Made by a program: the position numbers and the translations under genes. A model generated the notes under the pieces. That model had not been told where the DNA came from. It searched no databases and was given only the letters and a program-made list of their open reading frames with translations. Source: a phage. Taken from it: a stretch of DNA of 51,269 nucleotides. This document shows positions 1-51,269 of the stretch, in pieces; positions within the stretch are counted from its first letter, which is position 1, and each line of letters begins with the position of its first letter. The DNA is taken from sequence record PZ445518.1; one strand, written 5' to 3'.

Positions 1-1569
1 ATGATCATATGGGAAGATTTGACGGCGGCGCAAAAGCGAGCCATTAAAGAAATCAGTGAGCATTCATTCGAAAAGATGATCAGAATCTGGTTTCAGTTAT
101 TGCAGGGGCAAAAATTCCAGAGCAACTGGCATTTTAGCTTATTGTGCAGTGAGGTAGAGAAGATCATCAATGGAGAGTCGCAGAATGTGATTTTCAACAT
201 TACGCCAGGTAGCGGTAAGACTGAGATTTTCTCGATCCACATGTCACCCTACGCGTCATTGAAAAGTCGGAAGGTGAGAAACCTTAACCTTTCGTTTAGT
301 GATGGACTTGTCCAGCAAAACAGCAACAGGATAAAGGAGATTATCGGTTCTCCTGAGTGGCAAGAGCTATGGCCAGGAAAACTGGCAAAGGCGAGCGCAA
401 AAGATCTCATAGTTACGGATGGCGGCAAGGTTAAATTGCAAGTTAACTCACGTTCTATTGGCGGACAGGTAACAGGTTTGCGTGGCGGCTATATGGACGA
501 TGGTTTTACTGGTATGCTGGTTCTGGACGATCCAGACAAGCCGGATGATATGCTTTCTAAGGTCAAGCGTGAGGCGATCCACATGCGGTTAAAAAACACA
601 GTGCGATCGCGTCGAATGAAAGACACTACGCCGATTGTTATGGTGCAACAGCGACTACACGTTAATGATTCCACCTGGTTCATGCTTAATGGCGGTATGG
701 GCGGTATTGAGTTTAAAGTTGTGAGCATTCCTGCGCTGGTTACGAAAGAATACCGCGAAACGCTTCCTGATTGGTTGAAGCCTGAATTTGATCGTGATGT
801 GTTGTCAAGTAAGCCAGTGATGATAGATGGCGTTGCTCATTATTCATTTTGGCCTGCGAAGGAAAGCGCGGAGGAATTGCTTGCATTGCGCAATGCAGAT
901 CCTTATACGTTCGCCAGTCAGTACCAACAGCAACCCATCGCGCTTGGCGGCAACGTGTTTAAAACAGAGTGGTTCCAGTATTACGGCAGCGGCGAAAAAT
1001 GCGCACTTCCTAAACCGGATCGCTTTGAATACACATTTATTACTGGTGATACCGCGCAGAAGGCCGGAGAGCTTAACGACTATTCAGTTTTTTGTTATTG
1101 GGGGATGTATAAGAATCGCGTTTACTTCATTGATGGCATTCGCGGAAAGTGGGAAGCGCCGGATCTTGAATTAAATTTTATTGCCTTCGTTAATCAGTGC
1201 TGGAAGCGCAATAAGGAGTGTGGCAGCTTGCGACGTATCCACATTGAGGATAAGGCCAGCGGCACGGGTTTGATTCAGGGGGCCAAAAAGAAGATCCCGA
1301 TTGATATAAATCCCGTTCAGCGAAGCAATGACAAGGTAACGCGAGCAATGGACGCCGCGCCAGTAATGAGGGCCGGACGTGTGGCACTGCCAGAAAGTCA
1401 TCCCATGTTACCTGAGATACTGGCAGAGGTTGCAGCGTTCACTTTTGACGATTCTCATCCCCATGATGATATTGTCGATAATATAGTTGATGCTGTTAAC
1501 GTCGAAATGAACTTGGCTGATGATCCGGTAGCAAGGATGAAAAAGCTGGCTGGTCTACGCAATAAATAG
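1..1569 (+). CDS. terL: terminase large subunit
   Basis: 522-aa ORF from base 1; P-loop-like GSGKTE near N-terminus; immediately upstream of portal; ATG at 1 overlaps inferred terS stop across window ends. Confidence 0.8.
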   Translation: MIIWEDLTAAQKRAIKEISEHSFEKMIRIWFQLLQGQKFQSNWHFSLLCSEVEKIINGESQNVIFNITPGSGKTEIFSIHMSPYASLKSRKVRNLNLSFSDGLVQQNSNRIKEIIGSPEWQELWPGKLAKASAKDLIVTDGGKVKLQVNSRSIGGQVTGLRGGYMDDGFTGMLVLDDPDKPDDMLSKVKREAIHMRLKNTVRSRRMKDTTPIVMVQQRLHVNDSTWFMLNGGMGGIEFKVVSIPALVTKEYRETLPDWLKPEFDRDVLSSKPVMIDGVAHYSFWPAKESAEELLALRNADPYTFASQYQQQPIALGGNVFKTEWFQYYGSGEKCALPKPDRFEYTFITGDTAQKAGELNDYSVFCYWGMYKNRVYFIDGIRGKWEAPDLELNFIAFVNQCWKRNKECGSLRRIHIEDKASGTGLIQGAKKKIPIDINPVQRSNDKVTRAMDAAPVMRAGRVALPESHPMLPEILAEVAAFTFDDSHPHDDIVDNIVDAVNVEMNLADDPVARMKKLAGLRNK

Positions 1570-1589
1570 CACTAATTGCTAAAAAGTTA
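1567..1589 (+). repeat. conserved 22-bp element, variant copy (no promoter geometry)
   Basis: AAATAGCACTAATTGCTAAAAAG after terL stop; followed by terminator, not by spaced -10. Confidence 0.5.
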
Positions 1590-1596
1590 TATAATC

Positions 1597-1626
1597 AAGG
1601 CTGGATTTTTCCAGCCTTTTTTATTA
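1597..1626 (+). terminator. rho-independent terminator-like hairpin
   Basis: AAGGCTGGA ttttt TCCAGCCTT followed by T-tract. Confidence 0.6.
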
Positions 1627-1639
1627 TGGAGATTTGACG

Positions 1640-2932
1640 ATGAGCGAAAAAACAAGGCTAGTTAAGGCCGATGGATACAACGAGATTTTCAAGGGTAGTA
1701 AGGGCAATGGGCGTGTAGAGTTGCCTTTCTTTATGCAGGGGTTCGAATACACCACGCACGATGATTTTTACATTCGTGACGGCCTAGCAAAACGAATCAT
1801 CGACGTTGTTCCAGAAGAAATGGTGACGCCTGGATTTAATATTGATGGCGTGGAAGATGAGGAAAGTTTTAGATCTTTGTGGGATGAGAAGCGACTAAAC
1901 GATAAAATCATTGATGCGCTTTGCTGGTCGCGTCTTTTTGGTGGCGCTGCAATCGTGGCAATCGTCCAGGATGGCAGGGCTTTAAAGTCACCTGTAGCGC
2001 CTGGTGCAATCCTTGAAGATGTTCGCGTTTACGATCGCTTTCAGGTTCGCGTAGAAAAGCGCGAAACTAATCCACGCAAGGTAAGATATGGTGAGCCATT
2101 AATTTACACCATTTCACCTGGTGCCGACTTGCCAGAATACCAGGTTCACTATTCGCGAGTCTGTATTATCGACGGTGAGCGGCTACCAAATCAGCGGCGT
2201 CAATCAAATGATGGGTGGGGTGAGTCGATCCTGAATAAGAGACTTGTTGAGGCTATTTGTGATTATAACTACTGCGAAAACTTAGCAACTCAATTGTTGC
2301 GACGTAAGCAACAGGCGGTATGGAAAGTTAAAGGTCTTGCTGATCTTTGTGATGATGATGATGGTGTTAGTGCCGCACGTTTGCGACTTGCTCAAGTTGA
2401 TGATGAGGGTGGCGTAGGCCGTGCGATCGGCATTGATGCGGAAGATGAGGAATATGATGTTTTAAATTCTGATATTTCTGCCGTCGATTCATTCCTGGAA
2501 AAGAAGATGGATCGCATTGTATCTCTTTCCGGCATCCATGAAATCATCCTCAAAAACAAGAACGTTGGCGGTGTTAGCGCGAGCCAAAACACGGCGCTTG
2601 AAACCTTCTGCAAGCTGATCGACCGAAAGCGAAAGGAAGAATACAAACCAATCCTTGAATTTCTGATCCCGTTCCTTATTCAAGAGGAAGAATGGAGCAT
2701 TCAGTTTGCGCCGTTAAGCGTTCCCAGCGAAAAGGACCAGGCCGAGATCTTGAACAAGAATATTGATTCTTTGAGCAAGGCTATTGACGGTCAATTCATG
2801 GATGCAGAAGAGGCGCGCGACACATTGCGAGCCATTGCGCCTAACGTTAAACTAAAAGACGGCAATGACATTAAATTACCTGAGCAAGACGTAGAGCCGG
2901 AGCCAGGAACAACAGAGGGTAGCAATCAATGA
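1640..2932 (+). CDS. portal protein
   Basis: ATG at 1640 with GGAG about 9 nt upstream (ORF-track start 1634 is TTG); ~430 aa; follows terL; stop overlaps next start (ATGA). Confidence 0.75.
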   Translation: MSEKTRLVKADGYNEIFKGSKGNGRVELPFFMQGFEYTTHDDFYIRDGLAKRIIDVVPEEMVTPGFNIDGVEDEESFRSLWDEKRLNDKIIDALCWSRLFGGAAIVAIVQDGRALKSPVAPGAILEDVRVYDRFQVRVEKRETNPRKVRYGEPLIYTISPGADLPEYQVHYSRVCIIDGERLPNQRRQSNDGWGESILNKRLVEAICDYNYCENLATQLLRRKQQAVWKVKGLADLCDDDDGVSAARLRLAQVDDEGGVGRAIGIDAEDEEYDVLNSDISAVDSFLEKKMDRIVSLSGIHEIILKNKNVGGVSASQNTALETFCKLIDRKRKEEYKPILEFLIPFLIQEEEWSIQFAPLSVPSEKDQAEILNKNIDSLSKAIDGQFMDAEEARDTLRAIAPNVKLKDGNDIKLPEQDVEPEPGTTEGSNQ

Positions 2933-3684
2933 TAGTGAAAGGCGTCGTTAAACAATGGCGCTTTCCTGAAGCAAGCGAGCGGCAATTGCGCCGCTCAATT
3001 CAGGAGGCGATAAGGGATCTTGTTGTGCTGATGCGCAGCAAAACAAAGGAAATGAAATTTGACGCGGACACCGAAGAAATCAACGCCGCAGAGGATGAGA
3101 TTAGTAGCTTCGCGTTAAAGCTAATAGCTGGCATCGCCGCATCACTTCCGGCTATCGGTTTTGCTGTTTATAAATTCAACGCGAAGCAATTTATTAACGT
3201 AGCCAAATCAACTGGAGGCAAGTCAAATTCAGCCGTTATCATCCTTATGGCTATTGGGGCCAATGCGAATGAGAGTTGGTATAGGACGCTATACGGTCAA
3301 TGGCATGACATGACGATCGCATCTCTTCAAAAGCTATTTGGAAACATCGTGTCTGACTGGTCAACCAATATTAGATTGGCAAACTTTCGCGGAATGAGAG
3401 ATAGCCAGGTTAATGAATTGGCTGGTAAGAGGTTCGCAGTGTATAGCTCTTGGGGTAAGACAAGGGCGGAAAACATCATAGGCGCTTGGAATAGTAGACT
3501 CATGCGCCAGCGTCTTTATGATTCAAAAGTAACTCATTATTTTTGGCATGGTATGCTTGATGACAGAGAGCGATTGCAGCATGTACAATGGGAAGGTAAG
3601 CGCATTGCGCTAGATTCTGAACATGATTTTCCTGGTGAGCCTTTCGGTTGTCGTTGTTGGGCCATACCAGATTGGAACAGTTAA
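2929..3684 (+). CDS. head morphogenesis / minor head protein (putative)
   Basis: 251-aa ORF translationally coupled to portal; position typical of minor head protein; no motif confirmed. Confidence 0.5.
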   Translation: MIVKGVVKQWRFPEASERQLRRSIQEAIRDLVVLMRSKTKEMKFDADTEEINAAEDEISSFALKLIAGIAASLPAIGFAVYKFNAKQFINVAKSTGGKSNSAVIILMAIGANANESWYRTLYGQWHDMTIASLQKLFGNIVSDWSTNIRLANFRGMRDSQVNELAGKRFAVYSSWGKTRAENIIGAWNSRLMRQRLYDSKVTHYFWHGMLDDRERLQHVQWEGKRIALDSEHDFPGEPFGCRCWAIPDWNS

Positions 3685-3694
3685 GAGGTATTAA

Positions 3695-4810
3695 ATGAAG
3701 GCAAAACAAAGATTTGATAGCGCCAAAGTAAAGGCGCACTTTGATGATAACGGGTTTTTAGTTGATCGCCCTATCGTGGCGCGAATTGGTTTACAAGTCT
3801 ATCAGACTCCTTTCGGTGAGCGCCGAGAATTTCGCCCTGCGTCAGAAGTATTCAAGGCCGACTCGCTCGCCACCTTTGCAGGGAAGCCGGTCACGGTTGG
3901 TCACGTCACGGTAACGCCAGAAAACGCCGAAAAGGTTGTAGTTGGTTCTTGTGCTGGCGCTGGTGTGCCGAACGGGATCGGCGTAGAGGTTCCGTTAAGC
4001 ATTTACTCAAAACGAGCAATCGAAAGCGCAAAGAAGCGAGACACGGCGGAAATTTCAGTTGGTTATACATCGGTTGATATTGATAAACCAGGCTGGGGCA
4101 ATAATAAAACTGGTGAGTACGTTTTCGATGAGGACGTTAGCGAAGACTGGAAACCTGATTCTCCTGATTGGGTTAAGTTTGATGCAATCCAGACTGAAAT
4201 CAAGGTAAACCACATCGCGTTAGTTTTCCGAGGTCGAGCTGGCATTGCAAAATTAAACCTTGATAGCCAGCAAGATTTTCCGTATAGTGACGACGTTATT
4301 AACAACAAAGAGGATCAAATCATGACTGTAAAAATTAAACTGGATGGCGCTGTAGAGTTTGACGTGCCGAAAGCGGTTGCGGATCACATTGAATCACTGA
4401 AAGCTGATACCAAAGCGCAGAAAGAAAAGGCTGACAGCCTGGAAGCTGAGCGAGACGCACTGCAAACCAAAGTAGATGGCATTCAGGATCAGATTGATGC
4501 CGCAGTCAAGAAGGCCAAAGAAGATGCCGAGCAATATGCTCAATTAGTGGCAGACGCTAAAGAGTTAGGCATCAAGTGCGACGGCCTGGATGCGAAAGCA
4601 ATCAAGGTTGCATACATCAAGGAAGTTATGGGCAATGACGTTTCTGATAAAACTGATGCCTATATCGAAACAGCTTTCGACATCGCCAAAAACTCTGATA
4701 AAATGGCGGCGCAGCGTAAGAGCATTAAAGGTGACTCTTTCGCGAATGAAAAGCAGGATGACGCAGGTTCTAAGCTGAATCCTAACGCTCGTTTTGAGAA
4801 ACTGAAATAA
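3695..4810 (+). CDS. capsid scaffolding protein (putative)
   Basis: 371 aa; C-terminal half Ala/Lys/Glu/Asp-rich coiled-coil-like; lies between head morphogenesis gene and capsid genes. Confidence 0.5.
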   Translation: MKAKQRFDSAKVKAHFDDNGFLVDRPIVARIGLQVYQTPFGERREFRPASEVFKADSLATFAGKPVTVGHVTVTPENAEKVVVGSCAGAGVPNGIGVEVPLSIYSKRAIESAKKRDTAEISVGYTSVDIDKPGWGNNKTGEYVFDEDVSEDWKPDSPDWVKFDAIQTEIKVNHIALVFRGRAGIAKLNLDSQQDFPYSDDVINNKEDQIMTVKIKLDGAVEFDVPKAVADHIESLKADTKAQKEKADSLEAERDALQTKVDGIQDQIDAAVKKAKEDAEQYAQLVADAKELGIKCDGLDAKAIKVAYIKEVMGNDVSDKTDAYIETAFDIAKNSDKMAAQRKSIKGDSFANEKQDDAGSKLNPNARFEKLK

Positions 4811-4822
4811 GGAGTAATTAAA

Positions 4823-5332
4823 ATGGCTAAAATTGGAGCAAGTTATTTTGACACTATGGCGCGTGCGCTTCCTGGTCAGGTATCCGATACTTCGGCATAT
4901 AACATCGACGGCGCTTGTGTTCTTGACAAGGAAGATGGCATCCCAATCCTGGTTGGCGTGGCTGTTAAGCTAAAAGGCGTTGACTCAATGGGTAATAAGC
5001 TGATCGACTCCATTTCCGCTGGCGGTGACGTTCCTTATGGCGTTGGCATCCGTTCTCACTTTCAAACAACGGCTGATAATGGTCGAATGGTTTATGAGGT
5101 TGGCGGCGGAATCAACGTTATGACAGAGGGCCGCGTTTGGATGATTGGAGATGATTCAGATAAGGCCAAAAAGCCATCGTATCGTGAGCCTGTAAAAATT
5201 GATGAAAACACTGGCAAGGTAAAAAGTGGTGGCGCTATCAATACCAACTGGATTTACACGGGAGATAAAACCACATTTGGAACTGGCGAAGATGTGTTGA
5301 CTTTGTTTGAAGTTCAGGTCTTCCCAAGCTAA
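4823..5332 (+). CDS. virion structural protein (possible capsid decoration), paralog of 5383..6165
   Basis: MAK start with strong RBS; shares YNIDG and W-I-TGD blocks with next gene; followed by terminator. Confidence 0.45.
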   Translation: MAKIGASYFDTMARALPGQVSDTSAYNIDGACVLDKEDGIPILVGVAVKLKGVDSMGNKLIDSISAGGDVPYGVGIRSHFQTTADNGRMVYEVGGGINVMTEGRVWMIGDDSDKAKKPSYREPVKIDENTGKVKSGGAINTNWIYTGDKTTFGTGEDVLTLFEVQVFPS

Positions 5333-5337
5333 AATTA

Positions 5338-5368
5338 AGGCGCTCGCTTGAGCGCCTTTTTTATTATG
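5338..5368 (+). terminator. rho-independent terminator
   Basis: AAGGCGCTC gctt GAGCGCCTT followed by TTTTTTATT. Confidence 0.65.
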
Positions 5369-5382
5369 TAAGGAGAAATGAA

Positions 5383-6165
5383 ATGGCTAAAGATTATTCA
5401 TCTGTTATGGGTCTTTCTTGCCCTGGTTGTTTGGTTGACTCTACTCGCTACAATATTGATGGAACTGGCGTTTGTGGTTCTGAGTCGATTATTGCTGGTA
5501 AGGTTGTTTTCTTCAAAGAGAGAGTAGAAGGTTATAGCATATTTGTTGATCATAAAGAGCATGATGCGGTTGTTGCTGGCGTCGCGCTAAGGAGCAACAT
5601 AACAACGACAGTTAACGAGGAAGACGGGTATTCAGACTACAAGGAAGGAGACGCCATCAACATTTTGACAAGAGGTGTTGTATGGTGTGTAACTCAAACA
5701 ATTGAATCTCCTCCTGAACATGGCGATCTTGTTTATGTTAACAATGATGGCTTTGTAGCAAAGAGTGACGGGGATGAAATCGTCGATGGCTGGATTTTTA
5801 CTGGTGACTTCTACAAGTTTGATGAAACAATAAACATAGTAGGAGTAAGGATAACGCCGCTTCATCATAGAAAATACCTTCTTACTGGTGCGATAATTGA
5901 GGCTGAAAATGGCTACATAGAGGGAACAGAGACGATTAATAACGTTCAATTAAAGGTAACGGTTGTTCCTACTTGGGCTGATGACAAAACGGGTCAGTGG
6001 ACAATTACAAACGAGCAAGATCCAAAGGTTGCCAGCGTTAGCCGTACAGGTCTTGTTGTTCCTACTGGTGTAGGAGGCAGAGTTAACGTCAACTGGACTG
6101 CTAATGATGGTTCTGGAGTTGCTGACCAGTTTGATATTGTATTTAAGAAAACCGCTGGCGAATAA
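5383..6165 (+). CDS. virion structural protein with Ig-like C-terminal region (possible capsid decoration)
   Basis: N-terminal half paralogous to 4823..5332; C-terminal Thr/Val/Gly-rich beta-type segment. Confidence 0.45.
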   Translation: MAKDYSSVMGLSCPGCLVDSTRYNIDGTGVCGSESIIAGKVVFFKERVEGYSIFVDHKEHDAVVAGVALRSNITTTVNEEDGYSDYKEGDAINILTRGVVWCVTQTIESPPEHGDLVYVNNDGFVAKSDGDEIVDGWIFTGDFYKFDETINIVGVRITPLHHRKYLLTGAIIEAENGYIEGTETINNVQLKVTVVPTWADDKTGQWTITNEQDPKVASVSRTGLVVPTGVGGRVNVNWTANDGSGVADQFDIVFKKTAGE

Positions 6166-6190
6166 CTGATAGCATAAAAAAACATTGCAC

Positions 6191-6210
6191 GTTTAACAAA
6201 AAGTGCTATC
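6191..6210 (+). repeat. conserved 22-bp element, inverted copy in late region
   Basis: GTTTAACAAAAAGTGCTATC upstream of major capsid gene, opposite to gene direction. Confidence 0.5.
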
Positions 6211-6214
6211 ATCT

Positions 6215-6242
6215 AGGCCGTTACATTTAACGGCCTTTTTTA
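6215..6242 (+). terminator. terminator-like hairpin immediately upstream of major capsid RBS
   Basis: GGCCGTTA cattt TAACGGCC followed by TTTTTT, which abuts GGAGG. Confidence 0.55.
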
Positions 6243-6255
6243 TGGAGGAAGCAAA

Positions 6256-7227
6256 ATGGCTAAAAAATACGATGAATTAGATGCTACCATTGTAGCAAAT
6301 CATTTACAGGTTCAGGGCGTTAAGGGTGATGCTTCTGATATGGGTATTTGGACCGCTCAAGAGCTACACAAGATCCGTTCAACGGCATACGAGAAAGAGT
6401 ATCCGGCAGGTTCCGCACTTCGCGTATTCCCTGTAACAAACGAGCTTTCTGATACTGATAAGACTTTTGAGTATCAGACTTTTGATAAGGTTGGCTACGC
6501 GAAAATTATCGCCGACTACACCGACGATCTGCCGACCGTGGACGCGCTGATGACTTCTGAATTTGGCAAGGTGTTCCGCCTGGGTAACGCTTTTCTGATC
6601 TCCATTGATGAGATTAAAGCAGGTCAGCGAACTGGCAAGAGCCTGTCAACTCGCAAGGCTAACGCTGCGCAAAATGCGCATGATCAGTTGATTAACTTCC
6701 TGGTGTTCAAAGGTTCCAAGCCTCATAAGATCGTTTCCGTTTTCGATCACCCTAACCTTACGAAAATTGTTTCTAAAGGATGGATGAGCCAGGATGGAAA
6801 CACCAAGTTCCCTGATGTGGCAAGCGATGAACTGGAGGCTGCAATCGAGACTATCGAGGAAGTAACCAAAGGTCAGCACCGCGCGACTAACATCCTGATC
6901 CCGCCGTCCATGCGTAAAGTCTTGACGGTTCGAATGGAAAATACCACTGAAAGTTATCTTGAATACTTCCAGAAGCAAAACGGCGGCATCACTATCGACT
7001 CTATCGCAGAGCTTGAGGATATTGACGGCAAAGGTACGAAAGGTTGCTTGGTTTACGAAAAAGATCCAATGAACATGAGCATTGAGATTCCAGAAGCGTT
7101 TAACATGCTTCCGGCGCAGCCAAAAGACCTTCATTTCAAGGTTCCTTGCACTTCCAAGTGTACTGGCCTTACTATTTACCGTCCGTTTACGATGGTGCTT
7201 ATTACTGGCTTGAAAAAGTCAGCTTAA
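6256..7227 (+). CDS. major capsid protein
   Basis: 323 aa; strong RBS GGAGG; terminator hairpins on both sides; position after scaffold and decoration genes. Confidence 0.7.
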   Translation: MAKKYDELDATIVANHLQVQGVKGDASDMGIWTAQELHKIRSTAYEKEYPAGSALRVFPVTNELSDTDKTFEYQTFDKVGYAKIIADYTDDLPTVDALMTSEFGKVFRLGNAFLISIDEIKAGQRTGKSLSTRKANAAQNAHDQLINFLVFKGSKPHKIVSVFDHPNLTKIVSKGWMSQDGNTKFPDVASDELEAAIETIEEVTKGQHRATNILIPPSMRKVLTVRMENTTESYLEYFQKQNGGITIDSIAELEDIDGKGTKGCLVYEKDPMNMSIEIPEAFNMLPAQPKDLHFKVPCTSKCTGLTIYRPFTMVLITGLKKSA

Positions 7228-7238
7228 TTAGATAACAT

Positions 7239-7270
7239 GGGGAGCCTTAAGGGTTCCCCTTTTTTTATTT
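7239..7270 (+). terminator. rho-independent terminator after major capsid gene
   Basis: GGGGAGCC ttaa GGGTTCCCC followed by TTTTTTTATTT. Confidence 0.65.
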
Positions 7271-7285
7271 ACGGAGTACACAAAA

Positions 7286-7552
7286 ATGAGCAAAACTTTA
7301 AAACTTAAAGTAACTGGCGTTTGCATGATTATTATGGACGGTAAGCGTTATCACCCTGGTGATGAGATTGAAATTGAATCTGATCGCATTAATGATTCCG
7401 CAATTGAATACCTGATCGCTCGCGGCGATGTGGAAGTTAAAGACAATTCCGAAATTAACGAGCAAATCAAGGAGAAAGCGGAGAAGAAGCGCAAAAAAGA
7501 TCCTACCGAGGGCAAGAGCCGCAAAGAGCTAGAGGATGGCGGCGAATATTAA
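7286..7552 (+). CDS. hypothetical protein
   Basis: 88-aa ORF with GGAG RBS; Lys/Glu-rich C-terminus. Confidence 0.4.
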
Positions 7553-7598
7553 TAATTGGGGCGCTTATGCGCCCCTTGTCATATCTGGAGAAAGCAAA

Positions 7599-8018
7599 AT
7601 GGTAGATGAATTTTACACAGACGCTGAAATCGTTCAGCAAATCGTAAAGTTGGCCCCACCAATGCAGCAGGTTGATCCCGATTTAATTGTGGCATGGATT
7701 GAGCTTGCTAAAGAATTTGTTTGCAAAAAACGGTTTAAAAACTCATACCCGAAAGCGGTTGCGCTTTACACTCTTCACCTTATGACCTTAGACGGGGCAA
7801 TGAAACAGGAAGGTGAAAGCGTAGAAAGCTATTCCCGCCGCGTTGCATCGTTCACTCTGACTGGTGAGTTTAGTCAGACGTTTGATCGAATTTCTTCCGA
7901 TACAAGCGGAAAGCAGATCCGACAAACGCCGTGGGGCAAAATGTACGAAGTGTTAAACCGTAAGCACGGTGGCGGCTTTGGACTTGTAACTGGATTGCGC
8001 CGGAGATGTTGCCGATGA
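7599..8018 (+). CDS. head-tail connector/adaptor (putative)
   Basis: ATG at 7599 after GGAG; in-frame with ORF 7536..8018; synteny only. Confidence 0.4.
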
Positions 8019-8389
8019 ATTACAATGAGATTGCAAGAATGGCTACTGCTGGGATTAACTTTTTCAGCGACGCTAACGGTATGTTTAAGTGCATCACGCA
8101 GCAGGGAGGGGTTGAGATTATCGGCGGAGAGGAAGTTGCCAAGCCTGAGATTTCAGTGATGATAAAGGGGCTTGTTAGATCTCCGAGGACTAGAGAGGTT
8201 GACGGTGAAACGATCCGAGTAACCGACAAGTTGGGGGTATTCACCAATGAAACTGAGATCAAAAATGGTTATCAGATTGAAATTGATGGCGATCGTTATG
8301 TTGTCGTTGAAGCAAGACCAGTCAGACAGACTAACATCACGGCAGCTTATCGTCCGATATTAAGGAGGATTGCAGTGCATGGCGGATAA
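8015..8389 (+). CDS. head-tail joining protein (putative)
   Basis: ATG overlaps upstream stop (ATGA); synteny only. Confidence 0.4.
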
Positions 8390-8822
8390 TTATAAGATCA
8401 GGGAATTTCACGGTGATATAAGCAGGTGGATTGATTCAGTAAGCAGCGGCCTTGTTGATTGCGTTGAAATGTTCGCGACAAACGTCCACGAGGATCTTGT
8501 AAAGCGTTCGCCAGTTGATACGGGCCGATATAAAGCTAACTGGCAGGTAACAGCAAACAAGCCGCCGCTATATGCTCTCAATCAATACGATCGCGATGGT
8601 AGTAAAACCATTGCAGAAGGCAAGCGAGCAATATATGCAATCATGCGGGGCGGTGGAGCGGTGCGGTCAATCTATTTTTCAAACATGCTTATTTACGCCA
8701 ATGCGCTTGAATACGGGCATTCAAAACAAGCGCCGTCCGGCGTGCTGGGAATCGTGGCGGTAAAGCTGCGATCCTATATGACTAAGGCAATAAAGGATTC
8801 GAGGGCAAAAAATGCACTATGA
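8370..8822 (+). CDS. neck / tail component (putative)
   Basis: 150-aa ORF overlapping neighbours; synteny only. Confidence 0.4.
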   Translation: MQCMADNYKIREFHGDISRWIDSVSSGLVDCVEMFATNVHEDLVKRSPVDTGRYKANWQVTANKPPLYALNQYDRDGSKTIAEGKRAIYAIMRGGGAVRSIYFSNMLIYANALEYGHSKQAPSGVLGIVAVKLRSYMTKAIKDSRAKNAL

Positions 8823-9213
8823 TTTAATGTTAGCGGCAAGAAAGGCGCTGGCGGAGGAATATGAATCACGATTCAAGATCGCCTATGAAAACGTTGATTT
8901 TGTTCCGCCTGGTGATGGTTCGATGTGGTTAAAATTTGACTACATGGAAGCCGACACAGATCGCATATCTCTTGATAGAAAATGCGTTTCTTATATCGGA
9001 TTGGTTCAGGTTGGAATTGTTATGCCTCCTGGCGGCGGCACTGATAAAGCGCGTTTGCTGGCTAAAGAGATTGCGAGATTTTTCTATGATGGTAGAATGT
9101 TTGAAACTGGCTATATTAGCGAGGGGGCAAACGTCCACGCATTACTAAAAAGTGAAACAGGTTGGTTCTTACCGATCCGTTTCAGTGTTAGGCTTGACAC
9201 AAAGGAGGAATAA
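8812..9213 (+). CDS. tail completion protein (putative)
   Basis: 133-aa ORF directly upstream of major tail gene. Confidence 0.4.
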   Translation: MHYDLMLAARKALAEEYESRFKIAYENVDFVPPGDGSMWLKFDYMEADTDRISLDRKCVSYIGLVQVGIVMPPGGGTDKARLLAKEIARFFYDGRMFETGYISEGANVHALLKSETGWFLPIRFSVRLDTKEE

Positions 9214-9215
9214 TC

Positions 9216-9878
9216 ATGCACTTGCCTAATGGTTCTCAAATTTTCATCGGCGTTAATATGGGTGATCCGATTCAGGCTACGGCTATTTCAAATGCTAATG
9301 ATCCTGTTTTTACGACTGCAAACACTCAAAGCATCAAAAAAGGCGCTTATGTTCTTATTGAAACATCTTCTTGGGGCAAACTTGTTAGTCGAGTGCTTCG
9401 AGTTAAGGAAGTATCAGGTAATGTAAGTGTTACTCTTGAGGGCGTTAGCACCAAAGATACAAACGTATTTCCAGAAGGAAAGAACACAGCAACTTTCCGA
9501 GAAGTGAAATCTTGGGTAGAGGTTCCTTGCGTGCAGGATCTTGCGCAGGACGGCGGCGAGCAACAGTATTACACTTATCAGTGTTTGGCTGATGACCAGG
9601 AGCAGCAGTTACCGACCTACAAGAGCGCGGTTTCTCTTACCTACACTTTCGCTCATGAATATGATAACCCGATTTATCCGATCTTGCGCGAGGCTGAGGA
9701 ATCCGGCGACGTAACCGCTTTGCGTATGTACGTGCCGAAAGCTAAAGAGATGCGTTGCTGGGCTGGCGTATTGTCTTTTAATGACATTCCGCAAACAACT
9801 ATGAACGAAATGGAAACTGTTTCCCTTTCTGTATCTCTGAAAGGCCGATTCACGTTCTTACCTTCCGACGTTAAGTAA
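9216..9878 (+). CDS. major tail protein (putative)
   Basis: 220 aa; RBS AAGGAGG; followed by strong terminator; upstream of chaperone and tape measure. Confidence 0.55.
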   Translation: MHLPNGSQIFIGVNMGDPIQATAISNANDPVFTTANTQSIKKGAYVLIETSSWGKLVSRVLRVKEVSGNVSVTLEGVSTKDTNVFPEGKNTATFREVKSWVEVPCVQDLAQDGGEQQYYTYQCLADDQEQQLPTYKSAVSLTYTFAHEYDNPIYPILREAEESGDVTALRMYVPKAKEMRCWAGVLSFNDIPQTTMNEMETVSLSVSLKGRFTFLPSDVK

Positions 9879-9881
9879 AAC

Positions 9882-9906
9882 AAGGGGCGTTGCGCCCCTT
9901 TTTTCA
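9882..9906 (+). terminator. rho-independent terminator after major tail gene
   Basis: AAGGGGCG ttg CGCCCCTT followed by TTTTTCATT. Confidence 0.7.
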
Positions 9907-9943
9907 TTCCTGTAAAATCAATCTATCAAATAAATTAATTCCA

Positions 9944-9965
9944 CTTTTAACAAAAAGTGCTATAA
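9944..9965 (+). repeat. conserved 22-bp element, inverted copy in late region
   Basis: CTTTTAACAAAAAGTGCTATAA just upstream of chaperone RBS; on minus strand it is followed after 19 nt by TAGATT. Confidence 0.5.
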
Positions 9966-9977
9966 GGAGATCTTAAG

Positions 9978-10295
9978 ATGGCAAAGATGAAACTAACGTT
10001 AGGCCCACTGCCTGATTTTAAGCTGCCTGTTTCTTTCGTGCTTCCAAATGGTGATGAGCAAGTTATTATTTTTACCGTGCGCCACAAGAAGGCAAGCGAA
10101 ATTCACGAACGATACACGGCAGAAAAGCCGATGAGCGACGTAGAAATGATCACCTTCCTTGCTTCCGGTTGGGATCTGGAAGATGAATTTAACGAGGAAA
10201 ACGTTGCTAAATTGCTGGATTATTACCCGTCTGCGTCATTATCGCTGACTGGTCATTATATGAAAGCGCTTGCGGGGCAGCGGGTAAAAAACTAA
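9978..10295 (+). CDS. tail assembly chaperone (lambda G-like)
   Basis: 105 aa, acidic; between major tail and tape measure genes; ends at slippery A_AAA_AAC. Confidence 0.65.
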   Translation: MAKMKLTLGPLPDFKLPVSFVLPNGDEQVIIFTVRHKKASEIHERYTAEKPMSDVEMITFLASGWDLEDEFNEENVAKLLDYYPSASLSLTGHYMKALAGQRVKN

Positions 10296-10612
10296 AGCGG
10301 GCGGTTTACCTGTTTTACCTCAAGCCGCCAACTGACGCACAATTAGAGGCCGTCGGCCTATCCCGTTCAGACTACGAAGGGGAGGAGCCGCCGGAGGTAA
10401 TTTTTGATGAATCAATGTTTCAATCTTGGGATCTGTTTTGCGCTATGCAGACGCAATGGAGATCGACTAGCGGCAGTGTGTATGGGTTCGACTATAACGT
10501 TTTGCCTATGCTTTTTGACATTTACAAGATTGAGGATCGGGAGATGGCGCTAAATGATTTGCGCATCATGGAACAAAAGGCGCTAGAAATGATTCATTCA
10601 AACAAAACATAA
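9978..10612 (+). CDS. tail assembly chaperone -1 frameshift fusion product (GT-like)
   Basis: Slippery heptamer A_AAA_AAC at 10286-10292; the -1 frame is open from there to the stop at 10612 and joins ORF 10415..10612. Confidence 0.5.
10286..10292 (+). promoter_or_regulatory. programmed -1 ribosomal frameshift slippery heptamer
   Basis: A_AAA_AAC in zero frame, ending one codon before the chaperone stop; -1 frame open to 10612. Confidence 0.5.
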
Positions 10613-10632
10613 GCGCCGCGAGGCGCTTTTTT
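10611..10632 (+). terminator. rho-independent terminator after chaperone frameshift ORF
   Basis: AGCGCC gcga GGCGCT followed by TTTTTTAA. Confidence 0.6.
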
Positions 10633-10651
10633 AATATCTGGAGGTTTTAAA

Positions 10652-13333
10652 ATGGCTGAAAAATACGCTGGCCTAACGCTAGGCGTTGACGTGTCGCAGG
10701 TCAACAATGCTGTTAAATCATTGCAGCAATTCAAGAAGGCAAACGACGACGCAAAAAAAAGCGTTAATGAATTTGTTGATTCTGAGGTTGTGGCCCGACA
10801 GCAAGCAAAACAGCTTGCCGAAGAACTGGCGCGCCAGAAAGCAGAATTTAAGAAAATCCAGGAGTCAATTGATCCCACTGCATCAAAGATTGATAAGCTG
10901 CGAAAGGCAGCGACACAGCTTGATGCGCTATGGAAAAAGGGCGTTGTTCCTGATCAGACTTTTTTTGAGCTTGGGGCAATTCTTGAGACGCAGCAAAACA
11001 AGCTGATCGCAACCAAAAAAGCGATGACAGAGGAAGGCCGCGCGGCGCTTGAGGAATCAAAGAACAAGGCGCGTGCAGCGGAAGAGGCTAAAAAATTCGT
11101 CCAGGCTTTGCGTGAGCAGGAAGAAGCAGCAGGAAAAAGCAAGTCTGAATTGCTGGAAATGAAAGCGGCACAGCTTGGAGTTAGCCAGGAGGCAGCACCT
11201 TACATCGCAAGGCTGAAAGAGCAGGAAAAGCAGATCCAGAAACTTGGGATTTCTACAGGCCAATACAAACAAGCAATGGCGCAATTGCCAATGCAGATCA
11301 CAGACGTGGTGACTTCACTTGCTTCTGGTATGCCAGTTTGGTTGGTCGCAGTCCAGCAGGGTGGACAGATCAAGGATTCTTTTGGTGGTGCATCCAATGC
11401 TTTAAAAGCGTTGCTATCTTTCCTGAATCCGGTAAACGTGGCGTTTGGCTTGCTTTCCGGCACGCTGGCAATTGCTGCATATAATGCCTACAAAGCACAG
11501 ACAGAGCTTGAGGCAATTAAAAAAACCGTTCAGGAAACAACTGGCTTGAGTGGTGAGTTTGCCGAAAAGATTGCTATAGGAATCAAGGAGCTTTCCGACA
11601 AGACAGGCGAAAGCGCCGAAGATCTGGCAAATGCTTACATCACCACGAAAGACGGCGCGAGCGAGGCGATTAAAAAACTGGTTGACGTTGGCATGACTTA
11701 TGATGACGCAAAAAAGAAAGTCAACGAGTACAAGGGCGCGTCTAGCTTTGTCAGCTTGAATAACGAAATTGCAAACCACAAAAACAAAGTCCTTGAGTTG
11801 GGCGATTCGTGGTATGAGGTTTTGAAAGCGAAGCGTGATTACGCTTCCCCGTCCGGCGGCCTGTTAGGTAAGGAGCTTGGCTATGTTAACCCTATGCTTA
11901 AGTTTGCACTTAACACTTATGAAGACATTGGAAAGGTCGTAAAAGATGCGAATAAGGACATGGCGGAACGAGCGGAGCGAATCGACAAAGAAAACCTGGC
12001 CTTAAACAGAGTGCGCGCAGCACAGGAGGCTTTAAACAAAGCCATTGAGGATCAGAAAAATGTGGCGCGTTCGGCTGATGAAGAACTGAAAAAGCGCGCG
12101 GCTGAAAACGTGGAGTTTAGGCGCAAAGAGCTTGAGGAAATCAAGAAGCAGGAGCAGAAAAAGAAAGAGGCTAAAGGGGGAATAGTTCGCGGCCCTACTG
12201 AGCAGCTTGATAAAGAGTTGTACGTTTTAAAGGCGCAACTGGAAACTCTTAAAGAGCATCGCACTGTTAACGATGTTATTTCTCGCCAGCGTAAATCTTT
12301 ATGGAGCATCGAAAAGCAGATCGAGATCCTGGAGAATGCGCAGAGCAAGCGTAAATTGACCGGAGCGGAACAGGCGCTACTAAACGAGCAAAAGGCCGTT
12401 CTTGAAATGGCAAGACAAAAAGCTGAGCTAGGGGATCAGATTGTTTTGCAGGAGCGCAAAAACAAGCTGGAGCAAGATAGTCTTAAGTTTATCCGTGAAA
12501 CTGAGGCTGCTATTGATGCGATTGGCCTTAAGCAACTTGGCTACACTGAAAAGCAGATCGAGCGTGAGCTAGAGTTACGCAAGCTGCGCACCGACTACGA
12601 GGCGCAAGGCGGAAGCGTTAGCGACGAAGTTTTTCAGCAAATGGAGACGAAACTTAAGCTGTATTACCAGGCACAAGACGAGGCGCAAGGCAACTGGTTA
12701 GCCGGAGCAAAGAACGCATGGGAGCTATTCGCGGAAGATGCAAACAATGCCTATGGCAATGTTCAGCAGATCGCAAGCGAGGCGTTAAACGGCCTTACAA
12801 ACCAATTAGCGAATTTTATCGCTACTGGCAAGGCAAACTTTAAAGACTTCTCGACGGCTATCATCAAAATGATTATTCAGATGATCACGAAAATGGTCGT
12901 CTTTAATGCGTTATCTGGCCTGATGGGTGGTCAAACCTGGACGATGGGGAGCTTGCTTAAGAATATTGGCGGATTTGCTGGCGGTGGATACACTGGCGAC
13001 GGCGGGAAGTATGAGCCAGCCGGAATTGTCCATAAAGGTGAATTTGTCATGACGAAGGAGGCGACGCAGCGTATTGGGGTAGGAAACTTGTACCGCATGA
13101 TGCGAGGCTATGCTAACGGCGGCGTTGTTGGTAGTTCCGGCTATACTGGCGGTGGCGCTGTAACTGGTGGAGCACCTCAATTTAACATCGGCGGGATTGA
13201 TGTTAGCATCACTAACGGAAACGATCCGAAGGGCATCGAAACTGGTGTTAAGATGATCTTTACTGATATGATTAAACGTTCCTGTATGCAGGGCGGCGAG
13301 GTTTACGAATTTGTTATGAGCAAGCGAGGTTGA
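10652..13333 (+). CDS. tail tape measure protein
   Basis: 893 aa, long coiled-coil-type Ala/Lys/Glu/Gln-rich stretches, Gly-rich C-terminal part; canonical position. Confidence 0.85.
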   Translation: MAEKYAGLTLGVDVSQVNNAVKSLQQFKKANDDAKKSVNEFVDSEVVARQQAKQLAEELARQKAEFKKIQESIDPTASKIDKLRKAATQLDALWKKGVVPDQTFFELGAILETQQNKLIATKKAMTEEGRAALEESKNKARAAEEAKKFVQALREQEEAAGKSKSELLEMKAAQLGVSQEAAPYIARLKEQEKQIQKLGISTGQYKQAMAQLPMQITDVVTSLASGMPVWLVAVQQGGQIKDSFGGASNALKALLSFLNPVNVAFGLLSGTLAIAAYNAYKAQTELEAIKKTVQETTGLSGEFAEKIAIGIKELSDKTGESAEDLANAYITTKDGASEAIKKLVDVGMTYDDAKKKVNEYKGASSFVSLNNEIANHKNKVLELGDSWYEVLKAKRDYASPSGGLLGKELGYVNPMLKFALNTYEDIGKVVKDANKDMAERAERIDKENLALNRVRAAQEALNKAIEDQKNVARSADEELKKRAAENVEFRRKELEEIKKQEQKKKEAKGGIVRGPTEQLDKELYVLKAQLETLKEHRTVNDVISRQRKSLWSIEKQIEILENAQSKRKLTGAEQALLNEQKAVLEMARQKAELGDQIVLQERKNKLEQDSLKFIRETEAAIDAIGLKQLGYTEKQIERELELRKLRTDYEAQGGSVSDEVFQQMETKLKLYYQAQDEAQGNWLAGAKNAWELFAEDANNAYGNVQQIASEALNGLTNQLANFIATGKANFKDFSTAIIKMIIQMITKMVVFNALSGLMGGQTWTMGSLLKNIGGFAGGGYTGDGGKYEPAGIVHKGEFVMTKEATQRIGVGNLYRMMRGYANGGVVGSSGYTGGGAVTGGAPQFNIGGIDVSITNGNDPKGIETGVKMIFTDMIKRSCMQGGEVYEFVMSKRG

Positions 13334-13335
13334 TA

Positions 13336-13686
13336 ATGAAGTTGGATCAGTTTAAGTGGTGTACGCAGGTTCAGAACGGCGGCGGGTCCATGACGTCATC
13401 AAATAACGATCGAGAGATTGCATTCGGTAACGGATACACTCAGGTAGCATCTGGAGGTTTTAACACAATCCGGCGAGAGTTTAGCATTGTTTACGCTGGG
13501 CTTGATTACAGAGATGTTGTCAAGTTCCTGAATGAGCACAGGCTAAAACCTTTCTTGTGGATCATGCCAGATGGAAGCCCTGGATTGTTTAGGGTTAAAA
13601 GCGGTAGCGTCGGGCTTACCCCATTGTCGCCAACCGTTCAGGAAGTAAAAGCCACTTTTACGGAACAATTTACATCAATGCAGTAA
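13336..13686 (+). CDS. minor tail protein (lambda M-like)
   Basis: Small ORF immediately after tape measure; synteny with lambda-type tail tip module. Confidence 0.55.
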   Translation: MKLDQFKWCTQVQNGGGSMTSSNNDREIAFGNGYTQVASGGFNTIRREFSIVYAGLDYRDVVKFLNEHRLKPFLWIMPDGSPGLFRVKSGSVGLTPLSPTVQEVKATFTEQFTSMQ

Positions 13687-13691
13687 TTTTA

Positions 13692-13717
13692 AAGCCGCCT
13701 TTGTGCGGCTTTTTTCT
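13692..13717 (+). terminator. rho-independent terminator
   Basis: AGCCGC ctttgt GCGGCT followed by TTTTTTC. Confidence 0.6.
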
Positions 13718-13749
13718 TGATGTTACAATGAGCAAAAAGGAGGTAGAAA

Positions 13750-14511
13750 ATGGCTAATAAAGAATCAGGTAGAGTTGAATTTGAGAACTGCCTACAAAGT
13801 TTGTACCCAGGCGAAATTATAACGCTTGTAGAGATTGACGGGACGAAGTTCGGAGCAAATATTTACCGATTTCACAATGAGAACATCTCTTATACTGCCG
13901 AGGAATTAATGCAAGCGCAGCAAACCGGAATCTTGCCGCCGAAAGATATTATTTTTCAGGGTGATGTTTACGGAGCGCGGCCTTTCGGTGTGAGCGGGAT
14001 TAACTTCACAAGTAACGGCAGGGCAGATAAGCCTCAGCTTATAGTGTCAAACCTTGACAGCAGGGTGAGCGCCATGATCAGAAATTACAATGGCATGATG
14101 CAAGCAAAGGTGACTTTCTGGATAACGGCAAAGGAATTTATCGGAGAAGGCGGAGCAATCAAAGATGGCGCTTACAGAAAATTGGTTTATTACATTGAGC
14201 GCCCAAGCCAGTACAATAGAGAGATAGCGAAATTTGATCTAACATCGCCTTACGATATGGATGGATTAATGATCCCGCCGCGCATCACTCAAAGCGTCTG
14301 CTATTGGGCGCAAAGGGGGTGGTACAGGAGCGGAAAGGGTTGCTCTTATAACGGATCGGCAATGTTCGATAAAGACAATAAGCCAGTAACAGATCCATCA
14401 CAAGACTATTGCGCCGGAACTGTAACGGCTTGCAAATTGAGGTTCGGTCAGCAAAACGAGTTGGATTTCGGCGGTTGCGCGGTGGCGTCACTGCTACGGA
14501 GGAATCAATAA
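13750..14511 (+). CDS. minor tail protein (lambda L-like)
   Basis: 253 aa with C-terminal Cys cluster (C..C..C..C) as in L-type tail tip proteins. Confidence 0.65.
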   Translation: MANKESGRVEFENCLQSLYPGEIITLVEIDGTKFGANIYRFHNENISYTAEELMQAQQTGILPPKDIIFQGDVYGARPFGVSGINFTSNGRADKPQLIVSNLDSRVSAMIRNYNGMMQAKVTFWITAKEFIGEGGAIKDGAYRKLVYYIERPSQYNREIAKFDLTSPYDMDGLMIPPRITQSVCYWAQRGWYRSGKGCSYNGSAMFDKDNKPVTDPSQDYCAGTVTACKLRFGQQNELDFGGCAVASLLRRNQ

Positions 14512-15242
14512 TGATTAGTGCAAAAATTAAACTTGAAATAATGCAGCACGTTAAAGAGGAATACCCTAAAGAGGCTTGCGGCGTCATAACTCAAAAGTCA
14601 CGGGTACAGAAATATCACCGCATAACCAACGTGCATGACGATCCAGAAAATCACTTTGAAATGGACGCCGTAGAATACGCTGAATCGCTCGACAAAGGCG
14701 AATTAATCGCGGTGGTGCATTCCCATTGCGGGGATGGTGCTAGCACGATACCGAGCGCGCACGACTCATGTATGTGCGATGAAATGGGTGTATCGTGGAT
14801 TATAGTTTCATGGCCCGAAGGTGATATGAGAATTGTCGAGCCGCAGGAGAGGCCGCTTATCGGTCGCCCGTGGTCGCTGGGGTCGTTCGATTGCTGGGGT
14901 CTTATCATGGCATGGCATAAACAGCACGGAGTAGTATTGAATGACTTCCGAAAGCCTTACGAGTGGTGGAAGTCAGAATATGGTGAAAATCTTTACCAGG
15001 ATAATTATTTGAAAGAGGGATTTGTTGAAACTAACGAGCCTCCAAAACCTGGTGATATGGTGATTATGCAACTATCATCACCAGTCTGGAATCATGCGGG
15101 AATTTATTTGGGTAACAACCAGCTATTACATCATGCGTTTGGAAAGCTATCTCGCATCGACTTGTATTCTGGATGGTATCAGGAGCACACTGTAAAAATT
15201 TGCCGACATAAGGATCTGAAATATGACATTGAAAGTAATTAA
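14511..15242 (+). CDS. tail assembly protein (lambda K-like, JAB/MPN + NlpC/P60)
   Basis: ATG at 14511 after GGAGG; HSHCGDGAS...SAHD JAMM-like motif followed by Cys/His hydrolase region. Confidence 0.7.
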   Translation: MISAKIKLEIMQHVKEEYPKEACGVITQKSRVQKYHRITNVHDDPENHFEMDAVEYAESLDKGELIAVVHSHCGDGASTIPSAHDSCMCDEMGVSWIIVSWPEGDMRIVEPQERPLIGRPWSLGSFDCWGLIMAWHKQHGVVLNDFRKPYEWWKSEYGENLYQDNYLKEGFVETNEPPKPGDMVIMQLSSPVWNHAGIYLGNNQLLHHAFGKLSRIDLYSGWYQEHTVKICRHKDLKYDIESN

Positions 15243-15819
15243 ACTATCCGGTTCCCTGGGGCGTAGATTTGGCGTCTTTCACAAAATGGCGGTTGACTCA
15301 TACCCCGAAGCAATACGCGCGTTATCTTCCCAGGTTGAAGGGTTCAAGGACTACATGCAAAGCGAAGTAGGATCGCGAATGAAGTATGCTGTATTCGTTG
15401 ATGGAAAAAACGTTGGTCAGCATGATGAAAAATCATGGAAGTGCGCGCGAGAGGTTCGAATAGTTCCTGTTCCAACTGGTTCTAAGTCCGGCGGCCTGTT
15501 CAATGTTGTTTTTGGTGCTGTAATTATGGCTACTGCGTTCATTACTGGCGGTGCAAGCCTGGCGGCTATGGGCGCTTTTGCATCTTCCGCATTTATGATG
15601 GGTGGGGCTATCGCGTTGGGCGGTGTAATGCAAATGATCTCACCGCAGCAGGGAGGAATGAAACTGCAAAGCCAATCATCGGAAAACAAGCCTTCTTACG
15701 CTTTCGGCGGTGCTGTAAATACCACGGCGGCAGGTTATCCGGTTCCTTTGCCATATGGATATAGGACAGTAGGCGGCGCAATCTGGTCGGCTGGCAGCTA
15801 CGCAGAAGATAAAGCATAA
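15223..15819 (+). CDS. tail assembly protein (lambda I-like)
   Basis: 198 aa with Gly/Ala-rich hydrophobic C-terminal half; between K-like and J-like genes. Confidence 0.55.
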   Translation: MTLKVIKLSGSLGRRFGVFHKMAVDSYPEAIRALSSQVEGFKDYMQSEVGSRMKYAVFVDGKNVGQHDEKSWKCAREVRIVPVPTGSKSGGLFNVVFGAVIMATAFITGGASLAAMGAFASSAFMMGGAIALGGVMQMISPQQGGMKLQSQSSENKPSYAFGGAVNTTAAGYPVPLPYGYRTVGGAIWSAGSYAEDKA

Positions 15820-15825
15820 AAAAAT

Positions 15826-15848
15826 ACCCGCCTTGCGCGGGTTTTTTT
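15826..15848 (+). terminator. rho-independent terminator
   Basis: ACCCGC cttg CGCGGGT followed by TTTTTTTG. Confidence 0.65.
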
Positions 15849-15897
15849 GTGCATTTATAATGTGCAAACCAAGAAACAGCACAAAAGGTTAAAAGTC

Positions 15898-18800
15898 ATG
15901 GCTAAATATATGATAAGCGGCAGTAAGGGCGGAAGCAAAAAGCCATACGTGCCAAAAGAGATGGAAGATAACCTGATCTCGATAAACAAGATTAAAGTTT
16001 TGCTGGCTGTATCTGATGGCGAGTGCGATCCAGATTTCACGTTGCGCGATCTTTATCTTGATGATGTTCCGGTTATTGCCAGCGATGGCACTGTTAACTA
16101 CGAGGGAGTTACGGCTGAATATCGACCAGGTACGCAGACGCAAGATTACATCCAGGGTTTTACTGACACATCAAGTGAGGTGACAGTTGCAAGAGATATT
16201 ACCGGAGACAATCCTTATGTTATTTCTGTTACAAATAAAAATCTATCTGCGGTAAGAATAAAGATCCTGATGCCAGTAGGCATTAAAACAGAGGATAACG
16301 GCGATCTTGTTGGCGTAAGGGTTGAGTATGCCGTAGATATGGCTGTTGATGGCGGTTCTTATAGCGAGGTTATGAGAGATGTAATTGACGGCAAGACAAG
16401 ATCAGGATACGACCGCAGCAGAAGGATTGATCTTCCTAAGTTTGATGAGCGCGTTTTAATCCGAGTAAAGCGACTGACTCCAGACAGCACATCTTCAAAG
16501 GTGACTGATAAAATCAAGCTGCAAAGTTACGCTGAGGTTGTTGATGCAAAATTCCGCTATCCTCTGACTGGACTTGTATTCGTAGAATTTGACAGCGAAT
16601 TGTTTCCTACGCAAATCCCTAACATTTCTATAAAAAAGAAATGGAAGATTATTAATGTGCCAAGCAACTATGATCCAATATCAAGAGAATATCACGGGTC
16701 ATGGGATGGGACTTTTAAAAAAGCGTGGTCAAATAATCCTGCTTGGGTTCTTTATGATCTGGTGACAAATCAGCGTTATGGACTTGATCAGCGAGAGTTA
16801 GGAATACAGATCGACAAGTGGAGCTTATACGAAGCGGGCGTTTACTGCGATCAGAAAGTTCCAGACGGTAAAGGCGGCACTGAGCCTCGCTACCTATGCG
16901 ATGTGGTGATTCAGAATCAAGTTGAGGCTTATCAGCTAATCCGTGACATTTGCTCAATCTTTCGCGGAATGAGTTTTTGGAATGGTGAGAGCTTATCAAT
17001 CGTGATTGATAAGCCGCGCGATCCATCATACGTGTTTACTAATGAAAACGTCATCAACGGTGATTTTCAGTACACAAACGCAAGCGAAAAAAGCATGTAC
17101 ACGCAGTGTAACGTGACGTTTGACGACGAACAAAACATGTATCAGCAGGACGTAGAGGGGGTTTTTGATACTGAGGCTGCATTACGATTTGGATACAATC
17201 CAACAAGCATTACAGCGATCGGTTGTACACGCAGGAGCGAAGCGAATCGTCGCGGTCGGTGGGTTTTGAAAACAAACCTTAGAAGCACTACTGTAAACTT
17301 TGCTACCGGACTAGAGGGGATGATTCCATCAATAGGTGATGTGATTGCTATCGCTGATAATTTTCAGAGCAGCAACCTAACGTTAAACCTATCGGGCCGA
17401 GTGATGGAAGTTTCAGGATTGCAGGTTTTCGTTCCGTTTAAGGTTGATGCTCGTCCTGGTGATTTTATTATCATCAACAAGCCGGACGGAAAGCCAGTTA
17501 AGCGCACGATCTCAAAGGTTAGCGCAGACGGAAAAACCATTGAGTTAAATATTGGATTTGGTTTTGATGTTAAGCCTGATACTGTTTTTGCGATTGACCG
17601 TACTGACCTTGCGTTGCAGCAATACGTTGTGACAACTATCAGCAAGGGTGATGACGAAAACGAGTTTACCTATTCAATCACTGCTGTAGAGTACGATCCG
17701 AACAAATACGACGAGATTGATTATGGAGTAAACATTGATGACAGACCGACTTCAATTGTTCAGCCTGACGTGATGGCAGCGCCTGAGAACGTTAAGATCT
17801 CATCTTATTCTCGCGTCGTGCAGGGTGTTAGCGTTGAGACTATGGTTGTTTCATGGGATAAGGTTCCTTACGCATCGCTTTATGAAATGCAGTGGCGAAA
17901 AGGTGATGGTAACTGGCTGAATACGCCGCAGACCGCTAACAAAGAGATAGAGGTAGAAGGGATTTACTCTGGCAACTACCAAGTAAGGGTGAGATCCGTT
18001 TCTGCAAGCGGTAACGCTTCCCCGTGGTCAAAGATTGCAACCGCCACTCTGACAGGTAAAGTTGGAGAGCCAGGAGCGCCGATTAATCTTACGGCTTCTG
18101 ATAATGAAGTTTTTGGCATTCGTGTCAAATGGGGTATGCCGGAAGGATCAGGCGATACGGCTTACATTGAGCTTCACCAATCGCCAGACGGAACGGTTGA
18201 AAACTCAAGTCTGCTTACGCTGATTCCATATCCTCAATATGAGTATTGGCATAGCACGTTACCAGCGGGGCAAGTTGTATGGTATAGAATCCGCAGCGTT
18301 GACAGAATAGGCAACGTTTCAAGCTGGACTGACTTTGTTCGCGGCATGGCGTCAGATGACGTTGAATCTGTTTTGGGCGACATTCTGGACAAGATTTTTG
18401 ATACAGAAGCTGGTCAAGAAATCAAAGAGAACGCCATAGACAGTGCCAATAAAATCAAAGACCAGGCGCAATCAATCATACAGAACGCGTTGGCAAATGA
18501 TGCAGATGTGAAGTGGACGCGAGTGCAAAACGGAAAGCGCAAGGCTGAATATGGTCATGCTCTTGAGCTTATCGCCAATGAAACAGAAGCGCGCGTAACT
18601 CAAATCGAAGAATTAAGGGCATCAATTGATGGCGAGATAACATCAAGCATCAAGACAGTGCAGGAGGCAATTGCCACTGAATCAGAGACGCGAGCGACTC
18701 AAATTCAGCAGCTTGATTCTAAATTCACAAAAGAAATCGACGGCGTGCGCAAGGATACTTCTGCAAGCATTAGCGATGTAAGGCAGACAATCACTAACGA

Positions 18801-19476
18801 GTCAGAAGCGCGCGCTCAGGCCGTTCAGCAGCTTGACGCTAAGTTCACGAAAGAGATAAACGACCTTGACGGAGTTATCAAAACAGAAGTCGAGGCTAAC
18901 ATCTCAGAAGTGAAACAGGCGATCGCCAATGAGACAGAGGCAAGGGTTCAGGCTGACCAGGCATTAACAGCACGATTTGGCGACGTTGAATCTGCATTGG
19001 TTGAAAAGTTGGATTCTTGGGCGAGCGTTGATTCAGTTGGGGCTAAATACGCTATGAAACTTGGCCTTACTTACAAAGGCCAGCAATACAGCGCAGGAAT
19101 GGTGATGCAGCTTTCGCAGGGTTCATCCGGCCTTATCTCGCAAATTTTGTTTGATGCTAACAGGTTCGCCATTATGACTAGCTCTACTGGAGGGACTTTT
19201 ACTTTGCCTTTCGTGGTTGAGAATAATCAGGTTTTCATTAATAGTCTTTTGGTGAAGAACGGTTCAATCACTAATGCGATGATTGGTAATGTGATTCAGT
19301 CAAACAACTTTGTTCAAAACCAGCAAGGATGGAGGCTTGATAAAAACGGAATCTTTGAGAATTACGGATCAACGCCAGGAGAAGGAGCTACTAAATTCAC
19401 CAATGAGGGATTGAAGGTAAAAGATGCAAACGGAGTATTGAGGGTTGAAGTCGGAAGGATTACCGGAAGCTGGTAA
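15898..19476 (+). CDS. central tail fiber / host specificity protein (lambda J-like)
   Basis: About 1190 aa from ATG 15898; internal ETEAR...QL.AKF repeats near C-terminus; last gene of tail module before bidirectional terminator. Confidence 0.85.
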   Translation: MAKYMISGSKGGSKKPYVPKEMEDNLISINKIKVLLAVSDGECDPDFTLRDLYLDDVPVIASDGTVNYEGVTAEYRPGTQTQDYIQGFTDTSSEVTVARDITGDNPYVISVTNKNLSAVRIKILMPVGIKTEDNGDLVGVRVEYAVDMAVDGGSYSEVMRDVIDGKTRSGYDRSRRIDLPKFDERVLIRVKRLTPDSTSSKVTDKIKLQSYAEVVDAKFRYPLTGLVFVEFDSELFPTQIPNISIKKKWKIINVPSNYDPISREYHGSWDGTFKKAWSNNPAWVLYDLVTNQRYGLDQRELGIQIDKWSLYEAGVYCDQKVPDGKGGTEPRYLCDVVIQNQVEAYQLIRDICSIFRGMSFWNGESLSIVIDKPRDPSYVFTNENVINGDFQYTNASEKSMYTQCNVTFDDEQNMYQQDVEGVFDTEAALRFGYNPTSITAIGCTRRSEANRRGRWVLKTNLRSTTVNFATGLEGMIPSIGDVIAIADNFQSSNLTLNLSGRVMEVSGLQVFVPFKVDARPGDFIIINKPDGKPVKRTISKVSADGKTIELNIGFGFDVKPDTVFAIDRTDLALQQYVVTTISKGDDENEFTYSITAVEYDPNKYDEIDYGVNIDDRPTSIVQPDVMAAPENVKISSYSRVVQGVSVETMVVSWDKVPYASLYEMQWRKGDGNWLNTPQTANKEIEVEGIYSGNYQVRVRSVSASGNASPWSKIATATLTGKVGEPGAPINLTASDNEVFGIRVKWGMPEGSGDTAYIELHQSPDGTVENSSLLTLIPYPQYEYWHSTLPAGQVVWYRIRSVDRIGNVSSWTDFVRGMASDDVESVLGDILDKIFDTEAGQEIKENAIDSANKIKDQAQSIIQNALANDADVKWTRVQNGKRKAEYGHALELIANETEARVTQIEELRASIDGEITSSIKTVQEAIATESETRATQIQQLDSKFTKEIDGVRKDTSASISDVRQTITNESEARAQAVQQLDAKFTKEINDLDGVIKTEVEANISEVKQAIANETEARVQADQALTARFGDVESALVEKLDSWASVDSVGAKYAMKLGLTYKGQQYSAGMVMQLSQGSSGLISQILFDANRFAIMTSSTGGTFTLPFVVENNQVFINSLLVKNGSITNAMIGNVIQSNNFVQNQQGWRLDKNGIFENYGSTPGEGATKFTNEGLKVKDANGVLRVEVGRITGSW

Positions 19477-19504
19477 AAAAGGGGGCATAGCCCCCTTTAA
19501 TTTT
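19475..19504. terminator. bidirectional terminator between convergent J-like gene and Cor-like cassette
   Basis: A-tract, GGGGGC ata GCCCCC, T-tract. Confidence 0.7.
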
Positions 19505-20117
19505 AATCATAGTGTGATGCATTTATAACCAAAACAGATGAAGCGGTGTAAATACCAACAGGTCCAGGAGTTTGTGCAACCTGCCTAGAAAAAGAGTAGA
19601 TCCCGTTACCATACGCGGCAGCTTGAGACTCAAAAATCATGAATCCACCTAAAGCCGGATTAGGAACAGAGTTTAATGCTGTCAGTGATGGCATTATGGC
19701 GCAAGGATAGCCCATGTTAACATCAAATGCGATCCCGCTTACGCCTACTTGCTTTGCATCTAGCGGCCTCATTTTTCCATGATAAACCATTTCACCATGA
19801 GCATTATAAAACGCTATGCCGTGACTACCTGGGGGAGTCACCATATTACTAAAAGCATAAACAATAACCTCACCCTGATTATCAGATCTATCAAGTCTTA
19901 TTGCGTGCCTTCCACCATTGTTAAATTGCGTGAATGATATGTATGATTTAGCGGTCAATCTAACAAAGAAAAAACATACCCTATCAACAGGAATTGACGA
20001 AGTAAAAACGGTTCCGGTATTAGCAGATATTACGGCCCGATCAATTAGATTAACTGGAGTGAAATCTGGACTTAACCATAACGATCCGTCTGATTTTTTT
20101 ATACTCATCCCGTACAT
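19503..20117 (-). CDS. hypothetical protein (third gene of Cor-like cassette)
   Basis: ATG 2 nt after upstream stop; ends at bidirectional terminator. Confidence 0.45.
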   Translation of the reverse strand: MYGMSIKKSDGSLWLSPDFTPVNLIDRAVISANTGTVFTSSIPVDRVCFFFVRLTAKSYISFTQFNNGGRHAIRLDRSDNQGEVIVYAFSNMVTPPGSHGIAFYNAHGEMVYHGKMRPLDAKQVGVSGIAFDVNMGYPCAIMPSLTALNSVPNPALGGFMIFESQAAAYGNGIYSFSRQVAQTPGPVGIYTASSVLVINASHYD

Positions 20118-20119
20118 TA

Positions 20120-20398
20120 TCACCCCCAAAAAGTATATATATATCTTGAATCAGATCCAGAAAGCCCACTCCATGTAACGGTGTCGCCACTTACCCCTAA
20201 GTTTGGTGCGCCAGGGTCGCCACCACGCCAGGAATTCATGCCAACATATATTGCTTTCAATGATTTACCTGGCGGCCTGTTTTGGTAAGTCTTGCTACCT
20301 GATGGCTGAGTGAATTTATCAAGGAAGAAAACAGGCGTTAAAAGACCTGTAACTTCCCTTCCTCGATCGTCATATATTGCATAACCATATTGCGCCAT
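20120..20398 (-). CDS. hypothetical protein
   Basis: 92-aa ORF translationally coupled to the lipoprotein gene. Confidence 0.45.
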   Translation of the reverse strand: MAQYGYAIYDDRGREVTGLLTPVFFLDKFTQPSGSKTYQNRPPGKSLKAIYVGMNSWRGGDPGAPNLGVSGDTVTWSGLSGSDSRYIYTFWG

Positions 20399-20673
20399 TA
20401 ATTACACCTCAAATCAATAAATTTACTTTCATTTTGCCAACGGTTGATAAATTTAACTTCTTTATTGTCAACGCTCAACCTGTATTGCTTTTGGCTGAAT
20501 CTGTTTTCTCGGACTGCATTAATTTTGACTTCATGTAATCCGTTAACAGGGAATGTTTTAACGTTAAATTTTGCCGTGCAATCGATCTCCTTGAAGTTGC
20601 CAGTAGGCGACGCTGCGCATCCTGTCAGAGCGGCTACAGTGGCGATAACTGCGATTAACTTTTTCATCTTCAA
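20398..20673 (-). CDS. outer-membrane lipoprotein, Cor-like superinfection-exclusion candidate
   Basis: Signal peptide plus lipobox LTGC (MKMKKLIAVIATVAALTGC); small size; next to tail genes as for cor in T1/phi80-type phages. Confidence 0.6.
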   Translation of the reverse strand: MKMKKLIAVIATVAALTGCAASPTGNFKEIDCTAKFNVKTFPVNGLHEVKINAVRENRFSQKQYRLSVDNKEVKFINRWQNESKFIDLRCN

Positions 20674-20698
20674 TACTCCTTAGTTGTTGTTGGCTGCA

Positions 20699-20744
20699 AC
20701 TATACACGATCTTGGGCATCGCGTTTAGCAAAAAGTGCTATTTG
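20699..20744 (-). promoter_or_regulatory. conserved-element promoter cassette (-10 TATAGT) for Cor-like operon
   Basis: Reverse complement of GTTTAGCAAAAAGTGCTATTTG, about 20 nt spacer, TATAGT, leader CAACAACAACTAAGGAG. Confidence 0.5.
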
Positions 20745-21110
20745 TTATTTTTTGTTTTCCGGTGTTATCGAATTTAAGACGGCGTAAATTTAGCGCAAAA
20801 TTTAGACAACATAAGATCAATAAACAATCAATAAAATAGATATATACATATAAAATCAATAGTTTATTTATTTATGTATGTATATTTGTTTTTTCTTGTT
20901 ATCTGCGTTTCTTGTGGTTTTGGTTGTTTGTGGTGATTTTTCTTTCTGAGTATCTGTATGTGCCATCATTCATGTGTATGTATATAATCCGGCGTATCTG
21001 AGAGAACAGGGGAACAAGAAAAATAACACACATTAATCATTAACTTATGAGTCAAATCTGTTTTCTTGCCATCTGAGAACGTTTAGAAAACAGAAAAAAC
21101 AAAACAGCTA
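20745..21110. promoter_or_regulatory. AT-rich divergent control region A
   Basis: About 365 bp without ORFs; TATTTATTTATGTATGTATAT and GTATCTGTATGTG word repeats; GGGAACAAGAAAAA..ACACATTAA box shared with region B. Confidence 0.5.
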
Positions 21111-21138
21111 TTGACTAAATCAACCAAATGGCTACAAT
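21111..21138 (+). promoter_or_regulatory. sigma70-type promoter for recombination module
   Basis: TTGACT, 16-nt spacer, TACAAT; about 30 nt upstream of exonuclease ATG. Confidence 0.6.
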
Positions 21139-21168
21139 GCACGCATAAAGCAACAAGGAGCATTAAAG

Positions 21169-22224
21169 ATGAGTGATTTTAACGCCTACACTAGCGAAGA
21201 AATGAGCAACGAGCTTTATCATGATCCTAACGCGTGGACGGCTGAATATGTCAGCGGTTCCAGCCTAGCGGAGATTTACAGCACTTGCCCGGCGTACTGG
21301 AAGTACAAGCCGCGCCAGGAAACTAAAGCACTTGTTTTCGGTACGCAGTCGCATACCAACTTTGAAAGCAAGGAGCTATTCGAAAAAACATATCGCCGCG
21401 CACCGTCGCAGGATGATTTTAAAGACCTGATCACTAGTCAAACGGCGTTAGCATCAAAGCTGAAATCTTTTGGCCTGAAAGGTACGACGGGTAAACAATA
21501 CCCTGAATTACTGGAAATGCTGTACAAGTGCGGCGAGGATCTCAATGTGTGGTGGCTTATCGAAATGATGGCAGAATGCCAGGCCGCAGCGGACGGAGTG
21601 CAGTTAATAGACGCTAAAGATTATGATGCCTGTGTAGCGATGCGGCGCGTACTTGAGGCCATACCGGAGCATAACGCTTGCATGAACAGCCCAACCGCGC
21701 AGCGTGAAATGTCAATATTTGGGATCATCAACGGCGTAAAAGTAAAAGTGCGTCTTGATCACGTTGACGTAAACAAGGATGTAAAGGCAACAATCATTAA
21801 CGGTTACGACGAAAAAGGCAGGCCGATTTATGAAGAAGTCACCTATCCAGAAGCGGTGATTATCACTGACTACAAAACAACGGTTAGCGCAAATCCGGTT
21901 GACTTCCAGCGCCTGGCTTACAATCACGGCTATTATCTTAAAATGGCTTTGCAACATGACTTATTCAAAAAGGCTTATCCAGACGAGGAAAGGCCAGTAA
22001 TTGTAAGATTGCTTGCGCAGGAGAAGAAAGAGCCTTACTTGCCGCTTGCTTTCCGCATGAATATTGAGCAATTGAAGATCGGGCGCATCCAGTACATGAG
22101 CGTGATCAACAAGTTCAACGTTTGCCAGCAGTTAGACGAATGGCCTTCGTATGCAAACGGGCAACCGGAAATTGATCTTGATACTCCTGATTGGGTTCGT
22201 GCTCAATTCAGGCATTATCTTTGA
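21169..22224 (+). CDS. PD-(D/E)XK family recombination exonuclease
   Basis: 351 aa; D...D/E-x-K arrangement (VRLDHVDV ... IITDYKTT); first gene of recombination module. Confidence 0.65.
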   Translation: MSDFNAYTSEEMSNELYHDPNAWTAEYVSGSSLAEIYSTCPAYWKYKPRQETKALVFGTQSHTNFESKELFEKTYRRAPSQDDFKDLITSQTALASKLKSFGLKGTTGKQYPELLEMLYKCGEDLNVWWLIEMMAECQAAADGVQLIDAKDYDACVAMRRVLEAIPEHNACMNSPTAQREMSIFGIINGVKVKVRLDHVDVNKDVKATIINGYDEKGRPIYEEVTYPEAVIITDYKTTVSANPVDFQRLAYNHGYYLKMALQHDLFKKAYPDEERPVIVRLLAQEKKEPYLPLAFRMNIEQLKIGRIQYMSVINKFNVCQQLDEWPSYANGQPEIDLDTPDWVRAQFRHYL

Positions 22225-22299
22225 TAAACTAAACAAATAGCTAAACTTTTATAATGGTTGGTGATATAATTCGCCAACCAGATAACGGGAGAATGAGGA

Positions 22300-22557
22300 A
22301 TGACAGACAAAGACAATGCCACATTATTGCATTTAGAACGATTCATTGATCGAGTAACCATTGCAATGAAAGAATTTATTAAGCCGATGAACATTAAAGA
22401 GTCGGAAGAAATGAAGACTTACATCAAGGACGTGGTTGCATCCATTGACAACGTTATCCTTGTTGCAACGATGAGCAAGGGAAACAAAGAGCGCGAGAGG
22501 TTGGTTGCTGAATCAACAGAAGAATTTATTAAAATGCTTGAAAGCGAGAAGGAATAA
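22300..22557 (+). CDS. hypothetical protein
   Basis: 85-aa ORF between exonuclease and annealing protein. Confidence 0.45.
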   Translation: MTDKDNATLLHLERFIDRVTIAMKEFIKPMNIKESEEMKTYIKDVVASIDNVILVATMSKGNKERERLVAESTEEFIKMLESEKE

Positions 22558-23214
<657 letters not shown>

Positions 23215-23257
23215 TAAACGGGGCGCTTGCGCCCCTTTTGTCATAGGAGAAAACAAA

Positions 23258-23710
23258 ATGCACGTTATTACAGGTGAGATTCGAAAAGAGCCAAAAGTAA
23301 AGCAAATGCCTAACGGCAGCACGCTATATGTTATTGAGCTTTCCGAACGATACAAAGACCGAGAAGGAAATTGGCAGTATACAAACTATGTGTTTTTCTT
23401 TAACGCGAAAACAGACGGCCTGAATGGTTGGTATGCTGAGGCGTTCCAGGTGGGCAAGGTTATTTCTGTTTCCTGCGATACCTTGCGAGTTGAAACGCGA
23501 GAATACAACGGAAAGATTTACAGTACCGTGCAGCCTGGCGGATTTGCAAACTTGCTATTTAGCCAGAGAGGTGAAAGCCAGCAACAATATCAGCAGCGAA
23601 CGCAAGGAGGATGGGGGCAACCACAACAGCAACAGCAACAAAATACTCAACAGCAGCCGCAGCAAAGCAATCAGCCTCCGATTGACTTTGACGACGATAT
23701 ACCATTCTGA
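23258..23710 (+). CDS. ssb: single-stranded DNA-binding protein
   Basis: OB-fold-sized N-terminal domain, Gln/Gly-rich linker, canonical acidic tail DFDDDIPF; ATG 23258 after GGAG. Confidence 0.8.
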   Translation: MHVITGEIRKEPKVKQMPNGSTLYVIELSERYKDREGNWQYTNYVFFFNAKTDGLNGWYAEAFQVGKVISVSCDTLRVETREYNGKIYSTVQPGGFANLLFSQRGESQQQYQQRTQGGWGQPQQQQQQNTQQQPQQSNQPPIDFDDDIPF

Positions 23711-23714
23711 TAAC

Positions 23715-23746
23715 AAAAAGCCCCGCATATGCGGGGCATTTTTTAT
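23715..23746. terminator. bidirectional terminator between ssb and tail-fiber-like gene
   Basis: AAAAAG CCCCGCAT at GCGGGG CATTTTTT. Confidence 0.75.
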
Positions 23747-24417
23747 TCTAACGTGGTTGGTTTGTTTACCAGTGCCGCTACAACCGCTTTTAGCTCGTCA
23801 ATTTCTTTTCTCATCTCATCGTTTTCCGCTTTCAGTTTCTTAACGTGGTGAATCAGTGGAACAGTGAGGCGGTCATACATAACGCCTTTCGCCACCATGC
23901 CATTACTTGAAGCAATGGCAGGATCTTCTCCTTCTTGCAGCGGTCGCCAGTGAACGTACTCCGGCGCAATTTCTCCAACCTCTTCCGCGATTAGCCCGTA
24001 CCATCCCCAATCTTTACGGTCGCTTTCACAAGTTGACCGATACCAAACAGGACGCATTTCAAGCATCAGATCCGCATATTCATCAATAACCGATTCTACG
24101 CTGCTCTTATAACGAGAAGAGGAAGTGGATCGTAAAACTTGCGACACTCCAGCATTTGGATCAAGCCATAAGTTTGCTGATTGAGCGGTTGTGTTAAGAT
24201 TAAATAAATAAAATGCATCGTTACCAGTTAGGGGGTAAAAACTCCCACTATACCTTCCGCTATCCAACTCGGATGATAGATCAGTTTGTTTTAGATACAG
24301 CTTCAACTTATTGTCAACATCAGTAGTTGATGCTTTTCCTGCGACATCCTGTTTTAGTGTTGAAACTTCATTTTTCAGCTTCGTTATATCACTAGGTATA
24401 ACAGTTACTGTAGCCAT
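23743..24417 (-). CDS. tail-fiber-like protein with C-terminal intramolecular chaperone (peptidase S74-like) domain
   Basis: SSSRYK Ser-Lys motif and WGWYGLIAEEVGEIAPEYV block resemble endosialidase-type chaperone domain; N-terminal coiled-coil. Confidence 0.55.
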   Translation of the reverse strand: MATVTVIPSDITKLKNEVSTLKQDVAGKASTTDVDNKLKLYLKQTDLSSELDSGRYSGSFYPLTGNDAFYLFNLNTTAQSANLWLDPNAGVSQVLRSTSSSRYKSSVESVIDEYADLMLEMRPVWYRSTCESDRKDWGWYGLIAEEVGEIAPEYVHWRPLQEGEDPAIASSNGMVAKGVMYDRLTVPLIHHVKKLKAENDEMRKEIDELKAVVAALVNKPTTLE

Positions 24418-24429
24418 TTTCCTAACTCC

Positions 24430-24708
24430 TTAAGCCCATTCTCTAATAGGCTGATCTAACTCAACCACGTATCCATTAAAAATTACGGCATCAAACTTAT
24501 CATCAATGATTCGCACATTGACGAAATAGCCGTCGTTCTTTCGCGCAATCTCATCGCCATCGTCAGATCGTGCAATTACTGTGTAAGTATTGCCGATCAC
24601 ATCGAGCAGGATTGTATCCTGAATGGATTCGTTTTCGTTCCATTCAATTTCTTCCAGAAAGGCGGAAAACTCCGCCTTGTCTACAAATTTCAGTGTTAAA
24701 TCACGCAT
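24430..24708 (-). CDS. hypothetical protein
   Basis: ATG at 24708 overlaps tail fiber stop (TAATG). Confidence 0.45.
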   Translation of the reverse strand: MRDLTLKFVDKAEFSAFLEEIEWNENESIQDTILLDVIGNTYTVIARSDDGDEIARKNDGYFVNVRIIDDKFDAVIFNGYVVELDQPIREWA

Positions 24709-26663
24709 TATACAATTTCCCCCAATTGATGATCTGTTAGTGCCTTGTGCCATATACGGAAGTTTCTAACGTGCCCGAAAAGATGACGTTCGCCCGTAGT
24801 TGTTTGTCCGCCAATCCTTATAGTAGCCGTTGATACTATATATCTCCATTCCGTTTTTGTTTCGCTTGATATTCTGGCATTACTTACACAACAAGTATTG
24901 TAATCACTCTTTACTCTCATTCCTATGATCATCTTTTTTAGTTTCGCATTCTCGTTAACCCTTCTGTTTGATTTACCTATATCGCAATAAGGGAATCCAT
25001 CACTATCGCCCTTGGCAGATCCGAAAGCAAGAATAATTTCCGCACCAGATTGATGACCTCCAGAACCAAAAACACGAGGCGCAGCACTTGGCGTCATACT
25101 CCAGTTTTTATGAGCTTCCACAAGCACTGTAAACGGCAAATTGTAAAGGTTGTTTTTTATTGGCAATGTAACCATATCGCTTGCCCTTGTTGTCGGACTT
25201 TCATTAGTTATAATGAATGATGAAGCGCAAGATCCAACCTCTACTTGAGGAGTTGTTAAATCCATAAAGCTATTTTCATCAAAAACTTCTCCTTGTTTAT
25301 TAACGACCTGTATTACCCCCCTAATGGAAGTTGATTCATCAGTAACTTTGTAAACTATTTCTGCAAAAATCCATTCCCCGTCTATGGTAGCGTTCTTTAG
25401 CACTATGTTTTTTGCGTCAACTCCAGAAGTTGCCACCCCTAAGTTATCGCAATCAATAATAGCAGAAGCAACAGAAGATAAAGGATCTCCCTTGTCAAAT
25501 CTTGCTGCAAATCTTACATTTTTCCCCTTAGCCCTAAAAGATATTGTAACTCCATCACCCTTTACAACTGCAATATTATTTGTAGTAAGTCCAGCTATAA
25601 TAGTGTAAGAGCCTACGCCACCTAAATATTTCCCTGGTTTAAATGTTGCATACTTAAACCCCCTTTCATCAGTCTTAGTTTCACCTCTTTCTAATCCTGT
25701 ATTTGGATTCCATGATTCAGGCTTATTTGAATTTACAAAATAGTTTGTTCTCTGCCCTTCAATCAAAAGACCATCCTTTTCAAATCTAGGTTCATCAATA
25801 GCAGCATCAGTAAGCAACCCAGACTTATTAATGTAAGTAGCGGTTGATGCACGTTTAAACTTAACAATCTTGTCACCTGGCATCGTGATCTCATCATCAC
25901 CTATGACAATCTTTTTGTATGACGGCGAGAATCCGGTGATCATATCCAGGGAATCATTAAATGGTATCCACACGTCAGGTAGAGGCTGCAATAAATCTTT
26001 GTAAGGTTCTGCGGCCTGTTTTGCGTATTCCTCCGCTTGATCTCGCGCACTTTCAGCGCCTGCCTTTGCGGTGTTCGCAGCATCACGCGCAGTTTCAGCG
26101 CCTTTTCTTGCAGTTTCAGCGCCAGTCTTTGCAGTGTTTGCAGCGTCGCGCGCGGATTCAGCGGCAGCCTTTGCAGTGTCAGCACCTTTCTTGCTATTCT
26201 CTGCATTTGTTGCGCTTGTCTTTGCGTTATTCTCGCTAGTTTTAGCTGCCTTCTGGCTTGCTGCGGCTGCGTCAGCATTTGTCTTTACGTCTTCCTGGAT
26301 CTTCTGTAGCTTATCCCAATCAAAATCCTTGATGATCTCAATAAATCCAGCAAGCTCCGACTCCTTTCCCTGGTAATAACGCAACGTTTCCGCTACGTCT
26401 TGCGCAAGACCGTCAACCGTTAACGAGTCATGAAGCAAGATCAGGTAATTTGTCTTCTGTACTACCGCGCCGCCAGTAGTAATTGCGCGAATGCTTGTAT
26501 CGCTAATCACTTCTGTAATCACAGCAGCTTGCAAAGGTTGAGCAAGAAAGAAAATAGTTGCGCCTGGGCGAATCAAGGTTAATTGCTCACGCCATTTTGT
26601 ACCGTAACCAGTTACATAACCTTGCGCGTCCATAGACGCTTGGCCTTGTCTGTAAATCGCCAT
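24708..26663 (-). CDS. tail fiber protein
   Basis: ATG at 26663 after AGGAGG; Ala-rich repeats (SARDAANTAK); C-terminal lectin/LamG-like region. Confidence 0.7.
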   Translation of the reverse strand: MAIYRQGQASMDAQGYVTGYGTKWREQLTLIRPGATIFFLAQPLQAAVITEVISDTSIRAITTGGAVVQKTNYLILLHDSLTVDGLAQDVAETLRYYQGKESELAGFIEIIKDFDWDKLQKIQEDVKTNADAAAASQKAAKTSENNAKTSATNAENSKKGADTAKAAAESARDAANTAKTGAETARKGAETARDAANTAKAGAESARDQAEEYAKQAAEPYKDLLQPLPDVWIPFNDSLDMITGFSPSYKKIVIGDDEITMPGDKIVKFKRASTATYINKSGLLTDAAIDEPRFEKDGLLIEGQRTNYFVNSNKPESWNPNTGLERGETKTDERGFKYATFKPGKYLGGVGSYTIIAGLTTNNIAVVKGDGVTISFRAKGKNVRFAARFDKGDPLSSVASAIIDCDNLGVATSGVDAKNIVLKNATIDGEWIFAEIVYKVTDESTSIRGVIQVVNKQGEVFDENSFMDLTTPQVEVGSCASSFIITNESPTTRASDMVTLPIKNNLYNLPFTVLVEAHKNWSMTPSAAPRVFGSGGHQSGAEIILAFGSAKGDSDGFPYCDIGKSNRRVNENAKLKKMIIGMRVKSDYNTCCVSNARISSETKTEWRYIVSTATIRIGGQTTTGERHLFGHVRNFRIWHKALTDHQLGEIV

Positions 26664-26678
26664 TTGTAAAATCCTCCT

Positions 26679-26700
26679 AAATAGCACTTTTTGCTAATGA
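26679..26700 (+). repeat. conserved 22-bp element, copy opposite to flanking genes
   Basis: AAATAGCACTTTTTGCTAATGA between primase terminator and tail fiber start. Confidence 0.5.
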
Positions 26701-26728
26701 CAATGCAGATAATAGCATTTTCAAGTGC

Positions 26729-26754
26729 AAAAAAAAACCCCGCATAAGCGGGGC
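26729..26754 (-). terminator. rho-independent terminator after primase
   Basis: Minus strand: GCCCCGC ttat GCGGGG followed by TTTTTTTTT. Confidence 0.7.
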
Positions 26755-26769
26755 AATACTAGCGGAGTT

Positions 26770-27699
26770 TTATAGCAGTGATTCGGGCTTGTAGAGTTTT
26801 CTTTCTACTCCCTGTTTAAAATTATCGTTAACAGGCATCATTATGTCAAGTCCTCTTTCCTCTGCCGCGATTATCACATCACGATCATCTTTCCGGCAGA
26901 CTACGCGCATTCTTCTTTCTCCTTTATATCTATGCGCAACCATTTCAAGATTTGAAGGAGTAAAACAGGCCCACACCTCTTGACCAGTTGATAAATGAAC
27001 ATGCTGAGAATCAACCCAATCAAGGCACAAATAGATCGTCTTATCTGTACTACCTGTTTTAACAACAGATCCGCGCGTGTAGTCGCGAGCTAAAAACCAA
27101 TCCTTTCCATCCTCATCAATGAAAAGCACGTTACACATTTCATCATCCAGCCCGTCATCATGCACCAGGTGACAAGGTAGCGCGTGAATGTATCGACCAT
27201 CCTTGACGCCGCAATCATAATGACAATCTTCCGGCGGATATATCCCCTCATAAACGCTTAAAGGTGTGCGATCGAATTTTAATGTTTTTGCCATCACTTT
27301 TTCGCAACATTCATGACTTGCCTGTTTCCCGAACGAGTAACCAGAAGAACGCGAAGCGCGTTTGTTTGCTCTGATCCTGTAATCTTGTGGCACTTTTCCG
27401 AGGAAGCGGCCCAAAATGTTGATGGCCTCGCTGTAAGGTTCGCCAGTTAATTTCATTAACCAACCGATCCCCGTGTCGTTGCCGCACACGTTGCAGATCG
27501 CGCCGCCGTCGCCCTCTTCATTTAGCTTATCAGTCCATCTAAAACGATCCTTACCGCCGCAGTGTGGGCAAGGTTGATGCTTTTTGTTGAAAACATCGCT
27601 ATGCAGTCCGCAAATGCTTTGTAGTGCTTCACGCCATAACCCCTTCATATATGGCAAAACATCTTCTTTCTGATAGGTCATAAAGTTTTCAGTATTCAT
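26770..27699 (-). CDS. DNA primase (zinc-ribbon type)
   Basis: CPHCGG...CNVCG zinc ribbon near N-terminus; ATG at 27699 just downstream of terminator hairpin. Confidence 0.65.
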   Translation of the reverse strand: MNTENFMTYQKEDVLPYMKGLWREALQSICGLHSDVFNKKHQPCPHCGGKDRFRWTDKLNEEGDGGAICNVCGNDTGIGWLMKLTGEPYSEAINILGRFLGKVPQDYRIRANKRASRSSGYSFGKQASHECCEKVMAKTLKFDRTPLSVYEGIYPPEDCHYDCGVKDGRYIHALPCHLVHDDGLDDEMCNVLFIDEDGKDWFLARDYTRGSVVKTGSTDKTIYLCLDWVDSQHVHLSTGQEVWACFTPSNLEMVAHRYKGERRMRVVCRKDDRDVIIAAEERGLDIMMPVNDNFKQGVERKLYKPESLL

Positions 27700-27709
27700 G
27701 GCAAACCTC

Positions 27710-27747
27710 AATAAAAAAGCCCAGCAAATATTATCATTTCGCTGGGC
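27710..27747 (-). terminator. terminator/attenuator hairpin between HTH gene and primase
   Basis: Minus strand: GCCCAGC..GCTGGGC followed by TTTTTTATT, immediately upstream of primase RBS. Confidence 0.55.
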
Positions 27748-27754
27748 CTTATCA

Positions 27755-28231
27755 TTAGCTATTCGTGCTGTTATCACCTTTGTAGAATCGTCCGCCTGGT
27801 TCGTAGTCTGAATTTTTGACTACGCGCAACATATCGTATTTGTCGCAACGGGTAGTAAGAGGCTTACCGTTAGAATCAAACCGCAGATCTGGACGACAAA
27901 ATGATGCGCGGTATCCTTTGCATCCATTATATTTGTAGTCGTTATGCACCTTTTGTGCTCCAGCGGCTGAAATCATACCACGCTTTCGCCACTGGTTAAC
28001 GACTTGCTGAGATACGCGCAGACGTCGAGCCATAGCAGGAACGCCGCCGTAATACTCGATCAGAATGTCAAGGCGAGATTTCAGGCTTGCTTTTACCTCA
28101 TCTCGCAGGATAAGAAATCCGGTTCGGTGTTTTCGTGGTTTTTTGTCTTTACCTCGTCGCGTTCCGTTGTTACCGTTAATAGTGCGCTTGTCGATCTCAC
28201 CCGTAGATACTGCAATTCGTGCATCTTTCAT
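27755..28231 (-). CDS. HTH DNA-binding protein (putative transcriptional regulator)
   Basis: Helix-turn-helix-like segment GGVPAMARRLRVSQQVVNQWRKRG; first gene of leftward operon from divergent region. Confidence 0.5.
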   Translation of the reverse strand: MKDARIAVSTGEIDKRTINGNNGTRRGKDKKPRKHRTGFLILRDEVKASLKSRLDILIEYYGGVPAMARRLRVSQQVVNQWRKRGMISAAGAQKVHNDYKYNGCKGYRASFCRPDLRFDSNGKPLTTRCDKYDMLRVVKNSDYEPGGRFYKGDNSTNS

Positions 28232-28241
28232 CTAGTCACCT

Positions 28242-28286
28242 CATAGCATTTTTTGTTAAAACAGTTTATTGTAATGAGTCTATTAT
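28242..28286 (+). promoter_or_regulatory. conserved-element promoter cassette (-10 TATTAT) upstream of helicase
   Basis: CATAGCATTTTTTGTTAAAAC, 19 nt, TATTAT. Confidence 0.5.
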
Positions 28287-28318
28287 ATACTCCAAATGGC
28301 ATTTTTTAAAGGTTTAAG

Positions 28319-30316
28319 ATGATTCCAAATATCGAAAAACAAATATCAGCATTAGGCGAGGCAGTAATAAAAAGCATCCAAGAGCGATTCACGGTTGGCA
28401 ATATAGTGCCTTATCCTTATCAGTGCGTTGCGTATGCAGAGATCGCAAAGCGCATGAAAAACTATGAGCATCCTTTCTTTGTTAAGGCTTCTGTATCGGC
28501 TGGCAAAACATTGATGTTTGCGATGGTTGCGGCGCAATGCCGCAAAATGGGATTGAAAATGATGGTCCTTGCTCGCCAGGCTGAAATTGTTGATCAGGAT
28601 TCGGAAGAGATCAGCAATCTTGGCGTGCCAAACTCAATCTATTGCGCCGGACTGAAAACAAAAAGCGCATACTTTCCGATCGTAGTCGGTTCTGAGGGCA
28701 CTGTAGTAAACGGATTGTTTAAGTCGTTAGGTGATTATGTTCCGCACGTTATCGGTATTGATGAATGTCACCAGGTGGATTGGGAGGATCTCGCGGACGC
28801 GATAGAAAATAATGAATCTTACCAGCAGATGACCACTAAGAAGGATTTGCCAGTACTGATTGGAGAAGAACAGCAATTTGATTCCAATGGCGATCCAATG
28901 TTCGGAACAGGGCGCACACAGTACACCGTAATAATCATGGAAATGATGCGCAGGTGTCGCGAGGCATACGGGCACGAATTGCGAATATTCGGCATGACTG
29001 GATCTGAGTTTCGCGGCGTGGTTCCAATACTGGTTGAAGATAAGAACAAAAAGGGATTCTGGCGTGAGCAAGTAACTAACATAGACACAAACTACTTAAT
29101 CAAATTCGGTTCGGTAGTGCCAACAAATTTCGGCGACGTCGGCGACCTGGGGTATGACCTTTCAGAGTTCGAGGCCAGTAGCGAGGACGGCGTTTCAGAC
29201 TTTGACGCTAAAACATTGCGCAAGATGGAAGAAAAGATCCATCAAGACGCAACAATGACACAGAAAATCATGGCTAAAGTCCATGAGATATGCAAAGACA
29301 GGAACGGAGTTTTAGTTACATGCGCAGGGGAAAGGCACTGCAAGGAGGCCGCCGCCGCACTGCCGCCAGGCGTTGAATACAGGATCATAACTGGCAAGAC
29401 TGGAGATAATCAGCGTAAAGAGTGGCTGAGGGAGGCATACGAGGGAAAAGTAAAATACATCTTCCAGGTACAGGCGCTTACCACTGGCGTTAACGTTCCG
29501 TTTTGGGATACTTCGGTAATACTGAGAAAGATAGGATCTCTAACATTGCTTATCCAGCTTTTGGGGCGCGGCATGCGACTGCTTAAGCAATGGCACATTG
29601 AACAGGGATTCAAGAAAAAAGATCATCTTGTATTGGATTTTGCAGGTACTATGGATGAGTTAGGTGATTTGTATTTCGATCCAATCCTTGAGCAAGCGCA
29701 ATTCCAAAAGAGATTTACAAACGGGAAAGAGCCTAAGACTTGTCCGATATGTGGAACGCTAAACAGCTTTTACGCTCGCCGATGTATGCACGTAGACGAT
29801 AACGGGAAGCGATGTGAGCATTTTTGGACTTACAGAATTTGCGAGGACCAGGTAGATCCGAGAACGAAAAAGATAATCAAGCGCGGTTGTGGAACAAAAA
29901 ACGACGTAGTGGCGAGAGTATGCCGTTGTTGCGATATTTCTCTTGTCGATCCTAACGAGAAGTTAAGCGGTAAGCACTACACCAAAAACGATTGGTGCAA
30001 CGTTAAATCTTTCCGCGTTGATATGACGAAAAACCAGAAAGGAATTATTTTTTGCTATGAGCTTGAGGCCAACGGCGATACGTTCAAGGCATACGAAAGA
30101 TTTTTCCCTGAGTCAGAAAGCAACATTTGCCGGACGATATGGAGAAAAATAGCATTGCAGCACATACCGGATCGCAAGATTGCTGGTATGGTGGCGAGCT
30201 ATAGAAATGCTCGTAAAATAATGTCATACGCTCATCACATCATGCCGCCTGTACGCGTAACGCATCGCAAAAACGGCAAAGGTGAGGATAACATTGCAAA
30301 ACGGGAGTTTGTTTAA
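28319..30316 (+). CDS. superfamily 2 DNA helicase with C-terminal zinc-finger region
   Basis: Walker A SVSAGKT, DExH box IDECH, C-terminal CxxC clusters. Confidence 0.8.
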   Translation: MIPNIEKQISALGEAVIKSIQERFTVGNIVPYPYQCVAYAEIAKRMKNYEHPFFVKASVSAGKTLMFAMVAAQCRKMGLKMMVLARQAEIVDQDSEEISNLGVPNSIYCAGLKTKSAYFPIVVGSEGTVVNGLFKSLGDYVPHVIGIDECHQVDWEDLADAIENNESYQQMTTKKDLPVLIGEEQQFDSNGDPMFGTGRTQYTVIIMEMMRRCREAYGHELRIFGMTGSEFRGVVPILVEDKNKKGFWREQVTNIDTNYLIKFGSVVPTNFGDVGDLGYDLSEFEASSEDGVSDFDAKTLRKMEEKIHQDATMTQKIMAKVHEICKDRNGVLVTCAGERHCKEAAAALPPGVEYRIITGKTGDNQRKEWLREAYEGKVKYIFQVQALTTGVNVPFWDTSVILRKIGSLTLLIQLLGRGMRLLKQWHIEQGFKKKDHLVLDFAGTMDELGDLYFDPILEQAQFQKRFTNGKEPKTCPICGTLNSFYARRCMHVDDNGKRCEHFWTYRICEDQVDPRTKKIIKRGCGTKNDVVARVCRCCDISLVDPNEKLSGKHYTKNDWCNVKSFRVDMTKNQKGIIFCYELEANGDTFKAYERFFPESESNICRTIWRKIALQHIPDRKIAGMVASYRNARKIMSYAHHIMPPVRVTHRKNGKGEDNIAKREFV

Positions 30317-30735
30317 TGGCTATAACTGATAAAGGAGATTATCTTGAGTTTTACGAAAGAGATCCAACCGACACGAGAAAGGAAGTTAATCACCAGATAG
30401 ATAGCTTTCAGTGGTTGACTTATGCTCATCCTTATTTGCTAGCTTGGCATACGGTAAACGAGAATGAGAAGTCGAAAGTAACGGCGATGATTGATCAGCA
30501 GTCCGGCTTGGTTAAGGGGGTAAGCGATTTCATCATCCTGATTGGTTCAAACGGAAAATACCCCTTTGCAGCGATTGAGATCAAACGAGTGAATAAATCA
30601 GGCAAGGGGAAAGCATCACCAGTCAGCGATGAACAAAAGGCTTTTTTGCGTCGCGTTCGCAGCTTAGGAGGATTCGCTGCGGTCGCCTACGGATTTAATC
30701 AGTTTAAGTTAGCTATTGAATACATGCTTAAATAG
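30316..30735 (+). CDS. VRR-NUC domain nuclease
   Basis: 139 aa with D-x(n)-E-x-K type block (DFIILIG...AIEIK); coupled to helicase. Confidence 0.6.
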   Translation: MAITDKGDYLEFYERDPTDTRKEVNHQIDSFQWLTYAHPYLLAWHTVNENEKSKVTAMIDQQSGLVKGVSDFIILIGSNGKYPFAAIEIKRVNKSGKGKASPVSDEQKAFLRRVRSLGGFAAVAYGFNQFKLAIEYMLK

Positions 30736-30775
30736 CACTTTTTGTTAAAACTGGCGCGATGGATTGCGCCATAAT
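30730..30775 (+). promoter_or_regulatory. conserved-element promoter cassette (-10 CATAAT) upstream of dam
   Basis: AAATAGCACTTTTTGTTAAAAC (contains stop TAG of VRR-NUC gene), 19 nt hairpin TGGCGCG..GCGCCA, CATAAT. Confidence 0.55.
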
Positions 30776-30812
30776 TCAATAACACGAGATGGCTTTTAAT
30801 AGCGGAGAAATG

Positions 30813-31541
30813 AAAATGGCTAAAGATATTTTAGATAAAGACACCCATGACGCATTTGTTAGCTTTGAGCAGTTGGAGAGAGAAACGTTTATAGGAAATG
30901 CTCTTGCAACTGGAGGCCATTACCAGGCAGTAAAGCCAAATCAATATTATAAGGTAAGCGGCAACCGATACGCTGGAAGCACTACGCCGGACGTTGTGCG
31001 CGATATGTGGAGCACACCTCAAGAGATCGTGGAGTGGATGGAATCAGAATTTGGCGAATACGATCTCGACGCGGCAGCAAGCCAGGAAAACGCAGTTTGC
31101 GAGAAGTTCTATAGCAAGGAAACAAACTGCTTAAAGCGTTGGTGGGGTAGCAACAAGCACGTATGGCTTAACCCGCCGTACAGCAACCCAACTCCATTTA
31201 TCAAGAAAGCAATTGAGCAAATGGAGCACAACAACCAAATTGATGTTTTGTTGCCATCCGACAACTCTACAGCATGGTTTTATGAGGCGCAGAAAAACGC
31301 GGCTGAAATCATCTGGATCACTGGCGAGGTTTACGAAGAGGGGGGAGTGGAATATTCCCGCACCGGAAGAATCGCCTTTGTGTCTGGATTGACTGGCGAG
31401 CCTGTACAGGGCAACAATAAGGGAAGCGTGATTTTTGTCATGCGCAAACTTAAAGAAGGCGAGGAGCAGAAAACGCGATACGTTAAGATCAGCGATATTT
31501 GCCCCTCTGTAACCGAACGCCGCGCGCGCAAACGGAGCTAA
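30813..31541 (+). CDS. dam: DNA N6-adenine methyltransferase
   Basis: NPPY catalytic motif (WLNPPYS) preceded by DLDAAAS SAM-binding-like block; start 30813 or 30819. Confidence 0.75.
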   Translation, partial: KMAKDILDKDTHDAFVSFEQLERETFIGNALATGGHYQAVKPNQYYKVSGNRYAGSTTPDVVRDMWSTPQEIVEWMESEFGEYDLDAAASQENAVCEKFYSKETNCLKRWWGSNKHVWLNPPYSNPTPFIKKAIEQMEHNNQIDVLLPSDNSTAWFYEAQKNAAEIIWITGEVYEEGGVEYSRTGRIAFVSGLTGEPVQGNNKGSVIFVMRKLKEGEEQKTRYVKISDICPSVTERRARKRS

Positions 31542-31545
31542 CACG

Positions 31546-31803
31546 ATGAAAAAAGAGAGAAGCGTTTATTTAAATGAAACTGGCGAGTGGTTGTTATTTC
31601 GCGCTATGGTGTGCGATGCACTTGATAAAAACCCTAACGTGAAAAAGATGATTGATTGCGATCCGTGGGAATTTTCAAGCGCATTAGATATGAGCTTTGA
31701 TGAGACAAGAAAACTCCCTCTTGAAAAATGGCACGAACAAATCAGAAATGATATGCAAGAGTTTGTAGATTCGTGGAATTTTCAGAACGGAATGATCCAC
31801 TAA
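31546..31803 (+). CDS. hypothetical protein
   Basis: 85-aa ORF; stop TAA followed by TAG of conserved element. Confidence 0.45.
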   Translation: MKKERSVYLNETGEWLLFRAMVCDALDKNPNVKKMIDCDPWEFSSALDMSFDETRKLPLEKWHEQIRNDMQEFVDSWNFQNGMIH

Positions 31804-31846
31804 TAGCACTTTTTGTTAAAACGCCCGGCATTTTGTCGGGCATAAT
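31801..31846 (+). promoter_or_regulatory. conserved-element promoter cassette (-10 CATAAT)
   Basis: TAATAGCACTTTTTGTTAAAAC, 19 nt hairpin GCCCGGC..GTCGGGC, CATAAT, then leader box CATCGAAACGAAC. Confidence 0.55.
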
Positions 31847-31872
31847 TATTTCATCGAAACGAACGTGAGGAA

Positions 31873-32058
31873 ATGAAAATGGTAGTATATAGCAAGAAAG
31901 CATTTGACAAGGCGCAACAAGCCGCACGCGAGGCGGTAAAAGGTGGAACGAAAAACAATATGCAGCTTGATTGGGGCGCTGCAATGATTCTACTTCGCGT
32001 TGCATATGGTCACTACCCATTAGAATTTGCGGAGGCATATTATAAGCATGAAGATTGA
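31873..32058 (+). CDS. hypothetical protein
   Basis: 61-aa ORF downstream of promoter cassette 31801-31846. Confidence 0.4.
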   Translation: MKMVVYSKKAFDKAQQAAREAVKGGTKNNMQLDWGAAMILLRVAYGHYPLEFAEAYYKHED

Positions 32059-32290
32059 ACAAGGTAGAGAGGCGGTATGGAATCACGCTAAAGAATGCGG
32101 AATAGCCGACGATATAAAGAAGATCGCGCAATACTTTGATATTGCAGATGTGAGCATAATTAGCGGCGATAAGATGACTTTCCTCAAGGAAAGGCCGCGA
32201 AAAATGGTAAGAGTTCCAGCAGTTCCAACAAAAATTGATTTCAAAGAGGCAATGGCTAAAATCCGAGAGCCTCGCAAATATTATAAATGA
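32048..32290 (+). CDS. hypothetical protein
   Basis: ORF 32027..32290 with internal ATG at 32048. Confidence 0.35.
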   Translation: MKIEQGREAVWNHAKECGIADDIKKIAQYFDIADVSIISGDKMTFLKERPRKMVRVPAVPTKIDFKEAMAKIREPRKYYK

Positions 32291-32384
32291 GGATAGTTAT
32301 CATGTGGCGCTTGTTTGTTCTACCGTTACCCGTTATCATCGCTGTTACAGTTATGTACCATATAGTGATGAGATAGGTGGCAGA

Positions 32385-33500
32385 ATGAAAAATGTAAAAA
32401 TTACAGATGAGCAATTCAAGATCGAACGGGCGGCGGGTAAGACATATAAACAGATCGCTCAAGAGTACGGAATGAATGTGAGAAGCGTCGAGCGTCGCGC
32501 GGCGCGACTTGCAAAGCAAGGCCAGGTATCCACCATTGGAGCGCCTTGTTTTGGCGTTCATGGTGAGTCAGTAATGACTGACAAAGAAGGCAACATAATC
32601 CTAAAGTGGACTAAAACCAGCAAGGATAAAGAGCAATTAGAAGCATTAATGCGCGCAGCAATGGAGGCATTTAGCGAGGAAGTGCCGCGATTAGATCCGG
32701 TTCCATTACAGGAGCGTGACTATAACGAAACGCTTTCCTTGTATCCGATCTTTGACATGCACTTAGGAGCTATGGCCCATAAGCACGAATGCGGCGAAAA
32801 TTGGGATACTGCCACGGCAGAGCGCGTTATGAATAACTTTATCGACTATGCTTTAATGTGCGCACCGGATAGCGAAAAGGCTGTCATCCTGATTGGTGGC
32901 GATATGCTGCATAGCGACGGCCTGGAGGCGGTTACACCTGCAAGCGGTCACGTACTGGATCAAGATAGTCGATATGCAAAATTGGTTTACGTTGCCATCC
33001 GTGCAATGCGACGCGCAATCAATAAAATGTTGTTAAAGCATAAACATGTTGAAGTCCAGATCGTAGAGGGCAATCATGACCAATCAGGAATGATTTGGCT
33101 ACGCGCAGCAATGGCGGCAGCATATGAAAACGAGCCGCGCGTTTACGTTGATGTTTCCCCTCGCGTTGTGCACCACACGCAATACGGAAAAACTTTCCTT
33201 GCGTACCATCACGGGCACACAGTGCGTAAACCGGAGGCTTTGCTAATGATGTGCGCGTCAGATTGGCGGGAGGACTTCGGAAACTCAAAAACGATGTATG
33301 CGCACGTAGGGCACTGGCATCACCAGACCGTGACAGAAACGTCGCTTGGCATCGTTGAGGTGCATAGCACCCTGGCGGCAAAAGACGCATACGCCGCGCG
33401 AGGTGGCTGGAGATCTCGACGCCGTGCGGCGGTTATCATTTACGACAAAGAGCATGGAGAGGTGGGGCGATTTGTTCACTATCCAGAAATGATGAATTGA
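32385..33500 (+). CDS. HTH + calcineurin-like metallophosphoesterase
   Basis: Phosphoesterase motifs D-x-H (FDMHLG), GD (GGDMLHSDG), GNHD, GH-x-H (HVGHWHH); N-terminal HTH-like segment; ATG 32385. Confidence 0.6.
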   Translation: MKNVKITDEQFKIERAAGKTYKQIAQEYGMNVRSVERRAARLAKQGQVSTIGAPCFGVHGESVMTDKEGNIILKWTKTSKDKEQLEALMRAAMEAFSEEVPRLDPVPLQERDYNETLSLYPIFDMHLGAMAHKHECGENWDTATAERVMNNFIDYALMCAPDSEKAVILIGGDMLHSDGLEAVTPASGHVLDQDSRYAKLVYVAIRAMRRAINKMLLKHKHVEVQIVEGNHDQSGMIWLRAAMAAAYENEPRVYVDVSPRVVHHTQYGKTFLAYHHGHTVRKPEALLMMCASDWREDFGNSKTMYAHVGHWHHQTVTETSLGIVEVHSTLAAKDAYAARGGWRSRRRAAVIIYDKEHGEVGRFVHYPEMMN

Positions 33501-33547
33501 TGAATTTTTATTTAAATCAATGACAAATTAAATCAAAAACTTGCAAG

Positions 33548-33580
33548 GGGGCGGCGTTTGTCGCCTCTTTTTTTTGTTTA
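33548..33580 (+). terminator. terminator-like hairpin followed by T8
   Basis: GGGGGCGGCG tttgt CGCCTC (imperfect stem) followed by TTTTTTTT. Confidence 0.45.
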
Positions 33581-33645
33581 ATTTTTTACCATGTACGTTT
33601 ATCATGCGGTCAATATATTGACTTTAATTAATATGGAGAATAAAA

Positions 33646-33861
33646 ATGAAAGATTTTATTAACGCAGCTACCGCCGGATCTGGCGGTTCATCTATCGCAA
33701 GCGCCGCTACAGGGCAGTTAACCATTGCTATTGCCAGCTTTGTTTTAATGGCTGCATTCGGTGCATGGGGCGCTTACCTTCGCTGGCGTGATAGTAAAAA
33801 ATTCCACGAGGCGATCGAAAAAGGTGATATTCAAAAAGCTATTGAAATCAGGGGCAAGTAA
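33646..33861 (+). CDS. holin (putative)
   Basis: 71 aa, hydrophobic transmembrane core, charged C-terminus; directly upstream of endolysin. Confidence 0.6.
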
Positions 33862-34352
33862 TGAGCATAAAGAACAAGGTAGCGGCTGCGGCCTTTGGCG
33901 TTGCGGTTGCCTTGACTTCTCCACTTCTTGAAGAGATCGAAGGGGTAAGATACAAGCCATACAAAGATATTGCTGGAGTATGGACGGTTTGCGCAGGAAT
34001 CACCGGACCAGATGTTATCCTGGGGAAAACGTACACTAAAAAAGAGTGTGATGCTTTGTTGGCTAAGCATATCCAGGTTGCTAAAAAGGAAGTTGACAAG
34101 CAAGTTAAGGTTGACATTCCTGATAGTATGCGTGCAGCAATGTACTCATTCACTTACAATGCAGGTGTGGGAGCTTTCAGAAATTCAACAATGCTGAAAC
34201 TCATAAACCAGGGGAAATTAAACGAGGCTTGCGATCAGCTTTATCGTTGGACTTATTACCATAACCAAAAAACAGGAAAGCGCGAGAAGTCTAAAGGCTT
34301 ACTTAACAGGCGCAAGGTCGAATACAAATATTGCACAATGGATCTGAAATGA
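33861..34352 (+). CDS. SAR endolysin (phage lysozyme, T4 lysozyme-like fold)
   Basis: N-terminal signal-anchor-release-type hydrophobic stretch; catalytic E-x8-D-x5-T ([16 protein letters not shown]). Confidence 0.8.
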
Positions 34353-34744
34353 TGAAGAATTTTTTACTTACACCAATCGCAATGGCGGTGATCTTGTCTG
34401 GATGTTCAAGCGTTACGCCACTGACCGGATTAATCGGCAGTAAGCCGGAAATCACAGCACAGGCTGGAGCGGAGAACGTGAAGCAGACAGTTGGCATTAC
34501 AGCAAAGCAGGACGCCAGCACAAAACAGGAAACCACAATAAAGGAATCTGCGGTTGACAAGGTGGACACGTCCAGCAAGAAGGATTTCACAACATCAACC
34601 ATTCAGGCCAATACCATCAAGGCAGACAAAATTCAGGTCGTGCAGGGTAATAACGGCAGATGGTACGATCCGGTAATCATATGCGTGGTTGTGTTAATTG
34701 TGCTGATTTGTCTTTACTGGAGAGAAAAGAAAAAGGAGGCTTAA
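34349..34744 (+). CDS. unimolecular spanin (u-spanin)
   Basis: N-terminal lipoprotein signal with lipobox LSGC plus single C-terminal TM helix ([16 protein letters not shown]); follows endolysin as in phage T1. Confidence 0.65.
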
Positions 34745-34760
34745 TGCCTCCTTTATTTTT
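34731..34760. terminator. bidirectional terminator between lysis cassette and convergent early genes
   Basis: AGGAGGC ttaat GCCTCCT flanked by A-tract and T-tract; overlaps u-spanin stop. Confidence 0.7.
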
Positions 34761-34984
34761 ATGCGTCGGGCCACATATGAGTTTCGTTTGTTGGCTTGTT
34801 CGATTCGTCGTACTGCCTTACTTCAATGCTGCAAGTGTCGCCGTACATTTCTGCAATCTTGCGCTCATTTTCAAACGCCGATTGCTCACTCCAGCCTGAA
34901 TCCTTATCGTAAACTGTCGGGATTTCAGAAGAAGATCCATTTGCATGATTGTATACGCGAACTACTAAAAACTTGCTGGACATG
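34759..34984 (-). CDS. hypothetical protein
   Basis: ATG at 34984 after AAAAGGA RBS; downstream of promoter cassette. Confidence 0.45.
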
Positions 34985-35020
34985 ATTTTTCCTTTTTGGT
35001 TGGTTCGTTTCGATGAAACA

Positions 35021-35066
35021 AATATACCCGACACAATGTCGGGAGTTTTAACAAAAAATGCTATTC
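35021..35066 (-). promoter_or_regulatory. conserved-element promoter cassette (-10 TATATT)
   Basis: Minus strand: GAATAGCATTTTTTGTTAAAAC, hairpin CCCGAC..GTCGGG, TATATT, leader CATCGAAACGAAC. Confidence 0.5.
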
Positions 35067-35255
35067 CATACGCTTTACTGTAACCAATAACACACCATCA
35101 TCATTGCATAAAACGTGTTCATTGGTGCTAAAAGCGCGCATATCTGAATAAAGCAGCGTAAGTAACGCATGAATAAGATCCTCATGTGATATTGAATTTA
35201 CGGCGCAGTGCTTCAAGATCTTGTCTATTAGCTTTTGCCTGGAACAATTCATCAT
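35061..35255 (-). CDS. hypothetical protein
   Basis: Stop TAG lies inside conserved element; overlaps 35182..35577 in another frame, so start uncertain. Confidence 0.3.
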   Translation of the reverse strand: MMNCSRQKLIDKILKHCAVNSISHEDLIHALLTLLYSDMRAFSTNEHVLCNDDGVLLVTVKRME

Positions 35256-35577
35256 CGCCCATCTCCCCTATTCTAGCCATATCCCTGATCCAGTCGTTGC
35301 GCATACCATCCAGGCTATACAATTCGAATCCGAAAGGCCGCTTTGACGATCCTTTGGACCAGTATTTTCCGCAGACTCCATCTATATAACCAGCCGTCAT
35401 CATTCTTGCGCAAAATTCCTTAGATGCAAGGCTGGCGAACATTCGCGGCGTAAGTCCGGCGGCCCGTGCGAGCCGCTCACATTCTCTATGCTGATAGATA
35501 AATTTGGCTATGTGCTGCCTGTTAAACCAATCGTATGACTCACACCATTTATACAGATCAAGCAAAAACATAATCAT
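35182..35577 (-). CDS. hypothetical protein
   Basis: 131-aa ORF; start overlaps upstream gene stop. Confidence 0.45.
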   Translation of the reverse strand: MIMFLLDLYKWCESYDWFNRQHIAKFIYQHRECERLARAAGLTPRMFASLASKEFCARMMTAGYIDGVCGKYWSKGSSKRPFGFELYSLDGMRNDWIRDMARIGEMGDDELFQAKANRQDLEALRRKFNIT

Positions 35578-37154
35578 CCCAGCAGTATTGGATTGACAAA
35601 AATAACACCATTAATCACACAAACATAATTTCTTTCTTCCAGCATTGGCAGTAAGTGCCCTTCTATCCTTTTCATTACGCCAGCCTGACCAACGAAAGGT
35701 TTTACCTTTCTCGCTGATTCGTACAGGGCGCGGATATTCAGAATACCTTTATTAGCCTTGCCGTGCCTCGTGATCAATTCAATCAATTTACCCATTTCAG
35801 CATCATCACCAGCATAACCAGAAGCATTGGCGGCGCTAATGTATGTTTTGCTCAATTCCTGAAACATGATCAACGCCTCTTGCATTGTTTCCACGTCGAT
35901 CTCTTTCGACTTCTGCGGGTATCCGGCAGGATTAAACCAGTTACGGATAACATGCAGGACGGAAGCAAGCCTGATCACCTGTTTATCCATTTTACCCAGC
36001 GCACCGCGTAACATTGTATGAGAATACTTTCCTCCGTCTGCAAGATGCGGTTCCATATCCTGGCGAGCAATGTTGAGCACTCGCATAGCTGAACGGCTTA
36101 TTTTCAGCGATATATTTGATTCGCTCATGATGTTATGCACCAATTGATAATATTGGGCTTTCAATTCAGAATCCACCGCCTCATAGGTAGAATCACCATT
36201 TTCATCAATGAATGAGCGACGGCCTAAGAATGATTCCTCTCGGACCAACAAAAAACGCTCACTAACACCGATGCCTCGCGATCCAGCGTCCATGATTCCG
36301 CTTATCGTTTCATCCTGGGCTATGACGCTCATACATCCAAGCGCGCGAAAACTCATATTATTGTCAGCATTAGCACGGGCAATTGATACGTGACCATTAT
36401 CCCACGCCTTAAGCACTAACTCACTGTTAGTCTTCCTTTCGCTATTTGCATAGGTCAAGCCTAACAGACTGTTAATACTTGTTGCTTCATCAGATATTAC
36501 GGCAAAGTTACCTTGCTTGTTGTTGATTTTCGCCAAGCCTTCTGGAGTTGTATCTGAAACAGGAAAAGTTATATCACACATTTTTTCCAGCTTTTCCTCC
36601 AGATCCTCTTTTTCCTGGTATAGAGATTCCATATCAGCGCCGGATCTTTCGCTTTTCATCTCCTTTGCAAGACCTGCCAGCTTTGCCTGTATTTTCTTTC
36701 TTTCCTTGCGGCGTTGCTCGTTGATCTTCTCAACTTCCGCAATCATCGGAGCAATAGCCATGCTGTTGATCGCAGATTTACCAGTTGACGGCGGCTGGCT
36801 TGTAACGACGTAAAGCGCAGTCGGCTGATCGGTTCCGTGATAGTCAACCGTAAAGCGTCCAAGCATAGCGGCAGAAATGCAGCCGATAAAGTGCATGTAA
36901 GCCGATGATTCAGGGAATTGAACGGATCGCGCAATGCTGCGTGATAACTTGCCGACAACATCAATATCATTACCAAGAGAAATAACGGGGTAGCGATCGT
37001 GACCGCTATTCACATCCTTTACGTCGCCCCAAAAGCTGGACGACTGGCGATAGCCGTTAGCCTGAATTGATACGCGAACTGGCGAAAGGTTCTGGCTTTC
37101 AGCCATAGCGATTATTTGTTGTGGAGTTAATTTGTTCGTTTCTAATGAAAACAT
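35574..37154 (-). CDS. P-loop NTPase, DUF3987 / primase-C-terminal-like replication protein (putative)
   Basis: 526 aa; Walker A-like PPSTGKS; size and placement among replication genes. Confidence 0.5.
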   Translation of the reverse strand: MFSLETNKLTPQQIIAMAESQNLSPVRVSIQANGYRQSSSFWGDVKDVNSGHDRYPVISLGNDIDVVGKLSRSIARSVQFPESSAYMHFIGCISAAMLGRFTVDYHGTDQPTALYVVTSQPPSTGKSAINSMAIAPMIAEVEKINEQRRKERKKIQAKLAGLAKEMKSERSGADMESLYQEKEDLEEKLEKMCDITFPVSDTTPEGLAKINNKQGNFAVISDEATSINSLLGLTYANSERKTNSELVLKAWDNGHVSIARANADNNMSFRALGCMSVIAQDETISGIMDAGSRGIGVSERFLLVREESFLGRRSFIDENGDSTYEAVDSELKAQYYQLVHNIMSESNISLKISRSAMRVLNIARQDMEPHLADGGKYSHTMLRGALGKMDKQVIRLASVLHVIRNWFNPAGYPQKSKEIDVETMQEALIMFQELSKTYISAANASGYAGDDAEMGKLIELITRHGKANKGILNIRALYESARKVKPFVGQAGVMKRIEGHLLPMLEERNYVCVINGVIFVNPILLG

Positions 37155-37182
37155 TCGTTAGCTTCTCCTTTGTGGGCCGTAA

Positions 37183-37230
37183 ATTTTAACGGCCCAATAC
37201 TACCCCGTTTTGTCAAAAAGTGCTATTTGA
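37183..37230 (-). promoter_or_regulatory. conserved-element promoter cassette (-10 TAAAAT)
   Basis: Minus strand: AAATAGCACTTTTTGACAAAA, 19 nt, TAAAAT inside hairpin GGGCCGT..ACGGCCC. Confidence 0.45.
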
Positions 37231-37498
37231 TCCGCTCTATTGCAACCAGAAGTCGATCAGGCTGGCGGTCGCTGTAGCATTCTCCTGTAATCCCATCCTT
37301 AAACGTAAAGTAAAGCGCCTTATGATATGAAAAACCAATCAGCCAACCTACCGCCGTTTTTTTGATGGGCCTGACTATATCGCCAGGCTTGAAGGTTTTT
37401 GTTGCTGAATGAGTCACCTTATAGCGATATTCAGCCTTGATCATAAGGCTTCTCGCTTCCGTGGTTTTTGTGGAATCCGTACTTTTTCCAAATGGCAT
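37223..37498 (-). CDS. hypothetical protein
   Basis: Stop TAG embedded in conserved element; start uncertain (overlaps HNH gene end). Confidence 0.35.
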   Translation of the reverse strand: MPFGKSTDSTKTTEARSLMIKAEYRYKVTHSATKTFKPGDIVRPIKKTAVGWLIGFSYHKALYFTFKDGITGECYSDRQPDRLLVAIERIK

Positions 37499-37952
37499 CT
37501 CTTGATGCTACAGCGCTATCAATTGATGCATGATAACCACCAGAAATACACCTGCCATCAACAGTTACTTGTACGCACCATTTAGACACCCTCTTATTCC
37601 ACATCACGCCAGTATAACCAGATTTATTTGTCGATCTCCTTGTGTGGTTTTGTGAGTTTTGTTTTCTTGTGACAAGCCGGAGGTTTTCGATTCTATTGTC
37701 ATCTCTTATGTGATTCACGTGATCTATCTCCATTCCTTTTGGTATTGTTTTTCCATGCATCCACCAAACAATCCAATGCGCCGGATACTCTCTGCCACCA
37801 ATACCTATACGTCTATATCCGTTTTTAGTTATATAACCTGCCTCATCGCCAATTTTTGCCCGTCTTCCTGATGGGCTTTTCCATAATAGACGACCATTTT
37901 CATATATAAATAAATTTAGAAGTACTTGCCTTGAAATTCCGCTATTGCACAT
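37431..37952 (-). CDS. HNH homing endonuclease with AP2 DNA-binding domain
   Basis: HNH motif EIDHVNHIRDDNRIENL...N; AP2-like SGYTGVMWNKRVSKWCVQV...GGYHAS; start overlaps upstream gene end. Confidence 0.75.
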   Translation of the reverse strand: MCNSGISRQVLLNLFIYENGRLLWKSPSGRRAKIGDEAGYITKNGYRRIGIGGREYPAHWIVWWMHGKTIPKGMEIDHVNHIRDDNRIENLRLVTRKQNSQNHTRRSTNKSGYTGVMWNKRVSKWCVQVTVDGRCISGGYHASIDSAVASRDAIWKKYGFHKNHGSEKPYDQG

Positions 37953-38143
37953 TTAAATCCCACCTCGCATCTTTCAAGAGTCCATTGCTCACCTTGAGCA
38001 TCAACAACGTAACCAGCTACAGCGCCTAAAACCCTTCCCATAATTATCTCATAGCGTTTCCCTTCCTTAAAATGCTGACCTGGCTTTACGCTGTTCATGT
38101 GGTGGTAAACTTTTGAGCATTTTATTGTTCTCTTCTTTGCCAT
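37916..38143 (-). CDS. hypothetical protein
   Basis: 75-aa ORF with AAGGAG RBS downstream of promoter cassette. Confidence 0.45.
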   Translation of the reverse strand: MAKKRTIKCSKVYHHMNSVKPGQHFKEGKRYEIIMGRVLGAVAGYVVDAQGEQWTLERCEVGFKCAIAEFQGKYF

Positions 38144-38174
38144 CGTTTATTTCTCCTTTCGTTTCGGTGAAGTG

Positions 38175-38220
38175 ATTATGCCAGGTTTTTACACCTGGCT
38201 TTTAACAAAAAGTGCTATTT
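38175..38220 (-). promoter_or_regulatory. conserved-element promoter cassette (-10 CATAAT)
   Basis: Minus strand: AAATAGCACTTTTTGTTAAAA, 19 nt hairpin GCCAGGT..ACCTGGC, CATAAT, leader CACCGAAACGAAAGGAG. Confidence 0.55.
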
Positions 38221-38925
38221 TGAGTTTGACTCAAATACGGCGCGAGCAAATCCGCGCGGAGTGAGGGAGCGGATCATCTTTGTGCGTGATGAATTGCCGC
38301 CAGTTTTGGCCCAGCCTGGATTATCTTTGTCTTTCTCTTTCGGCAGGATTAAAGCGCGTGGAGGAATAACAAAGCCGTTGCCAGTCCAGAGGCATGTTTT
38401 CTTAAAGTAGCGATCCCGCGCCGGAATAATATCAGGGAAGTCGGGATGTTTATCATCTTCCGGCAGATAGCCAGCGTAATCGCACGGATGGAACGTATAA
38501 TCAGGCTTACGCCATAACGTTGACAACTTGCCAACCGGATTTTCGATCATGTAAGGAACACCGAAATAATCAGCTATATCAGCCGCGATTCTGCAAGTGT
38601 CGGCGGCCTCATCCTGGAACGATGGATTCTCAAGGCGTTTTTTGGCCCAATGGCGAGATCCGCTATTTGCAAGGTCGGTGCAAGGAGGGAACGCCATAAT
38701 AAAATCAGGATTGCCCCACTCATTATTGATTGCCTTAACATAAAAAGCATCATCAATCCAGACGTTAACGTATTCGATATTCTCATGCTGTATGCGCACT
38801 GACTGGTAATCACCGTGATCGCCGCCGTCAGCATTAAAGCAAATGCACTTATATCCATTATCAGCCCAATCTTTAACGGCTTTACCAGATCCATCAAATA
38901 GGGAGAATATTAAACCTTTATACAT
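38215..38925 (-). CDS. SAM-dependent DNA methyltransferase-like protein (C5-cytosine methyltransferase-type motifs)
   Basis: Ordered motifs FDGSG (motif I-like), FPPC (PC motif), IENPVG (ENV motif); only ~236 aa; stop TAG inside conserved element. Confidence 0.45.
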   Translation of the reverse strand: MYKGLIFSLFDGSGKAVKDWADNGYKCICFNADGGDHGDYQSVRIQHENIEYVNVWIDDAFYVKAINNEWGNPDFIMAFPPCTDLANSGSRHWAKKRLENPSFQDEAADTCRIAADIADYFGVPYMIENPVGKLSTLWRKPDYTFHPCDYAGYLPEDDKHPDFPDIIPARDRYFKKTCLWTGNGFVIPPRALILPKEKDKDNPGWAKTGGNSSRTKMIRSLTPRGFARAVFESNSK

Positions 38926-38935
38926 CGTCATTACC

Positions 38936-39160
38936 TCAAAACGGAAAACAGCGCGGACAACCAGGATCGAAATCGCATCCACAATCATTAACAATCATAG
39001 TGGGATCTGCAAATATTGCGCTTGATTCAAGATCCATATCCATATCACCTAAAGCCTCATCAAGACTCTTAATTTTATATGCCACTTCAAGCGCCGCCTC
39101 TTTATTTAGTCCGGCATCTTCTGCCATTTGAAGGCGCTCAAAAAATCCTTCTTGACTCAT
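38936..39160 (-). CDS. hypothetical protein (acidic, Cys-rich C-terminus)
   Basis: 74-aa ORF; C-terminal CGCDFDPGCPRC. Confidence 0.45.
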   Translation of the reverse strand: MSQEGFFERLQMAEDAGLNKEAALEVAYKIKSLDEALGDMDMDLESSAIFADPTMIVNDCGCDFDPGCPRCFPF

Positions 39161-39273
39161 CGCATAATCCCCTTAATAACAGCCAAGATAATAGCCAGGC
39201 CAGCAGCAGTAACCAAAAAGCCAACCGCGCCAATAATCGAATAAAAAAAGAAATCAATAGCCTTATCTATCAT
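39157..39273 (-). CDS. small membrane protein (38 aa)
   Basis: ATG after GAGGTGGAA; single hydrophobic helix; stop TGA overlaps next ATG; below ORF-track size cutoff. Confidence 0.3.
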   Translation of the reverse strand: MIDKAIDFFFYSIIGAVGFLVTAAGLAIILAVIKGIMR

Positions 39274-39314
39274 TTCCACCTCATTTAAAAGGCGGCAAAA
39301 CGCCGCCATATTAA

Positions 39315-39542
39315 TTAAAGAGCACGCCAGCTTTGAATATAGAAAGCGTTTTCTTCCAGTAATTCTTTTACCTGATCTTTATTGTATTTGCGCACCTTAC
39401 CGCCTGGATGGATACCAATAAGATAGCCGCCTTTGCCCTCGGTGATAGTGATTTGGCTAATTCCGCAAGACTTATCAAGTTTTACAGCCACGCGGTGATG
39501 AGCGTCAATAGTTGCCATAATGTTTAAAACTTTTACTTTCAT
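39315..39542 (-). CDS. hypothetical protein
   Basis: 75-aa ORF in leftward early operon. Confidence 0.45.
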   Translation of the reverse strand: MKVKVLNIMATIDAHHRVAVKLDKSCGISQITITEGKGGYLIGIHPGGKVRKYNKDQVKELLEENAFYIQSWRAL

Positions 39543-39650
39543 TTAAATATCCTCAATTGAAATATGAATGGCGTCGTGCTCTTTTTCCGTCGCCGCCGTA
39601 ATGGTCATTTGCAGCCGATACCATCCAGGCATTTTTGAAAATAAATAGCC

Positions 39651-39863
39651 TCATTTCTTATTTTTCATCTTAAATTTATGGCCCGGAACACCAGCGCCAA
39701 TATAGCCATCGCTGTATTCCATTAAATAAAGGTGAAGACCATTATCTGAAATTACATGAGGATCTTCTTTGAGATTTCCCATTAGTGGATATTCTTTTTC
39801 GCGCGTGAATTTCCAAATTGAGTTATAAGTTTCTACGCATTTAAGTTTTAATTGCTTTGCCAT
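39651..39863 (-). CDS. hypothetical protein
   Basis: 70-aa ORF, coupled to upstream gene. Confidence 0.45.
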   Translation of the reverse strand: MAKQLKLKCVETYNSIWKFTREKEYPLMGNLKEDPHVISDNGLHLYLMEYSDGYIGAGVPGHKFKMKNKK

Positions 39864-40060
39864 TAGATGATCTCCATGTATGTTTCAAAGCCATTTAACT
39901 TGAACAGGCCGTTTTCACATTTGCGAACGTTCCAAGTTAGCCCTGAGTGGTACGCCTCCATATCATCAAGGTCAATGGTGATTTCAGCACCTTTCTTAAA
40001 CAAACATTTTTCGTGAGACTTGTCGCGCTTAACAACTTTAACATCAACCTGATTTTCCAT
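39863..40060 (-). CDS. hypothetical protein
   Basis: 65-aa ORF with GAGGA RBS downstream of promoter cassette. Confidence 0.45.
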   Translation of the reverse strand: MENQVDVKVVKRDKSHEKCLFKKGAEITIDLDDMEAYHSGLTWNVRKCENGLFKLNGFETYMEII

Positions 40061-40091
40061 CTTTAAATCCTCGTTTGTTGTCGATGCGCTT

Positions 40092-40139
40092 ACTATACCA
40101 ATCAGCAGCGCATCGTTTTTAACAAAAAGTGCTATTTAG
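40092..40139 (-). promoter_or_regulatory. conserved-element promoter cassette (-10 TATAGT in hairpin loop)
   Basis: Minus strand: AAATAGCACTTTTTGTTAAAAA, then 8-bp stem GATGCGCT..AGCGCATC enclosing TATAGT. Confidence 0.5.
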
Positions 40140-40399
40140 TCCAGAAATTCGATTTCACGCTCTCCAGTTAACGGATCTACAAGCCAGAATCCGAGCGGTT
40201 CGCCGTGAGCACCGCCATAGAATCCAAGCGCCGTCAGATCTTCACCTTTAACGAATACAAGGTTTCCGCTAAGGCTTACGTGAGACACGTTAACGATAAC
40301 CGGAAATGTGCGATCCTTAAATGCAGGCCGCAGGGCGTAACATCCGTTATTGAGCAATCGTGCTTTGCGCTTAACTGGAATAGGTGCATTAATTTTCAT
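40136..40399 (-). CDS. hypothetical protein
   Basis: 87-aa ORF with AAGGAG RBS; stop adjacent to conserved element. Confidence 0.45.
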   Translation of the reverse strand: MKINAPIPVKRKARLLNNGCYALRPAFKDRTFPVIVNVSHVSLSGNLVFVKGEDLTALGFYGGAHGEPLGFWLVDPLTGEREIEFLD

Positions 40400-40625
40400 G
40401 GTTATTACTCCTTATCGTAAAGATTTAAAGACGTATAGTTTATTGCGGTAACTATATATCCGCATTGTTATTTCTCGCAACGCAATATATTCCTTCCTGT
40501 TTTCCGGAATCCTGGCGAGCAATAACAGGCAGTATTTATAAGCGCGGTCAAGATTCCTTTCCGTGCCCCTGCAATATCCCTTGTTGCGCCTGGAGCGGCA
40601 CAGCCATAACAATTTCTTGAACATT

Positions 40626-40859
40626 TCAGATACGCCCATACAGATCGCAAACTTCATTGATAAAACAGCGTTGAGACTCTTTATCCTGCTTCTCAAACAT
40701 CGCACGGCACTCATAGCGGTGATTATGCACGATGACAACAACCATATTTTCAGGTGCTGACGGGTGACGCGCTGACGCGTCGCAGATTGAAACATCCATA
40801 CCCATCTCATGTGCTTTCTTGATCACATCCAACATTTTTTCTTCTCCTGCAATAAGCAA
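40626..40859 (-). CDS. hypothetical protein
   Basis: 77-aa ORF with protein-like composition; competing overlapping ORFs make this region ambiguous. Confidence 0.3.
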   Translation of the reverse strand: MLIAGEEKMLDVIKKAHEMGMDVSICDASARHPSAPENMVVVIVHNHRYECRAMFEKQDKESQRCFINEVCDLYGRI

Positions 40860-41089
40860 ACATCATTGATAAAATCAGCACGGCCCTTAATGTTGCTGAT
40901 GTGGAACGTCTTTTCAGCGTACAGGCCATCACCTTCAATCACGATCATTACGCGAGTCGGTTTATTCACGGGCGCACACGAAAAGAGTGGTCGCGCCGGA
41001 AGAAATTTAGTAGCCACATCCAGGTTAGCCCTGGCGGCCCTGCAAAACGCCTCCGCCAGATCCAAATCATTTTCGGTAATCACCGCCAT
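40823..41089 (-). CDS. hypothetical protein
   Basis: 88-aa ORF, coupled to upstream gene. Confidence 0.4.
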   Translation of the reverse strand: MAVITENDLDLAEAFCRAARANLDVATKFLPARPLFSCAPVNKPTRVMIVIEGDGLYAEKTFHISNIKGRADFINDVCLLQEKKKCWM

Positions 41090-41361
41090 TACTTCTTGAT
41101 CTCCTTACTGATAAATTTCAGCACCTGGCGCAAGAAAACTTCGTTGTTGATAGTCGCTGGCAATTCTTCTTTCACTTCTTGCGGCAGATAGATATTGCCG
41201 TGCCAGGTCAAGCAATCGTAGTTGATACGATAAGAGCAAAGCCACTCGCAATCGTTATCTGCTTCCCAAATGCAGAGTTGCAGAACATCGCCAAAATCTT
41301 CAACAGTCAGATCCAGACCGTGACGCTTAGCGAAATTGAAAGTGGTTTTGCTGATGTTCAT
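41089..41361 (-). CDS. hypothetical protein (first leftward early gene)
   Basis: ATG at 41361 after AGGAG; directly downstream of promoter cassette in divergent control region. Confidence 0.5.
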   Translation of the reverse strand: MNISKTTFNFAKRHGLDLTVEDFGDVLQLCIWEADNDCEWLCSYRINYDCLTWHGNIYLPQEVKEELPATINNEVFLRQVLKFISKEIKK

Positions 41362-41396
41362 TTACTATCTCCTGAGCGGTTCGTTTCGATGTGTGT

Positions 41397-41444
41397 AATG
41401 TACCCGATCAGGCGGCCTGAGTTTTAACAAAAAGTGCTATTTGA
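41397..41444 (-). promoter_or_regulatory. conserved-element promoter cassette (-10 TACATT) for leftward early operon
   Basis: Minus strand: AAATAGCACTTTTTGTTAAAAC, 19 nt, TACATT, leader CATCGAAACGAAC. Confidence 0.5.
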
Positions 41445-41979
41445 CGGTTAGCACCAGGATTGTGATCGAAATAATCAAAAGTAATCATTCGTAATCAAAT
41501 CACGTCAAAATGATGATTGCATTTGCAAATTTGATGAGAAAAGTAATCACGTTTAATCATTGGTTGCAGGGGAGATAGTGAAACCTTCCCCTCTTGCCTC
41601 ACTTTCCCGCCTGGCTGTCAGTGGTTGTTATGTTCCGTTCCCGCCTGTTCTTTTGTTGACCTTCCGCAAAATACGATAACAAAAAATAACAAACAATACC
41701 TATATAATACATTGAAAAATAAGGATTATTTATTTATATGTATCTATATATTATCTTTTGTTATCTTGGTTATTGTGGTATTTGGTGGGGGTATATAGTT
41801 TTTGTGTATCTATATGTGTGTATGGGTATGTAGGGGCATATATATCTATATGGCACTTTCCGCGAGAAAACTTCGATAACAGCCAATGATAACATTGATT
41901 TATAAGGAAAAATAACGCCAATATTGTTATTGTGCCACCATATAAAATTGATAAAACACGCGGGAACAAGAAAAAACAG
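41445..41979. promoter_or_regulatory. AT-rich divergent control region B (candidate operator/origin region)
   Basis: About 535 bp without ORFs; GTAATCA x3, palindrome ATTTGCAAAT, TTCCCGCCTG x2, TATGT/GTATCTATAT word repeats, GGGAACAAGAAAAA box. Confidence 0.5.
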
Positions 41980-42008
41980 TTGACACATTAAATAGCATTA
42001 TTGATAAT
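41980..42008 (+). promoter_or_regulatory. sigma70-type promoter for rightward early operon
   Basis: TTGACA, 17-nt spacer, GATAAT; about 30 nt upstream of ATG 42038. Confidence 0.6.
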
Positions 42009-42037
42009 GCCGACACCTAACAACCAGGAGGTAGAAA

Positions 42038-42502
42038 ATGAGCGAGCAATCATTAACTGACACGCTGCGCCGTGCAGCTATTATGCTGGCTAATGGCGAG
42101 GAAGAGGCGATCAAGATTCCTGACGCGTATTTGCAGGTCCACATGTTCGGCAAGAAGTCGGCAAGCAATCCGGCGGCCTACATTCGCCAGATCATGAGTC
42201 GAGTTCCAGAAGTCGCCGAGCGGGGGCGCGTATCCGTTACCCGTGGAGTTTACGGGCCGGAAGATGAAAACTTCGGTAGCACTTTCTACGAGGTGCGCAT
42301 TGTTGAAGGACGTCGCAAGGTTTACAACAAAGAGGCACTGGAAAGGGCAGTACGCCAGGCTAAGCGCAAGGTTGCAGAGGCGATCATTGATATGTCACCA
42401 AACCTAGCAAACTATGCGCCGGAAGAGTATGAAACATTATCAAAGGCCGTCGCTGACTTTCACGCGATGATCAAAAAAACTTTCCTGGAGGATGAGCAAT
42501 GA
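42038..42502 (+). CDS. hypothetical protein (first rightward early gene)
   Basis: AGGAGG RBS; downstream of TTGACA-N17-GATAAT promoter. Confidence 0.5.
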   Translation: MSEQSLTDTLRRAAIMLANGEEEAIKIPDAYLQVHMFGKKSASNPAAYIRQIMSRVPEVAERGRVSVTRGVYGPEDENFGSTFYEVRIVEGRRKVYNKEALERAVRQAKRKVAEAIIDMSPNLANYAPEEYETLSKAVADFHAMIKKTFLEDEQ

Positions 42503-42771
42503 AAAAGGCGTTAATCGGTGTTTTGGTGGCAATGGCATTCCTGACCGGATGTAAAGAAGATGGCGCGCATGTTGGCAATGTGCAGATGGCTAACCCTGGC
42601 GATGACTACAACGTAAGGGAGCTATTCACCGCTGACGGATGCACTGTTTACCGATTCTATGACGATCGCACTGTTTACTTCACCAACTGCAAGGGAACTA
42701 CTAGCTGGGAAGTGTCGAAAAGCAATGGCAAAGGCACGAAGACAGAACATATGACCGTCGAGACAAAATAG
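42499..42771 (+). CDS. lipoprotein (second putative exclusion-type lipoprotein)
   Basis: Signal peptide with lipobox LTGC (MKKALIGVLVAMAFLTGC); stop TAG inside conserved element. Confidence 0.6.
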   Translation: MKKALIGVLVAMAFLTGCKEDGAHVGNVQMANPGDDYNVRELFTADGCTVYRFYDDRTVYFTNCKGTTSWEVSKSNGKGTKTEHMTVETK

Positions 42772-42811
42772 CACTTTTTGTTAAAACTCAAAAACGATAA
42801 CCAGGCATAAT
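42766..42811 (+). promoter_or_regulatory. conserved-element promoter cassette (-10 CATAAT) driving structured leader
   Basis: AAATAGCACTTTTTGTTAAAAC (contains stop TAG of lipoprotein gene), 19 nt, CATAAT. Confidence 0.55.
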
Positions 42812-43013
42812 ACACACATAGACGGGCGGCAAGGATTGCTGCGGGAGAGGAGCGACGCAGGGGCTTGATCGAAGTGTCAGGATTCCCAACCGTGAGGCCA
42901 GAACTATCACACTCGCCACCAGGCAGAACGCTAGATAGGTCACTGAACTGAGGCTACCGACGAAGTGAAGCCCGTCACCAAAGATTAAACGGTTATTTAT
43001 GTGAAAGGGGTTA
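42812..43013 (+). ncRNA. GC-rich structured leader / candidate small RNA
   Basis: About 200 nt without convincing ORF; downstream of promoter cassette; 7-bp closing stem GACGGGC (42821-42827) with GCCCGTC (42970-42976). Confidence 0.3.
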
Positions 43014-43196
43014 ATGATGGATAAGATCATCAAAATGAGCGAAGTCAAGCCGGGAATGATGGTTAAATTTGCTGGCAAATATCGCCTAGTGCTGGATAAC
43101 TGCCGCAAAGAGAACATTCTTACAATTCGTGTAAATGGCAAGGCGCAGCTATTCGCCCCTAACGCAGATATTGACGTTGAAGTTAGAATTAAGTAA
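43014..43196 (+). CDS. hypothetical protein
   Basis: 60-aa ORF after long structured leader; RBS AAAGGGG. Confidence 0.45.
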   Translation: MMDKIIKMSEVKPGMMVKFAGKYRLVLDNCRKENILTIRVNGKAQLFAPNADIDVEVRIK

Positions 43197-43211
43197 TTAG
43201 GAGAAATCACC

Positions 43212-44336
43212 ATGTTAAAACTTGCTGACATTAAATTCCCGATCACCTTCGAATCTCGCGGCATTGGTCATTACATTTTTACTGATGAAAAAACATGCCA
43301 TAAGGTTAATATGAATAGCGACAAACTAAGCCCATCAACAATGGAGATTGAACACTTTATTGATGCGCACAATACGCAGTACAACGCACTTAAAGACTAT
43401 GGCTATGCAATGCCAGGCTACACATGTTTGCACTACAAGCCATATAAAGGCCAGGTGTTGCCAGTAAAAGAGAACAAGCAATTCCTGCTGGATAGCGAGG
43501 AGATTGTATACCCGATCACCTTTGAAACGGCAGGAAATAGCGTTGTGACTTTCACATCTCGCGACAACGGCACATATGGAAACGGCTTGAGAACAAGTTA
43601 TAATGTTGATTACTTCGTCGCCTGTCATAACATGGCTAATCCTAACAACGATAAGAACAAGGTGTACTACGTGCGCGATATTGAAAGGCAGTGGCCTAAG
43701 AAAGACTCCCAGGCAGAGATTCCGATGGTTCATATGAAAACCTGCGACTACAAAAAGCTGTGGTGCTTAAGTCTGGACAATATCAAGTATCCGATCACGT
43801 TCCGCACGACTGGTAAGTCAACGATTCGCTACACATCGCGCGAAAATGGCGTTTATAGCGATGGTACGAAATCAGGGTTGAAAGTTGATTTCTTTGTCAA
43901 CGGTCACAATAGATACAATCCGCACAACGAAGAGGATAAAGTGTACTACGTGGAAGACATTACAAAACACTTATTTGGAGAAACTCCATTCGGCGGCGGT
44001 AAGACGTCAATTCAAAAAATCATTGGCGATGAGATCCACAAAGCGGCTGCCGAAATGAAAGCTCCTGGAGGCTGGCGTATTGACAAGAGCGCATTTGCAA
44101 ATCAAGAAATCGTAACGCAGGGCGCAATTGAAGATATGCCAGTTGCAGCCACTCTAAAAGGAGTCCGGCTTGATGACGGCACCTGGTATGAAGTAACGGC
44201 TACACCAAAGACGATCGAGATTCATGATGACGTTGTTATCCTTCTGCTTCACTACGGCGGCTATAAAAACCGGACGATTGCAGGTGAGATCAGCATTAAG
44301 CGCGGAACGATGATTAAGTGGAAGGTGAAGATTTGA
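43212..44336 (+). CDS. protein with three tandem ~95-aa repeats (unknown function)
   Basis: Repeat units begin IKFPITFESRG / IVYPITFETAG / IKYPITFRTTG and each ends with a ..DKVYYV(R/E)DI-type block. Confidence 0.6.
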   Translation: MLKLADIKFPITFESRGIGHYIFTDEKTCHKVNMNSDKLSPSTMEIEHFIDAHNTQYNALKDYGYAMPGYTCLHYKPYKGQVLPVKENKQFLLDSEEIVYPITFETAGNSVVTFTSRDNGTYGNGLRTSYNVDYFVACHNMANPNNDKNKVYYVRDIERQWPKKDSQAEIPMVHMKTCDYKKLWCLSLDNIKYPITFRTTGKSTIRYTSRENGVYSDGTKSGLKVDFFVNGHNRYNPHNEEDKVYYVEDITKHLFGETPFGGGKTSIQKIIGDEIHKAAAEMKAPGGWRIDKSAFANQEIVTQGAIEDMPVAATLKGVRLDDGTWYEVTATPKTIEIHDDVVILLLHYGGYKNRTIAGEISIKRGTMIKWKVKI

Positions 44337-44412
44337 GTTTGCTCACTGCGGCGCACGTCGCCGCATGGATCGGATTGTTTTCCTACCTGTTTAGCTTTTA
44401 TTGAGGTGAGAG

Positions 44413-44565
44413 ATGGCTACCTGGATTTTGCTGATTCTTATGATTGATGGCGGCGTTGACCATATCGAAATGAATAGCCAGCAATCTTGCATTGAGGCAC
44501 GAGAGCAGATCAAGAACAACAACAGTTTTTATGCGTACACTCACACGCTATGTATTAAGAAATAG
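44413..44565 (+). CDS. small hydrophobic Cys-containing protein (50 aa)
   Basis: RBS GAGGTGAGAG; stop TAG inside conserved element; paralog of 45854..46015; below ORF-track cutoff. Confidence 0.35.
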   Translation: MATWILLILMIDGGVDHIEMNSQQSCIEAREQIKNNNSFYAYTHTLCIKK

Positions 44566-44604
44566 CACTTTTTGTTAAAACTCAAATGTGGGGCCAGGTA
44601 TAAT
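44560..44604 (+). promoter_or_regulatory. conserved-element promoter cassette (-10 TATAAT)
   Basis: AAATAGCACTTTTTGTTAAAAC, 18 nt, TATAAT flanked by GGCC..GGCC. Confidence 0.6.
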
Positions 44605-44634
44605 GGCCTCACTTTCAACGAAGGAGATAAAACG

Positions 44635-44856
44635 ATGTACATTAAAAATAAGATGAAATGCGTTTCCGTTAACTATGCTTGCTCTGGCATGTTCAAGCCT
44701 GGCGAAATCTATACGGCGCAAAAACTGAAAACATCAACCGGATCTTTTTACGTGAGCAATAGTAAGGGGTATCGCATGTTCCTGAACGGCGGCGAAGGCA
44801 CTAAGGTTATGGCACACGCTATGGTAATGGCTGAATTTGAGGAAGTGAAACAATGA
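44635..44856 (+). CDS. hypothetical protein (tandem paralog of next gene)
   Basis: ATG after AAGGAGA; shares PGE-IY / YxxFLNGxxGT / AEFEEV blocks with 44853..45098. Confidence 0.5.
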   Translation: MYIKNKMKCVSVNYACSGMFKPGEIYTAQKLKTSTGSFYVSNSKGYRMFLNGGEGTKVMAHAMVMAEFEEVKQ

Positions 44857-45098
44857 TCATTGAAAACAATTTTCTTTGCGTTAAGAGCAATAGACCATTC
44901 TTCACACCTGGCAAGGTGTACCAGGGCAAGAAGGACACAAGAGATGGTCACTCTTATCATGTTCACTGCAACAACGGATACAAGTTTTACCTTAACGGCG
45001 AGAATGGAACTGAGATTGTTGCGTTTGAAAACGTAGTTGCCGAGTTCGAGCAGATTACAGACGCGGAATTTGAGGAAGTGAAAGATGAAAACAAATAA
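44853..45098 (+). CDS. hypothetical protein (tandem paralog)
   Basis: ATG overlaps upstream stop (ATGA); paralogous blocks as above. Confidence 0.5.
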   Translation: MIIENNFLCVKSNRPFFTPGKVYQGKKDTRDGHSYHVHCNNGYKFYLNGENGTEIVAFENVVAEFEQITDAEFEEVKDENK

Positions 45099-45306
45099 GC
45101 GCGTCAAGCACAGGTTTACTGATAACCACGGCGACGCGATTGATGTATACAAGTTCGGCGATCGCGTGTTTATTGATGGCACGTTTGAAGGTGGTCGTAG
45201 GCCGGATTTTAGGTCGATACTTACCGTTGACCAAGTGCGCAAGCTGGCAGATAAGTTAAATGATCTGGCAGATGAAATAGAATACAAGCAAATCCATTTT
45301 AATTGA
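45085..45306 (+). CDS. hypothetical protein
   Basis: 73-aa ORF overlapping upstream gene by 14 nt. Confidence 0.45.
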   Translation: MKTNKRVKHRFTDNHGDAIDVYKFGDRVFIDGTFEGGRRPDFRSILTVDQVRKLADKLNDLADEIEYKQIHFN

Positions 45307-45317
45307 TAGGTTTTATA

Positions 45318-45857
45318 ATGAAAAAATACACTTTCGAACTATGGGGCAAGAAGTACGAATTAATCACCAGCAAGCCGATTGTTATCGTTGACCTGGACGG
45401 CACACTATCGGACGGATCGCATCGTTTGCATTTGCTGCCAACTGAAAGCTTGCACCTTACGGAATCGTGGCGCGAGTTTAACAGGGCCGCAGCAGGAGAT
45501 TCACCGATTAAAAGCACGATCGCGATTGTTAACGGTTTGTGGGTGTCGGGATTTGCCATCGTCATCTTGACCGGACGCAGCGACGAGGTGCGCTATGAAA
45601 CCTGCAAATGGTTGAATGAGAGCGGCGTGAAGTTTGACGAAATCATCATGCGCCGCCAGGAGGACAACCGAAAGGATACGGTTATTAAAGAAGAAGCCTT
45701 GCGCGCTATTGGCCTGGACAATATTGTTTGCGCCTTTGACGATTCGCCGAACGTTGTTAAGCACTTCCGCAGCCTGGGAATCACAACCTATCAGGTCACG
45801 GAATACGACAAGCCACACGCTCACCTGCAATCTCACGGCGTGGAGTGTTTAAAATGA
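45318..45857 (+). CDS. HAD-superfamily phosphatase / nucleotidase
   Basis: HAD motif I DLDGT (IVIVDLDGTLSD), motif II ILTGRS, downstream K and DD residues. Confidence 0.65.
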   Translation: MKKYTFELWGKKYELITSKPIVIVDLDGTLSDGSHRLHLLPTESLHLTESWREFNRAAAGDSPIKSTIAIVNGLWVSGFAIVILTGRSDEVRYETCKWLNESGVKFDEIIMRRQEDNRKDTVIKEEALRAIGLDNIVCAFDDSPNVVKHFRSLGITTYQVTEYDKPHAHLQSHGVECLK

Positions 45858-46015
45858 CTTGGTTGCTTTTAATCTTTGTCACAAGTTACAACTCCGCAGC
45901 TATTGAGTCGCAGGAGTTCCACGGCGAATCAAGATGCCAGGAAGCGCGAAAGCAAGTTATTCTCCACATGTCAGATAGTGGGAAGGATGTAACAGCGTTA
46001 TGCGTTCGTAAATAG
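45854..46015 (+). CDS. small hydrophobic Cys-containing protein (53 aa)
   Basis: ATG overlaps upstream stop (ATGA); stop TAG inside conserved element; paralog of 44413..44565. Confidence 0.35.
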   Translation: MTWLLLIFVTSYNSAAIESQEFHGESRCQEARKQVILHMSDSGKDVTALCVRK

Positions 46016-46056
46016 CACTTTTTGCAAAAAACAGATCATCGGGCTTGCTGTATAGT
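46010..46056 (+). promoter_or_regulatory. conserved-element promoter cassette (-10 TATAGT in hairpin loop)
   Basis: AAATAGCACTTTTTGCAAAAAAC, stem GGGCTT..AAGCCC enclosing TATAGT, leader CATCAACAACAAACGAGGA. Confidence 0.5.
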
Positions 46057-46087
46057 AAGCCCATCAACAACAAACGAGGATTAAATC

Positions 46088-46351
46088 ATGGCTAACAAGA
46101 TCGAGTTTTTTAAAGCTGTAGACATTATCGACGGCGCGCCTAGCTTCTTTGCTATCCATTCTATTGACGGCAAGGATATTGGGTACAACGTTATCCGTCG
46201 AGATGGAATCTCAAAAATTAGTGACCTGGTAGGCCATATTGTGTCAAACGGGAAATGCGCATGGCCCGATTCGCCACGAGAGCCACGCCGCCGCGACATG
46301 GTAGAGCCTGTTCTGCTTTACACTCTGGTAGTAGAGGGAGAAAATAAATGA
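46088..46351 (+). CDS. hypothetical protein
   Basis: ATG after GAGGA, downstream of promoter cassette. Confidence 0.5.
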   Translation: MANKIEFFKAVDIIDGAPSFFAIHSIDGKDIGYNVIRRDGISKISDLVGHIVSNGKCAWPDSPREPRRRDMVEPVLLYTLVVEGENK

Positions 46352-46533
46352 TTTGGTTACTTGCTTTTTTGGTTGCTTTTCTCTACATTTCAGGCTTATT
46401 TACGTTCCGCGCTTTTGTGAAATATTCTGGCACGACAGACAAGGACGATAAAATCGTTCTCGCTTTCTGGTTTGTTTGGGTGTGGTTAGCAATTTACGAG
46501 ATCATTAGAGACAAACAGAAATTTGAGTGGTGA
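46348..46533 (+). CDS. small membrane protein (two predicted TM helices)
   Basis: Two hydrophobic stretches; start overlaps upstream stop. Confidence 0.45.
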   Translation: MIWLLAFLVAFLYISGLFTFRAFVKYSGTTDKDDKIVLAFWFVWVWLAIYEIIRDKQKFEW

Positions 46534-46592
46534 TTCTTGCTATGGCGCATTCATGCAGTGCGCCATGTTGAGAAAACCTAAAGGGGGAGACG

Positions 46593-46742
46593 ATGCGTAA
46601 CTTTGAAAAAATCATTACCAAAAAGAAGCGTCGCGGGTACGATGAGCATGTGGAGCTTGTGAAAAAGCAACGCAAGAAGCGCAACGAAGACAAGAAGCGC
46701 GGGAAAAAAATTAATGCGATTTTTCGCTATGGAGATCATTAA
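46593..46742 (+). CDS. small highly basic protein (49 aa)
   Basis: ATG after AAAGGGGGAGA; Lys/Arg-rich; stop 2 nt before kinase ATG; below ORF-track cutoff. Confidence 0.3.
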   Translation: MRNFEKIITKKKRRGYDEHVELVKKQRKKRNEDKKRGKKINAIFRYGDH

Positions 46743-46744
46743 TC

Positions 46745-47335
46745 ATGAAACGAGACATTATCATCCTTAATGGGCCGCCAGGTTGCGGGAAGGACACTAT
46801 TGCAGCTTACCTAACGGGCCATCGTTACCCAGCGGTTAATGCGTCATTCAAACAGCCGATGTTCGATATTGCGTTTTCCATGCTTGGCACGACTCGATAT
46901 GATGAGTTTATTGACCTGTACAACGACCGAGAGCAAAAAGAAAAGCCTCAAGTTATCTTAGGCGGCAAGTCACCTCGACAATTCATGATCTGGATTAGCG
47001 AGGATGTAATGAAGCCAGTCTTTGGGGAGCAGTATTTCGGGCGTCGAATGGTTGAAGAGATTAACGAGATGTACCGAGATTTGGCGGTTGTGATCAGTGA
47101 TGGCGGATTCCACGAAGAAATCAAGCCGCTTGTTAAGGCAGGGCATGAAGTGCATATTTGCCGATTGCATCGCGACGGCTTCACGTTTGCTGGCGATTCG
47201 AGAGACTACATTGACCTGAGCGGTTATCACTATCGAATCCATCACTATGACTTCCACTTGCAGGACGGCAAGCCGGAACTGGCTGTAAACGAGATCGTCA
47301 ATGCTGTCAAATGGAAGCACACACAGATTAAATAG
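46745..47335 (+). CDS. deoxynucleoside monophosphate kinase-like P-loop kinase
   Basis: P-loop GPPGCGKDT and several collinear blocks resembling T4 gp1 dNMP kinase (recalled, not searched); stop TAG inside conserved element. Confidence 0.6.
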   Translation: MKRDIIILNGPPGCGKDTIAAYLTGHRYPAVNASFKQPMFDIAFSMLGTTRYDEFIDLYNDREQKEKPQVILGGKSPRQFMIWISEDVMKPVFGEQYFGRRMVEEINEMYRDLAVVISDGGFHEEIKPLVKAGHEVHICRLHRDGFTFAGDSRDYIDLSGYHYRIHHYDFHLQDGKPELAVNEIVNAVKWKHTQIK

Positions 47336-47375
47336 CACGAATTGCTAAACGCGGGGCGCAATGCCTCGCTATAAT
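47330..47375 (+). promoter_or_regulatory. conserved-element promoter cassette (variant element; -10 TATAAT)
   Basis: AAATAGCACGAATTGCTAAAC, 19 nt, TATAAT. Confidence 0.55.
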
Positions 47376-47405
47376 GCAAACACCAATCAACGAGAGGAAA
47401 CAATC

Positions 47406-47807
47406 ATGGTGGAGTTAAACGACATTCGCGTTGGAACAAAATTTCGCGTAACCTGGGCAGATAAATATTGTGGCGTTAGCAAGGGCCAGGTTGTTGCGGT
47501 GGATAGTATTTATCGTGGTGTTAGTGGTGACTTTCGCCGTCCGCGCATCAATAATGGCTATATCATTACTCGCCGTATTGGCTTTGATAATTATTGCGTA
47601 GTGGCGACTCAAGGAGTTTTGATTGAGCTTAAGAGAATCAGCGATCATCGCGGTCGTCATGTTAAGGCAATGAAAACACCATTTCAGCGAGCGAGATACG
47701 ATGCGCGACGTATGCGCCGACTTGCGCGAAATGCGATCAAGTTCAAAAAGCCTGGCGATGATTTTTACGGCATGTATAAGGGGATTGCGCGCAATGCTGG
47801 GAAATAA
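47406..47807 (+). CDS. hypothetical protein (basic)
   Basis: ATG 47406 after GAGAGGAAA, downstream of TATAAT of promoter cassette. Confidence 0.5.
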   Translation: MVELNDIRVGTKFRVTWADKYCGVSKGQVVAVDSIYRGVSGDFRRPRINNGYIITRRIGFDNYCVVATQGVLIELKRISDHRGRHVKAMKTPFQRARYDARRMRRLARNAIKFKKPGDDFYGMYKGIARNAGK

Positions 47808-47906
47808 CAATAACGCAACGAATCCTAAGACACCTTTTGATTTTCATTCCGCAATGATTGCGGTATTATCAATGCTACTTTTTCTTTATAGCATGAGGGC
47901 GCTACT

Positions 47907-48155
47907 ATGGTTTTTAACGCATTGAAACGACTGTTTAAGCCGGAATACCGGATCGTATTTTGCCGCGACTGTTCTACTTATCATGTGCAGCGACGCAGCT
48001 TAGGCGGCAATTGGCACTATGTTACAGACGACTTTTTCGGCATCATTGCCACTGAATTTAAGTATTACAGCGATGCTTATATGTACGTCAAGAAGCGCCA
48101 CCGCTTACGCAAGTGTCGTTTTTCCGTGCTGATTCACGTTAATGATTGTTACTGA
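47907..48155 (+). CDS. hypothetical protein (Cys-containing)
   Basis: 82-aa ORF. Confidence 0.4.
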   Translation: MVFNALKRLFKPEYRIVFCRDCSTYHVQRRSLGGNWHYVTDDFFGIIATEFKYYSDAYMYVKKRHRLRKCRFSVLIHVNDCY

Positions 48156-48162
48156 GGTGAAA

Positions 48163-48345
48163 ATGAAAACTGGTATTATTATTCTTTTCCTGATTCTTTT
48201 CGGCAGTCATTTAACCATTAACTATGAGGGCATTATGGCCTTTTGGGGCAACTTGATGATGTTTGCCGCTGGTTCAATTGCTGGCTACTCTGACGGGAAA
48301 AAGGATGGTGTGCGCAAGATGCTGATGGGGCTTAAACAAAAATAA
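48163..48345 (+). CDS. small membrane protein
   Basis: ATG 48163 after GAGGTGA; two hydrophobic segments. Confidence 0.4.
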   Translation: MKTGIIILFLILFGSHLTINYEGIMAFWGNLMMFAAGSIAGYSDGKKDGVRKMLMGLKQK

Positions 48346-48356
48346 GGGGATATGAA

Positions 48357-48647
48357 ATGGCAAACAAAACTTACCGCAAACTACTGGTTAACGCTTTTGA
48401 AAACATCGCGCAGTGTAACAAGTGGAACGACTCTAAACACTCGCCAATCACAATGAAGCGCGCCGGATTCAAAAATACTCGTTCATGGGCGCGAGCTTTC
48501 GCAGCTTGCTATATGCCGGATGGCGGACTAGGGGTGATGAACGATTTTTTGATCAACATGATAGAGGAAGCGGCGCGAGAGGATCGACCGCTGACACAGC
48601 GAGATTTTGACGGCTTCGCGCGCGATGAGCTTTACTATCTGAGTTAA
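48357..48647 (+). CDS. hypothetical protein
   Basis: 96-aa ORF; stop TAA immediately followed by TAG of conserved element. Confidence 0.5.
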   Translation: MANKTYRKLLVNAFENIAQCNKWNDSKHSPITMKRAGFKNTRSWARAFAACYMPDGGLGVMNDFLINMIEEAAREDRPLTQRDFDGFARDELYYLS

Positions 48648-48690
48648 TAGCACTTTTTGTTAAAACTTCCGCAAGGGCATTTGGTAAAGT
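48645..48690 (+). promoter_or_regulatory. conserved-element promoter cassette (-10 TAAAGT in hairpin loop)
   Basis: TAATAGCACTTTTTGTTAAAAC, stem AAGGGCA..TGCCCTT enclosing TAAAGT. Confidence 0.45.
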
Positions 48691-48722
48691 GCCCTTATTG
48701 AAGCGAAACAGAGGAAAGCGCA

Positions 48723-48935
48723 ATGAAAATCAAAATCACCAAAATCGACACTATCAACGGCGACGGATCAATCACTCTTGAGCAATGTGGCTTGGTTGTT
48801 GGTGATGTGCTGGAAGTTGACGGACATTTCAGCGACGGATCTTATTGTGTTATTGCGCCGCGCAACAGCGAGTTTATCAAGGCTGGCGACAATATTAGTG
48901 TTAACCATGACGAATGCGAGGTAGTAGAAGAATGA
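48723..48935 (+). CDS. hypothetical protein
   Basis: 70-aa ORF downstream of promoter cassette. Confidence 0.45.
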   Translation: MKIKITKIDTINGDGSITLEQCGLVVGDVLEVDGHFSDGSYCVIAPRNSEFIKAGDNISVNHDECEVVEE

Positions 48936-49165
48936 TCACGATTAACCTTTCAGAGAAGCAAGCATATCAAGTGATGCGCTACATTTCTGGCTTTGGTATG
49001 GAAGGCGCTATGGGTGAAGTTGCGGATCAGATTTGCCGTCAACTTACACCAGCACCAACGCGAGCGGCAGAAACTGCCGCATGGCGCAACGAGGCTGGAT
49101 ACATCCAGAAAGCTATTGAAGACTGGAAGCGCATAAACGAGACTATGGAGGAATCAGGTTTATGA
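48932..49165 (+). CDS. hypothetical protein
   Basis: ATG overlaps upstream stop (ATGA). Confidence 0.45.
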   Translation: MITINLSEKQAYQVMRYISGFGMEGAMGEVADQICRQLTPAPTRAAETAAWRNEAGYIQKAIEDWKRINETMEESGL

Positions 49166-49476
49166 TTTATATTCACTACTACCAAATCGGAACTAACGAG
49201 AACAAGAAAGAGCATCGTTTCATCCATGATGATTTGGACAAGGCAAAGGCACAGCAACAGGTTTTAGGCGGTGTCATTCAGGCTTTTGAGCCTGTAGAAG
49301 ATATTGAGTACCGCGAGCATTTAAAAGATGTTGTTATTGATGAGATCTCTTGCTTGATTGATGATATGACAAATCACGGCCCTGGTTCACCGTGGGAAGA
49401 TGCAGGATCTGTAACGTGGGATAAGGCCAAAGTTAAGACGCTAAACAACTTTCGAGAGATTCTCGACGGTTTTTAA
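49162..49476 (+). CDS. hypothetical protein
   Basis: 104-aa ORF, start overlaps upstream stop. Confidence 0.5.
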   Translation: MIYIHYYQIGTNENKKEHRFIHDDLDKAKAQQQVLGGVIQAFEPVEDIEYREHLKDVVIDEISCLIDDMTNHGPGSPWEDAGSVTWDKAKVKTLNNFREILDGF

Positions 49477-49537
49477 TTAAAAACGCATAGCCGTTAGAGC
49501 GCCTAAATCGCATTCTAACGAGCTATTTTTCTGGTAA

Positions 49538-49675
49538 GGTGATTTAATGGATGAGTACAAACAACCCTCGCAATGGTGCAAAGAGAAGCAGGAGGAAGCA
49601 CTTGAGCGCGGAGATGTAGAAGAAGCTATGAACTATTTCAAACTTGCGGAAGAATGGAAGGGGAGAGGATACTGA
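49538..49675 (+). CDS. small acidic protein (45 aa)
   Basis: ATG 49538; stop TGA overlaps ATG of next ORF; below ORF-track cutoff. Confidence 0.3.
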   Translation, partial: GDLMDEYKQPSQWCKEKQEEALERGDVEEAMNYFKLAEEWKGRGY

Positions 49676-49905
49676 TGTTCGGCATGAACGAGGCGCAATT
49701 CAACGCAGCTAAACGCCAGGCTAAAAAGTGCGGCGAGGCAATGAAAGCGGATGTGGAAAAGCGCGGGAAGTATGTTGATGAAGTAATGAAGGGAATCATT
49801 GCAGAACACTACCAGCCAATCGCGCCAATGTTGACGATCACTCAATTCATTTGGCTATGTGGTTACTTGCGCGGACGTTGGGGGAACGCTTTCGACAGGG
49901 AATGA
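49675..49905 (+). CDS. hypothetical protein
   Basis: Internal ATG of ORF 49654..49905 coupled to upstream stop. Confidence 0.45.
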   Translation: MFGMNEAQFNAAKRQAKKCGEAMKADVEKRGKYVDEVMKGIIAEHYQPIAPMLTITQFIWLCGYLRGRWGNAFDRE

Positions 49906-49934
49906 TTGACAACTCTTTCCTGATTGGTTAGCAT
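49906..49934 (+). promoter_or_regulatory. sigma70-type promoter
   Basis: TTGACA, 17-nt spacer, TAGCAT, directly after stop of 49675..49905. Confidence 0.45.
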
Positions 49935-50067
49935 GGCGTCGTTTACATAAGAGCGGCTTTGTCCGAACGCGTGACGCGATAGTCACACAACAACGGCGAT
50001 ATGCAGGAGGTTTTTGCAATGCAAAATAATCCGTAAGACGTATCGCCTTTTTTAATGGAGATCCAAA

Positions 50068-50301
50068 ATGATTAAATACAAATTAACCGTTTCTTTCCGT
50101 GATACCGTTATTCATCCTTTCTACAATAGCTTTGTTAACAGCTTTACAGTAGAAGCGACAAGTGATCAGCTTGACGGTGACGAAACTTGCATTTCTATCG
50201 GCAATGTTGCTTATCCGATTCACAACATTACCAGCATTAAGCGTGAGGTTGTCGCTGATGAATTACAAAGTGAAGATGACGATCCGGCGAATGGGGCGTA
50301 A
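50068..50301 (+). CDS. hypothetical protein (acidic C-terminus)
   Basis: 77-aa ORF after GGAG, downstream of promoter 49906-49934. Confidence 0.45.
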   Translation: MIKYKLTVSFRDTVIHPFYNSFVNSFTVEATSDQLDGDETCISIGNVAYPIHNITSIKREVVADELQSEDDDPANGA

Positions 50302-50439
50302 CTGCCAATCATGCAAACAGGAATATGAATGCGTAGTCGATGCTCTTGATGAACTGGAAGCAGTAGCAAAAGCAAAAGAGCAATCGGGCGCTAATCCTGA
50401 AACACATCAATTTTCAATTAATCTTGTGAGGGCTTTACA

Positions 50440-50664
50440 ATGATCGCATTATCTTTCTGCATTGGTTTTATCATGGCTATCATTATCTTTTCCGTTGTCA
50501 TGCGCTTTGCTTATAAGTTCGTGATTAATAAAGGTTGGTACGCTTCTGCCATCTGGAGCGAAAAACAAAAGAAATGGCTTGTACGTGGTCAATACCTGAT
50601 GATCGGCAGCAAGATCCTAAATTCCATTCGAGCCAAAGATGGAAAAGTAAAATATACAGCTTAA
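50440..50664 (+). CDS. small membrane protein
   Basis: N-terminal hydrophobic helix; followed by strong terminator. Confidence 0.45.
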   Translation: MIALSFCIGFIMAIIIFSVVMRFAYKFVINKGWYASAIWSEKQKKWLVRGQYLMIGSKILNSIRAKDGKVKYTA

Positions 50665-50692
50665 AAATTACCCGCCGCACGGCGGGTTTTTT
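50663..50692 (+). terminator. rho-independent terminator before terS
   Basis: ACCCGCCG cac GGCGGGT followed by TTTTTTATT. Confidence 0.7.
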
Positions 50693-50705
50693 ATTGCCAG
50701 TTGTT

Positions 50706-50714
50706 TGGTATAAT
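50706..50714 (+). promoter_or_regulatory. extended -10 promoter for terS-terL
   Basis: TGgTATAAT between terminator 50663-50692 and terS RBS. Confidence 0.45.
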
Positions 50715-50742
50715 CAGGCATCTAACCAAAGGAGGATTAACA

Positions 50743-51269
50743 ATGGCTAAAAACGTTGAGCCTGCTGTAAAGGCATTAAATTTCAAAGAGTTATATAATA
50801 AAACTTATGGCGATATTGTCACGCTAAACAACCGCCACAAGTACACGCCGGAACAGGTTTTTGATATGGCGATCCGCTATTTCACTTGGGCAGAAGAGAA
50901 TCACATCCAGGCGGCTGAAACTGCTTCCTTTCAGGGTGACGTGTACGAGAGCAGAGTTTACAAGCCTCGCGTTTTCACGGTTAACGGATTCAGCTTGTAT
51001 CTCGGCGTGACTGAGGCTGCCGTAAGCAAATGGCGTAAAGAGCCTGGATTCTGCGATGTGATGGAGTTTGTTGATAAAGTAATTTACGAGCAAAAATTCC
51101 AGCTTGCGGCAAATAACATGATTAATGCTGGATTTATCGGTAAAGAGATCGGCGTAGAGAAGCCAGCAACAGTGAGCGTTGAAGCTAGCGCGGCAGCTAA
51201 TGCAAGCATTGACGCAGTAACTGCCGATGAGGTGAAAGAGGCTGTTATTGATATTCTGGAGCAACTTTA
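50743..51269 (+). CDS. terS: terminase small subunit (runs to window edge; stop completed by base 1)
   Basis: RBS AAAGGAGG; HTH-like TVNGFSLYLGVTEAAVSKWRK; directly upstream of terL across the window junction. Confidence 0.7.
   Translation, partial: MAKNVEPAVKALNFKELYNKTYGDIVTLNNRHKYTPEQVFDMAIRYFTWAEENHIQAAETASFQGDVYESRVYKPRVFTVNGFSLYLGVTEAAVSKWRKEPGFCDVMEFVDKVIYEQKFQLAANNMINAGFIGKEIGVEKPATVSVEASAAANASIDAVTADEVKEAVIDILEQL

Follow-up and report, generated by a model that had tools for sequence, protein, structure and literature searches.

A 20-nt element recurs between the genes of Shigella phage JK16, a T1-like member of the Drexlerviridae, and its orientation rule is broken by 4 of the 18 copies. 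The question is what a copy does when it points against the genes around it. The window analysed is the whole 51,269-nt sequence PZ445518.1.

The repeat and its ordinary arrangement

The consensus of the 20-mer in JK16 is ATAGCACnnnTTGyTAAAAC. Its core, AACAAAAAGTGCTAT, has 19 matches at ≤3 mismatches compared with 3.15 expected from shuffles, and 0/100 shuffles reach 19; a looser pattern gives 18 copies of the 20-mer. The element is the published "21-nt direct repeat" of phage TLS, aaATAGCACnnnTTGnTAAAA; such intergenic repeats also occur in T1, Rtp and Rogue1, and the function of the TLS repeat was left as an open question (PMC11447400). TLS and JK16 share this consensus and the number of copies (18 intergenic copies in TLS, 18 in JK16), and in both the copies fall into T, G and A subtypes and precede start codons by ~76 nt (PMC11447400). 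The consensus is identical in JK16, T1 and Webervirus. In the position matrix, two conserved blocks (positions 1-7 and 11-18) flank a variable centre and hold the dyad TAGCA/TGyTA. The dyad is imperfect, as position 14 is T in half of the copies, and the flanks ATAGCAC and TAAAAC are conserved yet asymmetric, which counts against an operator model.

A hexamer [T/C]AnnnT, i.e., a putative -10, follows the 20-mer at 17-19 nt in 15/18 copies. In 14 of these 15 a Shine-Dalgarno site and an ATG come next. The ordinary modules of JK16 contain no -35 hexamer and mostly lack an extended -10. Relative to the predicted starts, the ordinary 20-mer spans -50 to -31 and its dyad centre falls near -42, the position of a Class II activator. 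This architecture is equally found in T1 and Webervirus. Ordinary copies also overlap the stop codon of the preceding gene. The fixed -10 spacing, the dyad and the link to a regulator gene, all seen in JK16, are not reported in the TLS paper (PMC11447400).

One further copy in ordinary orientation is followed by a terminator, and no -10 was found at 17-19 nt after it (0/21):
1566..1585, plus strand, A-type copy ATAGCACTAATTGCTAAAAA, flanked by the portal gene and the gene for the terminase large subunit (TerL)

Copies that oppose their neighbouring genes

A preliminary description had noted that the copies at 6190-6209 and 9944-9963 oppose their flanking genes and share the orientation of the 20-mers heading minus-strand cassettes. 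Both observations hold. The canonical ATAGCAC...TAAAA reads on the minus strand, while the surrounding genes are all on the plus strand (around the first copy, a gene that ends at 6165 and the major capsid gene at 6256; around the second, the major tail gene, which ends at 9878, and the tape-measure chaperone gene at 9978), and five minus-strand cassettes headed by the 20-mer were located (35045, 37207, 38199, 40116 and 41421). The copy at 26681-26700 is likewise opposed to its neighbours, being canonical on the plus strand between the minus-strand primase and tail-fibre genes. Three readings had been offered for such copies: relics, regulator-binding sites used independently of transcription, or antisense promoters, with a comparison of their orientation in related phages. 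In the relatives the reversed placement and orientation are retained, as far away as T1. Relics are ruled out by this conserved place and orientation at the capsid, chaperone and tail-fibre sites.

The capsid site consists of:
6190..6209, minus strand, reversed 20-mer, ATAGCACTTTTTGTTAAACG, from pattern match and conservation
6176..6212, plus strand, predicted sigma-70 promoter of the major capsid gene, from conservation
6215..6241, plus strand, terminator-like hairpin and T-run, downstream of the capsid promoter and upstream of the capsid ribosome-binding site

In most of 79 related loci, with capsid-protein identities down to ~54%, the capsid copy is found in this position and orientation; in the relatives it precedes the capsid start codon by 60-80 nt. 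An antisense -10 at 17-19 nt follows it in only 2/52. The copy coincides with the spacer of the predicted sense promoter and with the first half of its -10; this promoter would comprise an A-tract (6176-6182), a -35 TTGCAC (6185-6190), a 16-nt spacer, a TG (6204-6205) and a -10 TATCAT (6207-6212), with a transcription start site (TSS) at ~6219 (+). The copy would then span -28 to -9, with the operator centre near -18. Of 52 distinct relatives, 51 have a -35 of the form TTGnnn, and the -10 reads TATCAT, TATTCT or TATATT; an A-tract precedes the promoter in their commonest contexts, and T1 has TTGACG-16-TATTAT. The 5' arm of the hairpin overlaps the predicted TSS. This hairpin is present in JK16, T1 and TLS (T35, beside DR7), whereas in Webervirus a capsid-region terminator lies upstream of the promoter instead. 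The TLS paper lists the minus-strand DR7 beside T35 in the plus-strand late region without discussing it, and this matches the JK16 capsid copy (PMC11447400).

The chaperone site is built differently:
9944..9963, minus strand, reversed 20-mer, ATAGCACTTTTTGTTAAAAG, upstream element of a putative antisense promoter module
9920..9925, minus strand, putative antisense -10 TAGATT, 18 nt from the 20-mer, predicted TSS ~9913
9890..9918, plus strand, predicted sense promoter of the tape-measure chaperone operon, from conservation
9882..9906, both strands, terminator hairpin downstream of the major tail gene; the hairpin at 9882-9900 scores as a terminator in either direction

Here the copies of 18 distinct sequences, one of which has a substituted centre, and of T1 share a (near-)invariant 18-mer core between flanks that vary. 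TAnnnT follows at 18 or 19 nt in 19/19 distinct relatives, as 11 different hexamers (background 0.034), and is missing in relatives that lack the repeat. TAGATT had been pointed out before, correctly on the minus strand (9925-9920), although the gap is 18 nt and not 19. The sense promoter would have its -35 TTGCGC (9890-9895) in the terminator loop, a 17-nt spacer, a -10 TAAAAT (9913-9918) and a start at ~9925 (+), which places the copy at ~+19 to +38, directly before the Shine-Dalgarno site at 9964-9969. The two predicted promoters are back-to-back and overlap, with starts ~12 bp apart. TTGCNN-16/17-TAnnAT is found in 33/39 loci, 17 with the reversed repeat and 16 without it, and T1 has TTGCAC-17-TAAAAT. 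Since a U-tract is present on both sides of the hairpin in JK16, an antisense RNA from ~9913 would measure roughly 35-40 nt. The antisense-side U-tract is not kept in most relatives or in T1, i.e., the bidirectionality is specific to JK16, and the bidirectional terminator and very short antisense transcript described earlier stand for JK16-like sequences only.

The tail-fibre site contains:
26681..26700, plus strand, 20-mer reversed relative to the tail-fibre gene, ATAGCACTTTTTGCTAATGA, from pattern match and conservation
26709..26717, minus strand, predicted sense extended -10 promoter of the tail-fibre gene, TGCTATTAT, predicted TSS ~26701
26737..26754, minus strand, terminator that follows the primase gene and precedes the tail-fibre promoter

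This copy is kept in 11 distinct sequences and T1, and no antisense -10 follows it (0/12). It lies just downstream of the predicted promoter, at ~+2 to +21 of the transcript and directly before the Shine-Dalgarno site at 26677-26673. The spacing between TGnTAnnAT and the repeat is the same in T1 and in each of the 11 distinct sequences compared (JK16 included). The chaperone-site copy is absent from TLS and from about half of the close relatives, and in Webervirus neither the chaperone nor the tail-fibre copy is present; these two sites are therefore dispensable.

A fourth copy lies between divergent genes:
28243..28262, plus strand, 20-mer common to a divergent promoter pair, canonical for helicase and reversed for gp02
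27755..28231, minus strand, gp02, a 158-aa Cro-like helix-turn-helix (HTH) protein and candidate binder of the 20-mer

On the helicase side the copy is followed after 18 nt by a -10 TATTAT (28281-28286), and a -10 is present in 28/28. On the gp02 side it would occupy ~+13 to +32 and abuts the gp02 Shine-Dalgarno site. The predicted gp02 promoter, TTAAAA-16-TATAAT (28309-28282), was picked up by a simple promoter scanner, and the predicted starts at ~28275 (-) and ~28293 (+) are about 18 bp apart. The scanner found sigma-70-like sites no more frequent than in shuffles and missed the capsid promoter, because its -35 matches only 3/6, as well as the chaperone promoter; these two predictions therefore come from conservation. 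In TLS the counterpart of the gp02 promoter was named P57 (TTGACT-17-TATCAT) by the authors, who found it among only three consensus sigma-70 promoters in that phage (PMC11447400). Membership of this small group fits a protein that is made first.

The reversed copies differ in kind, one being an antisense module and the others lying over sense promoters. Only the chaperone and gp02/helicase sites carry an antisense -10. Anatomy and conservation support an antisense promoter at 9944-9963 only; for 6190-6209 and 26681-26700 this earlier suggestion is not supported. For the capsid and tail-fibre copies a regulator-binding site is the best reading, as had also been proposed; the supposed independence from transcription does not survive, as both overlap conserved sense promoters.

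A candidate regulator and its possible action

From the architecture and conservation of the repeat sites we infer promoter activity, start sites, the binding protein and the sign of regulation; the searched literature holds no TSS, RNA or protein-DNA binding data for any T1-like phage. The best candidate binder of the 20-mer is gp02, the sole recognisable DNA-binding protein among the early genes. It matches PHROG 2856 (transcriptional regulator, E = 3e-72), YdaS/P22_Cro in Pfam (below cut-off) and the Cro proteins 5w8y and 3bd1 in the PDB, and the best Foldseek matches of its AF2 model are Xfaso 1 Cro and N15 Cro. The gene is syntenic in T1, TLS and Webervirus, and its homologues are exclusively on contigs of ~50 kb. 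Instead of a phage protein, the reader of the element could be a host factor or RNA polymerase itself.

Our main reading, to which we give a probability of about one half, is that the repeat is the operator of a Cro-like regulator that activates early cassettes from -42 and hinders late promoters. The operator would be pseudo-palindromic, TAGCA-N5-TG(C/T)TA with a flanking A-tract, and most likely bound by a phage protein, with gp02 as the best candidate. At ordinary copies (14/18), gp02 at -42 would recruit host sigma-70 RNA polymerase to early/middle cassettes. At reversed copies the same operator would lie over ordinary sigma-70 promoters that are self-sufficient and serve late genes or the regulator's own gene, and the same protein would hinder them: between -35 and -10 at the capsid gene, over about +2 to +21 at the tail-fibre gene, and over about +13 to +32 at gp02, giving autoregulation. 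The chaperone copy would form a complete antisense promoter. Its melted region and that of the sense promoter would overlap, so that polymerase recruited in the antisense direction would shut out the sense promoter and, in JK16, yield only a very short RNA.

It seems unlikely that host RNA polymerase alone reads the element, as an UP-like or displaced -35-like sequence (TTGyTA plus A/T tracts) and with no phage protein, the reversed copies just giving late promoters an extended -10 (GTGCTAT = TGnTAT) or an A/T-rich leader. TTGyTA does resemble a -35, one copy reads TTGACA, the capsid promoter takes its TG and TAT from the reversed half-site, and UP elements were suggested by the TLS authors (PMC11447400). 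However, the 22 bp between TTGyTA and the -10 exceed what sigma-70 can span, the element lies at -50 to -31 while the UP range is -59 to -38, and its most conserved part is the GC-containing ATAGCAC block. The tail-fibre, gp02 and chaperone copies are moreover downstream of the sense -10, where they cannot supply a promoter element. We consider equally improbable a pure repressor site at every copy, acting as a stoperator-like roadblock or an early shut-off operator with constitutive ordinary promoters. The operator positions at the late promoters are typical for repression, but ordinary promoters without a -35 and mostly without an extended -10 look activator-dependent, the strict spacing with a centre at -42 is needless for a roadblock, and four copies break the orientation rule.

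Somewhat less likely still is that all reversed copies are antisense promoters, with RNAs that pair with late messages and delay or tune late expression like the CII-dependent paQ of lambda. The absence of a -10 at the obligatory spacing for the capsid (2/52) and tail-fibre (0/12) copies argues against it, as do the predicted size of the sole JK16 antisense RNA (~35-40 nt, largely terminator hairpin) and the lack of any Rfam family at threshold, even though the chaperone copy has a full module kept in 19/19 relatives and an antisense -10 only where the repeat is present. Least probable by a clear step is an action as RNA, in which ordinary copies at the 3' ends of early cassettes pair over 20 nt with reversed copies and either prevent translation of the tail-fibre, chaperone and gp02 messages or cause these to be cleaved: reversed copies do lie 0-13 nt before the Shine-Dalgarno site at these three sites in nearly all relatives, and ordinary copies overlap the preceding stop codon, but the capsid copy lies within the promoter and hence outside its message, the fixed 17-19 nt spacing is a DNA-level constraint, and the reversed element has no strong RNA structure (a 4-7 bp A-U stem by reading the sequence).

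Comparison with known switches

The operator reading has its closest likeness in Class II promoters, where CRP/FNR at -41.5, or lambda CI at OR2 for PRM (near -42), binds at a similar position; in both cases the operator overlaps the -35 and takes its place, next to a good -10 at strict spacing. Lambda CI moreover autoregulates and, acting from this operator region, represses a divergent promoter, as our model would have it for JK16. The JK16 site is less symmetric, its start sites are predicted and activation is deduced from the arrangement. At the divergent A2b/A3 promoters of phi29, p4 activates a -35-less promoter and shuts polymerase from the overlapping opposite one, a temporal switch comparable to that suggested here. 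However, p4 is unrelated to the JK16 candidate, binds further upstream (~-82), and activates late and represses early genes, i.e., the polarity presumed for JK16 is reversed.

The chaperone module resembles lambda paQ, a CII-dependent, -35-less antisense promoter within the late-gene pathway that damps late expression; paQ is located within the Q gene and works through pairing of its RNA, whereas the JK16 module is intergenic, back-to-back with a sense promoter, and would yield a hairpin-sized RNA. Like the L5 stoperators, the JK16 repeat forms many short asymmetric sites in short intergenic gaps, mostly in one orientation. Stoperators are repressor sites that block elongation and are unspaced to a -10, in contrast to the 15/18 JK16 copies with a -10 at 17-19 nt and the four that break the orientation rule. 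Symmetric bidirectional bacterial promoters share a -10 region. Similarly, the predicted gp02/helicase -10 hexamers coincide on opposite strands and those of the chaperone site are adjacent, but the JK16 pairs carry a -35 in one direction and the 20-mer in place of a -35 in the other.

If the protein represses strong late promoters, relief of that repression would be required. Collectively, the arrangement of the repeat suggests that a single phage regulator turns on early genes while restraining late ones.

Repeat family and predicted ordinary promoter modules

The window carries 18 copies of a 20-mer, ATAGCAC-nnn-TTGyTAAAAC, found with a pattern derived from the literature consensus, and all 18 are intergenic or overlap stop codons. 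Its core, AACAAAAAGTGCTAT, occurs 19 times at up to 3 mismatches against 3.15 occurrences expected. The repeat itself is already published: the 2024 re-annotation of phage TLS describes 18 intergenic 21-nt direct repeats with the consensus aaATAGCACnnnTTGnTAAAA, lying along transcription some 76 nt ahead of start codons, with the same repeats recorded in T1, Rtp and Rogue1 (PMC11447400). Stoperators, enhancer sites or UP elements were suggested by its authors, who leave the function as an open question (PMC11447400). A position matrix built from 57 copies shows that positions 1-7 and 11-18 are conserved around a variable centre and that the repeat forms an imperfect dyad, TAGCA-N5-TG(C/T)TA. 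The consensus is identical in JK16, T1 and Klebsiella Webervirus.

The genome to which these copies belong is that of Shigella phage JK16 (Drexlerviridae, Tempevirinae, Warwickvirus), with 100% identity over bases 5000-12000, and the window opens at the JK16 terminase large-subunit gene. Judged by coordinate offsets, the window is about 585 bp shorter than the JK16 record; the difference maps between JK16 13291 and 16315 (window about 41440-42040), in or near the large non-coding gap that separates leftward and rightward early cassettes. A search for tRNA genes gave none. The small early protein gp24 of JK16 (39863-40060, minus strand) matches Pfam PF25180, 'phage antiviral trigger protein Gp54' (E = 1e-37).

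Gene layout of the window
1 to about 19500, plus strand: late structural genes
24708-26663, minus strand: tail-fibre gene
26770-27699, minus strand: primase gene
27755-28231, minus strand: gp02, annotated transcriptional regulator
28319 onward, plus strand: helicase gene
Remainder, both directions: early cassettes

The placement described for TLS, along transcription and about 76 nt upstream of a start codon, is obeyed by 14 copies. Read along the genes that they head, these ordinary copies have a common layout, which begins with the preceding gene's stop codon (often supplied by the TAG within ATAGCAC) and the 20-mer, followed after 17-19 nt, usually 18 and often forming a hairpin, by a -10 hexamer (CATAAT, TATAGT, TATAAT, TAAAAT and similar). 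A conserved CATCGAAACGA-like start region lies 5 nt past the -10, and a Shine-Dalgarno site and ATG follow about 25-30 nt beyond it. A -35 hexamer is absent from these modules. The layout is the same in T1 and Klebsiella Webervirus, and a -10 of the form [T/C]AnnnT is found at 17-19 nt from the 20-mer (N17-19) in 15/18 of the window's copies. In several cassettes (e.g., 30732, 38199 and 42768) the TAG of ATAGCAC doubles as the stop codon of the preceding gene, so that the operator overlaps the end of a coding sequence. Past the module at 42768, a stretch of about 190 nt has no start codon up to the next annotated gene at 43014 (window 42768-43013); this leader gave no structure signal on folding (z = +1.06) and no Rfam or tRNA match.

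When the -10 is set at -12 to -7, the 20-mer covers -50 to -31, and from established promoter geometry we infer that its dyad centre lies at -42 in the predicted promoters. This is the textbook position for Class II activators such as CRP, FNR and lambda CI at PRM. The Class II layout, a -10 at fixed distance and no -35, is seen in the ordinary copies and in 9944-9963 read antisense, and is lacking at 6190-6209 and 26681-26700.

The 20-mer does not fit two other classes of element. Stoperators of the L5 type would all face the same way relative to transcription and have no tie to promoter spacing; 4/18 copies oppose the adjacent genes and 15/18 have a -10 at 17-19 nt. An UP element would be A/T-rich and located at -59 to -38, upstream of a -35, and the 20-mer spans -50 to -31 with a conserved GC-containing ATAGCAC and no -35. 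TTGyTA is rejected as a true -35, since sigma-70 could not span the 22 bp between it and the -10. To our knowledge, the consensus sites of IHF, Fis, CRP, FNR, DnaA and ArcA give no convincing match to the 20-mer.

Conservation of the reversed copies and the antisense -10

Three copies violate the TLS rule. The canonical reading (ATAGCAC to TAAAA) is on the minus strand at 6190-6209 and 9944-9963, where the flanking genes are on the plus strand, and on the plus strand at 26681-26700, between two minus-strand genes. These orientations had been pointed out in a preliminary description, which offered relics, regulator-binding sites used independently of transcription, or antisense promoters as explanations; the finding is real, and the caution of that description was justified. 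The first two copies fit aaATAGCACnnnTTGnTAAAA with 0-1 mismatch, and the third fits it outside its A-tract, which reads TAATGA. In TLS, repeat DR7 is listed on the negative strand, adjoining the plus-strand terminator T35 in the late region (PMC11447400, Table S1). A locus from the TLS genome has a reversed copy 77 nt before the capsid gene, and given the place of DR7 beside T35, we take DR7 to be the counterpart of the 6190 copy. The re-annotation does not comment on the reversed strand of DR7 and never mentions the regulator gene (PMC11447400).

Conservation was followed in IMG/VR loci, 79 of them around homologues of the capsid gene (protein identity 98% to 54%) and 32 around homologues of gp02, and in the T1 and Webervirus genomes. 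The capsid copy lies 60-80 nt before the gene and points the same way in almost every locus at 77% identity or more, in part of the group at about 55% identity and in T1. In relatives carrying the chaperone copy, including T1, the 18-mer core is invariant or near-invariant and its flanks have diverged. T1 and 11 distinct sequences retain the tail-fibre copy, and all loci examined have the copy between gp02 and the helicase gene (28243-28262, canonical for the helicase gene and reversed for gp02). As the reversed copies are conserved in place and orientation as far as T1, the suggestion that they are relics is excluded, and they are almost certainly functional.

Whether a copy could serve as an antisense promoter was judged by TAnnnT at N17-19 in the canonical direction among distinct relatives at each site, against a background of 0.034 for the three-position window.

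Relatives with a -10 at N17-19 in the canonical direction, by site
Chaperone site, 9944-9963, minus strand: 19/19 (11 different hexamers)
gp02/helicase site, 28243-28262, plus strand: 28/28
Primase site: 19/19
Capsid site, 6190-6209, minus strand: 2/52
Tail-fibre site, 26681-26700, plus strand: 0/12
TerL-portal site, 1566-1585: 0/21

Compared with the background, these counts indicate that only 9944-9963 is a complete predicted antisense promoter module. The proposal of antisense promoters is therefore supported at that site and rejected for 6190 and 26681, which have no -10 at the obligatory spacing. At the chaperone site, TAGATT is present on the minus strand (9925-9920) as described earlier, 18 nt from the 20-mer rather than 19, and the terminator was correctly called bidirectional, with a hairpin at 9882-9900 that scores on both strands. 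The antisense hexamer is absent in relatives without the chaperone repeat, such as TLS. On this pattern, 9944-9963 probably fires antisense, for which lambda paQ is a parallel. The TerL-portal copy is of a third class: an A-type copy (ATAGCACTAATTGCTAAAAA) in ordinary orientation directly past the terminase stop codon, with no -10 at N17-19 and a terminator downstream.

In JK16, an antisense transcript starting near 9913 would run straight into the hairpin 9900-9882 and then UUGUUUU, giving a predicted RNA of roughly 35-40 nt, in line with the very short antisense transcript suggested in the preliminary description. The antisense U-tract is poor in most relatives and T1, and a short RNA of defined length is accordingly not conserved. 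None of the Rfam families reached threshold anywhere in the window. The antisense strand of 9871-9955 aligned full-length to STnc50 (RF02059) at 33.8 bits against a threshold of 55; this match was discarded as a chance resemblance through an A-rich stretch and terminator, because the STnc50 locus is the Salmonella core lpdA/STM0155 spacer and not phage DNA. With neither a conserved short RNA nor a genuine Rfam match, we infer that polymerase occupancy or competition at the shared promoter region is more likely than an RNA product to be the conserved function of the chaperone module.

Predicted sense promoters under the reversed copies

Each reversed copy appears to sit on a conserved, predicted host-type promoter of the gene that it faces. 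A generic sigma-70 scanner found promoter-like sites no commoner than in shuffles and confirmed only the gp02 promoter and the terminators; the predicted promoters thus rest on a conservation pattern in which key positions are kept and others vary. A near-consensus sigma-70 match (TTGACA-17-GATAAT, 11/12) also occurs at 26849-26821 on the minus strand, within the 3' end of the primase gene and upstream of a terminator at 26754-26737.

The predicted capsid promoter consists of an A-tract (6176-6182), TTGCAC (6185-6190), 16 nt and TG-C-TATCAT (6204-6212), and the reversed 20-mer provides its spacer, TG and TAT. The -35 is TTGnnn in 51/52 distinct relatives (TTGCAC, TTGACC, TTGAAC, TTGACG), and the -10 is TATCAT, TATTCT or TATATT. 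In Webervirus, the capsid repeat has decayed (ATATCACGAATCGTTAAGCC) and the promoter TTGACG-17-TATTCT is retained. The A-tract is separate from the repeat and, at about -43 to -37, fits a UP proximal subsite. The tail-fibre gene has a predicted extended -10 (TGnTAnnAT) whose position, 10 nt upstream of the repeat, is the same in T1 and in every sequence shown; the repeat thus falls at about +2 to +21 of the predicted promoter TGCTATTAT.

Operator overlap was defined as a site between -35 and about +20 of an independent promoter. Both the capsid copy, at about -29 to -10 of the predicted TTGCAC-16-TATCAT, and the tail-fibre copy show such overlap, and they may well act as operators on these predicted promoters. 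Regulator binding was thus a sound suggestion for these two copies, but the sites seem to be built into late promoters rather than used independently of transcription.

The gp02 promoter found by the scanner is TTAAAA-16-TATAAT (28309-28282); in TLS, the promoter of the gp02 counterpart is TTGACT-17-TATCAT, one of only three consensus promoters found there (PMC11447400). Its -10 coincides on the opposite strand with that of the helicase module, so the two predicted starts are about 18 bp apart. In the predicted gp02 transcript, the repeat occupies about +13 to +32.

For the chaperone gene, the predicted promoter has its -35, TTGCGC (9890-9895), in the terminator loop and, after 17 nt, the -10 TAAAAT (9913-9918). 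The pattern TTGCNN-16/17-TAnnAT is found in 33/39 loci, 17 with the repeat and 16 without. The sense and antisense -10s are adjacent, with predicted starts at 9925 (plus) and 9913 (minus), about 12 bp apart; polymerases on the two promoters would melt the same DNA and could not both be bound. The terminator loop after the major tail gene is always TTGC, 17 nt (16 in one locus) before the -10, in the window (9890-9895) and 33 related loci, so that one hairpin seems to double as a terminator and as the -35 of the promoter that follows.

A terminator hairpin with a T-run comes within 2-4 nt after the -10 at the capsid gene and, it appears, at the portal gene (6207-6241 and 1589-1625), which puts the predicted start inside the hairpin's 5' arm. 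Upstream transcripts would terminate at the hairpin, while transcripts starting within it could not form it fully and might read on. Such an arrangement would insulate each late unit.

Collectively, the conservation data resolve the reversed copies into one antisense promoter module (predicted), two operator-like sites in putative late promoters, and no relic.

gp02 as candidate regulator and a model of timing

gp02 has a Cro-like HTH domain: Pfam YdaS and P22_Cro fall just below cut-off, PHROG 2856 matches at E = 3e-72, and there are sequence matches to two Cro proteins of solved structure, 5w8y and 3bd1. Foldseek searches with its AlphaFold2 model (mean pLDDT 85) give Xfaso 1 Cro and N15 Cro as best matches (target-normalised TM 0.66-0.74, with weak E-values of 0.01-0.5). 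The family alignment shows an invariant basic N-terminal arm (D14, R16, N19-G23, R26, D29 and R33), which is probably disordered. Besides the Cro-like domain there is a conserved cysteine-containing C-terminal region, GCxGYRASFCRPD...RC, and some homologues have long lysine-rich tails.

The gene is divergent from the helicase gene and holds the same place in T1, TLS and Webervirus; its homologues lie on contigs of about 50 kb. No Pfam DNA-binding domain was found in 40 small early ORFs, some of which may have unknown folds. The HTH domain, the synteny, the homologue contigs and the lack of another DNA-binding domain among the early ORFs make gp02 the best candidate binder, and nothing beyond that. 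We would put the chance that it binds the 20-mer slightly short of even.

In the model that we propose, the phage would express gp02 immediately, from the gene's own sigma-70 promoter. Bound to the 20-mers, gp02 would act from position -42 to activate the cassettes that lack a -35. Its binding would at the same time block three promoters: its own, that of the capsid gene (centre near -18) and that of the tail-fibre gene (centre near +12). At the chaperone promoter, it would steer polymerase in the wrong direction. Titration of gp02 by replicated operators is one possibility for the release of the late promoters. One Cro-like protein and one 20-bp operator would then run T1-like timing: about 14 early/middle promoters lacking a -35 would be turned on, the strong host-type late promoters of the capsid, chaperone and tail-fibre genes and the gp02 promoter would be held back by occupancy or by polymerase turned round, and replication of the 18 operators per genome would titrate the protein and turn late genes on. 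We give this reading as a whole a probability of roughly 0.2, and it is doubtful that the sign of regulation is as modelled. The kind of mechanism is classical. Lambda CI at OR works in the manner proposed for gp02, and phi29 p4 at A2b/A3 does so with opposite polarity.

T1 is a classic coliphage and a notorious laboratory contaminant, and is not known to encode its own polymerase, sigma factor or late activator. No transcriptome, start-site or protein-binding data for T1-like phages were found in the literature searched, and a paper on the related T1-like phage KanT1 mentions neither promoters nor repeats. The present reading addresses the question stated as open for T1-like phages. Most copies have a promoter-like layout whose fixed spacing puts the repeat at a classical activator position, and the reversed copies are few, conserved and located on predicted promoters for the late proteins of greatest abundance and for the one regulator gene that can be recognised. 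The reading is directly testable, as the analysis names a candidate protein and predicts six start sites and, for each site, the sign of regulation. Starts are predicted near 6219, 9925 and 28293 on the plus strand and near 9913, 26701 and 28275 on the minus strand, and in ordinary modules at the A of CATCGAAACGA. If the model is true, T1-like phages would have a compact one-protein temporal switch and would offer a set of portable, co-regulated promoter parts.

What the first reader, a model, noticed from the sequence alone, without database searches (positions are those of the whole stretch)
9978..10612. Programmed -1 frameshift in the tail assembly chaperone at A_AAA_AAC
The chaperone ORF ends ...GTA AAA AAC TAA. 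The zero-frame heptamer A_AAA_AAC (10286-10292) is a classic slippery site. The -1 frame from that point is open for about 108 codons and runs into ORF 10415..10612, ending just before the tape measure gene. This reproduces the lambda G/GT arrangement, so the roughly 120 bp between the two annotated ORFs is coding, not intergenic.
Basis: partly seen in the sequence, partly recalled or inferred. Interest (0 to 1): 0.45.

Follow-up and report, generated by a model that had tools for sequence, protein, structure and literature searches.

The report
Tail chaperone frameshift, already known
This T1-like phage very probably makes a long and a short form of its tail assembly chaperone when ribosomes slip back one base at A_AAA_AAC, a textbook phage trick already annotated at the identical site in sister phages, so it corrects an annotation rather than revealing anything new.

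Summary
ORF 9978-10295 (Pfam Phage_TAC_4) ends GTA AAA AAC TAA. The only in-frame X_XXY_YYZ heptamer in the ORF is A_AAA_AAC at 10286-10292. The -1 frame is open for 106 codons from 10292 to the stop at 10610-10612 and encodes a DUF1799 domain.

The 119 nt "gap" (10296-10414) is under purifying selection in that frame. It has no start codon of its own.

The heptamer plus the adjacent stop is invariant in 45 distinct relatives, while neighbouring synonymous sites vary. More distant phages keep a slip motif at the same spot: A_AAG, A_AAA_G or G_GGA_AAC plus stop.

The window is a Warwickvirus (Drexlerviridae), 100% identical over 9200-13400 to Shigella phage JK16. JK16's record does not annotate the fusion. 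Phage TLS (tfmS) and Stevie annotate it as a joined CDS over this same sequence, Sparks does so at a variant slip site, and the Stevie genome paper mentions it.

The downstream hairpin (10300-10307 / 10322-10329) is weak here and is not conserved across the family, so its role is open.

Verdict: correct, most likely lambda G/GT-like -1 ribosomal frameshifting, already known. No experiment on this phage group was found.

The parts
9216..9878 (+). Tail tube (major tail) protein gene, the upstream neighbour
   Evidence: PF08813 Phage_tail_3, E 4.3e-62.
9882..9900 (+). Terminator-like hairpin plus T run between the tail tube gene and the chaperone gene
   Evidence: Consensus scan. A terminator is annotated at the equivalent place in T1, Stevie and Sparks.
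9964..9969 (+). Shine-Dalgarno AAGGAG, 8 nt before the ATG of the chaperone gene
   Evidence: Read from the sequence. A ribosome-binding site is annotated at the same place in Stevie and Sparks.
9978..10295 (+). Short chaperone ORF (G-like, TfmA), 105 aa, zero frame
   Evidence: PF08748 Phage_TAC_4, E 2.6e-31, full length. phrog_17368 positions 1-107. Annotated TfmA in JK16.
10286..10292 (+). Slippery heptamer A_AAA_AAC
   Evidence: Only in-frame X_XXY_YYZ in the ORF. Invariant in 45 distinct relatives. The preceding codon is always GTA or GCA, although the amino acid varies.
10293..10295 (+). Zero-frame stop TAA, immediately 3' of the heptamer
   Evidence: A stop lies 0-1 codon after the slip motif in every relative examined, including Vibrio and Ralstonia phages.
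10292..10612 (+). -1 frame extension (T-like), 106 codons plus stop. Joined to 9978-10292 it gives a 211 aa fusion, with base 10292 read twice.
   Evidence: Open frame. PF08809 DUF1799 at extension residues 23-101. phrog_17368 positions 109-211. Purifying selection across the bridge. tblastn covers at least 80% of the extension in 1113 of 1138 phage records, and the match starts at residue 1 in 57 of the 60 records listed.
10300..10329 (+). Candidate stimulatory hairpin: GGCGGUUU (10300-10307) pairs with AAGCCGCC (10322-10329), 14 nt loop, 7 nt after the heptamer
   Evidence: MFE -13.2 kcal/mol, z -1.5, 14 of 200 shuffles fold as well. Stronger in T1 and TLS, absent in several relatives. Status inconclusive.
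10611..10628 (+). Terminator-like hairpin plus T run between the extension and the tape measure gene
   Evidence: Consensus scan. A terminator is annotated at the equivalent place in T1 and Stevie.
10652..13333 (+). Tape measure protein gene, the downstream neighbour
   Evidence: PF06791 TMP_2 and PF09718 Tape_meas_lam_C.

Best explanation
Most ribosomes translating the chaperone mRNA terminate at TAA 10293-10295 and release the 105 aa chaperone. A small fraction slip back one base on A_AAA_AAC (10286-10292), resume at CTA 10292-10294 and read on to TAA 10610-10612. This yields a 211 aa fusion: the complete chaperone followed by a 106 aa DUF1799 domain, with junction ...QRVKN|LKRAVY... if both tRNAs slip.

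By analogy with lambda G/GT, the shared N-terminal part should coat the tape measure protein, and the extension should recruit the tail tube protein. The two forms would be needed in a fixed, strongly skewed ratio.

Shown here: the frames, the heptamer, coding constraint in the bridge, the lack of an independent start, family-wide conservation, and the domain identities. Inferred: that slippage actually occurs, its rate (likely below 10%, since A_AAA_AAC is a low-efficiency motif in E. coli), the roles of the adjacent stop and the hairpin, and the assembly function.
For: - Frames, heptamer and open -1 frame.
- Pfam PF08748 and PF08809, plus the flanking tail tube and tape measure genes.
- A single PHROG profile (phrog_17368, 213 positions) matches the short ORF on positions 1-107 and the extension on 109-211. 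Fused proteins of this family are therefore already in databases.
- The bridge 10292-10414 evolves like protein in the -1 frame: pN 0.07-0.36 against pS 0.66-0.97.
- The -1 frame has no canonical start between 10211 and 10415. The first possible start sits at residues 5 to 68 in relatives.
- The heptamer plus TAA is identical in 45 distinct sequences whose chaperone identity falls to 57%. GTA/GCA, AAA and AAC never take a synonym, while upstream Gly, Ala, Arg and Gln codons use all synonyms.
- Distant relatives keep a -1 slip motif at the same place: Rogue1 A_AAG, Sparks A_AAA_G, phiES15 and SO-1 A_AAA_AAC, Ralstonia and Vibrio phages G_GGA_AAC plus stop.
- The same site lies under a joined CDS in TLS (tfmS) and Stevie, and Sparks carries one at its variant site.
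- A_AAA_AAC is a proven natural -1 site in E. coli in an insertion-sequence cluster. The motif is among the more frequent ones in the IS1 and IS3 families, and it is of low efficiency (PMC4066793).
Against: - I found no direct detection of the fusion protein for this phage or any T1-like phage. The T1 genome and proteome paper and Xu et al. 2004 were not available.
- A_AAA_AAC is a poor shifter in E. coli (PMC4066793, PMC5009743).
- No strong conserved stimulator was found. The hairpin in this window is not better than shuffles (z -1.5). RNAalifold finds no consensus structure. There is no conserved upstream Shine-Dalgarno-like element.
- Met42 of the extension (ATG 10415) is conserved in most Drexlerviridae, so some internal initiation cannot be excluded.
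Confidence: 0.9

Rival explanations
1. The fusion arises by transcriptional slippage. RNA polymerase adds one extra A in the A6 run (10286-10291), so a minority of mRNAs encode the fusion in one frame, with junction ...VKK|LKRAV....
For: The site is a run of six A. phiES15 and SO-1 have seven. The protein outcome would be nearly identical, so comparative data on frames cannot separate the two.
Against: Relatives that keep the same two-frame arrangement have motifs without a long homopolymer: Rogue1 GCAAAGG, Sparks GCAAAAG, Ralstonia and Vibrio phages GGGAAAC. These fit tRNA re-pairing but not polymerase slippage. From general knowledge, efficient slippage by E. coli RNA polymerase needs runs of about 9 or more. 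What is conserved is the codon register (X_XXY_YYZ plus stop), not run length.
Confidence: 0.04
2. There is no fusion. The downstream ORF is translated on its own from ATG 10415 as a 65 aa protein, and 10296-10414 is a non-coding spacer, as several GenBank records annotate it.
For: ATG 10415 exists, and the Met is conserved in most Drexlerviridae. Records such as JLBYU01 and Phunderstruck annotate 10415-10612 as a separate CDS.
Against: - The spacer evolves as protein in the -1 frame.
- The DUF1799 match begins 19 residues upstream of the ATG.
- The tblastn match to the extension covers at least 80% in 1113 of 1138 records and starts at residue 1 in 57 of the 60 records listed.
- The nearest GGAGG (10393-10397) is 17 nt from the ATG and is not conserved.
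- Sparks, SO-1, phiES15 and HBM00 lack a start at that column. In SO-1 the first possible start is residue 68 of 105.
Confidence: 0.03
3. The site is the same and the event is ribosomal, but a single tRNA slips rather than the classical pair. Either tRNA-Asn slips in the P site while the slow-to-decode TAA occupies the A site (a 'shifty stop'), or tRNA-Lys slips in the P site before Asn is decoded. This is a sub-variant of the best explanation, not an alternative outcome.
For: The zero-frame stop directly abuts the motif in all relatives, across different motif types. Rogue1, Sparks and HBM00 have only tetramer-type motifs (A_AAG, A_AAA_G), which work by single-tRNA slippage in E. coli (PMC4066793). 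No conserved RNA stimulator was found.
Against: Nothing here discriminates between the variants. The perfect heptamer is conserved at all seven positions in 45 sequences. That is more than a single-tRNA slip would require.
Confidence: 0.3

Closest known systems
Phage TLS tfmA/tfmS, Citrobacter phage Stevie and Klebsiella phage Sparks tape measure chaperones (Drexlerviridae and relatives)
   Same: Same protein families and same gene position. TLS and Stevie carry the identical signal GTA AAA AAC TAA, followed by GGGCGGTTT...AAACCGCC, under a joined CDS. [quoted passage not shown] U136B was annotated the same way (PMC8104045).
   Different: This window's hairpin lacks the inner CUG/CAG helix, because Gln is replaced by Leu (CTC). 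It also has a U-G in place of a U-A pair, so it is weaker: -13.2 against about -15.5 kcal/mol. Sparks uses A_AAA_G rather than the heptamer. The nearest records (JK16, JLBYU01, Phunderstruck) do not annotate the fusion.
Phage lambda G / G-T tail assembly chaperone frameshift (Levin et al. 1993; Xu, Hendrix and Duda 2004, 2013, 2014)
   Same: Two ORFs lie between the tail tube gene and the tape measure gene. The second is in the -1 frame with no start of its own. There is a slippery heptamer near the end of the first ORF. A fusion sharing the whole N-terminal chaperone is expected as a minority product (roles and the 30:1 ratio as summarised in PMC5009743).
   Different: Lambda uses G_GGA_AAG, which is efficient in E. 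coli. Here the motif is A_AAA_AAC, which is inefficient. From my own knowledge, the lambda site lies a few codons before the G stop, whereas here the stop directly abuts the heptamer. No Pfam family other than PF08748 and PF08809 matches, even at E up to 10, so there is no detectable sequence membership in lambda's G and T families.
IS1-type -1 frameshift on A_AAA_AAC
   Same: Same heptamer, decoded by E. coli ribosomes. The A_AAA_AAC insertion-sequence cluster is a proven case with low efficiency and no established stimulator (PMC4066793). The motif is well represented in the IS1 and IS3 families. That this cluster is IS1 itself is my own knowledge.
   Different: Different genes and purpose (transposase dosage). 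From my own knowledge, the zero-frame stop in IS1 is not directly adjacent to the heptamer.
HK97-like tail assembly chaperone frameshift cluster (Antonov et al. 2013)
   Same: A phage tail chaperone -1 frameshift measured at 6-7% in E. coli reporters (PMC3711429). This gives the expected order of magnitude.
   Different: Different chaperone family and slip site. No measurement exists for the family studied here.

Membership tests
Conserved tail assembly chaperone G/GT frameshift of long-tailed phages (Xu, Hendrix and Duda 2004) | Two ORFs located between the major tail (tube) gene and the tape measure gene | tested here: met
   PF08813 tail tube at 9216-9878, chaperone ORFs at 9978-10612, PF06791/PF09718 tape measure at 10652-13333.
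Conserved tail assembly chaperone G/GT frameshift of long-tailed phages (Xu, Hendrix and Duda 2004) | The second ORF overlaps the first in another frame and has no conserved start of its own | tested here: met
   The -1 frame is open from 10211. It has no ATG/GTG/TTG before 10415. The first possible start varies from residue 5 to 68 among relatives.
Conserved tail assembly chaperone G/GT frameshift of long-tailed phages (Xu, Hendrix and Duda 2004) | A slippery sequence in the overlap, conserved among relatives | tested here: met
   A_AAA_AAC at 10286-10292 is the only heptamer in the ORF. It is invariant in 45 distinct sequences. Alternative slip motifs occupy the same place in distant relatives.
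Conserved tail assembly chaperone G/GT frameshift of long-tailed phages (Xu, Hendrix and Duda 2004) | A fusion protein made at a low, fixed ratio, required for tail assembly and absent from virions | not testable with these tools
   Needs protein analysis and genetics. No report for T1-like phages was found in the searchable library.
Pfam PF08748 Phage_TAC_4 (tail assembly chaperone) | Score above the gathering threshold over the full profile | tested here: met
   108.9 bits against a cutoff of 21.1, residues 1-105 on profile positions 1-124 of 124.
Pfam PF08809 DUF1799 (extension domain) | Score above the gathering threshold | tested here: met
   48.0 bits against a cutoff of 26, extension residues 23-101 on profile positions 3-80 of 80.
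Lambda gpG and gpT sequence families | A detectable sequence match to lambda's own G and T Pfam families | tested here: not met
   At E up to 10, only PF08748 and PF08809 are reported for the two parts. The resemblance to lambda lies in arrangement and presumed mechanism.
Tail assembly chaperone fold (solved chaperone structures) | Structural similarity of the N-terminal domain to solved tail assembly chaperones | tested here: inconclusive
   Single-sequence AlphaFold2 models had pLDDT 44.6 (G part) and 65.0 (extension). The Foldseek search of BFVD with the extension returned only a 78% identical homologue. No PDB relative was found by sequence.
Structure-stimulated -1 frameshift signals (dnaX, IS3/IS911 type) | A conserved downstream hairpin or pseudoknot 5-9 nt after the heptamer | tested here: inconclusive
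   An 8 bp hairpin lies 7 nt downstream, -13.2 kcal/mol, z -1.5. It is strong in T1 (z -5.5) and TLS (z -3.8). It is absent in Rtp, Rogue1, L026 and phiES15. 82.8% of cells pair, with little covariation. RNAalifold finds no consensus. Synonymous variability is reduced at stem sites in one clade.
Structure-stimulated -1 frameshift signals (dnaX, IS3/IS911 type) | A conserved upstream Shine-Dalgarno-like stimulator | tested here: not met
   The G-rich stretch at 10274-10277 is a Gly codon that takes GGG, GGC, GGT and GGA among relatives.

The most novel reading that the evidence does not exclude
In the PF08748/DUF1799 chaperone family, the conserved signal may not be heptamer plus RNA structure. 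It may be a slip motif placed directly against the zero-frame stop (a 'shifty stop'). This placement is kept from Drexlerviridae to Dhillonvirus, Vibrio and Ralstonia phages, even as the motif itself changes. The short:long chaperone ratio would then be set by competition between termination and slippage, and could respond to release factor activity in the infected cell.
Probability: 0.25. Interest if true: 0.35.

Novelty: already known. Interest (0 to 1): 0.12.

Why it matters
The value is practical. The closest public records (JK16, JLBYU01, Phunderstruck and many others) either leave 10296-10414 unannotated or call the second half a separate hypothetical protein. The reading given here corrects them by transferring an annotation that TLS and Stevie already carry at the same site. 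It adds nothing conceptually new to phage biology or to recoding. The one mildly interesting point is family-wide: a low-efficiency heptamer is always placed directly against the stop codon, and that could be tested as a termination-dependent frameshift.

Tried and rejected
- Stop codon readthrough was rejected. The zero frame after TAA runs only 17 codons to the next stop.
- The +1 frame was rejected. It is open for only 13 codons after the stop.
- ORF 10404-10553 (zero frame), preceded by GGAGG at 10393-10397, was rejected as a gene. The GGAGG is Pro-Glu-Val coding sequence in the -1 frame and is absent in TLS.
- An upstream Shine-Dalgarno stimulator was rejected.
- The Rfam scan of 9800-10800 gave only sub-threshold sRNA hits lying over the terminator at 9871-9955 and nothing at the frameshift site.
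- RNAalifold gave no consensus structure.
- My first pair count used a mis-registered structure string and should be ignored. The corrected count is.
- The PDB sequence search gave nothing. NCBIfam gave nothing.
Single-sequence models of the two halves were of low confidence. The fold search was uninformative.
- Xu et al. 2004 and the T1 genome paper could not be read.
- The genome-wide count of long -1 frames after stops (14 of 87) is not a valid null, because it includes ordinary overlapping downstream genes.
- The verdict did not depend on them.

Full report
**What the window is.** Region 9200-13400 is 100% identical to Shigella phage JK16 and 97-99% identical to many Escherichia phages of the genus Warwickvirus (Drexlerviridae, the T1-like phages). 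Around the finding the gene order is as follows:
- tail terminator, 8812-9213
- tail tube protein, 9216-9878 (PF08813)
- the 105 aa ORF, 9978-10295 (PF08748 Phage_TAC_4, E 2.6e-31)
- the listed ORF 10415-10612
- tape measure protein, 10652-13333 (PF06791, PF09718)
- lambda-like minor tail genes

**The observation.** In the frame of ORF 9978-10295 the 3' end reads CGG GTA AAA AAC TAA. A_AAA_AAC occupies 10286-10292 in the X_XXY_YYZ register and is the only such heptamer in the zero frame of the ORF. The -1 frame is open from 10211. From CTA at 10292 it runs 106 sense codons to TAA at 10610-10612, in phase with ORF 10415-10612. Only 31 of 20000 shuffles of 10296-10612 keep the frame open that long. 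The heptamer by itself is not unusual, with 29 copies in the window against 20.6 expected.

**Is the 119 nt gap coding?** Four lines of evidence say yes.
- No start codon. There is no ATG, GTG or TTG in the -1 frame between its upstream stop and 10415. The stretch could therefore only be translated by ribosomes arriving from the chaperone ORF.
- Purifying selection. In codon-threaded alignments with relatives, the bridge (extension residues 1-41) has non-synonymous differences of 0.07-0.36 per site against synonymous differences of 0.66-0.97. The annotated part shows the same pattern.
- Domain boundary. The Pfam DUF1799 match covers extension residues 23-101, so it starts 19 residues upstream of the annotated ATG.
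- Homology from the first residue. A tblastn search with the extension covers at least 80% of it in 1113 of 1138 phage records. In 57 of the 60 records listed the match starts at residue 1, down to about 30% identity. In 9 of the 10 records I then fetched, the match begins one base before the chaperone's stop codon; in Vaitephage the match starts further in, but the frame is still -1.

In addition, one PHROG profile of 213 positions matches the chaperone on positions 1-107 and the extension on 109-211. Fused proteins of this family are therefore already catalogued.

**Is the slip site under selection?** I collected 45 distinct sequences carrying the region from public viral contigs and GenBank records. 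The search pattern left the relevant synonymous positions free.
- All 45 have the heptamer followed by TAA, although chaperone identity falls to 57% in T1.
- The codon before the Lys codon is Val or Ala but always ends in A (GTA or GCA). Lys is always AAA and Asn is always AAC.
- The Gly, Ala, Gln and Arg codons just upstream use all their synonyms.
- Two public sequences with five A instead of six also carry other frame breaks. I take them to be homopolymer sequencing errors.

**More distant relatives** keep the two-frame arrangement and a -1 slip motif at the same place:
- Rogue1: A_AAG GTC TAA
- Sparks: A_AAA_G TT TAA
- HBM00: A_AAG CAC TAA
- phiES15, SO-1 and PaulFeyerabend: A_AAA_AAC TAA
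- a Ralstonia phage: G_GGA_AAC TGA
- Vibrio phage Vaitephage: G_GGA_AAC TAG

The first possible in-frame start of the extension ranges from residue 5 to residue 68. No conserved independent initiation exists.

**Mechanism.** The best reading is -1 ribosomal frameshifting on the heptamer. It gives the 105 aa chaperone as the main product and a 211 aa fusion as the minor one. With tandem slippage the Asn is incorporated and the next codon is CTA, so the junction is ...QRVKN|LKRAVY... and the fusion contains the entire short protein.

A_AAA_AAC is a low-efficiency motif in E. coli. It is nevertheless the site of a proven insertion-sequence frameshift with no established stimulator (PMC4066793; PMC5009743). 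That this element is IS1 is my own knowledge. Low efficiency fits the strongly skewed ratio reported for lambda, about 30:1 (PMC5009743), and the 6-7% measured for an HK97-like chaperone cluster (PMC3711429).

The rate here is unknown. The assembly roles are inferred from lambda, not tested: the shared N-terminal part binding the tape measure protein, and the extension recruiting the tail tube protein.

**Stimulators.**
- In this window. An 8 bp hairpin exists, with 10300-10307 pairing to 10322-10329, a 14 nt loop and a start 7 nt after the heptamer. At -13.2 kcal/mol it is not clearly better than shuffled sequence (z -1.5; 14 of 200 shuffles fold as well).
- In relatives that have it. T1 and TLS have the same hairpin with an extra inner helix, and it stands out there (z -5.5 and -3.8). 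SO-1 has a different hairpin at the same 7 nt spacing (z -2.2).
- In relatives that lack it. Rtp, Rogue1, phiES15, the Ralstonia phage and one Tempevirinae lineage (L026) have none. In L026 three synonymous changes remove it.
- Across the alignment. In 28 sequences 82.8% of cells pair, but with little covariation. RNAalifold returns no consensus structure.
- Synonymous sites. In the 34 sequences that encode R-A-V...K-P-P, the synonymous sites inside the stem are much less variable (third-position entropy 0.19-0.67 bits) than four-fold sites just outside it (1.1-1.7 bits). This hints at selection in that clade.

I put the chance that the hairpin stimulates shifting in this phage at roughly 0.4-0.5. 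No conserved upstream Shine-Dalgarno-like element exists. The feature conserved everywhere is the zero-frame stop directly after the motif, the classical 'shifty stop' context (Weiss et al. 1987, my own knowledge). This leaves open a single-tRNA, termination-competing variant of the mechanism.

**Rivals.**
- Transcriptional slippage on the A6 run would give a nearly identical fusion with junction VKK|L. It is unlikely because relatives with GCAAAGG, GCAAAAG or GGGAAAC keep the arrangement without a long homopolymer.
- Independent translation from ATG 10415 cannot account for the conserved coding bridge or the domain boundary.
- Readthrough and +1 shifting lead to short, unconserved frames.

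**Comparison with what is known.** The arrangement and likely mechanism are those of lambda G/GT. The proteins belong to other sequence families (PF08748 and PF08809 only), the heptamer differs, and the stop abuts it.

Within the T1-like phages the frameshift is already recognised:
- The TLS record joins tfmS across GTA AAA AAC TAA.
- Stevie carries a joined CDS over the same sequence, and Sparks carries one labelled 'frameshift product' at its variant site.
- U136B was annotated by hand in the same way (PMC8104045).
- For Rogue1 a G-T type fusion was proposed (PMC3496638).

The records closest to this window do not annotate it. I found no experimental demonstration for any member of this phage group.

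**Verdict.** The feature is a known kind, already annotated in close relatives at the identical sequence. Its value is as an annotation correction. Interest is low.

Noticed in passing
window 9882-9900 and 10611-10628: Terminator-like GC hairpins with T runs bracket the chaperone cassette, one after the tail tube gene and one between the extension and the tape measure gene. Five such sites were found in 9700-10800 against 1.3 expected in shuffles. Terminators are annotated at the equivalent places in T1 and Stevie. They may attenuate transcription to set tail protein ratios.
   Followed up: partly
window 10753-10760: A run of eight A lies inside the tape measure gene and forms an in-frame A_AAA_AAA heptamer. 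The -1 frame stops after 4 codons, and the run is absent from TLS, T1, Stevie, Rogue1 and Sparks. It is probably incidental, but it is a likely hotspot for slippage or sequencing error.
   Followed up: partly
L014 1801-1815 and L030 1800-1815: Two public sequences have five A instead of six at the slip site, along with other frame breaks in the same genes. They are IMGVR_UViG_2974632794 and IMGVR_UViG_2706796530. The second is 41085 bp, the same length as Salmonella phage 36. These look like homopolymer sequencing errors rather than natural variants.
   Followed up: partly
window 10393-10553: GGAGG at 10393-10397 is followed by TTG 10404 and ATG 10407 in the zero frame, opening a 49 aa ORF (10404-10553) inside the extension. 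The GGAGG is coding sequence of the -1 frame and is not conserved in TLS. It is probably spurious, but a gene caller could pick it up.
   Followed up: partly
window 9871-9955, minus strand: A sub-threshold Rfam hit to the sRNA family STnc50 (33.8 bits against a gathering score of 55, E 0.001) lies over the terminator and the intergenic region upstream of the chaperone gene. It is most likely driven by the terminator hairpin.
   Followed up: no
window 14409-15242: The K-like ORF is listed from a TTG that overlaps the preceding gene (13750-14511) by about 100 nt. An ATG at 14511 overlaps that gene's stop by one base and looks like the real start. This resembles the tight gene junctions annotated in T1.
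   Followed up: no
L002 (JK16, MK962751) 1597-1952; L001 and L003: Public annotation of this locus is inconsistent. JK16 leaves the whole extension unannotated. JLBYU01 and Phunderstruck call 10415-10612 a separate CDS. Several RefSeq and other records label both ORFs 'tail length tape measure protein'. Only TLS, Stevie and Sparks, among those inspected, carry a joined CDS.
   Followed up: yes
whole window: ARAGORN found no tRNA or tmRNA genes. The phage therefore relies on host tRNA-Lys and tRNA-Asn at the slip site.
   Followed up: yes

What the first reader, a model, noticed from the sequence alone, without database searches (positions are those of the whole stretch)
19503..20673. Early-promoter-driven lipoprotein cassette (Cor-like) convergent on the tail module, plus a second lipoprotein gene at 42499..42771
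A 91-aa lipoprotein (lipobox LTGC) heads a translationally coupled 3-gene operon on the minus strand, driven by a conserved-element cassette and ending at the bidirectional terminator shared with the J-like gene. Small outer-membrane lipoproteins at this position in T1/phi80-type phages (Cor) block the receptor to exclude superinfecting phages. The functions of the two co-transcribed ORFs (92 and about 205 aa) are unknown. A second, unrelated lipoprotein (90 aa, lipobox LTGC) is encoded in the rightward early operon.
Basis: partly seen in the sequence, partly recalled or inferred. Interest (0 to 1): 0.45.

Follow-up and report, generated by a model that had tools for sequence, protein, structure and literature searches.

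The report
BtuB receptor-binding and exclusion cassette
The three minus-strand genes next to the tail-tip gene are this T1-like phage's known host-recognition module for the vitamin B12 transporter BtuB (a likely exclusion lipoprotein, a small accessory protein and the receptor-binding protein), so the finding is real but ordinary and already published.

Summary
Between the J-like tail-tip gene and exonuclease VIII, three overlapping or adjacent minus-strand genes encode a lipoprotein (89 aa from ATG 20667, lipobox LTGC), a 92-aa protein and a 204-aa protein. A family-wide promoter-type element lies upstream and a two-way hairpin terminator downstream.

The window is 100% identical here to Shigella phage JK16 (Warwickvirus, Drexlerviridae). 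This locus is the published receptor-binding-protein locus of small siphophages. A 2026 preprint's RB-TnSeq screens show JK16 depends on BtuB, not FhuA.

The lipoprotein sits where Cor, Llp and Rtp45 exclusion lipoproteins sit. It shares promoter, leader and signal peptide with the cor gene of a FhuA-type phage of the same genus. It fails the curated Cor model (19.3 vs 31 bits), and its mature domain is at most distantly Cor-like. Exclusion at BtuB is inferred, not shown, and "early" timing cannot be tested here. The second lipoprotein (DUF4884) is real and unrelated.

The parts
20724..20741 (-). Conserved 18-mer ATAGCACTTTTTGCTAAA, a promoter-associated element of T1-like phages (1 mismatch to the consensus)
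   Evidence: There are 17 copies in the window and 13 in T1. The same element lies upstream of the lipoprotein or cor gene in Bas04, Bas06 and Bas05.
20699..20704 (-). TATAGT, a -10-like hexamer 19 nt after the 18-mer
   Evidence: Read from the sequence. Identical in Bas04, Bas05 and Bas06. Function is inferred; the generic scan did not call it.
20676..20681 (-). Shine-Dalgarno AAGGAG, 8 nt before ATG 20667
20398..20667 (-). Outer-membrane lipoprotein precursor, 89 aa (lipobox LTGC, Cys17, +2 Ala, conserved Cys30 and Cys88). Putative BtuB-directed superinfection-exclusion factor.
   Evidence: (family alignment).
20120..20398 (-). 92-aa soluble accessory protein of the tail tip (PHROG 557; reported as Ig-like in related phages). 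Its start overlaps the lipoprotein stop.
   Evidence: PHROG 557 at E 4e-20. T1 gp32, 933W p64 and Ec_L1 gp79 fall in the same PHROG. No TM segment. Literature.
19503..20117 (-). 204-aa receptor-binding protein, BtuB type (PHROG 425, 'hand-like' all-beta fold)
19478..19498 (.). Two-way intrinsic terminator hairpin shared by the J-like gene and the cassette
15898..19476 (+). J-like central tail fibre gene. Its last ~23 residues co-vary with the cassette allele within the genus.
42499..42771 (+). Second, unrelated lipoprotein (90 aa, lipobox LTGC, DUF4884). Not part of the receptor module.

Best explanation
The segment from the J stop codon to the lipobox of the lipoprotein gene (about 19478-20614) is the exchangeable terminal-receptor module of a Warwickvirus (Shigella phage JK16 type). 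It is specific for the TonB-dependent vitamin B12 transporter BtuB.

The 204-aa protein is the receptor-binding protein. It is a soluble all-beta protein. By analogy with related phages it caps the trimeric C-terminal tip of the J-like fibre as a separate, non-covalently attached subunit and binds the extracellular face of BtuB, triggering irreversible adsorption.

The 92-aa protein is the small partner that always accompanies this RBP family. It is most likely a structural adaptor at the J tip; its role is inferred.

The lipoprotein is processed at Cys17 and sorted by Lol to the inner leaflet of the outer membrane (Ala at +2). It most likely binds the periplasmic side of BtuB and makes it unusable for the RBP. 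That would block superinfection and stop progeny being wasted on cell debris, as Llp and Cor do at FhuA and Rtp45 does at LptD.

All three genes are transcribed leftward as one unit from the cor-type promoter in the 495-bp AT-rich divergent intergenic region, and transcription stops at the shared hairpin.

Shown here or in the cited papers: the gene structure, the homologies, the RBP fold match, and BtuB dependence of JK16, Bas04 and Bas06. Inferred: attachment to J, direct BtuB binding, the exclusion function and the timing.
For: - Identity: 100% to JK16 over 19300-21200.
- Receptor: JK16 RB-TnSeq top hit is btuB (fitness 14.1), with sdaC and dcrB next. Table S1 gives receptor BtuB and RBP = CDS_0022; Table S5 gives AF3 ipTM 0.81. 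In the colinear MartyMcPhage record, CDS0022 is the 204-aa orthologue.
- Bas04 and Bas06 are BtuB-dependent and have the same three-gene layout. Their proteins are 97.8/98.9/98.5% (Bas04) and 55.7/71.9/64.2% (Bas06) identical to the window's.
- Natural swap: Bas05 has a J protein 95.9% identical but uses FhuA, and it carries a T1-type allele instead. DNA homology to Bas05 stops at 19478 and resumes at 20614.
- Family: the 204-aa and 92-aa proteins share PHROGs 425 and 557 with T1 gp31/gp32, 933W p65/p64 and Ec_L1 gp80/gp79. In those phages the pair lies directly downstream of, and co-directional with, the tail-tip or fibre gene. hhalign of the family against T1 gp31 gives E 8.5e-6.
- Neither protein has a TM segment or signal peptide.
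- The Oekolampad LptD locus has the same layout, exclusion lipoprotein then RBP on the strand opposite to J. Rtp45 there is an experimentally shown exclusion factor.
- Published models place the PHROG 425-type protein as a monomer on the J trimer and against the receptor.
Against: - No experiment shows that this lipoprotein excludes phages or binds BtuB.
- RBP-BtuB contact rests on AlphaFold3 models from a preprint, not on a structure.
- Virion presence of the two proteins has not been shown for this phage. There is only a tentative SDS-PAGE band in a distant relative.
- Stx podophages carry a pair 44-51% identical but are reported to use BamA, so family membership alone does not fix the receptor.
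- An RBP transcribed with an exclusion factor rather than with the tail operon is unusual compared with T1 and Bas05. Timing is unknown.
Confidence: 0.78

Rival explanations
1. One reading: a Cor-type lipoprotein that blocks FhuA, as in T1 and phi80, heading an operon whose two other products are unrelated proteins of unknown function.
For: PHROG 1119 'Cor' hit at E 8.5e-8. Cor is the best NCBIfam hit and aligns full length. The position relative to J and exonuclease VIII matches T1 cor. Promoter, leader and signal peptide are shared with a genuine cor in Bas05.
Against: The Cor hit depends on the signal peptide. The score of 19.3 bits is below the 31-bit cut-off. JK16, Bas04 and Bas06 use BtuB, and fhuA is not among their screen hits. 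The FhuA-using congener Bas05 carries a different mature lipoprotein. The two other ORFs are members of the RBP pair families.
Confidence: 0.05
2. All three products act together in the infected cell's envelope as an extended exclusion cassette. [quoted passage not shown]
For: The database names of PHROG 557 and 425. Co-transcription with the lipoprotein in this phage. The suggestion in PMC13164509.
Confidence: 0.05
3. The RBP assignment is right, but the lipoprotein does something other than receptor blocking. Possibilities are a factor needed for RBP or tail-tip maturation, an envelope-modifying protein, or protection against BtuB-dependent colicins only.
For: No functional data. The mature domain lacks a significant match to any characterised exclusion protein. 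The structure search was indecisive. The phage carries a second conserved lipoprotein of unknown role.
Against: Every characterised small-siphophage or T5-type receptor locus pairs its RBP with a small lipoprotein that blocks the same receptor: Llp-FhuA, Cor-FhuA, Rtp45-LptD. The lipoprotein co-varies with the RBP allele, not with the phage backbone. There is weak but non-random Cor-like similarity.
Confidence: 0.12

Closest known systems
BtuB-type 'bona fide RBP locus' of Drexlerviridae (Bas04 FritzSarasin, Bas06 KarlJaspers, JK16; Maffei 2021 PMC8594841; preprint 10.64898/2026.04.02.716166)
   Same: Same three genes in the same order and orientation between gpJ and exonuclease VIII. The proteins are 98-99% (Bas04) and 56-72% (Bas06) identical, and JK16 is identical in the DNA compared. 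BtuB dependence has been determined experimentally.
   Different: Nothing substantive: this window is an instance of it. The exclusion role of the lipoprotein and the role of the 92-aa protein are untested in those papers too.
T1 / N15 / HK022 / phi80 / Bas05 FhuA cassette (gp32, gp31, Cor)
   Same: Same position after J. Same two protein families (PHROG 557 and 425) plus a small outer-membrane lipoprotein. In Bas05 the lipoprotein has the same promoter element, leader and signal peptide. The RBPs share N-terminal (YG...G) and C-terminal (...YD) motifs.
   Different: The receptor is FhuA. The pair is co-directional with J and cor stands alone on the other strand, whereas here all three genes form one minus-strand unit. 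RBP identity is only 23-26%. The mature lipoprotein is 72 vs 58 residues and fails the Cor model cut-off.
Rtp44/Rtp45 and Oekolampad RBP/SE (LptD locus; cryo-EM 9rpt; 10.1101/2025.07.07.663478)
   Different: No detectable sequence similarity (hhalign E 0.29 for the RBPs; signal peptide only for the lipoproteins). No small Ig-like gene. The receptor is LptD.
T5 pb5 / Llp (FhuA) and T5-like BtuB phages
   Different: pb5-type RBPs are a different, much larger family. There is no sequence similarity, and the Llp match is not discriminating.
Stx podophages 933W / phi24B / VT2-Sakai: the 'outer membrane protein' + 'membrane associated protein' pair after the tail fibre gene
   Same: The pair is 44-51% identical to the window's 204-aa and 92-aa proteins, closer than the FhuA-type pair is. 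The gene order (small, then large) is the same.
   Different: Podovirus tail; co-directional with the fibre gene; followed by lom; no lipoprotein homologue. The reported receptor is BamA.

Membership tests
Cor superinfection-exclusion lipoprotein (NCBIfam NF047972 / PHROG 1119) | Scores above the curated family cut-off | tested here: not met
   19.3 bits against a cut-off of 31; T1 Cor scores 55.8. The PHROG 1119 hit at E 8.5e-8 disappears when residues 1-17 are removed.
Cor superinfection-exclusion lipoprotein (NCBIfam NF047972 / PHROG 1119) | Mature-domain homology to Cor | tested here: inconclusive
   hhalign of mature domain against mature domain: local score 18.1, P 0.0044, probability 7.8%. 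No shuffle out of 200 reached that score (mean 10.0, sd 2.1). The cysteine pattern and the C-terminal motif are shared.
Cor superinfection-exclusion lipoprotein (NCBIfam NF047972 / PHROG 1119) | Lipoprotein signal peptide with lipobox; small size | tested here: met
   MKKLIAVIATVAALTG|C. Lipobox, Cys17 and a 72-residue mature chain are conserved in 13 family members.
Cor superinfection-exclusion lipoprotein (NCBIfam NF047972 / PHROG 1119) | Belongs to a FhuA-dependent phage and excludes FhuA-dependent phages | tested here: not met
   Association with FhuA is not met: JK16, Bas04 and Bas06 depend on BtuB. The exclusion phenotype itself is not testable with these tools.
Small-siphophage RBP locus, BtuB allele (Maffei 2021) | Located directly downstream of the gpJ homologue, with an allele matching phages of known receptor | tested here: met
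   The locus lies 26 nt after the J stop. The proteins are 98-99% identical to Bas04 and the layout is identical in Bas04 and Bas06. JK16 itself was screened.
Small-siphophage RBP locus, BtuB allele (Maffei 2021) | Specificity maps to the locus rather than to J | tested here: met
   Bas05 J is 95.9% identical but its receptor is FhuA. The homology break is confined to 19478-20614 plus the last ~23 J residues. This is comparative evidence only.
PHROG 425 'hand-like' tail-tip RBP | Profile match; about 200-230 aa, all-beta, no export signal; partnered with a PHROG 557 gene | tested here: met
   E 1.8e-49. The same PHROG holds T1 gp31, 933W p65 and Ec_L1 gp80. All-beta model. No TM segment. The PHROG 557 gene is adjacent.
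PHROG 425 'hand-like' tail-tip RBP | Physical presence at the tail tip and direct receptor binding | not testable with these tools
   [not shown]
T5 Llp-type exclusion lipoprotein | Llp-like small beta fold with a disulfide | tested here: inconclusive
   [not shown]
Rtp45-type exclusion lipoprotein (LptD) | Sequence similarity to the Oekolampad exclusion lipoprotein (the Rtp45 counterpart; Rtp45 itself was not compared) | tested here: not met
   Only the signal peptide aligns (18 columns).
DUF4884 (second lipoprotein, 42499..42771) | Pfam PF16225 above the gathering score | tested here: met
   31.9 bits against a cut-off of 30, E 1.1e-7.

The most novel reading that the evidence does not exclude
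The RBPs of the FhuA, BtuB, BamA(?) and LptD alleles are not unrelated families. They would form one ancient structural superfamily that docks on J through a shared N-terminal YG...G hairpin and a C-terminal ...YD strand. The whole RBP-plus-exclusion-lipoprotein unit would move between phages by recombination anchored on two conserved flanks: the 3' end of J, and the promoter, leader and signal-peptide codons of the lipoprotein gene. On this reading the BtuB lipoprotein is a Cor whose mature domain was replaced or retargeted behind an unchanged export signal. The RBP has come under the cor promoter, so the receptor key and the receptor lock-out are made from one transcript.
Probability: 0.45. 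Interest if true: 0.4.

Novelty: already known. Interest (0 to 1): 0.18.

Why it matters
This locus decides which outer-membrane protein the phage uses, so it is the handle for predicting or re-engineering host range in T1-like phages. The paired lipoprotein would be a ready-made BtuB inhibitor, relevant to BtuB phages, E colicins and B12 uptake. Both points are already recognised in the literature for this very phage group.

This re-analysis adds only details:
- the exact swap boundaries, running from the J stop to the lipobox codons;
- the shared cor promoter and signal peptide;
- a fold-level link between the BtuB-type RBP and the solved LptD-type RBP.

Tried and rejected
- Pfam gave nothing for the three cassette proteins beyond the generic lipoprotein signal.
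- PDB sequence searches with the 204-aa protein and the lipoprotein found nothing, even at E 10.
- hhalign of the RBP family against the Oekolampad RBP was not significant (E 0.29), so that relationship is structural only.
- The generic sigma-70 scan found no minus-strand promoter upstream of the cassette. It flagged a weak terminator-like hairpin inside the 92-aa gene (20350-20331), which is within chance expectation (2 found, 2.0 expected), so I disregarded it.
- I considered YncD as the receptor (IME347, Bas10). I dropped it once Bas04, Bas06 and JK16 were matched.
- I considered an o-spanin role for the lipoprotein. I rejected it because the lysis cassette, with its own spanin, lies at about 33.7-34.8 kb in the colinear annotation.
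- A literature search for the 18-mer sequence returned nothing relevant. The Rtp genome paper is not held. I found no transcriptome of a T1-like phage to test 'early'.
- I did not use the metagenome or genome locus scans or the representative-protein search, because the phage collection and the papers already answered the question.

Full report
**What is there**

The minus strand between the J-like tail-tip gene (15898..19476, +) and exonuclease VIII (21169..22224, +) carries three tightly packed ORFs.
- A lipoprotein precursor at 20398..20667. The mechanical ORF call starts at TTG 20673 (91 aa). AAGGAG at 20681..20676 is correctly spaced only for ATG 20667 (89 aa), and orthologues are annotated at 89 aa.
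- A 92-aa ORF at 20120..20398, whose ATG overlaps the lipoprotein stop (TAATG).
- A 204-aa ORF from ATG 20117 to 19503, two bases after the 92-aa stop.

The signal peptide is MKKLIAVIATVAALTG|C, with Ala at +2. By the E. coli Lol sorting rule (established knowledge) this predicts an outer-membrane location. A 9-bp hairpin at 19478..19498 lies between the two convergent stop codons. It folds at about -15 kcal/mol on either strand.

Upstream, at 20741..20724 (-), is one copy of an 18-mer, ATAGCACTTTTTGTTAAA. It occurs 17 times in the window and 13 times in T1. Here it is followed 19 nt later by TATAGT.

**Which phage and which locus**

The region is 100% identical to Shigella phage JK16 and 99% or more identical to about 30 other Warwickvirus genomes (Drexlerviridae, Tempevirinae).

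In this family, the segment directly downstream of gpJ is the published 'bona fide RBP locus'. Its alleles match the terminal receptor (FhuA, BtuB, LptD, YncD) and are thought to carry cognate exclusion proteins (Maffei 2021; 2026 preprint).

**Which receptor**

The window's three proteins compare with two BASEL phages as follows.

| Phage | Lipoprotein | 92-aa | 204-aa |
|---|---|---|---|
| Bas04 FritzSarasin | 97.8% | 98.9% | 98.5% |
| Bas06 KarlJaspers | 55.7% | 71.9% | 64.2% |

Both phages have the same three-gene layout, and both are BtuB-dependent in Maffei's supplementary table.

The 2026 preprint screened JK16 itself by RB-TnSeq. btuB is the top gene (fitness 14.1), followed by sdaC and dcrB. 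Its Table S1 gives receptor BtuB and RBP 'CDS_0022'. Its Table S5 gives an AlphaFold3 BtuB-RBP ipTM of 0.81. In the colinear GenBank record of MartyMcPhage (CPL00224), CDS0022 is the orthologue of the 204-aa gene.

A natural control exists in the same genus. Bas05 PeterMerian has a J protein 95.9% identical to the window's but uses FhuA. It carries a T1-type allele: small protein and RBP co-directional with J, and cor on the other strand.

At DNA level, homology to Bas05 runs to 19478 and resumes at 20614, inside the signal-peptide codons of the lipoprotein gene. Only the last ~23 residues of J differ markedly: 61% identity to Bas05 against 100% to Bas04.

**The two 'unknown' ORFs**

The 204-aa protein belongs to PHROG 425 and the 92-aa protein to PHROG 557. 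The same PHROGs hold T1 gp31/gp32, 933W p65/p64 and Enterobacter phage Ec_L1 gp80/gp79. In all of those phages the pair sits immediately after, and co-directional with, the tail-tip or tail-fibre gene.

Pairwise identity to the FhuA-type proteins is low: 23-26% for the large protein and 31-33% for the small one. The family profile still aligns to T1 gp31 over 150 columns at E 8.5e-6.

Neither protein has a signal peptide or a hydrophobic segment. [quoted passage not shown]

A 2025 modelling paper describes the same two families as an Ig-like small protein (three copies) and a 'hand-like' monomer. In its models the monomer caps the J trimer and contacts the receptor, FhuA or BamA. It also reports a tentative virion band in a distant relative.

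I conclude that the 204-aa protein is the RBP and the 92-aa protein its structural partner. The alternative, that they help Cor in the membrane, is poorly supported.

**The lipoprotein**

Its family (13 sequences, 53-95% identical) keeps the lipobox and two cysteines of the mature chain, Cys30 and Cys88.

Similarity to T1 or Bas05 Cor by BLAST or hhalign is confined to residues 1-35. Without the signal peptide there is no PHROG Cor hit. The curated NCBIfam Cor model gives 19.3 bits against a cut-off of 31, where T1 Cor scores 55.8. It is therefore not a Cor family member by the curated test.

Two observations still link it to cor.
- In Bas05 the genuine cor gene has the same 18-mer, TATAGT, leader, Shine-Dalgarno and signal-peptide codons.
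- A profile of mature domains against 30 mature Cor sequences gives a local score of 18.1, which none of 200 column-shuffled profiles reaches (mean 10.0, sd 2.1). The two families share CT(A/G)x(Y/F) near the N-terminus and Fx3(W/Y)x5Fx4C at the C-terminus.

The Oekolampad LptD locus has the same layout: lipoprotein first, then RBP, convergent on J. The Rtp45 lipoprotein of the related phage Rtp is an experimentally proven exclusion factor acting from the periplasmic side. By position, by co-variation with the RBP allele and by analogy, the best reading is a BtuB-directed exclusion lipoprotein. This step is inference.

**Regulation**

The cassette is served by the cor-type promoter region in a 495-bp, 32% G+C divergent intergenic region.

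The FhuA alleles in T1 and Bas05 differ from this arrangement. There the RBP pair follows J on the same strand, where it would be transcribed with J, and only cor reads leftward. Here the RBP pair has been placed behind the lipoprotein gene. Whether the promoter is early cannot be decided from sequence, and I found no transcriptome of a T1-like phage.

**Second lipoprotein**

The ORF at 42499..42771 encodes MKKALIGVLVAMAFLTGC..., 90 aa. It overlaps the stop of a 154-aa ORF and matches DUF4884 above the gathering score. It is found in 119 phage records, including Bas06 and phages of Serratia, Pantoea and Xanthomonas. It is unrelated to the receptor module, and its function is unknown.

**Verdict**

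This is a real, well-formed feature, but it is the known BtuB receptor module of JK16-type phages, not a FhuA/Cor cassette with mystery passengers. Novelty is low. The open points are the untested exclusion activity, the role of the 92-aa protein and the timing of expression.

Noticed in passing
window, 17 sites: 1566, 26681, 28243, 30732, 31803, 42768, 44562, 46012, 48647 (+ strand, first base); 6192-6209, 9946-9963, 20724-20741, 35047-35064, 37209-37226, 38201-38218, 40118-40135, 41423-41440 (- strand): The conserved 18-mer ATAGCACTTTTTGTTAAA is usually followed within 2-12 nt by a strong hairpin. The stem sequence differs from copy to copy (for example GGGCTT/AAGCCC, GCCAGG/CCTGGC, CCCGAC/GTCGGG), and the hairpin abuts or encloses a TATAAT-like hexamer. 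In 12 of 17 window copies and 8 of 13 T1 copies the fold has z < -1.5 against shuffles. The copy before the lipoprotein gene has only a weak hairpin. I could not find this motif in the searchable literature. Its role is open: a promoter with a structured spacer, a regulator site or an RNA element.
   Followed up: partly
window 6192-6209 (-), 9946-9963 (-), 26681-26698 (+), 1566-1583 (+): Three copies of the 18-mer (6192, 9946 and 26681) point against the surrounding genes. They lie inside the head/tail module, just upstream of the major head protein and tape-measure chaperone genes, and between the lateral fibre and primase genes. The copies at 1566 and 9946 run straight into a terminator-like hairpin, and 26681 into one about 25 nt further on. 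T1 has copies at the equivalent two places in its structural module (15069 and 18833, minus strand). They could be short antisense or orphan transcripts, or binding sites rather than promoters.
   Followed up: no
[not shown]
   Followed up: partly
L002 (phage 933W) 5768-6618, and about 200 Stx-phage records: Short-tailed Shiga-toxin phages (933W, phi24B, VT2-Sakai and others) carry, right after their tail fibre gene and before lom, a pair 44-51% identical to the window's BtuB-type pair. That is closer than the FhuA-type pair of T1 (23-33%). By the preprint's '>30% identity' rule they would be filed with the BtuB family, yet their reported receptor is BamA. They have no homologue of the lipoprotein.
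   Followed up: partly
window 20864-20924 and 41726-41786: A 61-nt AT-rich direct repeat (70% identity) occurs in the two large divergent intergenic regions. One lies upstream of the exonuclease VIII operon and the other upstream of the operon that contains the second lipoprotein.
   Followed up: no
window 42499-42771: The DUF4884 lipoprotein is conserved in 119 phage records across Drexlerviridae and in Serratia, Pantoea and Xanthomonas phages. It ends at another copy of the 18-mer (42768). Its function is unknown, and it does not follow the receptor allele.
   Followed up: partly
host side (preprint supplement), relevant to window 19503-20117: JK16, Bas04, Bas06 and CPL00224 need the inner-membrane and periplasmic proteins SdaC and DcrB as well as BtuB (fitness about 9-13). 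DcrB is also a screen hit for the FhuA phage Bas05 and for CPL00221.
   Followed up: no
window 18571-18946: The J-like gene contains four copies of a ~25-nt repeat at 99-132-nt spacing, with a longer pair at 18704/18824. They encode a repeated ...TESE(A/T)RA..QQLD.KFTKEI... segment. This part of J is deleted or diverged in Bas04 (34% identity in alignment columns 901-1000).
   Followed up: no

What the first reader, a model, noticed from the sequence alone, without database searches (positions are those of the whole stretch)
20745..21110. AT-rich divergent control region A shares repeat vocabulary with region B about 21 kb away
About 365 bp without ORFs separate the leftward Cor-like operon from the rightward recombination module. 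It carries short AT-rich word repeats (TATTTATTTATGTATGTATAT; GTATCTGTATGTG...CATGTGTATGTATATAAT) and the box GGGGAACAAGAAAAATAACACACATTAA (21009-21036). The same GGGAACAAGAAAAA...ACACATTAA box occurs at 41961-41994 in region B, where it overlaps the -35 of the rightward early promoter. These may be binding sites for a common regulator or structural elements of a replication origin.
Basis: seen in the sequence. Interest (0 to 1): 0.5.

Follow-up and report, generated by a model that had tools for sequence, protein, structure and literature searches.

The report
Paired iteron and AT-rich modules, T1-like phage
The two largest non-coding stretches of this T1-like phage genome are related copies of one conserved control module, made of short phased repeats around the most easily melted DNA of the genome and ending in a strong early promoter, and it is the best candidate so far for the unknown replication origin or early-gene control site of the T1 family.

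Summary
The window is a complete Warwickvirus genome (T1-like, Drexlerviridae). The box sits at 21010-21036 and 41962-91, where it abuts the -35 of TTGACA-17-GATAAT. But the box is only one word array of a larger feature. Regions A and B are collinear paralogues over about 350-400 bp (local alignment 78 against 22.7±2.7 in shuffles). Both have the same order of parts. T-oriented and A-oriented AACA-type words spaced roughly 5-15 bp alternate around a dyad-symmetric TATA block, and each region ends in a near-consensus sigma-70 promoter. The two TATA blocks are the two least stable duplex segments of the genome.

The same A/B pairing occurs in all six phages compared, from three subfamilies (including T1, TLS, Rtp). 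The words are lineage-specific. Similarity of A to B within a genome persists where A-to-A similarity between subfamilies has decayed, so the copies evolve in concert.

My best reading (about 0.4) is a pair of origin-like iteron/unwinding modules bound by a phage protein and coupled to early promoters. The main rival (about 0.33) is a purely transcriptional upstream control region. Sequence alone cannot separate them. The promoters and the neighbouring 21-nt repeat are published for TLS. I found no published description of the paired module.

The parts
20698..20743 (-). Leftward promoter-like unit for the Cor-like operon. It consists of a copy of the family-wide 21-nt repeat (AAATAGCACTTTTTGCTAAAC) followed by TATAGT about 22 nt downstream. 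It forms the left border of module A.
   Evidence: The repeat is described for TLS in PMC11447400.
20742..20770 (+). Array T1 of T-oriented words (TGTT at 20753 and 20763; TGTTATC). Read on the minus strand, it is an A-word array directly upstream of the leftward promoter.
   Evidence: The block is conserved in the Tempevirinae alignment. In haarsle, the matching array of region B (the record's region B, not its region A) is four CTGTTATC-type words 10-11 bp apart.
20778..20804 (.). GC clamp 1 (GACGGCGTAAAT) with the abutting inverted repeat TAAATTTAGC/GCAAAATTTA.
   Evidence: GGCG(T/C)AAAT is conserved. A similar clamp recurs at 20989.
20805..20836 (+). Array A1 of A-oriented words (AACA at 20808 and 20823).
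20823..20900 (.). Dyad-symmetric TATA block. Two 33-nt arms are 73% complementary around 20856-20867. It contains the least stable 60-bp duplex of the genome (20827-20886) and an IHF-consensus-like site, AATCAATAGTTTA, at 20854-20866.
   Evidence: for the inverted repeat. for stability (dG -57.7 against a genome mean of -81.8, sd 5.1). The IHF match was read by eye against WATCAANNNNTTR recalled from memory. It is conserved in only part of the relatives.
20885..20948 (+). Array T2, the T/G-rich run (61% T and 11% A over 20864-20962), with TGTT at 20887, 20897 and 20925. Positions 20890-20900 (TTTTTCTTGTT) are the perfect complement of the box core.
20950..20988 (+). Second TATA block (GTATCTGTATGTG...TATGTATATAAT). 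It includes a weak promoter-like match, GTGCCA-17-TATAAT.
   Evidence: The number of promoter-like matches in the region is no higher than in shuffles.
20989..20996 (.). GC clamp 2 (CCGGCGTA).
21002..21036 (+). It holds three A-oriented words, GAGAACAG / GGGAACAAG / AAATAACAC (AACA at 21005, 21013 and 21025).
   Evidence: It is conserved across Tempevirinae as GTGAACA..GAACA.AAAA.AACA. Tuinin region B has GTTAACAGCGTGAACAGAAAAATAACAG at the equivalent place.
21035..21047 (+). Second IHF-consensus-like site (AATCATTAACTTA, one mismatch). Several relatives have a perfect match here.
   Evidence: The consensus is from memory. No binding test was done.
21057..21107 (.). T3/A3: a perfect 10-bp inverted repeat, TCTGTTTTCT (21057-21066) and AGAAAACAGA (21085-21094), followed by the A-word array 21085-21107 in the UP-element position of the promoter.
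   Evidence: TTTTGTT and AACA.AAAA.AACA are conserved.
21111..21138 (+). Rightward sigma-70 promoter of the recE-erf-ssb operon, TTGACT-16-TACAAT.
   Evidence: A TTGAC[AT]-N15-18-TA[ACT]AAT pattern lies 56-62 nt before recE in 37 of the 43 related loci. It is equivalent to the promoter predicted in silico as P51 in TLS.
41416..41442 (-). 21-nt repeat copy. It is the leftward promoter-like unit at the left border of region B.
41450..41566 (.). pac-like block, specific to region B. It holds five GTAATCA/TAATCA words plus GATTG/TGATGA words. It ends where the T1 record begins (GTTGCA...).
   Evidence: The T1, TLS and Rtp records all start in the equivalent block. The TLS pac site was mapped there by restriction analysis. 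The XY3 and haarsle records start at the equivalent of about 41567-41578.
41622..41671 (+). Array T1 of module B (TGTT at 41626, 41631, 41646 and 41654), followed by the GC clamp TTCCGCAAAA.
41675..41708 (+). Array A1 of module B. The words ATAACA, ATAACA and ATACC lie 10 bp apart (GATAACAAAAAATAACAAACAATACC). They are followed by an orphan CCTATATAAT, which has a -10 hexamer but no -35.
   Evidence: TATAAT is present at this place in region B of all five phages checked there (window, Tuinin, TLS, T1, Rtp) and in some region A copies.
41700..41791 (.). Dyad centre and array T2 of module B. It includes the second least stable 60-bp duplex of the genome (41700-41759). The 15-nt inverted repeat GATAACAAAAAATAA / TTATCTTTTGTTATC (93% complementary) brackets it.
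   Evidence: (dG -58.2).
41792..41866 (+). Second TATA block of B (TATCTATAT repeats, with GGGGG and GGGG punctuation), followed by GC clamp 2 (TTTCCGCGAG).
41874..41936 (+). Array A2 of B (GATAACA at 41875 and 41888), which is the positional equivalent of the box in A, and array T3 (ATTGTTATTGTGCC at 41923-41936).
41962..42008 (+).
   Evidence: It is equivalent to the promoter predicted in silico as P01 in TLS.
27755..28231 (-). Candidate trans-acting factor: a Cro/YdaS-like helix-turn-helix protein of 158 aa. Its gene is the first of the primase operon.
   Evidence: Pfam YdaS_toxin and P22_Cro match below the curated cut-off, and PHROG 2856 matches at 3e-72. PDB Cro-type proteins match at E 6e-4 to 6e-3. 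The recognition helix varies between lineages. A homologue is the first gene beside the analogous module in the distant phage L053. Binding is inferred, not shown.
35574..37154 (-). DUF3987 replicative helicase (MCM-like SF6 AAA+ fold with a C-terminal winged helix). It is the probable helicase loaded at the origin, and it lies in the leftward operon that starts at region B.
26770..27777 (-). Primase, homologous to the primase domain of P4 alpha.
   Evidence: Zn_Ribbon_Prim at 4.8e-15. BLASTP to P4 alpha residues 20-263 gives E 1.6e-15.

Best explanation
Regions A (about 20742-21138) and B (about 41622-42008) are two paralogous copies of one conserved cis-acting module of Drexlerviridae. Each copy has arrays of short AACA-type words, spaced roughly 5-15 bp (about 10 bp in the clearest arrays), in alternating orientation. 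The arrays flank a dyad-symmetric TATA block, which is the most easily melted DNA of the genome. Each copy ends in one of the genome's three near-consensus sigma-70 promoters.

I propose that the words are binding sites (iterons) for a phage-encoded sequence-specific protein. The most likely binder is the Cro/YdaS-like HTH protein encoded at the head of the primase operon. I propose that the resulting nucleoprotein complex opens the TATA block so that the MCM-like DUF3987 helicase and the P4-type primase can be loaded. Opening would be helped by the negative supercoiling generated between the flanking outward-reading promoters, and perhaps by IHF. On this reading A and B are a pair of origin-like sites, comparable to P4 ori/crr or SPP1 oriL/oriR, physically coupled to early transcription.

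What is shown:
- the paralogy and its conservation
- the concerted evolution of the two copies
- the word arrangement
- the duplex instability
- the promoters, by consensus match and conservation only

What is inferred:
- that a protein binds, and which one
- that unwinding occurs
- that either site has origin activity
- whether both copies fire, or one acts as an enhancer
For: 1. A and B are collinear homologues and not chance AT-rich matches.
2. The same A/B pairing exists in Tuinin, haarsle, TLS, T1 and Rtp, which covers three subfamilies.
3. The copies evolve in concert. T1 A against T1 B scores 66 and Rtp A against Rtp B scores 141, while A of T1 or Rtp against A of any other phage scores 24-49, mostly within the range reached by shuffles (means 22-30, maxima up to 59).
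4. The enriched words are lineage-specific and are shared by A and B of the same phage. T1 TGTAACA occurs 6 times in A+B and 0 times elsewhere. Window GATAACA occurs 6 times against 9 elsewhere in 50 kb.
5. AACA and TGTT words are strictly segregated into the same T|A|T|A|T|A order in both regions, with neighbours mostly 5-15 bp apart. In haarsle region B, four CTGTTATC-type words are 10-11 bp apart.
6. The two least stable 60-bp duplex windows of the genome are the homologous TATA blocks, each about 4.7 sd from the mean. Inverted word arrays bracket them.
7. Distant phages that share only the DUF3987 helicase (36-39% identity) carry an analogous intergenic module directly upstream of their replication operon. 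It has words in both orientations around AT-rich or repeat DNA. In L053 the first gene beside the module is a homologue of the window's HTH protein.
8. The replisome genes are of the kind used by mobile elements whose origins carry iterons. The primase is homologous to P4 alpha and the helicase is MCM-like SF6. The annotated P4 type-1 iteron TGTTCACC (= GGTGAACA), tandem at 10-11 bp in ori and crr, resembles GTGAACAG in TLS and Tuinin.
9. The third sigma-70 promoter (region C, 28231-28319) works without any such module or words. The module is therefore not a general accessory of these promoters.
10. The only paper I found that addresses it, the 2024 TLS reannotation, reports finding no origin-type repeats.
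Against: - No experiment bears on origin activity or on protein binding.
- Every module copy examined ends in a promoter, and A-word arrays sit exactly where UP elements or activator sites would sit (21085-21107, 41962-41979, and 20742-20770 for the leftward promoter). A purely transcriptional role explains much of the anatomy.
- The words are short and degenerate in the window (NNAACA).
- No homologue of the P4 alpha origin-binding domain was found.
- The helicase winged helix has an acidic recognition helix and is a poor DNA-binding candidate.
- Neither module adjoins the helicase, primase or HTH genes in T1-like genomes.
- GC skew follows gene orientation and gives no information on an origin.
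- IHF-like sites are not conserved in region B.
- Concerted evolution could come from gene conversion by the phage's own RecE/Erf system without any shared binding protein.
Confidence: 0.4

Rival explanations
1. The modules are purely transcriptional upstream control regions. A and B are duplicated early-promoter regions. The A-word arrays act as UP elements or as sites for a phage regulator (for example the Cro-like HTH, by analogy with lambda OL/OR). The IHF sites bend the DNA. The AT-rich block acts as a supercoil-sensitive upstream activating sequence or as a cluster of weak tandem promoters. The two copies stay alike because they answer to the same regulator.
For: - Both modules end in near-consensus sigma-70 promoters that are conserved family-wide and predicted in silico for TLS as P01 and P51.
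- A-rich word arrays lie at about -40 to -60 of P_A, directly abut the -35 of P_B, and directly precede the leftward 21-nt-repeat promoter.
- Each module looks like three tandem units of word array plus -10-like element. The box in A, with its downstream sequence, aligns with the B promoter as if it were a decayed promoter copy.
- An orphan TATAAT is conserved in region B of all five phages checked there.
- IHF-consensus-like sites lie between the arrays and the promoter.
- A Cro-like HTH gene is present.
Against: - Consensus promoters need no activator, and a repressor would be expected over the core promoter. Here about six arrays are spread over 350 bp upstream.
- The third sigma-70 promoter has no module and no words.
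- In T1 and Rtp the words are not A-tracts (ATTACGCC, GTGTAACAG, GTTACGC), so an alpha-CTD/UP-element reading fails there.
- The orphan -10 is not conserved in region A of the window, L008, L013 or Rtp.
- The number of promoter-like matches in A and B is no higher than in shuffles.
- This reading does not explain why the centre is the extreme minimum of duplex stability in the genome.
Confidence: 0.33
2. The similarity is a by-product of recombination and has no shared function. A and B are AT-rich spacers between operons that are repeatedly homogenised or exchanged by the phage RecE/Erf system, or swapped between co-infecting relatives. Only the terminal promoters are functional.
For: - Region B is a mosaic junction. 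In most close relatives whose region A is 94% or more identical to the window's, only 41440-41790 of region B aligns, at about 82%, and the rest does not align.
- The phage encodes RecE, Erf and SSB immediately downstream of A.
- Rtp A and B are about 85% identical over 124 nt, as expected after a recent conversion.
Against: - The architecture (order and orientation of arrays, clamps and TATA centre) is conserved across three subfamilies and in distant DUF3987 phages, although the sequence has turned over.
- Blocks within the module are conserved far above their surroundings.
- In a tightly packed 51-kb genome these are the two largest non-coding regions.
Confidence: 0.12
3. The modules serve packaging or another structural role. 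They would be part of pac recognition, with A acting as a secondary pac-like site, or they would be targets or decoys for host nucleoid proteins such as H-NS, Fis or IHF.
For: - Module B lies about 50 bp from the pac-like block, and the T1, TLS and Rtp records start there.
- One database record (BEC3) is linearised inside the TATA block of A.
- AT-rich DNA of this kind is a typical H-NS target (general knowledge).
Against: - The pac-like word set (GTAATCA, GATTG) is confined to 41450-41566. Region A has only one TTAATCATT.
- Lineage-specific words argue against host proteins, since T1, TLS and this phage all infect E. coli.
- A record start inside A may simply be an assembly artefact.
Confidence: 0.08
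4. The regions encode small non-coding RNAs or micro-proteins.
For: - Some GenBank records annotate 30-45 aa ORFs in both regions.
- An orphan -10 element is followed by a strongly strand-asymmetric (U/G-rich) stretch.
Against: - No Rfam match reaches a gathering score. The E-value matches are chance-level eukaryotic snoRNA and Plasmodium RNase P families.
- No terminator-like site was found.
- The ORFs are 44 aa or shorter and of low complexity. The Tempevirinae alignment is full of indels (I did not check ORF frames).
Confidence: 0.04

Closest known systems
Phage P4 ori and crr (two separated cis-acting replication regions bound by the alpha protein)
   Same: - Both systems have two distant non-coding regions that share short iterons in both orientations, tandem at about 10-11 bp, next to AT-rich DNA.
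- The P4 type-1 iteron TGTTCACC (= GGTGAACA; NC_001609 annotation) resembles GTGAACAG in TLS and Tuinin.
- The window's primase is homologous to the alpha primase domain (E 1.6e-15).
   Different: - No homologue of the alpha origin-binding domain was found.
- The helicase is DUF3987/SF6 and shows no BLAST similarity to alpha.
- In the window itself the words are GATAACA and GGAACA, not GTGAACA.
- The modules are 21 kb apart (my subtraction of the window coordinates), against about 4.8 kb in P4 (coordinates).
- Each module carries a strong promoter and a long TATA block.
- Function is untested here.
Bacillus phage SPP1 oriL/oriR (two distant regions bound by the replisome organiser G38P; recalled from memory, Missich et al. 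1997)
   Same: A lytic pac-type siphovirus has two discrete, distant regions that share repeated boxes next to AT-rich DNA.
   Different: - SPP1 oriL lies inside the initiator gene.
- There is no sequence or protein homology.
- I did not check this comparison with the tools.
Lambda OL/OR (two operator clusters for CI/Cro at the divergent early promoters; textbook knowledge)
   Same: - Two promoter regions kilobases apart share a repeat vocabulary recognised by one HTH regulator.
- A Cro-like HTH protein is encoded here.
   Different: - Lambda operators are 17-bp palindromes that overlap the core promoters.
- Here the words are short and mostly non-palindromic, and about six arrays are spread over 350 bp upstream around an unwinding-prone centre.
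- The third sigma-70 promoter has no such words.
Promoter-plus-unwinding-element origins of lytic phages (T4 oriF/ori(uvsY), T7 primary origin; recalled from memory)
   Same: A -10 element, or a full promoter, is directly followed by the least stable DNA of the region. In B the least stable window starts at the orphan CTATATAAT.
   Different: - Those origins have no iteron arrays.
- The orphan -10 is not conserved in every region A copy.
- An RNA read rightward would be U/G-rich, which is unfavourable for a stable R-loop.
The 21-nt intergenic repeat and the predicted sigma-70 promoters of TLS (German et al. 2024, PMC11447400)
   Same: - The flanking elements of both regions are those published there: promoters P01 and P51, predicted in silico, and the repeat aaATAGCACnnnTTGnTAAAA.
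- That repeat occurs 18 times in this window.
   Different: - The passages and the supplementary table I read (keyword passages, Table S1) do not describe the paralogous AT-rich module.
- The paper states that no origin-type repeats were found in the genome.

Membership tests
Iteron-type replication origin | Several copies of a short repeat, in helical phase, clustered in a non-coding region | tested here: met
   AACA/TGTT words form six segregated arrays per region, with neighbours mostly 5-15 bp apart. GATAACA is enriched (6 in A+B against 9 elsewhere), as is T1 TGTAACA (6 against 0). In haarsle region B, four CTGTTATC-type words are 10-11 bp apart. The words are short and degenerate, so this rests on sequence only.
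Iteron-type replication origin | Adjacent AT-rich DNA unwinding element | tested here: met
   The two least stable 60-bp windows of the genome are 20827-20886 and 41700-41759 (dG -57.7 and -58.2; genome mean -81.8, sd 5.1; the next is -65.6). This is a nearest-neighbour calculation and not a superhelical-stress model.
Iteron-type replication origin | A cognate initiator protein binds the iterons | not testable with these tools
   The candidates are the HTH protein 27755-28231 and, less likely, the helicase winged helix. There are no binding data.
Iteron-type replication origin | Replication starts there, or the region confers replication in cis | not testable with these tools
   GC skew only follows gene orientation. 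No literature on origin mapping in T1-like phages was found.
P4 ori/crr system | Two separate cis regions that share the same iteron | tested here: met
P4 ori/crr system | Iteron TGTTCACC-type octamer | tested here: inconclusive
   GTGAACA(G) occurs in the TLS and Tuinin modules. GTGAACA is absent from the window, and neither of the two TGTTCAC copies lies in A or B. The window has GAGAACA, GGGAACA and GATAACA.
P4 ori/crr system | Alpha-type multifunctional protein with a C-terminal origin-binding domain | tested here: not met
Sigma-70 promoter with UP-like upstream element | -35 and -10 hexamers with 16-18 bp spacing | tested here: met
   TTGACT-16-TACAAT at 21111-21138 and TTGACA-17-GATAAT at 41980-42008. 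The pattern is found in 37 of 43 related loci.
Sigma-70 promoter with UP-like upstream element | A/T-rich tract at about -40 to -60 | tested here: met
   AGAAAACAGAAAAAACAAAACAG at 21085-21107 and GGGAACAAGAAAAAACAG at 41962-41979. The feature is not met in T1, where the equivalent words are ATTACAC and ATTACAT.
Dual operator sets for a Cro-like repressor (lambda OL/OR type) | Palindromic operators that overlap both core promoters | tested here: not met
   No shared palindrome overlaps both cores. The words lie mostly upstream and are directional. Only the box in B abuts the -35.
pac site of T1-like phages | Position at the mapped genome terminus, with the terminus-proximal word set | tested here: not met
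   The pac-like block is 41450-41566, outside the A-like module and absent from region A. It belongs to region B only.
Known RNA families (Rfam 15) | Match at the gathering score | tested here: not met

The most novel reading that the evidence does not exclude
T1-like phages would initiate replication at a two-site origin system. A Cro/YdaS-like HTH protein would act as initiator. It would bind lineage-specific iterons arranged as inverted arrays around an unwinding element, and load an MCM-like (SF6, DUF3987) helicase. The two copies (A next to the recombination genes, B next to pac) would co-evolve with the initiator and cooperate as ori and enhancer, as in P4 ori/crr. This would be the first origin defined for the T1 family, and a bacterial-virus example of origin-specific loading of an MCM-like helicase.
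Probability: 0.22. Interest if true: 0.65.

Novelty: new member of a known kind. Interest (0 to 1): 0.5.

Why it matters
T1 is one of the seven classic T phages, and its relatives are common in phage collections and as laboratory and fermentation contaminants. The one paper I found that addresses the origin, the 2024 reannotation of TLS, reports no origin-type repeats. It also leaves the intergenic signals as open questions.

The conserved, concertedly evolving module pair gives two precise, clonable 350-400-bp targets and a short list of candidate binding proteins. The origin question and the early-regulation question therefore become directly testable.

If the modules are origins for an MCM-like helicase, they would also be a simple bacterial model for origin-specific loading of that helicase class. 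If they are only promoter-upstream regions, the finding is of modest, family-specific interest.

Tried and rejected
- Rfam, at gathering scores on the whole window and at E-value thresholds on both regions, gave nothing credible.
- GC and AT skew turn at 23.6, 28.2, 34.8 and 41.5 kb, which are gene-strand switches. They are useless for locating an origin.
- A curvature prediction with my own Bolshoy-Trifonov wedge implementation gave mean values for A and B equal to the genome mean. The single highest peak of the genome (32 degrees, at 20796) is not clearly above other peaks (31, 29...). Curvature is therefore not the distinguishing property.
- I searched for a P4 alpha origin-binding-domain homologue by BLASTP, tblastn and a PDB phmmer search and found none.
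- The helicase C-terminal winged helix was tested as the iteron binder. The fold is confirmed, but the recognition helix is acidic and only generic winged-helix matches appear, so I downgraded it.
- The A/B words were sought at the third sigma-70 promoter region (28231-28319) and are absent.
- A possible shared spacer motif, AAAT(A/G)GC, links the sigma-70 promoters and the 21-nt repeat. The short motif is too frequent (52 hits, many from AAAATGGCT start regions) to support a claim. Only the AAATAGCAT in the P_B spacer is a close match.
- Using the first rightward gene of region B to fetch region B homologues from IMG/VR returned only 2 loci, because that gene is variable. I fetched whole GenBank records in its place.
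- Literature searches for T1 pac, origin and transcriptome data found nothing beyond the TLS paper. The Rtp genome paper is not held.
Full report
**What the window is.** The 51,269-bp window is a complete genome of a T1-like siphovirus (Drexlerviridae, Tempevirinae, Warwickvirus). Positions 20000-22500 are 100% identical to Shigella phage JK16 and more than 99% identical to about 20 other coliphages. The annotation of the near-identical phage Tuinin gives the gene context. Region A lies between a leftward three-gene membrane/lipoprotein (Cor-like) operon, which ends at 20673, and the rightward recE-erf-ssb operon, which starts at 21169. Region B lies between the leftward operon that contains the DUF3987 helicase (start of the last gene at 41361) and the first rightward early gene (42038).

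**Check of the observation.**
- GGGAACAAGAAAAA occurs only at 21010 and 41962.
- ACACATTAA follows at 21028 and 41983.
- In B the box runs into TTGACA-17-GATAAT (41980-42008, 11/12 matches).
- Region A has TTGACT-16-TACAAT at 21111-21138, 100 bp downstream of its box.
- No ORF above 44 aa exists in region A.

The similarity is not a composition effect.
- The best local alignment of A and B scores 78, against 22.7±2.7 for dinucleotide shuffles and 30.2±5.3 for shuffles that keep composition in 30-bp blocks.
- B is the best partner of A anywhere in the genome.
- The regions share 19 exact 9-mers, against 2.4±2.0 expected (0 of 1000 dinucleotide shuffles and 2 of 1000 block shuffles reach this).
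- The shared words are collinear.

**Anatomy.** The box is one element of a larger, ordered module. The same order of parts appears in both regions:
1. an array of T-oriented words (TGTT...)
2. a short GC clamp (CCGGCG or TCCGCG)
3. an array of A-oriented words (...AACA), mostly 10-15 bp apart
4. a TATA-rich centre with dyad symmetry
5. a long T/G-rich array of T-oriented words
6. a second TATA block and clamp
8. a short T array
9. a promoter-proximal A array
10. the sigma-70 promoter

AACA and TGTT occurrences are completely segregated into the same T|A|T|A|T|A pattern in A and in B. In A a 33-nt imperfect inverted repeat is centred on 20856-20867. The box core AACAAGAAAAA is the exact complement of 20890-20900. 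TCTGTTTTCT and AGAAAACAGA form a perfect 10-bp inverted repeat just upstream of the promoter. In B, GATAACAAAAAATAA and TTATCTTTTGTTATC bracket the centre. By order of parts, the box in B corresponds to the promoter-proximal array of A, not to the box of A. The 14-mer identity reflects membership in one word family.

**Physical properties.** With nearest-neighbour energies, the two least stable 60-bp windows in the genome are the homologous centres 20827-20886 (-57.7 kcal/mol) and 41700-41759 (-58.2). The genome mean is -81.8 (sd 5.1) and the next window is -65.6. Predicted intrinsic curvature, from my own wedge-model code, is not distinctive.

**Conservation.** I took 43 loci from IMG/VR that hold recE relatives at 57-100% identity.
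- In 37 of them the pattern TTGAC[AT]-N15-18-TA[ACT]AAT lies 56-62 nt before recE.
- Within Tempevirinae the module aligns along its whole length. The conserved blocks coincide with the arrays, the clamps, the IHF-consensus-like sites and the promoter.

I then read both regions in Tuinin, haarsle, TLS, T1 and Rtp. All have an A-like module in both places. This includes TLS, where region A is not divergent.

The enriched words differ by lineage but are shared by the two regions of one phage (and for Rtp):
- window: GATAACA (6 in A+B, 9 elsewhere)
- T1: TGTAACA (6 in A+B, 0 elsewhere), plus ATTACGCC
- TLS: GTGAACA and TGGAACA
- Rtp: GTTACGC and GTTACAC

A and B within a genome score well above shuffles in all six phages:

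| Phage | A-B score |
|---|---|
| window | 78 |
| Tuinin | 88 |
| haarsle | 49 |
| TLS | 63 |
| T1 | 66 |
| Rtp | 141 |

In contrast, A of T1 or Rtp against A of any other phage scores 24-49, mostly within the range reached by shuffles. The two copies therefore evolve in concert. The cause is either a shared phage-encoded binding protein or gene conversion.

**What is already known.** The 2024 TLS reannotation (PMC11447400) lists exactly three sigma-70 promoters, predicted in silico. P01 is the region B promoter, P51 is the region A promoter, and P57 is the promoter of the HTH/primase operon. The paper also describes the 21-nt repeat aaATAGCACnnnTTGnTAAAA, whose function it calls an open question. 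It maps pac by restriction analysis to the record start, and it says no origin-type repeats were found. The T1, TLS and Rtp records all begin inside the left part of region B. The equivalent in the window is a separate block (41450-41566) with its own words (GTAATCA, GATTG). That block is absent from region A. So region B consists of a leftward promoter, the pac block and the A-like module. The module itself is not pac.

**Candidate trans factors.** The replication genes are as follows.
- The primase is homologous to the P4 alpha primase domain (E 1.6e-15).
- The DUF3987 helicase gives a confident model (pLDDT 87). Its best fold matches are MCM subunits, and its C-terminal domain is a winged helix. 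This agrees with the published assignment of DUF3987 to SF6 (PMC4889955). A DUF3987-family protein has been shown experimentally to be a helicase (PMC11724360).
- A Cro/YdaS-like HTH protein is encoded at the head of the primase operon.

The helicase winged helix has an acidic recognition helix, so I consider it an unlikely iteron reader. The recognition helix of the HTH protein varies between lineages.

In distant phages that share only the helicase (36-39% identity), an analogous module lies directly upstream of the replication operon. It has words in both orientations (GGGGG/CCCCC in L053, TGTAAG/CTTACA in L054 and L055) around TATA-rich or simple-repeat DNA, and in L054 it ends in TTGACT-17-TATTAT. 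In L053 the first gene next to the module is a homologue of the window's HTH protein (E 3e-4). P4 ori and crr, checked from the annotated record, carry GGTGAACAG iterons in tandem at 10-11 bp. This resembles the GTGAACAG words of TLS and Tuinin. No homologue of the alpha origin-binding domain was found.

**Interpretation.** These points are established by the sequence analysis:
- The module is a conserved, duplicated cis-acting element.
- It evolves in concert.
- It is built of iteron-like words around the most meltable DNA of the genome.
- It is tied to the early promoters.

The function is inferred. I favour (about 0.4) a pair of origin-like sites. The reasons are:
- inverted iteron arrays flank an extreme unwinding element
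- analogous modules are associated with replication operons in distant relatives
- the third sigma-70 promoter has no such module
- the words in T1 and Rtp are not A-tracts
- no other origin candidate exists in the genome

Outward transcription from the flanking promoters would feed negative supercoils into the centre.

The main rival (about 0.33) is a purely transcriptional upstream region. The reasons are:
- every copy ends in a promoter
- A-word arrays sit in UP or activator positions
- the module looks like three tandem units of array plus -10 element
- an orphan TATAAT is conserved in region B

The two readings are not mutually exclusive. T4 and T7 origins are promoter-based (from memory). 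Less likely readings are recombinational homogenisation without function, packaging or nucleoid-protein roles, and small RNAs or peptides.

**Verdict.** The flanking promoters and the 21-nt repeat are published for TLS. I found no published description of the paralogous module pair, its concerted evolution or its instability. Whatever it does, it is most likely a new member of a known kind (an iteron/unwinding-element origin or an upstream regulatory region). Its interest is moderate, because it makes the unresolved origin and early regulation of the T1 family directly testable.

Noticed in passing
window 1564, 6209(-), 9963(-), 20741(-), 26681, 28243, 30732, 31803, 35064(-), 37226(-), 38218(-), 40135(-), 41440(-), 42768, 44562, 46012, 47332, 48647: There are 18 copies of the 21-nt repeat AAATAGCACTTTTTGTTAAAAC, which is known from TLS with unknown function. 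In most copies a -10-like hexamer (CATAAT, TATAAT, TATAGT, TAAAAT) lies 21-23 nt after TTGTTA. That is too far for TTGTTA to serve as a canonical -35. The hexamer often sits inside a GC-rich hairpin. This looks like an activator-dependent promoter class.
   Followed up: partly
window 6209(-), 9963(-), 26681(+): Three copies of the 21-nt repeat point against the local genes. They are antisense to the gene upstream of the major head gene, to the major tail gene, and to the primase gene. They may drive antisense transcripts. TLS also lists one such copy on the opposite strand (DR7).
   Followed up: no
window 41450-41570: This is a pac-like block with five GTAATCA/TAATCA words plus GATTG/TGATGA words. 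It ends at GTTGCA (41567), which matches the first bases of the T1 record. The TLS, Rtp, XY3 and haarsle records start at the equivalent place. It is the probable terminase recognition and cleavage region.
   Followed up: partly
window 41790-42037 compared with L001 42000-42260: Region B is a mosaic junction. In most close relatives whose region A is 94% or more identical to the window's, only 41440-41790 of region B aligns, at about 82%. The promoter-proximal half and the first early gene (DUF7174) are replaced by unrelated sequence that has the same architecture.
   Followed up: partly
window 35574-37154 (-): The DUF3987 helicase models confidently (pLDDT 87) as an MCM-like AAA+ protein with a C-terminal winged helix. 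The recognition helix of that winged helix is acidic, which suggests a role in protein contacts more than in DNA reading.
   Followed up: yes
window 27755-28231 (-): The Cro/YdaS-like HTH protein has a basic N-terminal segment (STGEIDKRTINGNNGTRRGKDKKPR) that is almost unchanged between the window, TLS and T1, and partly conserved in Rtp, where its first residues are missing. A shorter homologue lacking that segment heads the replication operon of a distant 78-kb phage contig (L053).
   Followed up: partly
window 21126-21132, 28294-28300, 41990-41998: The spacers of all three sigma-70 promoters contain CCAAATGGC or TTAAATAGCAT. This resembles the conserved AAATAGCA start of the 21-nt repeat, and in the third promoter it is inverted. 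The short motif is too frequent genome-wide to be significant on its own.
   Followed up: partly
window 18571-18946 and 26040-26186: There are in-frame tandem repeats inside tail genes. Units of about 99-132 nt occur in the J-like tail tip gene, and 21/42-nt units occur in the side tail fibre gene.
   Followed up: no
L053 9230-9620; L054 9290-9720; L055 1-200: Distant DUF3987-helicase phages carry intergenic modules upstream of their replication operons with their own word sets (GGGGG/CCCCC; TGTAAG/CTTACA). These surround TATA-rich DNA or long (AAC)n or (TAA)n microsatellites.
   Followed up: partly
one search hit list: Eighteen records named 'Campylobacter phage' (for example A143 and A113, unannotated) match this E. 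coli phage family at about 72% across region A. The host assignment of those records looks doubtful.
   Followed up: no
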